From: Erysipelothrix larvae
GTDB taxonomy: Bacteria > Bacillota_I > Bacilli_A > Erysipelotrichales > Erysipelotrichaceae
Reading direction: 5' to 3'
Length of the DNA stretch: 32,000 nucleotides
NCBI RefSeq assembly: GCF_001545095.1
Contig: NZ_CP013213.1
Location: 2,160,001 to 2,192,000, forward strand
In this document: piece after piece, positions 1 through 32,000 of the stretch
How positions within the stretch are numbered: position 1 is the first letter of the stretch
Layout of the letters: every line of letters begins with the position of its first letter
Made by a program: the position numbers and the translations under genes
Notes under the pieces: generated by a model
What the model saw: the letters and a program-made list of their open reading frames with translations, nothing else
The model's database searches: none
What the model was told of the DNA's origin: nothing

Positions 1-610
1 GGTTCAACCCTGCATACTTATGGAATAGTTTTTCATCATCTTTGTCATAACCCATTGCTTCATGGTTCATCTTATAAGAACCAATTGGTACATTACAAAG
101 TCCAACAGTGCGTTTCCATCCACCTACTTTGATTGCAGCTTCTGTCACCATACCTGCTGGGTTTGTAAAGTTAACAAGCCATGCATCAGGACAAAGTTCT
201 TTCATATCTTTAATAATATCTAAAATTACAGGAATTGTTCTAAATGCTTTGAAGATTCCGCCAGCACCATTTGTTTCTTGCCCTAACATACCATACTTAG
301 CTGGAATTCTTTCATCGCGAATTCGCGCATCAAGGAGCCCTACACGGAATTGTGTTGTCACGAAATCCGCATCTTTTAATGCTTCACGACGGTTTAGTGT
401 CAAATGAACATCCCAATCAAGACCTGCAGCTTCAACCATACGTTTCGCCATTGCGCCAACGATTTCAAGTTTTTCACGCCCGTCTTCAATATCAACCAAC
501 CAAATTTCGCGAATGTTCAAGCGATCTTGACGATTAATAAGTCCTTCAAATAATTCTGGTGTATAACTGCTTCCACCACCGATAGTAACAATCTTTAGTT
601 TCTTACTCAT
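1..610 (-). CDS. 6-phospho-beta-glucosidase, glycoside hydrolase family 4 (N-terminal part; the 3' end lies outside the window)
   Basis: This gene is absent from the ORF track because it runs off the window edge. Manual reverse-strand translation from the ATG at 610-608 gives MSKKLKIVTIGGGSSYTPELFEGLINRQDRLNIREIWLVDIEDGREKLEIVGAMAKRMVEAAGL... The GGGS NAD-binding N-terminus and overall pattern are typical of GH4 CelF/LicH-type enzymes. An AGGAGGA RBS lies 5 nt upstream. Confidence 0.85.
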   Translation of the reverse strand, partial: MSKKLKIVTIGGGSSYTPELFEGLINRQDRLNIREIWLVDIEDGREKLEIVGAMAKRMVEAAGLDWDVHLTLNRREALKDADFVTTQFRVGLLDARIRDERIPAKYGMLGQETNGAGGIFKAFRTIPVILDIIKDMKELCPDAWLVNFTNPAGMVTEAAIKVGGWKRTVGLCNVPIGSYKMNHEAMGYDKDDEKLFHKYAGLN

Positions 611-781
611 AGTGTTCCTCCTGGTTTTTCATAAACTCATTGTAACGGTTGAATCCACTGTAAATCAATTAAATCCGCTAATTTGCACCATGATTTCACA
701 ATTTACTTCTTAGTGCTAAGAGTCATGAAATTTATTTCCACAAGGGTGTGCTATAATAATCTCAAAAGGGAGGCTTTACTA

Positions 782-1750
782 ATGCACAAAGTATTTATTG
801 GTACCTATACAAAGAAAGACAGTAAGGGTATATATACCGCAGATTTTGATTCAAACACCGGGACACTTGGCAATCTTTCATTGCTTGTGGAAACAAATAA
901 CCCTACATATCTGGACACACATAAACCAACAAACCGTTTGTTTAGTGTTGCGGATGTGAATGGACAAGGGGGAATTCATGTATTTGATTTAAACACAACA
1001 CCACCAACACAGGTAGCTACATATGCTCAAGATGGAAATCCACCATGTTATGTACATTATGATGAAGCTACAGACACTACCTTTGACGCAAACTATCACA
1101 TGGGACTCGTTCATGCGTATGAAAAAGGTCTTTTAGATAAAACGTTGCATTATGGTGAAGGGTCTCATGCTCACTATGTAAGAACCCATCCACATACAAA
1201 AGATTTGTATGTGTGTGATTTAGGTCTTGATATGGTTCATAAGTATCGTTTACTCAATGAGATTTCAACCTATATTACACCTAAAGGATTTGGACCGCGT
1301 CACATCGCATTCCATCCAACTCAACCTGTAATCTATGTGTTTGGTGAACTTTCAAGTGAAATCATTGTATTAAAAGATGATGAGTTTGAATTCACTCACA
1401 TCCAAACACTCTCCACACTCCCTGCATCACAACAAGACGTGAAAAGTGGGGCAGCAATTCGCATTTCTGATGATGGAAGATTTGTGTATGCATCAAATCG
1501 TGGTCATGATTCAATCAGTGTCTTTGAAGTCAATGATGATGCTTCATTAACAATGATTCAAAACATTACTGCTGGGGGAAAACACCCGCGTGATTTCGAC
1601 ATCACACCTGATCAAGGTTACTTACTTGTTGCGAATAAAGACACCGATAACATCAGTGTCCTAAAACGTGATAAAGAAAGCGGACTTCTTGAAGTTGTTT
1701 CAACCGATTTCAACGCTCCTGAAGCAGTGTGTGTACATTTCATACGATAA
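782..1750 (+). CDS. pgl: Lactonase family protein (7-bladed beta-propeller, 6-phosphogluconolactonase YbhE/Pgl type)
   Basis: The sequence MHKVFIGTYTKKDSKGIYTADFD...GPRHIAFHP...RISDDGRFVYASNRGHDSISVF...HPRDFDITPDQGYLLVANKDTDNISV is typical of this family. I chose the internal ATG at 782 because AAAAGGGAGG lies 7-8 nt upstream. The track ORF start at 683 has no RBS. Confidence 0.8.
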   Translation: MHKVFIGTYTKKDSKGIYTADFDSNTGTLGNLSLLVETNNPTYLDTHKPTNRLFSVADVNGQGGIHVFDLNTTPPTQVATYAQDGNPPCYVHYDEATDTTFDANYHMGLVHAYEKGLLDKTLHYGEGSHAHYVRTHPHTKDLYVCDLGLDMVHKYRLLNEISTYITPKGFGPRHIAFHPTQPVIYVFGELSSEIIVLKDDEFEFTHIQTLSTLPASQQDVKSGAAIRISDDGRFVYASNRGHDSISVFEVNDDASLTMIQNITAGGKHPRDFDITPDQGYLLVANKDTDNISVLKRDKESGLLEVVSTDFNAPEAVCVHFIR

Positions 1751-1754
1751 CACT

Positions 1755-1785
1755 AAGAACCCACTTGGGTTCTTTTATTTTTATA
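1755..1785 (+). terminator. Rho-independent terminator after the lactonase gene
   Basis: The hairpin aagaaccca/tgggttctt is followed by a T-rich run. Confidence 0.6.
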
Positions 1786-1833
1786 CGGTTCAATTTAGGT
1801 TATAATATTCTTATTATAAATTAGGAGGATTTT

Positions 1834-2673
1834 ATGTTCATCATCGGTTGTCATCAATCATTTTCTAAAGGCTATGCTCACCTTGCAACAGAAGCCAAGT
1901 CAATCAACGCCAATACATTTCAGTTTTTCACACGGAGCCCACGGGGTGGTAAAGCAAAACCTCTAAACATTGAGGATATCCATCAATTCAATACACTTGC
2001 AAACCATTACGGTATTACCCATGTCCTTGCGCATGCACCCTATACCTTAAACCCATGTTCCGATAAGGCGTATGTTCGTGAATATGCCGAGGAAGTGATG
2101 CGTGATGATTTATACCGCATGAGCTTCATTCCTGGTAGTCTCTATAACTTCCACCCTGGAAGTCATGTTGGTCAAGGGGTTGATGTTGCGATTCCTATGA
2201 TCATCGACCACTTAAATCGCATAATCACTGAAGACCAAACAACCATCGTTTTATTAGAAACCATGGCGGGAAAAGGCAGTGAAGTGGGAAGAAGTTTTGA
2301 AGAGCTCGATGCAATTATCCAAGGAATCCACTTCAAAGACAAAATCGGTGTATGCCTTGATACCTGTCATGTGTATGATGCTGGGTATGATATTGTGAAT
2401 GACCTTGATGGTGTTCTTGACGCCTTTGACTCAATCATTGGGTTAAACAAACTTCATGCAATTCATATCAACGACAGCAAAAACCCCTTTGCTTCGCATA
2501 AAGATCGTCATGAGAAGATTGGCCAAGGGTCCCTTGGAATTGATGCCTTCAATCGCATCATTAATCACCCGAAACTCAGACATTTACCATTCTATTTAGA
2601 GACACCCAATGAGATTGAGGGTTACAAACACGAGATTGATCTTCTAAGAAAGCTTCGAAAACATACCACATAA
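1834..2673 (+). CDS. nfo: Deoxyribonuclease IV (endonuclease IV, AP endonuclease)
   Basis: FIIGCHQS...[14 protein letters not shown]...[10 protein letters not shown]...[13 protein letters not shown]...[13 protein letters not shown]...[25 protein letters not shown]...YLETP matches the Nfo metal-ligand motifs. An AGGAGG RBS precedes the start. Confidence 0.9.
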
Positions 2674-2705
2674 CCTCGTTTTCATGACCACTTACCGATA
2701 AAATA

Positions 2706-2734
2706 TTGAGAAGTAGGGTTGATTTTAATATTAT
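2706..2734 (+). promoter_or_regulatory. Sigma-A-type promoter for the LytTR / membrane-protein pair
   Basis: TTGAGA, a 17-nt spacer and TATTAT lie about 20 nt upstream of the AGGAGGAG RBS. Confidence 0.5.
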
Positions 2735-2755
2735 AGAGTCACAGGAGGAGAACCC

Positions 2756-3199
2756 ATGAAAATAAACGTGATTGTCGATGCGAATCACGATTCAGATACA
2801 CTCACAATAACCTGTCATGAGATCACTCCTGAGATTGAAGCATTCATCAAGGAGTATGAAAACCAATCGGTTTTCGCGACACATAGGGGCAATGAGTTTC
2901 CACTCGCATTACAAGACGTTCTGTTCTTTGAGACAGAGAATGAAGTTGTATTTGCACACCTTGTCCATGCAGCCTATCAAACACGATACCGACTGTATGA
3001 ACTGGAATCATTGTTACCCAATCACTTTGCGAGGATATCAAAATCAACAATCGTCAATATTAAAAAAGTAGAGTCAATACAACGGAGTATCGCAACGACT
3101 GTTCGTGAGATACAATTTCATGAATCACATAAAATAGTCTATGTATCCCGTAAGTATTATCCGGTATTGAAAGAGAAAATGGAGGAACGATCAATATGA
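2756..3199 (+). CDS. Stand-alone LytTR-family DNA-binding protein (no receiver domain)
   Basis: The 147-aa protein carries the LytTR pattern ...FPLALQDVLFFETENEVVFAHLVHAAYQTRYRLYELESLLPNHFARISKSTIVNIKKVESI... Its stop overlaps the next start in an ATGA arrangement. Confidence 0.8.
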   Translation: MKINVIVDANHDSDTLTITCHEITPEIEAFIKEYENQSVFATHRGNEFPLALQDVLFFETENEVVFAHLVHAAYQTRYRLYELESLLPNHFARISKSTIVNIKKVESIQRSIATTVREIQFHESHKIVYVSRKYYPVLKEKMEERSI

Positions 3200-3969
3200 T
3201 CAGAAAAAACAAAGGAATTTATTGGGGAATTATCTTAATTCTCATCGCTGTCGCTACATTAGGCATTGCATTTGACCTTATTACAGGAAATGTTACCAAA
3301 CTTATTTGGTCATTCTTACTGGGTGGCGTTGTACTCATTAACCTCGTTGAATTATCATGGGGAGGGGTATTCTTCCCATTGGCAATTATCGCCCATATCT
3401 ACCGACCTGAACTTTCAATCCCACGAGGTTCTATGTGGGCAGTTTATACCGCAGCCTTACTGCTAACCATTGGGTTCCAAATGATTTCGCGTAACTTCAG
3501 GTCAAAAAAAAGAAAACGTGGATTCAAAGTTAACGTAGATGGCGAAGATATCTATGTAAGTGGAAAACATGTAAAAGATAAAGTAAAAGAATCCGTAGGT
3601 GGCTTTGGAAGTTCTTATTATGAAGAAAACGAAGGTGAAATTGTTTACGTTGAAAACAACTTCGGGGATGCTTCTCGGTATGTAAATTCCATAAACCTCA
3701 AGCGTGCAGAAGTGGAAAATAACTTCGGAAACCTTCGGGTTTACTTTGACAACGCGGTCTTCTCACCATCTGGTGCAACCATTAAAGTTGATTGTAACTT
3801 CGGGAAAACAACACTTTATTTACCCCGTGATGTGAACATCATTAATAATGTGACTACATCCTTGGGTGCTGTGACAGGAAGTGGTAATCGTGCAAGTGTT
3901 GAAGGTGCGCCTACAGTCGTCGTTGATGGTGATGCAGCATTTGGTAATATCGATATTGTCATAATCTAA
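3196..3969 (+). CDS. Membrane protein with about 4 TM helices and a C-terminal LiaF-like (DUF2154 / toast-rack type) repeat domain
   Basis: The N-terminus has hydrophobic helices (GIILILIAVATLGIAF, LLGGVVLINLV, VFFPLAIIAHIY, AVYTAALLLTIGF). A basic linker RSKKRKRG follows. Then come repeated beta-strand units VENNFGDA / VENNFGNLRVYF / VDCNFGKTTLYLP. Confidence 0.7.
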   Translation: MIRKNKGIYWGIILILIAVATLGIAFDLITGNVTKLIWSFLLGGVVLINLVELSWGGVFFPLAIIAHIYRPELSIPRGSMWAVYTAALLLTIGFQMISRNFRSKKRKRGFKVNVDGEDIYVSGKHVKDKVKESVGGFGSSYYEENEGEIVYVENNFGDASRYVNSINLKRAEVENNFGNLRVYFDNAVFSPSGATIKVDCNFGKTTLYLPRDVNIINNVTTSLGAVTGSGNRASVEGAPTVVVDGDAAFGNIDIVII

Positions 3970-3981
3970 GGGTTCATTCCT

Positions 3982-4018
3982 AAAAGGCCTAAAATCTTGT
4001 ATTTCAGGCCTTTTTTTC
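3982..4018 (+). terminator. Rho-independent terminator
   Basis: The stem aaaaggcct...aggcctttt is followed by a T7 run. Confidence 0.65.
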
Positions 4019-4153
4019 ATAAGAAGAATCCGTATATCATTGAGATCACAAACAAAAAAAACCAATCCTTTCCTAAGTATTTATAAGTGCATCACATTCA
4101 AAAAGTGTCGCACAATATCATGAAAAGGATCAGTTATTGGTTTTATCAGTTCG

Positions 4154-4876
4154 TTATAAACGGGCCACATCTAACATTCCTTGCAAAAGCAAGACGAGGT
4201 TTACTTCAAAATCACGGTATAGATAGTTGCGTATATATCGTGTATTTCCACCTGTGAGAATCCACGTACACTCAGATCCAAGTTCAATTTCGATGCGCAT
4301 TCCTACACCTTCAATTGCGCCTATCGCTCCATATACAGCACCATTAAGCATATTTGTCTCTGTGGATGTTGCGATGACTTTATCGACATTGATTTCGTCA
4401 ACCTCTGGAAGCAAGTCTGTGCGCTTATGAAGCGATTCCAAACCCATTCTTAATCCTGACAAAATCAAACCCCCTTGAAACTTATCTTGATTTACGACTT
4501 GAATGCTCGTCGCGGTTCCTAAATCAAAAACAATAAAAGGTTGTGGGTAACGGTTCATTGCTGCATAGGCAGTTAATGCTCGATCAAGCCCCAATTGCGT
4601 TGTGTAACACGTGATGTCCAGTGGAACATCCTTAAGTTCTAAAATCCGCACCTCGCATTCAAATACGGATTTAATAATATCAATTAATCTTTCGTCTTGA
4701 CTGGGTACCACACTTGCGAGAAGGCATGCTTCAATCTCATACGTCTCTTTTATTTCTAACAACAATTGTCGGATTCCCGATTCATCAACACGTCTGATTT
4801 TTTCAAACAATATGACATCCTCTTCGCCAACGCCCAATGTCACATTGGTATTTCCTGCGTTCATACATAATTTCAT
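4154..4876 (-). CDS. coaX: Type III pantothenate kinase (CoaX/Baf family, ASKHA fold)
   Basis: Three ASKHA-type motifs are present: N-terminal MNAGNTNVTLGV (PHOSPHATE-1-like), FDLGTATS (PHOSPHATE-2-like) and LTGGN. The gene sits directly after coaC. Confidence 0.8.
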   Translation of the reverse strand: MKLCMNAGNTNVTLGVGEEDVILFEKIRRVDESGIRQLLLEIKETYEIEACLLASVVPSQDERLIDIIKSVFECEVRILELKDVPLDITCYTTQLGLDRALTAYAAMNRYPQPFIVFDLGTATSIQVVNQDKFQGGLILSGLRMGLESLHKRTDLLPEVDEINVDKVIATSTETNMLNGAVYGAIGAIEGVGMRIEIELGSECTWILTGGNTRYIRNYLYRDFEVNLVLLLQGMLDVARL

Positions 4877-4877
4877 A

Positions 4878-5399
4878 CTACATAACTTCAGCTAGGATTG
4901 TCTCTACCGTAGCCATAGCCCCTTTCCCTACATCTCTACATGCTAATAATGTAGACCGCGGTTCTATAATGGTATATCCAAGTTTCTCAAGCTTTAGCAA
5001 GTTCTCTTGCATTACTGGGTTTTCATACATACGAGTATTCATTGCAGGTGCAATGTATTTTTTGAGCTCATGCCCTGCAAGCGCGACCGTTGAAACGATT
5101 TCATCCGCAATACCATTTGCAATCTTACCAATGATGTTTGCTGTAGCTGGTGCAATTAAGAGTACGTCTGCCTCTTTCACTAAGTCAATATGTTCAATGC
5201 GTTGTGGGTCTGGTTCTACCATAACATCAGTATTAACATAATTCTTTGAGAGCACTTGTAGTGTCATAGGGGTAATAAACTCCGTTGCCGCCTTGCTCAT
5301 AATCACATGGACCTCATGTCCTTCTTTGGTAAAGGAATTTGCTAAATCAGCCGCCTTATAGGCAGCGATACTTCCTGTTACTCCTAATATAATTCGCAT
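4878..5399 (-). CDS. coaC: Phosphopantothenoylcysteine decarboxylase (flavoprotein, stand-alone CoaC)
   Basis: MRIILGVTGSIAAYKAADLANSFTKEGHEVHVIMSKAATEFITPMTLQVLS...PATANIIGKIANGIADE is the typical HFCD flavoprotein pattern. Confidence 0.85.
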   Translation of the reverse strand: MRIILGVTGSIAAYKAADLANSFTKEGHEVHVIMSKAATEFITPMTLQVLSKNYVNTDVMVEPDPQRIEHIDLVKEADVLLIAPATANIIGKIANGIADEIVSTVALAGHELKKYIAPAMNTRMYENPVMQENLLKLEKLGYTIIEPRSTLLACRDVGKGAMATVETILAEVM

Positions 5400-5401
5400 A
5401 A

Positions 5402-6127
5402 TTATTTAACCCTTTCTGAAATCTTTGCGACTAACCCTGCAGCAATCGCTTGTTTTGTTTGGAATGTCTTGTATGTATGGTCATCTTGGATTAAATGACC
5501 AATATGGTTATCACCTTTAATATTCACAAGATCGTTTGCAAGAACGAAATCACAGTGGTTCTTCATTAATAACTTATACCCAACATCAATGAGCTCAGTT
5601 TCACTGACATCAACGAGCAGTTTAAATCCAACTAAAATCACATCACTTCTGAGATCTTTGATCATGGGAATAATTTTCGGTGCCGGCTTCAACAAAACCG
5701 CAAGTCCTGATTCATTCGATCCAATTTTATGTACACGATCAAAGCCATGTTCTTCAAATGTATTCAATATATGCACAACATCTTTTTTTGTCTTGTTTTC
5801 GATATGATTTGCGAGCTGTTCGAAGTTGGATACTGAGGATACAAAGTAATCACTCACAGCCATTGCATGAATTACACCAACAACGTCTGGGTCCATTAAT
5901 GCAGCCTTCATTTCTCTTTCTAAATCTAGAACACCTTCTACTGGTATTTTGAGTATGTCACCGTTTGGGATATATGCATGAACACCGTGGATATAGATTA
6001 CGTCATAACCACTTTGAGCGAATGCCTCAGCACAGAGTTGACCTAATCTTCCGCTTGAGGTGTTCGACAACGTACGCACATTATCGATGTGTTCGCGCGT
6101 TCCACCTGATGTGATGATTATCTTCAT
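5402..6127 (-). CDS. coaB: Phosphopantothenate-cysteine ligase (stand-alone CoaB)
   Basis: MKIIITSGGTREHIDNVRTLSNTSSGRLG...AMAVSDY...KIGS is the DFP/CoaB pattern. A 2-nt gap separates it from coaC. Confidence 0.85.
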   Translation of the reverse strand: MKIIITSGGTREHIDNVRTLSNTSSGRLGQLCAEAFAQSGYDVIYIHGVHAYIPNGDILKIPVEGVLDLEREMKAALMDPDVVGVIHAMAVSDYFVSSVSNFEQLANHIENKTKKDVVHILNTFEEHGFDRVHKIGSNESGLAVLLKPAPKIIPMIKDLRSDVILVGFKLLVDVSETELIDVGYKLLMKNHCDFVLANDLVNIKGDNHIGHLIQDDHTYKTFQTKQAIAAGLVAKISERVK

Positions 6128-6289
6128 AGCAACCTCTTTCTTTATCTTTGTCTATTATATCATAGCATTATATTGATTCCCTAAAGATTACTTTCAACTG
6201 ATTTTCGGTAGTTTGTTAATGGTTTATTATTTTTATCAAGCACCACCCAATTTTACACCTTTATTTTTGATTTTTTTTGCCATTTCATC

Positions 6290-6318
6290 TTGTTTTTTCA
6301 TCTAGAGATTGGTATAAT
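6290..6318 (+). promoter_or_regulatory. Sigma-A-type promoter of tRNA-Leu
   Basis: TTGTTT, a 17-nt spacer and TATAAT end about 20 nt upstream of the tRNA 5' end. Confidence 0.55.
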
Positions 6319-6339
6319 CAATAAGCAGTACAAAATAAT

Positions 6340-6423
6340 GCGCGTGTGGTGAAATTGGCAGACACACTAGACTTAGGATCTAGCGCCTTTGGCATGGGGG
6401 TTCGAGTCCCTTCACGCGCACCA
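6340..6423 (+). tRNA. tRNA-Leu (anticodon UAG), class II with long variable arm and encoded CCA
   Basis: I folded the cloverleaf by eye. The acceptor stem is GCGCGTG/CACGCGC. The anticodon stem CTAGA/TCTAG encloses the loop CTTAGGA, giving anticodon TAG. There is a long variable arm, a GGTTCGAGTCC T-arm and a terminal CCA. Confidence 0.9.
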
Positions 6424-6432
6424 ATTGACATC

Positions 6433-6457
6433 AACCCCACAAATTGTGGGGTTTTTA
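6433..6457 (+). terminator. Rho-independent terminator after tRNA-Leu
   Basis: The stem ccccac/gtgggg is followed by TTTTT. Confidence 0.7.
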
Positions 6458-6697
6458 TTATCTAATTGCACAAAGGGTGTACAAACTGATCCATGTTCTC
6501 GTAATATGGTTCATACACTACGACTCAAACACGGCAATATTTCTTACATTTCCTTTACATCATTCACTATGCATAATAAAATATGGTTATATATATTTAT
6601 CCTCTATTTGATATTACTTCCGTCATTTCATTGTGACATTTTAAGTCATATAGACTTCTCCTTTATTATAGTCGCTCAATGCGACAGGAGGATAAAA

Positions 6698-8110
6698 ATG
6701 AAACATAACATTCGAACTAAGAAATGGTTCATTATTCAGTTAATTCTGATTACACTTGTATCAATGACTTGGCTATTGATATTGACAATTCCATTGGGCA
6801 TCCTGCTCATCAAAAATTACCTGAAAGAGTTAAACAAAATTGGTCCAGTTTTAGAAATGTACCCACATTTAGAAAGTCTAGAAATACAGAAAGATTCACT
6901 TTATTCACAGATTCAAGACCTTAAGGACCAAGTCCCTGATATTGAACGAGAGAACCTTGCTATACTCGAAGATAAAAAATCCGAGCTTGAGAATCGCTGT
7001 CAATATTATGAAAAACAGATTGAAGCTCTAAAAGATGAGAAATCCAGTCTACTTGAACAAACAAAAACACTTGAATCGTACCTCAACACTGATTTCGTGG
7101 ATACTCATTTTGATCTTGAGGACATTCATTCAGAAGAAATCCAAAATCAAGTTGCACTCTTGAGAACTGAAGTAAAACGTATCATTAACGACACGATTCA
7201 ACAAACAAGCAACGTCAAAGTGTCCATACAAGCTTCGATGAAAGATCAGTATCGCAAACTGTTCCGGCTGTTTATCGGTGAAACTGATTCATACATTGAG
7301 AAAGCTACACCAAAGAATATTGATACCCAACGCTCACGAATCATGAAACTCTACGATTCGCTTAATGCCCTCTTTAAAAATGATGGAATTAGTTTAGATT
7401 CTGACCTTCTCAAACTAAAGCTTGAAGAACTTGCAAAGATCCATCTGTATAATGTTCGTAAGGAACAAGAGCGTGAAGAGCAAAAAGCAATAAAAGAACA
7501 AATGCTCGAAGAAGCAAAAGCAGAACGTGAACTAGAGCAAGCGAAACGCGCAATTGAGAAGGAAATTACGCAATTTAGTAATGAATCAAAAAAATTATTT
7601 GATTATCTCAATAAAGCAAACTCAGATGTTGAAAGAGAAATCTACGTCACTAAGATAAAAGAACTAGAGCATAAACTTAATCAACTCCAACTCGATAAAA
7701 AAGACGTTGAGAACCGTCAACTAAATACCAGAGCTGGCTACATCTATATCATTTCAAATATAGGTTCTTTCGGTGAAAACATCTATAAAATCGGCTTGAC
7801 GCGACGCCTTGAGCCTATGGATCGTGTAAGGGAGTTAGGCTCTGCTTCTGTTCCTTTTGAATTCGATGTTCACGCTATGATTTTCTCTGATGATGCACCC
7901 CAACTTGAAGCAACGCTTCACAATACATTTAAAGAGTTCCAAGTTAATCGAGTCAACACAAGAAAAGAATTCTTTAATGTAAGTTTGGAACAAATCGAAC
8001 GTGTTGTAAAAGAACATCATAATGCAACGGTCACATTTACCATGAAAGCACAAGCAGTACAATACTATGAGTCTCTAAGAATTCTAAAACTCAAGGAGAA
8101 ACAGTCCTAA
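6698..8110 (+). CDS. Membrane-anchored coiled-coil protein with a DUF4041-like region and a C-terminal T5orf172/MUG113 (GIY-YIG superfamily) domain
   Basis: The ATG at 6698 is preceded by GACAGGAGGA. The track ORF start at 6389 would overlap the tRNA and its terminator. The N-terminus has a hydrophobic segment, WFIIQLILITLVSMTWLLILTIPLGILLI. About 330 aa of E/K/L-rich heptad-like sequence follow. The C-terminus reads GYIYIISNIGSFGENIYKIGLTRRLEPMDRVRELGSASVPFEFDVHAMIFSDDAPQLEATLHNTF...RKEFF. Confidence 0.8.
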   Translation: MKHNIRTKKWFIIQLILITLVSMTWLLILTIPLGILLIKNYLKELNKIGPVLEMYPHLESLEIQKDSLYSQIQDLKDQVPDIERENLAILEDKKSELENRCQYYEKQIEALKDEKSSLLEQTKTLESYLNTDFVDTHFDLEDIHSEEIQNQVALLRTEVKRIINDTIQQTSNVKVSIQASMKDQYRKLFRLFIGETDSYIEKATPKNIDTQRSRIMKLYDSLNALFKNDGISLDSDLLKLKLEELAKIHLYNVRKEQEREEQKAIKEQMLEEAKAERELEQAKRAIEKEITQFSNESKKLFDYLNKANSDVEREIYVTKIKELEHKLNQLQLDKKDVENRQLNTRAGYIYIISNIGSFGENIYKIGLTRRLEPMDRVRELGSASVPFEFDVHAMIFSDDAPQLEATLHNTFKEFQVNRVNTRKEFFNVSLEQIERVVKEHHNATVTFTMKAQAVQYYESLRILKLKEKQS

Positions 8111-8121
8111 AATAACAAAAA

Positions 8122-8170
8122 GAAAACGCGCAGATGTTATCACATTCGATAATATCCTACGCGTTTTTTT
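8122..8170. terminator. Probable bidirectional terminator between convergent genes
   Basis: An imperfect stem aaaacgcgcag...ctacgcgtttt has an A-run on one side and a T7 run on the other. The loop is long, about 23 nt. Confidence 0.45.
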
Positions 8171-8171
8171 A

Positions 8172-11150
8172 CTACCTAGTTTTCTTTCTACGAATTTCAC
8201 TAATTAGTAGACACAATCCACCGATTAAAACTAAGCCTGCACTTAAGGCTACAGTGGAATTTTGTCCTGTATTTGGTAGCTCTCCTATATTCTTTGAACT
8301 ACCATTCCCTAGATTAGTAAGTTGGTTATCTGACTTACCTTTAGCGATTACCTTAACATCAGTCACTGGAGCTTCTGCTGAATTACCAGTTTCTGGTGTT
8401 TCTCCTGGATCTACTTCTTCACCTGGGTTACCTGTTTCTTCTGGATTGCCTGTTTCTGGTGTTACGCCTGGATCTACTTCTTCACCTGGGTTACCTGTTT
8501 CATCTGGATTGCCAGTTTCTGGTGTTTCACCTGGATCTACTTCTTCACCTGGGTTTTCTGTTTCTTCTGGATTTCCTGTTTCTGGTGTTTCGCCTGGATC
8601 TACTTCTTTACCTGGGTTACCTGTTTCATCTGGATTACCAGTTTCTGGTGTTTCGCCTGGATCTACTTCTTCACCTGGGTTACCTGTTTCTTCTGGATTG
8701 CCAGTTTCTGGTGTTTCACCTGGATCTACTTCTTCGCCTGGGTTACCTGTTTCTTCTGGATTACCTGTTTCTGGTGTTTCGCCTGGATCTACTTCTTCAC
8801 CCGGGTTTTCTGTTTCTTCTGGATTACCTGTTTCTGGGTTTTCACCTGGATCTACTTCTTCACCTGGGTTTTCGGTTTCTTCAGGATTTCCTGTTTCTGG
8901 TGTTTCTCCTGGGTCTACTTCTTCACCTGGGTTTTCGGTTTCTTCTGGATTACCAGTTTCTGGTGTTTCGCCTGGATCTACTTCTTCGCCTGGGTTACCT
9001 GTTTCTTCTGGATTGCCAGTTTCTGGTGTTTCTCCTGGGTCTACTTCTTCACCTGGGTTTTCTGTTTCTTCTGGGTTTCCAGTTTCTGGTGTTTCTCCTG
9101 GGTCTACTTCTTCGCCTGGGTTTTCTGTTTCTTCTGGATTACCAGTTTCTGGTGCTTCTCCTGGATCTACTTCTTCGCCTGGGTTACCAGTTTCTGGTGC
9201 TTCTCCTGGACCTACTTCTTCACCTGGGTTTCCTGTTTCTTCTGGATTGCCTGTTTCTGGTGTTTCTCCTGGGTCTACTTCTTCACCTGGGTTTTCTGTT
9301 TCTTCTGGATTACCTGTTTCTGGTGTTTCACCTGGATCTACTTCTTCACCTGGGTTTTCTGTTTCTTCTGGATTACCTGTTTCTGGTGTTTCGCCTGGAT
9401 CTACTTCTTCACCTGGGTTTCCGGTTTCTTCTGGATTGCCTGTTTCTGGTGTTTCGCCTGGATCTACTTCTTCACCTGGGTTTCCTGTTTCTTCTGGATT
9501 GCCTGTTTCTGGTGTTTCACCTGGGTCTACTTCTTCACCTGGGTTTTCTGTTTCTTCTGGATTACCTGTTTCTGGTGTTTCACCTGGATCTACTTCTTCA
9601 CCTGGGTTACCTGTTTCTTCTGGATTGCCTGTTTCTGGTGTTTCACCTGGATCTACTTCTTCACCTGGGTTTTCTGTTTCTTCTGGATTACCAGTTTCTG
9701 GTGTTTCACCTGGATCTACTTCTTCACCTGGGTTTTCTGTTTCTTCTGGATTACCAGTTTCTGGTGTTTCACCTGGATCTACTTCTTCACCTGGGTTTTC
9801 TGTTTCTTCTGGATTGCCAGTTTCTGGGTTTTCGCCTGGATCTACTTCTTCACCTGGGTTTTCTGTTTCTTCTGGATTACCTGTTTCTGGTGTTTCGCCT
9901 GGATCTACTTCTTCACCTGGGTTACCTGTTTCTTCTGGGTTTCCTGTTTCTGGTGTTTCATTACCATCTCCAGGATTACCTGTCTCTGGAAATTCTTCAG
10001 GAGGTAACGCTTCTTCCTCTTCTTCTCCAGCGTCAGTGCTTAAGTCAATATTGAGGATAATTCCTTCATTATATCCACGCTCATCAAATGCTTCATCTGT
10101 ATATAAGTAAGGCTTAACTTCCAATGTTTCTTGGTTATAATCTTCTGTAATTCTAAATAACTGTGTTGCTGAATAATCACGATTTGGATTTACGAATATC
10201 CATGCGTTATTTCTAAAGACTTTGATTGCAAAGTGAGAATCGTTAACGTACCAATCTGATGCGGTTGATTCAAGTTCGGTTTTTGTTTTGACTTGGTCAT
10301 CGACAAGTTCAAGACCTTGTGCTTCTAATCCCATCCATAACTTTCGGTTCGCTATTGAACTATTGTTTGTAACTGCAACCGTTAATTCAACAAGATCACC
10401 AGGTTTTAACCCCTCAGTAACATTTGCAGATACTTCGATATCTGATGTTTCATAATTTGGATAAACAGTTTTTGTAACAGCTGTTCTATTTTTAATATCA
10501 TCAGTATACCAGCTGAGAGATCCTTGGTAATTTTGGTATGTTGCGGATTTGTACGGCGTTCCTTCTACGACTAAATACCGGAATTCAATCGGTGCTGATT
10601 GTCTCATCTCATAGAATGTTCGTGTTTCACGAATATCAACTTTACCATTGTATGTATTTAGGAATTCATAGTACAAGATATTTGGTAGTGCTCCACCGTT
10701 ATTTTCTTGTGCCCATTCATATAATTCTTCACGGGTTATCACGGCATATTCTTGGCCATCATCGGGCAAGAATATAATATCTTTTATGATACTTCTAGTC
10801 GATCCATTTTCCAAATATCCATAGATTCGAATTGCGACCCCATGGTCATCTTCATCTGCAACTGCATCGAATCGAGGAAGAATGATTTCTTGTATCTCTT
10901 GAGTCGAATCAATTGCTTCAGTGTAATAATCAAATCTTAGGTTTTTTAATCCGGTCGAATTACTGAAGTTGATTCCGTCGAGTTTCACAACCATATCATC
11001 TCCAAATCGTACCGTTTTTCTTGATCCTGTTAAGGTCATAGTGGTTTTAGGTGTTTCAGGGAATTCTGATTCATCTTCTGCAAATACAATTGCGGTCATA
11101 TTCAGCATAACCACAAATGTCGCTACGAGTAATCCAAGTAACTTTTTCAT
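8172..11150 (-). CDS. LPXTG-anchored cell-wall surface protein with a long acidic tandem-repeat stalk (992 aa)
   Basis: The signal peptide is MKKLLGLLVATFVVMLNMTAIVFA/EDE. A globular region of about 390 aa contains an Ig-like segment, ANVTEGLKPGDLVELTVAVTNNS. About 25 copies of a 21-aa unit follow. The C-terminus has LPNTG, a hydrophobic helix and RRKKTR. An AAGGAG RBS lies 8 nt upstream. Confidence 0.9.
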   Translation of the reverse strand: MKKLLGLLVATFVVMLNMTAIVFAEDESEFPETPKTTMTLTGSRKTVRFGDDMVVKLDGINFSNSTGLKNLRFDYYTEAIDSTQEIQEIILPRFDAVADEDDHGVAIRIYGYLENGSTRSIIKDIIFLPDDGQEYAVITREELYEWAQENNGGALPNILYYEFLNTYNGKVDIRETRTFYEMRQSAPIEFRYLVVEGTPYKSATYQNYQGSLSWYTDDIKNRTAVTKTVYPNYETSDIEVSANVTEGLKPGDLVELTVAVTNNSSIANRKLWMGLEAQGLELVDDQVKTKTELESTASDWYVNDSHFAIKVFRNNAWIFVNPNRDYSATQLFRITEDYNQETLEVKPYLYTDEAFDERGYNEGIILNIDLSTDAGEEEEEALPPEEFPETGNPGDGNETPETGNPEETGNPGEEVDPGETPETGNPEETENPGEEVDPGENPETGNPEETENPGEEVDPGETPETGNPEETENPGEEVDPGETPETGNPEETENPGEEVDPGETPETGNPEETGNPGEEVDPGETPETGNPEETENPGEEVDPGETPETGNPEETGNPGEEVDPGETPETGNPEETGNPGEEVDPGETPETGNPEETENPGEEVDPGETPETGNPEETENPGEEVDPGETPETGNPEETGNPGEEVGPGEAPETGNPGEEVDPGEAPETGNPEETENPGEEVDPGETPETGNPEETENPGEEVDPGETPETGNPEETGNPGEEVDPGETPETGNPEETENPGEEVDPGETPETGNPEETENPGEEVDPGENPETGNPEETENPGEEVDPGETPETGNPEETGNPGEEVDPGETPETGNPEETGNPGEEVDPGETPETGNPDETGNPGKEVDPGETPETGNPEETENPGEEVDPGETPETGNPDETGNPGEEVDPGVTPETGNPEETGNPGEEVDPGETPETGNSAEAPVTDVKVIAKGKSDNQLTNLGNGSSKNIGELPNTGQNSTVALSAGLVLIGGLCLLISEIRRKKTR
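8385..9960 (-). repeat. Tandem array of about 25 copies of a 63-nt unit encoding PGEEVDPGETPETGNPEET(E/G)N
   Basis: I measured the period directly: ggatctactt recurs at 8407 and 8470, which is 63 nt. Units are near-identical, with a few wobble changes and the G/E variant. One unit near 9150-9230 is shortened. Confidence 0.95.
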
Positions 11151-11198
11151 TAGTATAACTCCTTTATTGGTACTGCAGTGTCTAATATACCGATAACG

Positions 11199-11227
11199 AT
11201 TATCATTAACAACGTGGTTTATTTCAA
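11199..11227 (-). promoter_or_regulatory. Candidate sigma-A promoter of the 992-aa LPXTG gene
   Basis: On the minus strand, TTGAAA, a 17-nt spacer and GATAAT lie about 45 nt upstream of the start codon. Confidence 0.45.
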
Positions 11228-11422
11228 CTTTTTGAAGCAGATGTGATATTTTATTTCGTTTTACACGAAATTTTTTATCATTTTTTTCTTTTAGAGGAAG
11301 TTTTTACTATGTTTATTGCTGTTCAAGCAATGATATTTCAATTTATTTGTCCATTATATTTTTTTATTGGTTTTTTTATTGTTTTTACCGCTTTATTTTT
11401 AAAAAAGGGCTTTAAAAAACAT

Positions 11423-11460
11423 AAACGCGCGGTCTAAATTTTAGATAGACCACGCGTTTT
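11423..11460. terminator. Terminator downstream of the second LPXTG gene (possibly bidirectional)
   Basis: The stem aaacgcgcggtcta/tagaccacgcgttt has one mismatch and is flanked by A-rich and T-rich runs. Confidence 0.55.
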
Positions 11461-11469
11461 GCTTACACT

Positions 11470-13176
11470 CTAGCTTTTTTTTCGATGCATTGCGTTACTT
11501 AACATGCATGCTATACCCATGAGGATCATACCAGCATATAGCGTAAACTGTGACTTTTGTCCTGTGCTTGGTAGCTCTTGATCATCCTTTGATGTTTCAT
11601 TCTTTTCGATAGATTGATCTTCATCACTATCTTTTGAAGCAGTATCATTCCCTGTTTCCAGGTCATTTCCTTGTTCATCACTTGGATTAGCAGGAGTATC
11701 AACCGATTCATTTGATGGACTCTCAGGAATTTCTACAGGAGATTCTACAGGTAAAGACGGCACTTCAACTTCTTCACTGTTTTTTCCACCTTCATCAGGA
11801 GTTTGTGTTTCTGGTGTTTCGGCTGGTTCTTCTACTTCTTCACTGTTGTTTCCACCTTCATCTGGGGTTTGTGTTTCTGGTGTTTCGGTTGGTTCTTCAA
11901 CGTCTTCACTATTGTTTTCACCTTCATCAGGAGTTTGTGTTTCTGGTGTTTCGGTTGGTTCTTCAACGTCTTCACTATTGTTTCCACCTTCATCAGGGGT
12001 TTGTGTTTCTGGTGTTTCGGTTGGCGTTTCTGTTTCTGTCTCTTGTTCTTCAGGTTCTTCGGCCTCAACATCCACATACACTGTCAACCCGTCGTTGTAC
12101 TCTCTTTCATCAAATGCACCATTGGCGAATAAGTATGGTAACACTTCAAGGGTTGGTTGATTGAAGTCTTCTGTAATTCTAAATAATTGCGTCACTGAGT
12201 ATTCATCAGTTGGACTTATTGTTATCCACGCACCATTTTTGTATAGAGGTGTATTCAAAAAGTTTCCACTAACACGCCAGTCTTCGGGAGTTAATTGCAG
12301 ATCGATTCTTGATTGGCTTTCTACTGAAACAGGTTCTAGACCACTTGCTTCAAGACCCATCCATAGGAATCGATTGGTGAGGGAACTATTATTTTTAACC
12401 TTTATACTGAGTTCTACAAGATCGCCTGGTTTAAGTCCTTCTGTTACATTTGCAGTTACCTCTATATCAGATGTTTCAAAATAAGGATAAACACTTTTTA
12501 AGACTGATGTCCGATTGTTGACATTAGTTGTATACCAGCTAAGTTCTCCTTGGTAGAGTTGATACACTGCACCATTATAAGGCGTTCCTTCTACTACTTT
12601 ATAGTGAAATTCAAACGGTGCAGATTGGTACATATCGTAAAATACGCGTGTCATTCCATAATCAATCTCTGTATTTTTCATATTTGAAAAATTGAAGAAC
12701 AGTTTGGTTGGTAGATTACCATAATTGTTTTCTTGCGACCATTCCAACAGCTCAGCTCGTGTTATTTCAACACGTTCTTGTCCATCATCGGGTAAAAACT
12801 TGATATCTTTTACAATGCGTAGCGATGATCCATTTTGGACAATGGCCATAATACGAATCATTACACCATGATCATTACCATCCGCTCGTGCATCGAAACG
12901 AGGAATGACAATTTTTTGTAATTCTTGAGTTGTATCGATTACTTCAGTAAAATAATCGAACTTAAGATTTTTAATTCCAATTGAGTTCTTAAAATTTATT
13001 CCGTCTAATTTCACAACCATATCGTCACCAAATCGTACCGACTTTCGTGATCCGGTTAAGGTCACCACTTTTTCAGGTGAATCTGGATACTCTGAAACTT
13101 CGTCTGCAAATATATAAGCGGTCATATTTAGCGTTCCAATGAGTAACGCGCAAAATAAAGCAACGGTCTTTTTCAT
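11470..13176 (-). CDS. LPXTG-anchored cell-wall surface protein, paralog of 8172..11150 (568 aa)
   Basis: The signal peptide is MKKTVALFCALLIGTLNMTAYIFA. The N-terminal region aligns by eye with the neighbour, for example VTLTGSRKSVRFGDDMVVKLDGINF, VVEGTPY and ANVTEGLKPGDLVEL. Four 22-aa acidic repeats follow, then LPSTG, a hydrophobic helix and HRKKS. Confidence 0.9.
   Translation of the reverse strand: MKKTVALFCALLIGTLNMTAYIFADEVSEYPDSPEKVVTLTGSRKSVRFGDDMVVKLDGINFKNSIGIKNLKFDYFTEVIDTTQELQKIVIPRFDARADGNDHGVMIRIMAIVQNGSSLRIVKDIKFLPDDGQERVEITRAELLEWSQENNYGNLPTKLFFNFSNMKNTEIDYGMTRVFYDMYQSAPFEFHYKVVEGTPYNGAVYQLYQGELSWYTTNVNNRTSVLKSVYPYFETSDIEVTANVTEGLKPGDLVELSIKVKNNSSLTNRFLWMGLEASGLEPVSVESQSRIDLQLTPEDWRVSGNFLNTPLYKNGAWITISPTDEYSVTQLFRITEDFNQPTLEVLPYLFANGAFDEREYNDGLTVYVDVEAEEPEEQETETETPTETPETQTPDEGGNNSEDVEEPTETPETQTPDEGENNSEDVEEPTETPETQTPDEGGNNSEEVEEPAETPETQTPDEGGKNSEEVEVPSLPVESPVEIPESPSNESVDTPANPSDEQGNDLETGNDTASKDSDEDQSIEKNETSKDDQELPSTGQKSQFTLYAGMILMGIACMLSNAMHRKKS
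11759..12025 (-). repeat. Tandem array of 4 copies of a 66-nt unit encoding ETPETQTPDEGGNNSE(D/E)VEEP(T/A)
   Basis: ggtgtttc recurs at 11813 and 11879, which is 66 nt. The protein repeat is visible in the ORF translation. Confidence 0.85.
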
Positions 13177-13470
13177 TGTTATATTACTCCTTTTACAGTT
13201 GACATTGCAGAGTAAATATAGTCATTATCATTTTTTATAGCAACACGATTCATTTCAACGTGATGAAACAAATTTTATATTTTATTTTCTTCAACTGGTA
13301 ATTTTTTTTCATTTTTCCTTAAAATTCTCGATATTTTACCTGTATTAGAGCATGTTTTGTATGCAATTGTACATTATAATCCATTTGCGTTGAATAAATT
13401 GTCGGATTTATCCCATGAAGCACATCTTTGAATTGTGTTCATGGTATGATTGTAGAAAAGGGGGATTGCT

Positions 13471-13917
13471 ATGGCGTCAATAATACTGTTTGCTGAGGGA
13501 ACTCAGATGGTAAAGCTAGAGTTAGAATCATTTGATTCACACTTTGAAGCCCTACCTACTCAATTTACAACACGGTATACATTACGACTCAATATCGTGT
13601 CTTCAATGTATACAACATCACATTCGCTTGATTTCTATAAGCGTAATCTCGAGGATTTCCTGAGTGGACTAAAGAAAGTATATGCAACATGCTCAGGGTC
13701 AATACGTCTCAGTAACGGCTTTTATGATCATGATTTTTTGCTTGTCATCGAAAGTTACGAGACAACTGGCGCAATGCGCTTTGATCTCAATCTTTATAAT
13801 CGTTGTGTACACGATCCTGAAGGTAGCGGCGATCGTCTTTCAATGACTCGTATCATAGATCAATCTACCCTTCCAAACATCATTTATTCACTAGAACAGT
13901 TCTTATCAAACACTTAA
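13471..13917 (+). CDS. Hypothetical cytoplasmic protein, 148 aa, no recognised domain
   Basis: The ATG is preceded by AAAAGGGGGA, and a terminator follows the ORF. There is no signal peptide and no TM segment. Confidence 0.6.
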   Translation: MASIILFAEGTQMVKLELESFDSHFEALPTQFTTRYTLRLNIVSSMYTTSHSLDFYKRNLEDFLSGLKKVYATCSGSIRLSNGFYDHDFLLVIESYETTGAMRFDLNLYNRCVHDPEGSGDRLSMTRIIDQSTLPNIIYSLEQFLSNT

Positions 13918-13950
13918 AAACTCTCCACTTAGGTTCATGGAGAGTTTTGT
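13916..13950. terminator. Bidirectional terminator shared by the 148-aa ORF and the GH1 gene
   Basis: The stem actctcca/tggagagt has an A-run 5' and a T-run 3' on the plus strand. Confidence 0.6.
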
Positions 13951-13951
13951 T

Positions 13952-15798
<1,847 letters not shown>

Positions 15799-15799
15799 A

Positions 15800-16099
15800 C
15801 TAATCCCCAATTAATTTAAGTGCTTGATTTAATGCACTCTTTCCATCCATCATACCATATACAACCATGTCAATAACCGCTACAGGACAGTCAAGTTGTG
15901 ATTGTATTTCAGATAGTCTATGTCCAACTTGTGGTCCTATCAAGACTGCATCAGCATCTGCTGCGGTTTTTTTGAGTGATTCTACAGCATAAGCTGCAAT
16001 ATCACATTCTTCACCAATCGTTTTGGCATGATCCTTCATCTTGTTTACAAGGATACTGGTGGACATCCCTCCAGCACATAACAATACAATTTTTTTCAT
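15800..16099 (-). CDS. PTS lactose/cellobiose-family EIIB component
   Basis: MKKIVLLCAGGMSTSILVNKM contains the active-site Cys motif. An AGGAGGA RBS precedes the start. Confidence 0.9.
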   Translation of the reverse strand: MKKIVLLCAGGMSTSILVNKMKDHAKTIGEECDIAAYAVESLKKTAADADAVLIGPQVGHRLSEIQSQLDCPVAVIDMVVYGMMDGKSALNQALKLIGD

Positions 16100-16115
16100 A
16101 AAATCCTCCTAAATA

Positions 16116-17378
16116 TTATGCAGTAGCTCCCGCATTTTCTTCGTTTTTCACTGCAATCTCATCTGCTAAGTAAGTATCATCTTGTGCTTTAATAAAAGGA
16201 ATATAGATGAGTGTACATGCAACAAGTTGTAGGAATTGTGACACAATCCCTTGCCATCCGTAGTTAAAGAATCCAGAGATAATTACCGGTGATCCAAGTG
16301 GCATACTTACGCCATTATCAAATGGAAGGAATCCAATGATTGTTAAGGTATAGGCGATGAGTGACGAAACTGCAGGTGTTAACATTAATGGTATCAACAT
16401 TTTAATATTCAATACTTGTGGAATCCCAAATTTAATCGGTTCTGAGATTCCGAAACAAGCTGGAATAAACCCAAGTTTACCCACTGCTTTAAGACGTTCG
16501 GATTTAGCTTGGAACATACAAAGAATGGATACAGCAAGTGAACGTGCTCCTCTATTTCCTAAAACAAATCCCATTGTAAAGAGGTGTGGTAATGGTAATC
16601 CTTGTGAGAATGCCGCTAGATTTTCAAGACCTGGTTGATAGAATACAAGCATGAGTACAGGATACACTGCAAGTACACCGTGCATTCCAAAGAACCAAAG
16701 GAATTCAATAAATGCAACGATAATCATTACTGCAACAATATTTGATCCAAGTGCTTTTAAAGGAATTGAAACAAGTGATAATAACATGCTTTGTAAGCTT
16801 CCGTATGAAGTTTGTTCAAACACCATTGCAAGAATCCCAAAGAGCACTGCAATTACAAGTCCTGGAATGATCGCTGAGAATGATTTACTTACTACAGGTG
16901 GTACAGAGTCTGGCATCTTAATCACAATTTTCTTATCTGTTAAGAAGATATAGAGTGCTGCTGCTCCTAACCCACCAAAGATTGCGACGAACATTGATCC
17001 CGCACCTAAGTTCGAAGTAGCAAGACCTTTGAGTCCTTCGACGTTTGTAAGTGGCGTAAGAATAAAGAATGCGAGTGTTGACATCACTGCTGTATTCAGT
17101 GTGTCTTTCCCTTTCAATTCTGCGAGTTTATACCCTACCAAGAAGGCAGCATAGATTGATACGATATCAATCGTCATCGAGTTAATAATTGTGGTAACTT
17201 TTAAAATTCCAACACTTTCCATAAATGCTTGTGATCCACCAATATTAATGGACGCTACAAGTGAAGCGATTGAGCTAACAATCATAACAGGCATCAAGCC
17301 AGTCATTGCTCCTGATACTGCTTTAATATATGTATTACTTTCAAATGCTCTTGCAAAGCCTAATAGTTTGTCTTTCAT
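16116..17378 (-). CDS. PTS cellobiose/beta-glucoside-family EIIC permease
   Basis: This 420-aa polytopic membrane protein reads ...KLGFIPACFGISEPIKFGIPQVLN..., typical of EIIC(Lac/Cel). It sits within the PTS operon. Confidence 0.9.
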   Translation of the reverse strand: MKDKLLGFARAFESNTYIKAVSGAMTGLMPVMIVSSIASLVASINIGGSQAFMESVGILKVTTIINSMTIDIVSIYAAFLVGYKLAELKGKDTLNTAVMSTLAFFILTPLTNVEGLKGLATSNLGAGSMFVAIFGGLGAAALYIFLTDKKIVIKMPDSVPPVVSKSFSAIIPGLVIAVLFGILAMVFEQTSYGSLQSMLLSLVSIPLKALGSNIVAVMIIVAFIEFLWFFGMHGVLAVYPVLMLVFYQPGLENLAAFSQGLPLPHLFTMGFVLGNRGARSLAVSILCMFQAKSERLKAVGKLGFIPACFGISEPIKFGIPQVLNIKMLIPLMLTPAVSSLIAYTLTIIGFLPFDNGVSMPLGSPVIISGFFNYGWQGIVSQFLQLVACTLIYIPFIKAQDDTYLADEIAVKNEENAGATA

Positions 17379-17388
17379 ATTTTCCCTC

Positions 17389-18177
17389 TTAATCTAAATA
17401 TAGATCTTTTAATTTTGTAATTTTTTCGTCATCTAGCCCAATCACTTTTTGTAAATAGTTTAATGGCGTTTCAAAATGAGTATCAATCTCATTGAGTGCT
17501 GCCATGATAAATGATTCATGGGCTTCTTTTAGATAACGAACCGCTAAGACCTTATCATGATCCCCAGTCTTATCGAATAATTCTTGTAAACTCTTCTCAT
17601 TCTTATCTTTTTTGTAGAAGTTAGTTAACATGTAATCTTCTACAATCGTTTTCTTATCAACACCTAATGCAAACAGAATTAGTGCGATACCATAACCTGT
17701 TCGATCTTTTCCACCTCGACAATGTTGAACCGATGCAATATTGGTTTCATCAAGTATGATATCAAACATTGCTTTATAGGCTTCAACCGAATCCTTGTTA
17801 TGGACAAATTGCACATTTTGTTGTGTCATGAGTGTTTTCGCAAAATCAGCAGTTAATGTATCAAATTGATGCCCTCCACTGCCTTTATCATTCATTTCTG
17901 ATGATGCTAATGCCGCAACATCGGCTTTAGGATCAAGATAATAAACTGTCGTTCCTGGTATTTCAACATCCTCATTACCCACACGTTCTTTTTCGTTTCG
18001 GTAATCAATGATTGTCTTAATCCCTAAGGCTTCAACCTGCTTCACATCTTCCGGTGTTAAGAAATTCAGTGCATCAGAACGATAGATTTTCCCAAAACTA
18101 ACCGTCCTGTTTTCATTTGTTTTATATCCCCCAATATCTCTAAAATTAAAGGTTCCTTCTAAATCAATATATCTCAT
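17389..18177 (-). CDS. Cys-based phosphatase of the tyrosine-phosphatase superfamily (Y_phosphatase3-like)
   Basis: The N-terminal NFRDIGGY motif and the CX5R P-loop HCRGGKDRTG are both present. An AAGGAG RBS precedes the start. The start codon overlaps the regulator's stop in an ATGA arrangement. Confidence 0.8.
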   Translation of the reverse strand: MRYIDLEGTFNFRDIGGYKTNENRTVSFGKIYRSDALNFLTPEDVKQVEALGIKTIIDYRNEKERVGNEDVEIPGTTVYYLDPKADVAALASSEMNDKGSGGHQFDTLTADFAKTLMTQQNVQFVHNKDSVEAYKAMFDIILDETNIASVQHCRGGKDRTGYGIALILFALGVDKKTIVEDYMLTNFYKKDKNEKSLQELFDKTGDHDKVLAVRYLKEAHESFIMAALNEIDTHFETPLNYLQKVIGLDDEKITKLKDLYLD

Positions 18178-20102
18178 AAATTTCGCTCCTTATCATTCGT
18201 AATTTTTAATACTCCATTTACCAAACTTTCATAGGTTTTATTGTTTTGAATGTTTAGTATTGTCTCTTTCGAGTTGGATAACTTAATAATCCAATCATAA
18301 ATAAATGCATACTTCTCTGAGTCTTCTTTTGACAAACATGGTAAGAATAAAATACTTACCTCATGATTTCCCCAATTAATGGGTTTATCCAATACCATGC
18401 ACGCCACAAATGAGTCATCACTTACCAATCGATTTGGATGTGGGATTGCAATATGCGGTAATACATCCGTAGTACTGAACCGTTCCCGCTCCCACACTAA
18501 TGCTCTAAAATTCTTTGGAAGTTTTGCGTGTTGTGTAATCTGTGTAATCAAATCGTTCAACACAGCTTCTTTTGTAAGGGGTGCTTCATTCACAAAGAAC
18601 ATCGACTCTTTAAACACATCCATCACATGCATTGCGCCACTTTTACGTGTTAATATTGTCTCTATGGCATGTACCGATTCTTGATTTAAGAAAAACTCAA
18701 ACTCAAACATCGGTGCATTGGTCTTTCGATCCAGCGGTACTGTTGTGAATATATAGTCGTAATGCATTTCTTGTTCAAAAGCATCGATTTCATGAATATC
18801 ACACACATCGATTTGCTTGATGTATTGTGAGAAGTGTTGGTAGAAACGATGTTTAAGAAGTTGTCCACTTGCACGTCCTGATGAACATACTACCAAGATA
18901 TTTTTTAGATAAATCCGTTCTCTATTTTGGTTAAGTGCTACATCAAAATGCATCGCAAGGTAACTAATTTCATGGTCATGCAGAGTTTCCCCAACATAAT
19001 CCTCAATCACTTCAGAAGCAATAATCGCAAGATCATATCCAGCGATACAAGCCAGTTTCACATCGTCTAGTATTGGATTTTTTAGATAAGTTCCAAATCG
19101 TAGTCTGTGGATCAAAGGGACAATATGTAATCCTAACATCGTTCTTAAGTCCAAATCATTGGATAAATCAACATGGCGCTCAACTGATATCTTCAATAAA
19201 ATCGTATCAATTAAGGCATTGATTTCTTGTGGAATCTTATCGATTTGATCCCGTCCGATTACTTTTTTACTCATAAAATGCATCGAGATATATGCAATTT
19301 CTTGATCTGGAAAATTAACATCAAGACGTTTTGATATTTTCTTCATAATGCTTTGAACCATGCGATAATGACGATCATTTCCATCAATTACGGATAATTC
19401 AGAACTCAGTTCAATCAAAGAATTTGTCCGAATGCGTAGAATCGCAATCGATATATGCGATATGACACTTTGCAATACAGCATCGCTCATATTAATGCCA
19501 TAATCTTCAACTTCCTTAATTACAATCTGAGACACAAGCGTGTGAAGTGCTGTGTATTCGGAGTAATCAAAAGAACCATCATTTTGAACTTCATCATAGT
19601 CTTGTGAATAATCCTGTGCAAAGTTACTTGCAATAAATCGTCTTAAGTTAAATTCAGAGCCTAATATCTTAAGCCCATAATGCGGTCTTGATTCGATCTC
19701 CAAATCATACTGTCTAAGGTAAACACGAAATTCATTTAAATACTTCGTTAAGGTAGACTTTGAAACATATAACATTTCCGCTAAATCATCAGCTTTTAAA
19801 TATTCACTGGTTCCTAAAAAGCAATGAATCAATTTTCTAAGATTCTGACTGGAATCATTTGATCCATTGTACTTCTTCATAAACTCATGAAATTGTCGCT
19901 CATTATTAACCACTAACTGATATCCCAGGCCCATTTTTGTAATTATGTGCGCACCATTATGTGCCAGAATCTCATTTAAGTCTTTAATTTTCGCGCGTAC
20001 AGTTTTGTCAGATTTCCCAACTTCAAGTGCAATCTCTTGACTTGAAATAAACTGATCTGTGCTGAGCGAATTGAGTATTCTAATGTGTAACGTATCCATC
20101 AT
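18174..20102 (-). CDS. PRD-containing transcriptional activator (LicR/CelR/MtlR type: HTH, two PRDs, EIIB-like, EIIA-like)
   Basis: The N-terminal HTH reads ILNSLSTDQFISSQEIALEVGKSDKTVRAKIKDL. PRD regions with conserved His follow. An EIIB-like segment NILVVCSSGRASGQLL and a C-terminal EIIA-like PHIAIPHP complete it. I chose the ATG at 20102 because GAGGTAAGG lies upstream. The longer ORF start at 20165 is possible. Confidence 0.85.
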   Translation of the reverse strand: MMDTLHIRILNSLSTDQFISSQEIALEVGKSDKTVRAKIKDLNEILAHNGAHIITKMGLGYQLVVNNERQFHEFMKKYNGSNDSSQNLRKLIHCFLGTSEYLKADDLAEMLYVSKSTLTKYLNEFRVYLRQYDLEIESRPHYGLKILGSEFNLRRFIASNFAQDYSQDYDEVQNDGSFDYSEYTALHTLVSQIVIKEVEDYGINMSDAVLQSVISHISIAILRIRTNSLIELSSELSVIDGNDRHYRMVQSIMKKISKRLDVNFPDQEIAYISMHFMSKKVIGRDQIDKIPQEINALIDTILLKISVERHVDLSNDLDLRTMLGLHIVPLIHRLRFGTYLKNPILDDVKLACIAGYDLAIIASEVIEDYVGETLHDHEISYLAMHFDVALNQNRERIYLKNILVVCSSGRASGQLLKHRFYQHFSQYIKQIDVCDIHEIDAFEQEMHYDYIFTTVPLDRKTNAPMFEFEFFLNQESVHAIETILTRKSGAMHVMDVFKESMFFVNEAPLTKEAVLNDLITQITQHAKLPKNFRALVWERERFSTTDVLPHIAIPHPNRLVSDDSFVACMVLDKPINWGNHEVSILFLPCLSKEDSEKYAFIYDWIIKLSNSKETILNIQNNKTYESLVNGVLKITNDKERNL

Positions 20103-20255
20103 CAACCTTACCTCACTTAAAGTATAGTATTCATCGTAATCGCTTTCAAACTGTGATTTGTCCATTACGTAACGGAACTCTTTAATTTTCTACATTTATT
20201 TATTATCATTTTACACTAAATAAATTGGTGATATCCGTTTACTTTTACCTCAAAA

Positions 20256-20282
20256 GAAAAAAGCATCAATTTAATGATGCCT
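20256..20282 (-). terminator. Rho-independent terminator of asnA
   Basis: On the minus strand, aggcatca ttaaat tgatgct is followed by TTTTTT. Confidence 0.65.
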
Positions 20283-20306
20283 TATTTTCTAATTCTTGGT
20301 TTAAAA

Positions 20307-21311
20307 TTACAATAATTTAATATCTTCGCCTGCTTCACTAAGGGTTTCATCATCCCACAGTGATACTTGAACTTCGCCAATATGAACGTTCCCTAAAAGT
20401 AACATACACATACGGCTTTGACCAATACCTCCACCGATTGTTAAGGGTAAAATCTCATCAACAACTTTTTGGTGGAACTCATAGTTCAGACGGTGGAGTG
20501 CATTTGCTGTCTCGAGTTGTTTCAACATCGCATCACGATCCACTCGAATCCCCATACTGGATATTTCAAGGGCTTGTCCCAATGCTTCATGCCAAAACAA
20601 GATATCTCCATTGAGTGACCAATCATCATAGTCAGGTGCTCGTTGGCCATGGGGTGTTCCTGATTTCAAGTCACCACCAATTTGCATAATAAAGGTCGTA
20701 GGATGTTCTCTAACATATTCATGCTCACGTTGTTCAGGTGTAAGTGTTGGATAGAGATCCTCTAATTCTTGACTTGTAATAAAGGAAACTTGATTGCTGA
20801 GCTTTAACGGTACATTTGGGTACTTCGCACAGACTCTTGCTTCTGTTTCACAGATTGAATCCACAATATCCTGTACCACCTTCTTCAAATAATCAAGTGT
20901 GCGTTCTTCTCTTGAAATTACACGTTCCCAATCCCATTGATCGACATACACAGAATGCGTATTGTCCAGGATCTCATCGCGTCGAATTGCATTCATATTT
21001 GTATACAATCCATTTCCAATATGGAAATCATATTGATGTAGTGCGAGGCGTTTCCATTTTGCTAATGAATGGACAACTTCCCCTTCACGATTTAGTGCGG
21101 GTATATTAAACGATACAGGTGTTTCAACACCGTTCAAATCATCATTAAGTCCAGTCTTTGCCGCTACAAAAAGTGGTGCAGAGACACGCTTTAATTCAAG
21201 TCTATTTTTTAATTGTTCTTCAAAGTTATTGTTTATAAAACCAATCGCTGTTTGTGTTTCATAGGTGCATAAATACGGCTTATAATCTTTGGGTAATTTG
21301 GTCTTCTTCAT
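20307..21311 (-). CDS. asnA: Aspartate-ammonia ligase (asparagine synthetase A)
   Basis: The 334-aa protein reads YETQTAIGFINNNFEEQLKNRLELKRVSAPLFV...VYVDQWDWERVI...GGGIGQSRMCMLLL, matching the AsnA / class II aaRS-like motifs. Confidence 0.9.
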   Translation of the reverse strand: MKKTKLPKDYKPYLCTYETQTAIGFINNNFEEQLKNRLELKRVSAPLFVAAKTGLNDDLNGVETPVSFNIPALNREGEVVHSLAKWKRLALHQYDFHIGNGLYTNMNAIRRDEILDNTHSVYVDQWDWERVISREERTLDYLKKVVQDIVDSICETEARVCAKYPNVPLKLSNQVSFITSQELEDLYPTLTPEQREHEYVREHPTTFIMQIGGDLKSGTPHGQRAPDYDDWSLNGDILFWHEALGQALEISSMGIRVDRDAMLKQLETANALHRLNYEFHQKVVDEILPLTIGGGIGQSRMCMLLLGNVHIGEVQVSLWDDETLSEAGEDIKLL

Positions 21312-21337
21312 ACTTGCCCTCCCTTGTTTTAAAATGA

Positions 21338-21366
21338 ATTATACACGGTATCCACAGCACTTTCAA
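21338..21366 (-). promoter_or_regulatory. Sigma-A-type promoter of asnA
   Basis: On the minus strand, TTGAAA, a 17-nt spacer and TATAAT lie about 25 nt upstream of the GGGAGGG RBS. Confidence 0.5.
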
Positions 21367-21393
21367 TCAAATATCGCAATTTAAGTGCAATGA

Positions 21394-22848
21394 TTACCCT
21401 TCGGTGGTGTTATTATGTTTTTCTCTTATATTTAAAACAGTGCCACTGAATATTAGAAACCATGAGAATATATTCAAGCAAAAACCAAATGTATAGACAC
21501 GCATGAGATCATATTTCTTTAAAACAAAGACTGTATCCTTAAACCCTTCCCATGTTATCGGGATGTTTACTTCAAAGAGAATACCACCTTGAATGATTAT
21601 ACCTATAAAATATACGACTAGGATAACACCTAACATATAAATGACGGAGCCTGTCTTCACGTACTTGCGTTGGTTATCATTTGCAAGACTCCCAAGAAAA
21701 TTCACCTTTTTGTTATATCCTTGCATGGTGAAAAGAAGGACGAATGGCGTAATAAAGGGAATGAGGTATGTGATGTTTAGAATATAGACTGAACCTTTGG
21801 TGAAAATGGATTGCCCCAATTGGGTTAAAAATGCAAAGCTATGCAACAATACGTAGATAAGTATCAGTAAAAGACACAGTCCGATCCCATAAACCACAAG
21901 CTCTATCAGAGACTTTTGATTGTCTATTGGAAGTGTGTTGGGGGCTTCTTTGTAATGTACATCGAGTTTATTAAGGTGGATAAAGACTGTTTTCAAATAG
22001 GCTTCGACTTCAAGCGCATTGTCTGTATCTGATTCCACTAGAAAATCAAGCGTATGATCTGTGATTCGAACATCAATAATTCCTTGTGGTGTGTCAAACA
22101 TATTGATCATATCTGGTGTTACTGTTTGGTCTGTGTGCGTTTGTAGGATGGTTGAAACAGCCTTGTCTTGATTCACATAGGAAACTCCATGCACTTTAAA
22201 GCCTTCCAAAACCCCTGTAATTGGCTCGTGTCCCCAGGATAAAAGCGGCGTGTTTTTCGTGGTATTTTCTTCAAGTGCTTCAGGATTTTCAATTGTTACC
22301 ACCGCAATTCCATCCTCTTGTTTTAAGTGATAGGTTTCTATTTGTGGTGTTGATGCCATCGTTTGTGACATTGGTTCGATTGTTTCCTTCAATGACACAG
22401 TTTCCTGTGCCTCAGACACCTTTGCTTTTTGTGCTTGGTTAATGCGGCGAAAGATTGTTTGGATCTTTGCTTGGTTTGATTTTGAAATGATTCCAAGTCT
22501 CGTTTCTTCAACACTACCTGATGGATTCATCACTAACATCTTACAACGTGGAATCAAGCGTTGCGTTGATAATTCAAAGATATTGTTCTCGATATAAGTA
22601 ACTTGCTTACCGACCGTAATTTTTTCAGAATCAACAATCAAGGTATAGCGTTGGTTCGCAGACCATTGATAAAGGTAAATACAAAGTCTAACTGGTTGAT
22701 ACAACACCCAAAAGCCAAGCGCCATTGAAAACCAATCTTCATCTATGACACCTAAAAAATTGCTTACGAATAAGACGATAACTATGTACATAATATTCCG
22801 CCCAATGATGTTAATCATCTCAATCCATGATTTTCTTTTTATGTTCAT
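21394..22848 (-). CDS. Polytopic membrane protein of unknown function (about 484 aa)
   Basis: Two N-terminal TM helices are followed by a soluble region of about 280 aa. About five C-terminal TM helices follow (LIELVVYGIGLCLLLILIYVLL, ILNITYLIPFITPFVLLF, VIYMLGVILVVYFIGIIIQGGILF, VYTFGFCLNIFSWFLIFSG). I chose the ATG at 22848 because GGGGGA lies 7 nt upstream. Confidence 0.6.
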   Translation of the reverse strand: MNIKRKSWIEMINIIGRNIMYIVIVLFVSNFLGVIDEDWFSMALGFWVLYQPVRLCIYLYQWSANQRYTLIVDSEKITVGKQVTYIENNIFELSTQRLIPRCKMLVMNPSGSVEETRLGIISKSNQAKIQTIFRRINQAQKAKVSEAQETVSLKETIEPMSQTMASTPQIETYHLKQEDGIAVVTIENPEALEENTTKNTPLLSWGHEPITGVLEGFKVHGVSYVNQDKAVSTILQTHTDQTVTPDMINMFDTPQGIIDVRITDHTLDFLVESDTDNALEVEAYLKTVFIHLNKLDVHYKEAPNTLPIDNQKSLIELVVYGIGLCLLLILIYVLLHSFAFLTQLGQSIFTKGSVYILNITYLIPFITPFVLLFTMQGYNKKVNFLGSLANDNQRKYVKTGSVIYMLGVILVVYFIGIIIQGGILFEVNIPITWEGFKDTVFVLKKYDLMRVYTFGFCLNIFSWFLIFSGTVLNIREKHNNTTEG

Positions 22849-23161
22849 CCACATATCCCCCGGTAACCTACATACTCCATAGGGTACTCCATAAATAATA
22901 TCAAAGATAACATACGCAAACAATATGCTTAACCCTTCTCAATTCGATGTTCTATGGATCATGGATGGGGTTTTCATTAATAGATATAAGTTAATATTAT
23001 GAATATAGAAGGATGTTCTAGCAAGTTGTGATATAATCCTTTTATCACAAAATACATTGACGGGATCATCAATTTGATGAAATGATGATATGGATTGCAG
23101 TATAGTCTTGATTATTTTCTCAGGATTATCCACCCCGTTTCACAGTTTAAAGGAGCACACA

Positions 23162-23491
23162 ATGTCTACACTCACCATTCAAAACTTACAAGATTATCTC
23201 GCACTTAAATATCATGATGAAAACCTCGCAACCGGTCTTTTTATGAAACTTGTTGAAGAGGTTGGAGAGACTGCAGAGGTTCTCAACATTATGGCAGGAC
23301 GAAAGCATGAAGATGCAACCCATTCACTGGCATCCGAACTTGTTGATGTAATCCACTATGCACTTGCAATTGCTACCGTCCACAACATCGATCTCACACG
23401 TGCACTTATTGAGAAAGATCAGCGTGCTTCAATCAAATACAATCAATCCCCCAACTTGAAAGAATTTATCGGTTCGACTCATGATTCATGA
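23162..23491 (+). CDS. MazG-like nucleotide pyrophosphohydrolase domain protein (small all-alpha NTP-PPase)
   Basis: MSTLTIQNLQDYL...KLVEEVGETAEVL...ELVDVIHYALAIA contains the EExGE and E..D metal motifs. The ATG at 23162 follows AAAGGAG. Confidence 0.8.
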   Translation: MSTLTIQNLQDYLALKYHDENLATGLFMKLVEEVGETAEVLNIMAGRKHEDATHSLASELVDVIHYALAIATVHNIDLTRALIEKDQRASIKYNQSPNLKEFIGSTHDS

Positions 23492-24215
23492 TCAACACCC
23501 TCTTTTTCAACAATTCGAAATTGATTTCTTAGGCCATGATTTAAGATATCCTGTTTTTGCCTTGGGTTCTTATACCTCAGATATGCGTTTATGGGCCAAA
23601 ACCAACGGTTCAATCGTAATAACCAAAGGCTTAATCTACTGTCGCCTTGATCACGAAGCTTTATTGAATGAGATGAAATCCATCTACAGCACATGTCAAG
23701 CACAGTGGTTTGGTGAGGTATCAAATTTAAAGAACCTTGAAACACTTCTCAACAAACATGGGTATACGATTGTGAATTATGCACCTTTCTTTATCCCGTC
23801 ACCTTGGTTTGAACCGTATGAAAATGAGAACTTGATCTTCTATCAACCCGATGAAATTCTACAATTTAAGGGCAATAAAGATTATGATCAATGTTTCTGT
23901 TATGATGAGAAGCATCCTGATTTGTTAGGTGTTTCATATACCATTGATGGCGAAGTAGTCGCAATGGCAGGGTTGAATCAAACAGGAGCTTATACAGTTG
24001 AACTGGGCATCAATGTTTTGCCTCACGCACAAGGTAAAGGGGTTGGAGCACTCTTAGTCCGCGCAATTACAACACGCGCCGACCAACTCTATCCAAAAAA
24101 AGTTGTCACGTATGGCACCCAATTTACCCATACACAGTCAATCAATGTCGCAATAAATGCAGGGTTTACCCACGCATGGACCGAGATTATGATTGAAAGA
24201 ATGAAAATTGATTGA
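23481..24215 (+). CDS. GNAT-family N-acetyltransferase with an N-terminal extension of about 140 aa of unknown function
   Basis: The C-terminal segment GEVVAMAGLNQTGAYTVELGINVLPHAQGKGVGALLVRAI matches the acetyl-CoA-binding Q/RxxGxG/A motif. The gene overlaps the upstream gene by 11 nt. Confidence 0.7.
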   Translation: MIHDQHPLFQQFEIDFLGHDLRYPVFALGSYTSDMRLWAKTNGSIVITKGLIYCRLDHEALLNEMKSIYSTCQAQWFGEVSNLKNLETLLNKHGYTIVNYAPFFIPSPWFEPYENENLIFYQPDEILQFKGNKDYDQCFCYDEKHPDLLGVSYTIDGEVVAMAGLNQTGAYTVELGINVLPHAQGKGVGALLVRAITTRADQLYPKKVVTYGTQFTHTQSINVAINAGFTHAWTEIMIERMKID

Positions 24216-24224
24216 AACAAACCC

Positions 24225-24252
24225 TTGACATTTTCATGAAAAGTGTTAAGGT
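24225..24252 (+). promoter_or_regulatory. Candidate promoter of the T-box leader
   Basis: TTGACA, a 16-nt spacer and TAAGGT are present, with a TG dinucleotide at the extended -10 position. Confidence 0.4.
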
Positions 24253-24261
24253 TATATCAAA

Positions 24262-24510
24262 TAAACTTAATGATTGAGACGAGTAAGTATGGAATCTAAA
24301 ATAGAGAGTACGTGGTTGGTGGAAACGTATCTAGTGAACATAGTGAATGGACTCATGAAAGGCAAAGCGAACACTCACGTAAGTAGCTTACTGACGGAAA
24401 GCTCCCGTTATCGCAAGCAAAGGATATGATAGTATTCTTATGAGCTACGATTTAGTGTAGAAAATTCAGGTGGTACCGCGAAACCTCGCCCTGTTGGCGA
24501 GGTTTTTTAG
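24262..24510 (+). promoter_or_regulatory. T-box riboswitch leader, probable tryptophan specifier (TGG at 24348-24350)
   Basis: An AGAGAG bulge and a GGTGGAAAC distal-loop motif mark Stem I. tgaaTGGAc sits on the 3' side of the putative specifier loop. The conserved T-box sequence AATTCAGGTGGTACCGCG lies at 24463-24480. It overlaps the terminator aaacctcgcc/ggcgaggttt plus T-run at 24481-24507. Confidence 0.85.
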
Positions 24511-24592
24511 TTTATTTTAACATCGAGGGAGGTGAAATGGATGGTTTGAACACAATTGAAATACACATATATTTTTGAAAAGGAGAGACACT

Positions 24593-25090
24593 ATGAACAT
24601 CAAAAATTTAGTAACGTACGCCGCACTGCTTTCACTTGGAGTGATACTCCATGCCATGACACCTGGACTTCTTGGAAATATGAAGCCAGACTTCTTACTC
24701 GCAACCTTCTTTATCTGCATCACCATTGCACCCAGCTTTAAAGATGTCCTAATCGTATCCATCGCATGTGCTTTTCTTGCATCCCTCACCACATCCTTAC
24801 CGGGTGGAGAGATTGCGAATATTGTTGACAAGCTTATTACTGGGCCAGTAATGTACTTTGTACTGACCAAGCTTAAATCATTGGATTCCATGATCAAAAT
24901 TGCATTATTCAGCTTTATTGGCACGCTATTATCAGGGTTACTGTTCCTATTAACACTGATGGTTATGAATGTATTGCCTTTGGAACTTTCAACCCTATTT
25001 ATATCGCTTGTTGTTCCTACTGCGATTGCAAATATGATTTTCTTCACATTCTTATACAAAGGGTTTAAGCGTGTTTCACCTGCTGCCTAG
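24593..25090 (+). CDS. trpP: TrpP-family tryptophan transporter (small multi-TM, ECF substrate-component-like)
   Basis: MNIKNLVTYAALLSLGVILHAMTPGLLGNMKPDFLLATFF... indicates 5-6 TM helices. The ATG at 24593 follows AAGGAGAG. The gene lies directly downstream of the Trp-type T-box. Confidence 0.75.
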   Translation: MNIKNLVTYAALLSLGVILHAMTPGLLGNMKPDFLLATFFICITIAPSFKDVLIVSIACAFLASLTTSLPGGEIANIVDKLITGPVMYFVLTKLKSLDSMIKIALFSFIGTLLSGLLFLLTLMVMNVLPLELSTLFISLVVPTAIANMIFFTFLYKGFKRVSPAA

Positions 25091-25434
25091 GGTTACGATA
25101 TCACAACTTTATTGAATGACTCGGTAAAAAAATGCGCATTAAAGGGCATTGTACGAACTATTCTCACTATTATTTCCATTAACAAGCAAAAAATAAATAA
25201 AATCTATCGAAAGTTATTGCAGAGAGGTAGTAAAAATGATACTATCTATTAGCTAGTTTCTCTAGCTTTTACAACCCTGTGTTGTAGAGTATCCTTATGT
25301 GGCCCTTTAGATTATAAAGGGATAAGTTTTTATTAGCCTGGTATCTCCAACCGCATCATATTTCATTCATATTTCCTAAAATCCTTAGAACCACTGTAAT
25401 ATGATAGCTAATAAGAATCCACCTTTTTTCCTTG

Positions 25435-25464
25435 AAGATGAATCCCTAGATTCATCTTTTTTTG
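25435..25464 (+). terminator. Plus-strand rho-independent terminator with no adjacent plus-strand CDS
   Basis: A perfect 10-bp stem aagatgaatc/gattcatctt with a 4-nt loop is followed by TTTTTT. Confidence 0.6.
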
Positions 25465-25469
25465 ATTTA

Positions 25470-25494
25470 TAAAAAAAGCCATGGGTCTGGCTTT
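25470..25494 (-). terminator. Terminator of the 146-aa GNAT gene
   Basis: On the minus strand, aaagcca gacccat ggcttt is followed by TTTTTT. The hairpin overlaps the stop codon. Confidence 0.6.
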
Positions 25495-25933
25495 ATATTT
25501 CTTTATAGAGAATTGTCCTTAGAGGTTCAAATCCTAACTTCTCATAGAACTTAACCGCTGCTTCATTGCGAAGCCAAACATTCAGTTGGATTTCAAAGGC
25601 ATTGTGCTCATGCGCATACTCTTGAATGTACTCAACCAGTTTACGGCCAATGCTGAGCCCACGTTTTGTTTCGTCAACGCATAAATCATCAATGAACAAC
25701 ACATCATACTGATCCTTAACAATGATATATCCATCAACACCATCCCCATTATCTGATACGAAAATTAAGGATGTTTCTTCTTCAATAATGGATTGGACTT
25801 GTTCTAAGGAATACTTTGATTCTCCTGCGAATCTTGAAGGATACCACGACTTATGGAGCTTTAATATCCCTTTCAACAACTCATATATTTTTGGTGCATC
25901 CGCAACACATGCTTTTCTAATCATCTCACTCAC
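25493..25933 (-). CDS. GNAT-family N-acetyltransferase (146 aa)
   Basis: LFIDDLCVDETKRGLSIGRKLVEYIQEYA...IQLNVWLRNEAAVKFYEKLGF matches GNAT motifs A and B. Confidence 0.8.
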   Translation of the reverse strand: MSEMIRKACVADAPKIYELLKGILKLHKSWYPSRFAGESKYSLEQVQSIIEEETSLIFVSDNGDGVDGYIIVKDQYDVLFIDDLCVDETKRGLSIGRKLVEYIQEYAHEHNAFEIQLNVWLRNEAAVKFYEKLGFEPLRTILYKEI

Positions 25934-26038
25934 CTCTTCTTATAATAGTATTTTACCACTACATCATACAATAAGAAAACCATCCCTTGTCATGATATAA
26001 TTTATACACCTGATAATTCTAGGAAAGGATTGGTAAAT

Positions 26039-26374
26039 ATGGCACAATATGTATTCAAAACAACAGGAACTGTACAACAACTCGCAGAGTATATTGACTC
26101 TGTCGTTTTAGGAAAAAGTATTTCTGCCTCACTTGAGGAAGTCTATGAAAGCAGAGATGGGAAATTCGCGATGCGCTGTTATGAACGCTATTCTTACTTA
26201 GGTAAAAACCGTGTCAGTCTTACGGTATCTATTTATGATCATGATTCTTATATTGAATGCGTTGCGATGTCATCAGGCGGCAGTCAAGCTGTCTTCTTGA
26301 AGATCAATACCTTTGGTGAATCCAGTTTCTTAAACTCACTCACTTCTGCACTCAATGCTTATAAACCACTTTAA
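26039..26374 (+). CDS. Small conserved hypothetical protein (resembles DUF6054-type proteins, from memory)
   Basis: The ATG at 26039 has AGGAAAGGA 9 nt upstream. The motifs ERYSYLGKNRVSLTVS and SGGSQAVFLKINTFGE are present. A terminator follows. Confidence 0.6.
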   Translation: MAQYVFKTTGTVQQLAEYIDSVVLGKSISASLEEVYESRDGKFAMRCYERYSYLGKNRVSLTVSIYDHDSYIECVAMSSGGSQAVFLKINTFGESSFLNSLTSALNAYKPL

Positions 26375-26400
26375 AGATCACGTACATCGTGATTTTTTTA
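26375..26400 (+). terminator. Rho-independent terminator
   Basis: The stem atcacg/cgtgat is followed by a T7 run. Confidence 0.65.
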
Positions 26401-26504
26401 TACCCCAAACTGTGGTACTGATTCTTTTTCTATGAGAAAGGACGTTGAAACGCATTGGTTATGATGTACGTTAGTTTATCATAAACCGTTTTGTGTTTAT
26501 TGCT

Positions 26505-26536
26505 TAAAAAAGTCACACTGTTAAAAGTGTGACTTT
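26505..26536 (-). terminator. Terminator of the aldo/keto reductase gene
   Basis: On the minus strand, agtcacact tttaac agtgtgact is followed by TTTTTT. Confidence 0.65.
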
Positions 26537-26540
26537 GTGA

Positions 26541-27380
26541 TTAGAATCCAGCAGTATCTGGATTTGTTTGATCTCCGACTACACCATCTAGTGCATCGAT
26601 TTTCGCCATATCTTCATCTGATAATTCAAAATCAAAGACATGGAAGTTTTCTTCAATTCTACTTGGTGTTACCGATTTTGGTAGTGGAATGAAATCATGT
26701 TGCAATGACCAACGAATTGCGACTTGTGCCACAGATTTATTGTACTTCGCTGCAATCTCATTCATCAGTTCAACTTCAAAGATTTTACCCGTACCCAATG
26801 GGCTGTATGCTTCAATCGCAATATCATGTTTACGACATAATGCAACAAGTTCTTCTTGAAGACACCCCGGTGCTAAGAAGATTTGGTTAACTGTTGGTTT
26901 AATTTTTGCACTCGCAAGTAATGCTTCAAGGTGATGTGGCATAAAGTTAGAAATACCAATTGCTCGGATTTTCTTTGCTTCAACCATTGCTTCCAAAGCA
27001 CGCCATGCTTCTGCATTCATTTCTGCCCAATTTTCACGGAACTTAATAGGATTTGGCCAGTGAATTAAAAACAAATCAATATAATCTGTCTTAAGGTTTT
27101 CCAATGATGCTTCAACTGCTTCAGTCACTTCATCAAAACCACGAACTTGATTTGTAAGTTTGGTTGTGATAAACAACTCATTACGAGGAATACCACTCTC
27201 TACAAGTGCTTCTCCAACAGATGCTTCGTTACGATACATTTGTGCTGTATCAATGTGACGATATCCTGCTTCTAATGCATGTTTCACAGCATTTACTGCG
27301 ACTTCCCCACTTGGTGTTTGCCATGTTCCAAACCCGAGTTGTGGAATCACGACACCATTTGATAATTTAATGTCTTTCAT
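26541..27380 (-). CDS. Aldo/keto reductase (DkgA/YtbE/YvgN-like)
   Basis: MKDIKLSNGVVIPQLGFGTWQ...GYRHIDTAQMYRNE...LFLIHWP...IGISNF...PKSVTPSRIEENF matches the family. The ATG at 27380 follows AGGAGGA. The longer track ORF start has no RBS. Confidence 0.9.
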   Translation of the reverse strand: MKDIKLSNGVVIPQLGFGTWQTPSGEVAVNAVKHALEAGYRHIDTAQMYRNEASVGEALVESGIPRNELFITTKLTNQVRGFDEVTEAVEASLENLKTDYIDLFLIHWPNPIKFRENWAEMNAEAWRALEAMVEAKKIRAIGISNFMPHHLEALLASAKIKPTVNQIFLAPGCLQEELVALCRKHDIAIEAYSPLGTGKIFEVELMNEIAAKYNKSVAQVAIRWSLQHDFIPLPKSVTPSRIEENFHVFDFELSDEDMAKIDALDGVVGDQTNPDTAGF

Positions 27381-27441
27381 CAAAAATCCTCCTATACCTA
27401 GTTTACCATACAAGTCCACTTTTTGACCATTAATATCATCA

Positions 27442-27470
27442 TTGACACCACACTTATTCTTACTTACAAT
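27442..27470 (+). promoter_or_regulatory. Candidate sigma-A promoter of glpK
   Basis: TTGACA, a 17-nt spacer and TACAAT are present. The implied 5' UTR is very short. Confidence 0.45.
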
Positions 27471-27485
27471 AAACATGGTGATACT

Positions 27486-28970
27486 ATGAAAAAATACATA
27501 CTCGCACTAGATCAAGGAACAACAAGTTCTCGTGCAATTCTCTTTGATAAAGATCATAACATTGTGGAAACTGCACAATCATTATTTACACAAATCTACC
27601 CAAAACAAGGATGGGTTGAACATGATCCAATGGAAATCTGGGCAACTCAAAGTGGGGTCATGCATGAAGTGATTGCGAAATCTGGCATTGATCCTTCAGA
27701 AATTGACAGCATCGGGATTACAAACCAACGTGAAACGACACTTGTTTGGGATAAACACACTGGAAGACCAATCTACAATGCCATTGTATGGCAATGCCGT
27801 CGTACAGCAGATCTTGCAAATGAGATAAAGGAATCTCCGCTTGCCGATTATATCTATGAAAACACAGGACTCATCGTGGATGCATATTTTTCTGCTACCA
27901 AGGTAAAGTGGATTTTAGATAATGTGCCTGGTGCAAGGGAAAAGGCTGAAAACGGTGATTTGCTTTTTGGCACTGTTGATTCTTGGCTGGTTTATAAACT
28001 AACCGATGGTAAGGTGCATATTACCGATGTGACCAATGCTTCTCGAACGATGCTCTACAATATCAAAACATTACAATGGGATCAAAAAATTCTAGATACC
28101 TTAGGCATTCCTGAATCCATGCTCCCACAAGTGCTTGACAGCAGTCATGTCTATGGACACGCCAACATCCGTGGCGAACAAATTCCAATTGCAAGTGTTG
28201 TTGGGGATCAACAAGCATCCTTGTTTGGACAAACCTGTTTCAATCAAGGTGATGTGAAAAACACCTACGGTACTGGATGTTTTGTCTTAATGAATACTAA
28301 AGAAAAGCTTGTCCATTCTAAACACGGCCTCATCTCTACAATCGCAGTCGGACTGAATGGTCGTGTAGAATACGCACTTGAAGGGTCGGTATTTGTTGCA
28401 GGAGCATTAATTCAATGGCTTCGTGATGAACTCAACATCATTGATTCGTCCATGGACTCCGAATACTTTGCATCAAAAGTTCCTGATAATGGCGGTGTTT
28501 ACATTGTTCCTGCCTTTACTGGACTTGGCGCACCGTATTGGGATATGGATGCACGCGGTGCAATCTTTGGCTTAACACGTGGTGCCAATAAGAATCACTT
28601 GATTCGTGCTGCCCTTGAAGCCATTGCGTATCAAACAAATGATATCTTAAATGCCATGAAAGAAGACTCAACCATGCCACTTCATACGCTTTATGTTGAT
28701 GGTGGTGCTAGTGCCAATGACTTCCTCATGCAATTTCAATGTGATATCTTAAACCTTGAAGTTCATCGACCAAAGATTAAAGAAACCACAGCTCTTGGCG
28801 CATGCATGCTTGCAGGTCTTGCGACTGGATTTTATCCTTCTAAAGAATCCCTTCTTGATGAACATCGATTTGAGAAATCATTCAGCCCAAACATGGATAA
28901 TATATCCCGGGAAATACTCTTAAATGGATGGGAAAAAGCAGTGGGAAGAAGCCTTGATTGGGAAGATTAA
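27486..28970 (+). CDS. glpK: Glycerol kinase
   Basis: [20 protein letters not shown]...[14 protein letters not shown]...[10 protein letters not shown]...[10 protein letters not shown]...GTGCF...[14 protein letters not shown] matches the FGGY kinase / GlpK signatures. Confidence 0.92.
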
Positions 28971-29008
28971 CACATACCACACGCTCCTGCACTAAGCTTA
29001 CAAACAAT

Positions 29009-29037
29009 CAAACCCTCGGTATTTCTGAGGGTTTTTA
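29009..29037 (+). terminator. Terminator of glpK
   Basis: The stem aaaccctc/gagggttt is followed by a T-run. Confidence 0.65.
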
Positions 29038-29045
29038 AATACAAG

Positions 29046-29076
29046 AAAAGACAGTTCGAAATAAACTGTCCTTTTG
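29046..29076 (-). terminator. Terminator of tex
   Basis: On the minus strand, an imperfect stem aaaaggacagtt...aactgtctttt is followed by a T-rich tail. Confidence 0.5.
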
Positions 29077-29079
29077 TTA

Positions 29080-31251
29080 TTATTGTTTGCCTTCAATCAT
29101 CGATAGTTGAATGCGCTGTTTTCTTTGGTCTACATCTAGAACCCATACCTTAACGATATCGCCCACTGATACAACATCTGTTGGATGTTTAACAAATTGG
29201 TTGCTGAGCTTAGAGATGTGAACAAGGCCATCTTGTTTCACGCCAATGTCTACAAAGGCTCCAAAATCCACAACATTACGCACAGTTCCACTGAGTTCCA
29301 TGCCTGGTTTTAGATCTTCCATCGATAAGACGTCTTGTCTTAAGATTGGCGCGTCTAGAGTATCACGATAATCCCGTGCTGGTTGTTTTAGGATATCGAT
29401 GATATCGATGAGCGTTTCTTTACCAATTTCAAGGGATGTTGCCATCTCATGAAGCTTGATGGTGTTGAGTGCTTCTGTTGCACTTTCTGATCCAAGATCT
29501 TCTAAGCTAACGTTGATGCGTTTGAGAAGGTTTAAGGTTACATCATAGCTTTCTGGGTGAATCCCTGTTTTGTCTAAGATGTTTTTTGATTCCATAACGC
29601 GTAAGAATCCAGCTGCTTGTTGGAAGGCTTTATCCCCTAAGCGAGGTACTTTTTTCAGTGTTGTACGGGTTTTAAAGACACCATTTTCATTACGATAATT
29701 TACGACGTTTTGAGCGAGTGTTTTATTTAAGCCCGATACATGTGATAAAAGTTCAGGACTGGCTGTGTTCAGGTTTACACCGACTTGGTTTACTGCAGTT
29801 TCCACAACAAACCCTAATCTAGATTCTAATTCTTTTTGTCCAACATCGTGTTGATATTGACCGACTCCTACAGACTTAGGATCAATCTTCACAAGTTCTG
29901 CGAGTGGGTCTTGAACACGTCGTGCAATACTTACTGCAGAGCGTTGTTCTACTTCAAAGTCTGGGAATTCTTTACGGGCAACTTCTGATGCTGAGTAAAC
30001 AGATGCCCCTGCTTCATTCACAATGACATAGTATACAGTTTCTTTAACTGTTTTGAGTATTTCAGATACAAAGAGTTCTGATTCACGACTTGCGGTACCA
30101 TTTCCAATTGCAACAAGGTCTACATTGTAATGTTCAATGAGTTTCTTGAAGTGTGATTTGGCTTCTTCTTGTTTGTGTTTTGGAGCTGGAGGGTGTGGGT
30201 AAATGACATCAATACCCAATACCTTTCCTGTTGCATCTACAATCGCAAGCTTGCATCCGGTACGGTATGCAGGGTCAAATCCTAATACTGTTTTCCCTTT
30301 AAGTGGGGGTTGAAGTAATAGGTTTCTTAGGTTTTCACCAAAGATATTAATCGCTTGTTCGTGCGCTTTTTCAGTCAGTTCTTTACGAAGCTCACGCTCA
30401 ATTGCTGGTTTAATAAATCGTTTGTATGCATCTTCATAAGCATTCACTACCATTTCCATAACAAAAGATTGGAAGTTGGTTCCGATAATTCGTTTGCCAA
30501 GATACACATAGATTTGATTGGGATCAATCTCGATGGATACATTGAGGATTTTTTGTTGTTCCCCACGATTGATTGCTAGCACTCGATGGGGTGCGACTGA
30601 CTTAACCGGTTGGTTAAATTCGTAGTACATCTCATAAATGCCTTTATCATCCAACGCTTTGTCCTTGACACTTGATACAAGAACACCATTTTTAAATGTT
30701 TCTGCACGTACCCATGTACGAATTGCGGCATCATCTGAGATTGTTTCCGCAATGATTTCATGCGCACCTTGTAGTGCTTCTTCGATAGTTGTGACGCCTT
30801 TTTCATCATCTAGATAAGCAGTAGCGAGAGTATCAAGTGTTCCTTCTTTAGGGAAGCTTAAAATTGCTTGTGCCAGCGGTTCAAGTCCTTGTTCCTTCGC
30901 AATTGTAGCCTTAGTACGGCGTTTAGGACGGTATGGACGATAGATATCTTCCAACTCACGCAAGGTTGTTGCTTTTGAAATGTCATCAACAAGCGCTTGT
31001 GTTAGCATCCCTTGTTGTTCAATTAGACGTGTCACCTCTTCTTTTCGATTCATCACTGATTCAATGGTTGAATAGCGATCAAAGATATCTTTGATCATGA
31101 CTTCATCCATACTTCCCGTCATTTCTTTACGGTAGCGTGCAATAAACGGAATGGTATTGTCCTCAAACAATAAGCTCAAGGTTTGTTCAATATGGTTTCG
31201 TTTTAACGCTGGGTATTCACTGGCTAATTGACTTACTATATCATTGTTCAT
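29080..31251 (-). CDS. tex: Tex-like transcription accessory protein (YqgF/HhH/S1 domains)
   Basis: The 723-aa protein begins ...IPFIARYRKEMTG... (the Tex N-terminus). YqgF-like and HhH regions follow. The C-terminal S1 domain reads GMELSGTVRNVVDFGAFVDIGVKQDGLVHIS. Confidence 0.9.
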   Translation of the reverse strand: MNNDIVSQLASEYPALKRNHIEQTLSLLFEDNTIPFIARYRKEMTGSMDEVMIKDIFDRYSTIESVMNRKEEVTRLIEQQGMLTQALVDDISKATTLRELEDIYRPYRPKRRTKATIAKEQGLEPLAQAILSFPKEGTLDTLATAYLDDEKGVTTIEEALQGAHEIIAETISDDAAIRTWVRAETFKNGVLVSSVKDKALDDKGIYEMYYEFNQPVKSVAPHRVLAINRGEQQKILNVSIEIDPNQIYVYLGKRIIGTNFQSFVMEMVVNAYEDAYKRFIKPAIERELRKELTEKAHEQAINIFGENLRNLLLQPPLKGKTVLGFDPAYRTGCKLAIVDATGKVLGIDVIYPHPPAPKHKQEEAKSHFKKLIEHYNVDLVAIGNGTASRESELFVSEILKTVKETVYYVIVNEAGASVYSASEVARKEFPDFEVEQRSAVSIARRVQDPLAELVKIDPKSVGVGQYQHDVGQKELESRLGFVVETAVNQVGVNLNTASPELLSHVSGLNKTLAQNVVNYRNENGVFKTRTTLKKVPRLGDKAFQQAAGFLRVMESKNILDKTGIHPESYDVTLNLLKRINVSLEDLGSESATEALNTIKLHEMATSLEIGKETLIDIIDILKQPARDYRDTLDAPILRQDVLSMEDLKPGMELSGTVRNVVDFGAFVDIGVKQDGLVHISKLSNQFVKHPTDVVSVGDIVKVWVLDVDQRKQRIQLSMIEGKQ

Positions 31252-31259
31252 AAAATCCT

Positions 31260-32000
31260 CTATCCTTTAATTCCAAATATTGATCCATCATCTTCGAGTC
31301 CAATATAACGTGCATGTGGATCTTTTGGTAATCCAGGCATTGTCATAATCGTTCCACTTAAAGCGACAATAAATCCTGCTCCTTCTGACACTCTGAATTC
31401 CTTAATCGTAATATCAAAGTCTGTCGGGGCACAGAGTGCTTTCGCATCATCTGTGAATGAGTATTGCGTTTTCGCAACACAAACCTGTAAGGTTCCATAA
31501 TTCTTTTGAATTGATTCAAGTTGTTTTGAAGCACGCTCACTCAGTACAACATTGCGTCCACCATAGATTGTTTGCACAATCTTTGTGAGTTTATCAAGAA
31601 TTGAATCATCATCATGATAGGTTCTCACAATGGTTGAATCTTTTGCACAGTATTCTACGACTTTGCGTCCCAGTTCTAATGCACCTTCGCCCCCTTTGGA
31701 AAACACTTCACTGACCACCAGTTCAATGCCATGTTGTGCAAGGTGTGTCGTTAAGGCTTCGATTTCTTGGTCGGTATCCGTTGGGAATCGATTGAGTGCA
31801 ACAAGCACTGGCATTCCAAAACTTGATAACCCGTCAATGTGACGTTTTAGATTTGGAAAACCTGCAATCATCGCTTCAATGTTCTCTTCGTTAAGCTCAC
31901 GTACTTTAATTCCACCTTGATACTTCAACGAGCGAATGGTTGCGACTAAGACTGCTAATTTCGGTGTAAGTCCTGCTTGGCGTGTCTTAATGTTCATGAA
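31260..32000 (-). CDS. fhs: Formate-tetrahydrofolate ligase (C-terminal part; the 5' end lies outside the window)
   Basis: LAVLVATIRSLKYQGG..., PVLVALNRFPTDTDQEIE..., VCVAKTQYSFTDD... and FIVALSGTIMTMPGLPK are typical Fhs C-terminal motifs. The reading frame is open to the window edge. Confidence 0.9.
   Translation of the reverse strand, partial: FMNIKTRQAGLTPKLAVLVATIRSLKYQGGIKVRELNEENIEAMIAGFPNLKRHIDGLSSFGMPVLVALNRFPTDTDQEIEALTTHLAQHGIELVVSEVFSKGGEGALELGRKVVEYCAKDSTIVRTYHDDDSILDKLTKIVQTIYGGRNVVLSERASKQLESIQKNYGTLQVCVAKTQYSFTDDAKALCAPTDFDITIKEFRVSEGAGFIVALSGTIMTMPGLPKDPHARYIGLEDDGSIFGIKG

What the first reader, a model, noticed from the sequence alone, without database searches (positions are those of the whole stretch)
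6698..8110. Membrane-anchored coiled-coil protein with a DUF4041/T5orf172 (GIY-YIG-like) module next to tRNA-Leu: candidate single-gene conflict or anti-phage factor
What the sequence shows:
- The 470-aa ORF has a strong RBS and sits directly downstream of a stand-alone tRNA-Leu and its terminator.
- It starts with a hydrophobic anchor of about 29 residues.
- About 330 aa of charged, heptad-like sequence follow, for example LESLEIQKDSLYSQIQDLKDQ... and EQEREEQKAIKEQMLEEAKAERELEQAKRAIEKE.
- The C-terminus reads GYIYIISNIGSFGENIYKIGLTRRLEPMDRVRELGSASVPFEFDVHAMIFSDDAPQLEATLHNTF...RKEFF.

That C-terminus is the hallmark of the T5orf172/MUG113 branch of the GIY-YIG superfamily. In that branch it usually follows a DUF4041 region.

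To my knowledge this architecture has no experimentally established role. Nuclease-like domains fused to long coiled coils and placed in variable loci next to tRNA genes are a recurring pattern in phage-defence and abortive-infection genes. The transmembrane anchor is an unusual addition. It would place the putative nuclease domain at the membrane.
Basis: partly seen in the sequence, partly recalled or inferred. Interest (0 to 1): 0.7.

Follow-up and report, generated by a model that had tools for sequence, protein, structure and literature searches.

The report
SNIPE (PD-lambda-1) anti-phage nuclease homologue
This gene encodes a membrane-anchored DNA-cutting enzyme of the SNIPE (PD-lambda-1) family, a bacterial defence already shown in E. 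coli to cut phage DNA as it is injected, so it is an ordinary member of a system published between 2022 and 2026.

Summary
The described ORF is real: window 6698-8110 (+), 470 aa, with an AGGAGG ribosome-binding site, directly after tRNA-Leu(TAG) and its terminator.

- **Architecture.** It has a 29-residue uncharged N-terminal anchor, long helices, DUF4041 and a C-terminal T5orf172/MUG113 (GIY-YIG-type) domain.
- **Family.** It matches the PADLOC PD-Lambda-1 models almost end to end (E = 6e-114 and 4e-105). It is 40% identical over residues 133-470 to an E. coli phage protein annotated PD-lambda-1. That protein carries all nine residues named in the SNIPE paper. The catalytic Glu (E. coli E414) is conserved here as E404.
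- **Published function.** PD-lambda-1 was found in a 2022 E. coli screen. [quoted passage not shown] That is direct defence, not abortive infection. Streptococcus thermophilus homologues also protect against phages.
The anti-phage guess was correct. The claims that the architecture has no established role and that the membrane anchor is unusual are out of date.
- **Locus.** The window is Erysipelothrix larvae chromosome. The gene stands alone among housekeeping genes, at a synteny break right after the tRNA, with no defence island.

Interest is low. The one open detail is the membrane topology of this Firmicutes-type anchor.

The parts
6340..6423 (+). tRNA-Leu (anticodon TAG). This is upstream context and a landmark of the synteny break, not part of the defence gene.
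   Evidence: ARAGORN. Rfam tRNA, 55 bits. The same tRNA lies next to coaB in the uncultured relatives L036 and L037.
6433..6453 (+). Intrinsic-terminator-like hairpin ending the tRNA transcript.
   Evidence: Scan result: 9-bp stem with 5 GC pairs, followed by a T-run.
6554..6582 (+). Sigma-70-like promoter candidate for the defence gene (TTTACA, 17 nt, TAAAAT).
   Evidence: 10 of 12 consensus matches. This is a consensus match only. The scan found no more sites than in shuffled sequence.
6686..6691 (+). Ribosome-binding site AGGAGG, 6 nt upstream of the ATG.
   Evidence: Read directly from the sequence.
6698..8110 (+). SNIPE / PD-lambda-1 homologue, 470 aa (E. larvae AOC36_10035, annotated 'hypothetical protein').
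   Evidence: ORF and translation. PADLOC PD-Lambda-1 at 6e-114 and 4e-105, near full length. PHROG 1847 at 2.6e-127. 100% identical to P0001 from E. larvae. 40% identity, E = 2e-69, to the E. coli phage PD-lambda-1 protein.
6725..6811 (+). N-terminal membrane anchor, aa 10-38 (WFIIQLILITLVSMTWLLILTIPLGILLI). It is flanked by MKHNIRTKK on the N side and KNYLKELNK on the C side.
   Evidence: Hydropathy and uncharged-run analysis. A related anchor motif (WYLQTWF...P...G) is conserved in relatives. AF2 models it as part of one helix, aa 8-129.
6812..7084 (+). Membrane-proximal long helix, aa 39-129. This is the poorly conserved N-terminal 'adapter' region.
   Evidence: AF2 helix with pLDDT 88-95 over aa 61-120. 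It does not align with E. coli SNIPE by BLASTP. The SNIPE paper reports very low conservation of this region.
7103..7432 (+). DUF4041 (Pfam PF13250, labelled 'SNIPE' in the precomputed Pfam annotation) helical module, aa ~136-245. The Pfam core is aa 188-241.
   Evidence: Pfam 3.2e-9, 37 bits against a cut-off of 27. AF2 helices at 145-172, 175-201 and 208-225. The region aligns with E. coli SNIPE, and R190, F192, E195, N207 and N223 are conserved.
7433..7726 (+). Long charged linker helix, aa 246-343.
   Evidence: AF2 helices 235-306 and 310-343. Many invariant or near-invariant charged residues.
7730..8017 (+). C-terminal T5orf172/MUG113 (GIY-YIG-type) nuclease domain, aa 345-440.
   Evidence: Pfam 7e-20 and 5.5e-18. 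The domain-only AF2 model has pLDDT 85.4 with beta-beta-alpha-beta-alpha order. The top Foldseek PDB hits are GIY-YIG proteins, but with non-significant E-values. Invariant residues are Y350, G366, R369, R370, R376, E404, N417, N420 and E424, and Y363 is nearly invariant (>=90%).
7907..7909 (+). Codon GAA for E404, the counterpart of the catalytic E414 of E. coli SNIPE.
   Evidence: BLASTP alignment. Invariant in 74 sequences. The E414A substitution abolishes defence and toxicity in E. coli (PMC13190303).
8120..8170 (.). Bidirectional intrinsic terminator shared with the convergent LPXTG gene.
   Evidence: RNA fold of -21.5 kcal/mol, z = -6.0, with 0 of 200 shuffles as stable. An A-run lies upstream and a U-run downstream.

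Best explanation

**Proposed mechanism, by homology.**
- The N-terminal hydrophobic segment anchors the protein constitutively in the cytoplasmic membrane.
- The rest of the protein projects into the cytoplasm. It consists of the variable membrane-proximal helix, DUF4041, a long linker helix and the GIY-YIG-type nuclease.
- When a siphovirus injects its genome, DUF4041 and the N-terminal region engage the entry machinery (tape-measure protein and host entry factors) and the incoming DNA. The nuclease then cuts the phage DNA as it enters.
- Membrane sequestration keeps the nuclease off the chromosome. The cell therefore survives, which makes this direct defence rather than abortive infection.

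**Shown here.** Family membership by sequence, the full domain architecture, and an intact catalytic and conserved residue set.

**Inferred from published work on E. coli and S. thermophilus homologues.** The activity, the target and the topology of this particular protein.
For: - **PADLOC.** PD-Lambda-1 models match at E = 6e-114 (aa 60-468 against model positions 58-478 of 491) and 4e-105 (aa 14-468 against 9-477 of 496).
- **Pfam.** DUF4041, T5orf172 and MUG113 all score above their cut-offs. The precomputed Pfam annotation labels PF13250 'SNIPE'.
- **E. coli reference.** The PhiR26_1 CDS annotated 'PD-lambda-1' is 500 aa. It has every residue named in the SNIPE paper: E223, N250, L253, W257, E264, K305, I308, T319 and E414. 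The window protein aligns to it at 40% identity over aa 133-470 (E = 2e-69).
- **Key residues.** E404 aligns with the catalytic E414. R212 aligns with E223, the site where E223K enhanced defence and where K/R is said to be common in homologues.
- **Conservation.** E404 and the GIY/YIG-like Y350, G366 and R369/R370/R376 are invariant in 74 sequences, and Y363 is nearly invariant (>=90%).
- **Anchor.** It is conserved in relatives. C-flank K/R exceeds N-flank K/R in 53 of 75 sequences, which fits a cytoplasmic C-terminus.
- **Structure.** The AF2 architecture matches the published description of an elongated protein with TM, DUF4041 and nuclease.
- **Literature.** Mechanism in E. coli (PMC13190303). 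Discovery (PMC9519451). S. thermophilus homologues give more than 3 logs of protection and occur in 27 of 263 genomes (PMC12322248).
- **Prophage copies.** They sit in lysogeny modules: between integrase and cI in Javan476, and next to an Abi-like gene in phi5218.
Against: - No experiment exists for this protein or for any phage of E. larvae.
- A S. thermophilus allele 98.5% identical to an active one was inactive. Activity therefore cannot be assumed from homology.
- The N-terminal 132 residues do not align with E. coli SNIPE, so the partner or specificity is unknown.
- This protein has 4 K/R before the anchor and 3 after it. The positive-inside rule therefore does not clearly predict the N-out/C-in topology shown for E. 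coli.
- The fold-level match of the nuclease domain to solved GIY-YIG structures is not statistically significant (E = 0.4-1.5). There is no PDB relative by sequence.
- The locus is not a defence island.
Confidence: 0.8

Rival explanations
1. It is an abortive-infection or toxic effector. On this view the nuclease is released or activated on infection and degrades host as well as phage DNA, killing the cell.
For: GIY-YIG/T5orf172 nucleases occur in toxic contexts. SNIPE lacking its TM is highly toxic and cuts the chromosome in E. coli. In S. suis phage phi5218 a homologue sits next to an Abi-like gene.
Against: Full-length E. coli SNIPE lets infected cells survive and grow at high multiplicity of infection, unlike the Abi control PD-lambda-3. 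The window protein keeps the anchor that prevents autoimmunity.
Confidence: 0.07
2. It is an inactive or relic copy. On this view the gene was acquired horizontally, has lost its original mobile-element context, and no longer protects against phages that E. larvae meets. It might instead be kept for another membrane-proximal DNA function.
For: - The gene stands alone among housekeeping genes, with no integrase or att repeat.
- It is found in a single genome. The next-best homologue is only 61% identical over 76% of the length.
- Near-identical S. thermophilus alleles differ between fully active and inactive.
Against: - The ORF is intact and has an RBS, a promoter-like site and a terminator.
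- All family-invariant residues are retained, including the catalytic E404.
- GC content of 34-37% is close to the flanking 37-41%.
Confidence: 0.1
3. It has the same domains but a different topology or mode of action from E. coli SNIPE. For example, the 29-34-residue anchor of the Firmicutes subfamily could be a re-entrant hairpin (N-in/C-in), or a signal-anchor that places the C-terminus outside. The protein would then meet phage DNA or the entry machinery differently.
For: - The anchor is long (median 32 uncharged residues) and contains a Pro in 65 of 75 sequences.
- K/R residues lie on both flanks, and this protein has 4 on the N side against 3 on the C side.
- Five relatives carry a Cys4 zinc ribbon before the anchor, a domain type that is normally cytoplasmic.
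Against: - AF2 models one straight helix through the anchor, not a hairpin.
- At family level the C flank is more positive (53 of 75 sequences), as expected for C-in.
- An extracellular nuclease could not reach DNA inside the tail tube or membrane channel.
- E. coli SNIPE is experimentally N-out/C-in.
Confidence: 0.12
4. It is a homing-endonuclease-like selfish gene. T5orf172-type domains are found beside tRNA genes in phage T5.
For: It has a T5orf172/GIY-YIG-type domain and lies next to a tRNA gene.
Against: A membrane anchor, about 330 aa of helical scaffold and DUF4041 are not features of homing endonucleases. The protein matches PD-Lambda-1 models along its full length. A tRNA or tmRNA lies within about 2 kb of the homologue in only 4 of 34 related loci.
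Confidence: 0.01

Closest known systems
SNIPE / PD-lambda-1 of E. coli (Vassallo et al. 2022, PMC9519451; Saxton et al. 2026, PMC13190303)
   Same: - It is a single gene.
- It has the same domain order: N-terminal membrane anchor, helical region, DUF4041, long linker helix, C-terminal GIY-YIG-type (T5orf172) nuclease.
- It is 40% identical over the C-terminal 338 residues.
- The catalytic Glu (E414, here E404) and the DUF4041 core residues are conserved.
   Different: - The N-terminal 132 residues are unalignable.
- The anchor is longer (29 against about 19-24 residues) and is preceded by four K/R residues instead of an uncharged MTQTP tail.
- The host is Gram-positive (Erysipelotrichia), with no outer membrane. 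Which host entry factor it would use is unknown; lambda uses ManYZ in E. coli.
- The gene is chromosomal and solitary rather than phage-borne.
- It is untested.
PD-Lambda-1 homologues of Streptococcus thermophilus (PMC12322248) and streptococcal prophages (Javan476, EJ-1, phi5218)
   Same: - The hosts are also Gram-positive Bacillota.
- The prophage homologues are 48-50% identical over 70-79% of the protein.
- phi5218 has a similar anchor, and all have the same C-terminal domain.
- An S. thermophilus allele gives more than 3 logs of protection, and the gene is accessory there, present in 10% of genomes.
   Different: - The streptococcal prophage copies lie in lysogeny modules, and the S. thermophilus copies are accessory chromosomal genes. 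The E. larvae copy has no mobile-element context.
- I could not retrieve the tested S. thermophilus sequences, so identity to them is unknown.
Zorya and Kiwa (membrane-associated defences acting at phage entry)
   Same: Both are membrane-localised defences that act at or just after genome injection. The SNIPE paper discusses them as functional analogues.
   Different: Both are multi-protein systems with unrelated domains. There is no sequence relationship; PADLOC gave no Zorya or Kiwa hit for this protein.
PDC-S57 (PADLOC candidate) and stand-alone T5orf172/MUG113 proteins
   Same: They share the C-terminal nuclease-type domain (PADLOC PDC-S57 at 2.3e-19 over aa 345-453).
   Different: The match covers the nuclease domain only. 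No DUF4041 or anchor region aligned.

Membership tests
SNIPE / PD-lambda-1 | Near full-length match to the family's profile models. | tested here: met
   PADLOC PDLC03976 at 6.4e-114 (aa 60-468 against 58-478 of 491) and PDLC03977 at 4.2e-105 (aa 14-468 against 9-477 of 496).
SNIPE / PD-lambda-1 | Central DUF4041 (PF13250) domain. | tested here: met
   Pfam 3.2e-9, 37 bits against a cut-off of 27, aa 188-241. The region aligns with the E. coli protein's DUF4041 region.
SNIPE / PD-lambda-1 | C-terminal GIY-YIG-type nuclease domain with the catalytic Glu (E414 in E. coli). | tested here: met
   T5orf172 at 5.5e-18 and MUG113 at 7.2e-20. E404 aligns with E414 and is invariant in 74 sequences.
SNIPE / PD-lambda-1 | N-terminal membrane-targeting region, with a TM within the first 70 aa in about two thirds of homologues. 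| tested here: met
   29 uncharged residues at aa 10-38, Kyte-Doolittle maximum 2.51. This is hydropathy only. No dedicated TM predictor was available.
SNIPE / PD-lambda-1 | N-out / C-in topology, with the nuclease in the cytoplasm. | tested here: inconclusive
   K/R counts are 4 on the N flank and 3 on the C flank for this protein. Across the family the C flank is more positive in 53 of 75 sequences. AF2 shows a single straight helix. This needs DeepTMHMM or reporter fusions.
SNIPE / PD-lambda-1 | Single-gene system with no obligatory partner. | tested here: met
   The gene has its own promoter-like site, RBS and terminator. Its neighbours are a tRNA and a convergent LPXTG gene.
SNIPE / PD-lambda-1 | Protects against phage by cleaving DNA during injection (direct defence). 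| not testable with these tools
   Shown only for E. coli SNIPE. Protection has also been shown for S. thermophilus homologues.
GIY-YIG nuclease superfamily | GIY-YIG alpha/beta fold with a three-stranded sheet. | tested here: inconclusive
GIY-YIG nuclease superfamily | Motif residues: Tyr of 'GIY', Tyr-x-Gly of 'YIG', a conserved Arg, a metal-binding Glu and a conserved Asn. | tested here: met
   G347-Y348-I349-Y350, Y363-K364-I365-G366, R369/R370/R376, E404 and N417/N420 are all invariant or nearly invariant. Assigning these residues to the canonical motif roles rests on my knowledge of the superfamily.
Defence island / mobile-element cargo | Neighbouring defence genes, integrase or att duplication. 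| tested here: not met
   No PADLOC hit in the 10 neighbouring proteins that had no Pfam domain or lay in the far part of the window. Pfam shows housekeeping functions for the other neighbours. There is no second copy of the tRNA 3' end.

The most novel reading that the evidence does not exclude
The subfamily of this protein's closest relatives (all identifiable ones are Bacillota) has a distinctive anchor.

- It is 29-34 uncharged residues long.
- It has a conserved W-Y-L-Q-T-W-F...P...G motif.
- Basic residues lie on both flanks.
- In some members a zinc ribbon precedes it.

This anchor may insert differently from E. coli SNIPE, for instance as a re-entrant N-in/C-in hairpin. It may also dock on a Gram-positive-specific phage-entry factor. 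Either would be a topological or specificity variant of SNIPE rather than a simple orthologue.
Probability: 0.12. Interest if true: 0.35.

Novelty: already known. Interest (0 to 1): 0.15.

Why it matters
The finding adds little that is new. It places a SNIPE homologue in Erysipelothrix larvae, class Erysipelotrichia. It also shows that a reader working from raw sequence independently inferred a function that was published between 2022 and 2026.

Its practical value is modest.
- The genome record still calls the protein 'hypothetical', so the annotation can be corrected.
- This Gram-positive subfamily has a conserved, unusually long anchor. It would be a reasonable test case for how SNIPE specificity and topology vary outside E. 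coli.

Tried and rejected
- **Exact-sequence look-up.** I looked up the window protein and the neighbouring CoaB in the contig collection. Neither is on record, so the source genome could not be compared with other isolates.
- **Genome scan for relatives.** It found no near relatives; the best was 45% identity, in Clostridia and Lachnospiraceae. CoaB's best non-self homologues are only about 50% identical. The 'variably present in close relatives' test could therefore only use distant uncultured relatives.
- **Integration scar.** A search for the tRNA 3' end with up to 3 mismatches found only the tRNA itself. An 18-nt imperfect direct repeat (6323-6340 and 8052-8069, 83%) lies partly inside conserved coding sequence, and I judge it a chance match.
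- **Defence island.** Rejected. No PADLOC hits in 10 neighbours, and the other neighbours have housekeeping Pfam domains.
- **PDB sequence and profile searches.** They returned only coiled-coil noise, or nothing.
- **Rfam scan of 6100-8300.** Only the tRNA was found. The 274-nt upstream region contains no leader or riboswitch.
- **Hairpin anchor.** AF2 does not support it; the model shows a single straight helix.
- **S. thermophilus sequences.** The supplement gives only accession numbers, so identity to the tested alleles could not be computed.
Full report
**Observation.** It spans window 6698-8110 (+), starts at ATG and encodes 470 aa. AGGAGG lies at 6686-6691, 6 nt before the start.

It follows tRNA-Leu(TAG) at 6340-6423 and a terminator-like hairpin at 6433-6453. 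A promoter-like site (TTTACA, 17 nt, TAAAAT) is at 6554-6582. A very stable hairpin at 8120-8170 (-21.5 kcal/mol, z = -6.0) is flanked by an A-run and a U-run. It forms a bidirectional terminator shared with the convergent downstream gene. Rfam finds only the tRNA in 6100-8300.

**Anatomy of the protein.**
- Residues 10-38 are 29 consecutive uncharged, mostly hydrophobic residues. They are preceded by MKHNIRTKK and followed by KNYLKELNK.
- Pfam places DUF4041 at aa 188-241 (3.2e-9) and T5orf172/MUG113 at aa 347-439 (5.5e-18 and 7.2e-20). All are above the curated cut-offs.
- An AlphaFold2 model built on 74 sequences has mean pLDDT 82.5. It shows one continuous helix over aa 8-129, a helical module over 145-225, a long helix over 235-343 and a beta/alpha domain over 347-440.
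- A domain-only model of aa 340-470 has pLDDT 85.4 and a beta-beta-alpha-beta-alpha order.

**What it is.** PADLOC's two PD-Lambda-1 models match almost end to end, at E = 6.4e-114 and 4.2e-105. PHROG 1847 matches at 2.6e-127.

A tblastn search of phage genomes found an E. coli phage (PhiR26_1) CDS annotated 'PD-lambda-1'. Its 500-aa product carries every residue named in the SNIPE paper: E223, N250, L253, W257, E264, K305, I308, T319 and E414. I therefore used it as the E. coli reference.

BLASTP gives 40% identity over window aa 133-470 (E = 2e-69). Window E404 lies opposite the catalytic E414. Window R212 lies opposite E223, the site where E223K enhanced defence. The first 132 residues do not align, which agrees with the published statement that the N-terminal region is very poorly conserved.

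In a 74-sequence alignment the following are invariant: Y350, G366, R369, R370, R376, E404, N417, N420 and E424. Y363 is nearly invariant (at least 90%). I assign these to the GIY / YIG / Arg / Glu / Asn roles from my knowledge of the GIY-YIG superfamily. The precomputed Pfam annotation labels PF13250 'SNIPE'.

**What is known about the family.**
- PD-lambda-1 was recovered in a functional selection for anti-phage genes in the E. coli pangenome. [quoted passage not shown]
- Saxton et al. (Nature 2026, PMC13190303) renamed it SNIPE.
- They showed a single-pass, N-out/C-in inner-membrane topology.
- E414A and deletion of DUF4041 both abolish defence. Deleting the TM makes the protein a toxic, chromosome-cutting nuclease.
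- DUF4041 promotes DNA binding.
- The protein cleaves phage DNA during injection. [quoted passage not shown]
- Defence is direct, so the cell survives, unlike with an abortive-infection control.
- Among 474 homologues, 59% have one predicted TM and 7% have two, all within the first 70 residues.
- S. thermophilus homologues were tested. One allele gave more than 3 logs of protection, while an allele 98.5% identical to it gave none. The system occurs in 27 of 263 genomes (PMC12322248).

The domain reading and the anti-phage guess were right. The statements that the architecture has no established role and that the anchor is unusual are out of date. The abortive-infection option is not what the E. 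coli experiments show.

**Host and locus.** The protein is 100% identical to 'hypothetical protein AOC36_10035' of Erysipelothrix larvae, on a 2.495-Mb contig (taxonomy). The next-best homologue is 61% identical over 76% of the length. Typical full-length relatives are 43-47% identical, and the ones I could place (genome-scan loci) come from Lachnospiraceae and other Clostridia. At least 7,864 proteins match at E <= 1e-10. Forty-four phage records and 199 plasmid records carry homologues.

The neighbours in the window have housekeeping functions:
- a lactonase and an AP endonuclease 2 family protein;
- a LytTR regulator and a LiaF-like protein;
- type III pantothenate kinase, CoaC and CoaB;
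- an LPXTG surface protein;
- a GH1/PTS cellobiose-type operon;
- AsnA, Tex and others.

None of the 10 neighbouring proteins that had no Pfam domain or lay in the far part of the window hits a PADLOC model. There is no integrase and no second copy of the tRNA 3' end. GC content is 34-37% in the gene against 37-41% in the flanks.

Uncultured relatives, with CoaB 47-51% identical, keep the block lactonase ... CoaC-CoaB. Two of their three contigs keep tRNA-Leu(TAG) beside CoaB; the third ends there. Past the tRNA, the two contigs that include it carry a small ORF, a Y-family polymerase and a LexA-like gene instead of a SNIPE homologue.

Synteny therefore breaks exactly at the tRNA. That fits an acquired gene, but these relatives are too distant to show variable presence within the species. 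In 34 related genomic loci a tRNA or tmRNA lies within about 2 kb of the homologue in only four, so tRNA adjacency is not a family trait. Prophage copies sit in lysogeny modules.

**Open detail: topology of the anchor.** Across 75 sequences the anchor is unusually long, with a median of 32 uncharged residues. It contains a Pro in 65 of 75. In about half of the sequences it starts with a W-Y/F motif (consensus WYLQTWF).

The C flank carries more K/R than the N flank in 53 of 75 sequences. This fits a cytoplasmic C-terminus, as in E. coli. The window protein is one of 12 exceptions, with 4 against 3. Five relatives also have a Cys4 zinc ribbon before the anchor.

AF2 models a straight helix, not a hairpin. 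I cannot run a topology predictor, so the topology of this protein remains inferred. This is the only place where something non-standard could hide. I give it about 12%.

**Verdict.** This is an untested homologue of a published system (SNIPE / PD-lambda-1). Standard defence-annotation models recognise it.
- Best explanation: a membrane-anchored GIY-YIG-type nuclease that cuts phage DNA at entry. Confidence is 0.8, limited mainly by the allele-specific activity seen in S. thermophilus.
- Novelty: already known.
- Interest: 0.15.

Noticed in passing
window 8172-11150 (-); shadow ORFs 8134-10110 (+) and 8396-10054 (+): A 992-aa LPXTG-anchored surface protein lies here. About 25 tandem 63-bp repeats (8373-9960, ~90% matches) encode an acidic PETGNPEETENPGEEVD-type region. 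The long plus-strand ORFs over the same repeats are antisense artefacts.
   Followed up: partly
window 11470-13176 (-) and 21394-22923 (-): Two large ORFs (568 aa and 509 aa) have no Pfam or PADLOC match at E <= 1e-3. Their function is unknown.
   Followed up: partly
window 683-6423; loci L036 7758-13248, L037, L039: The block lactonase, AP_endonuc_2, LytTR, LiaF-like, (PanK-III), CoaC, CoaB is syntenic in uncultured relatives whose CoaB is about 47-51% identical. tRNA-Leu(TAG) follows CoaB in L036 and L037. Synteny ends right after the tRNA. L036 and L037 carry an 81-aa ORF, a Y-family polymerase (IMS) and a LexA-like S24 peptidase there.
   Followed up: partly
proteins P0020, P0026, P0035, P0038, P0039 (homologues, not in the window): Some SNIPE homologues carry an N-terminal Cys4 zinc ribbon (PF13240) before the membrane anchor. 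Others (P0052, P0055, P0057, P0094, P0100) have 2-4 hydrophobic segments in all. A normally cytoplasmic zinc ribbon on the opposite side of a single TM from the nuclease is a topological puzzle.
   Followed up: partly
L041 2276-3604 (Javan476); L042 2093-3505 (phi5218); L035 2596-4098 (PhiR26_1): Prophage-borne homologues occupy accessory-gene (moron) positions: between integrase and the cI-like repressor in S. pyogenes Javan476, next to an Abi-like gene in S. suis phi5218, and between Rha and Ren in the lambdoid E. coli phage PhiR26_1. The annotated Javan476 CDS starts at a TTG inside the anchor, so its start is probably mis-called.
   Followed up: partly
window 6323-6340 and 8052-8069: An 18-nt imperfect direct repeat (15 of 18) brackets the tRNA plus the defence gene. 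The second copy lies in conserved coding sequence, so this is probably chance.
   Followed up: no
window 13471-13917 (+): A 148-aa ORF has a weak, sub-threshold match to the WapI-like immunity protein family (E = 4e-4, 21 bits against a cut-off of 27).
   Followed up: no
window 4154-6127 (-): CoA biosynthesis genes appear as separate coaB (DFP C-terminal domain) and coaC (flavoprotein) genes, followed by a type III pantothenate kinase. CoaB's closest non-self homologues are only about 50% identical, which shows how isolated E. larvae is in current databases.
   Followed up: partly
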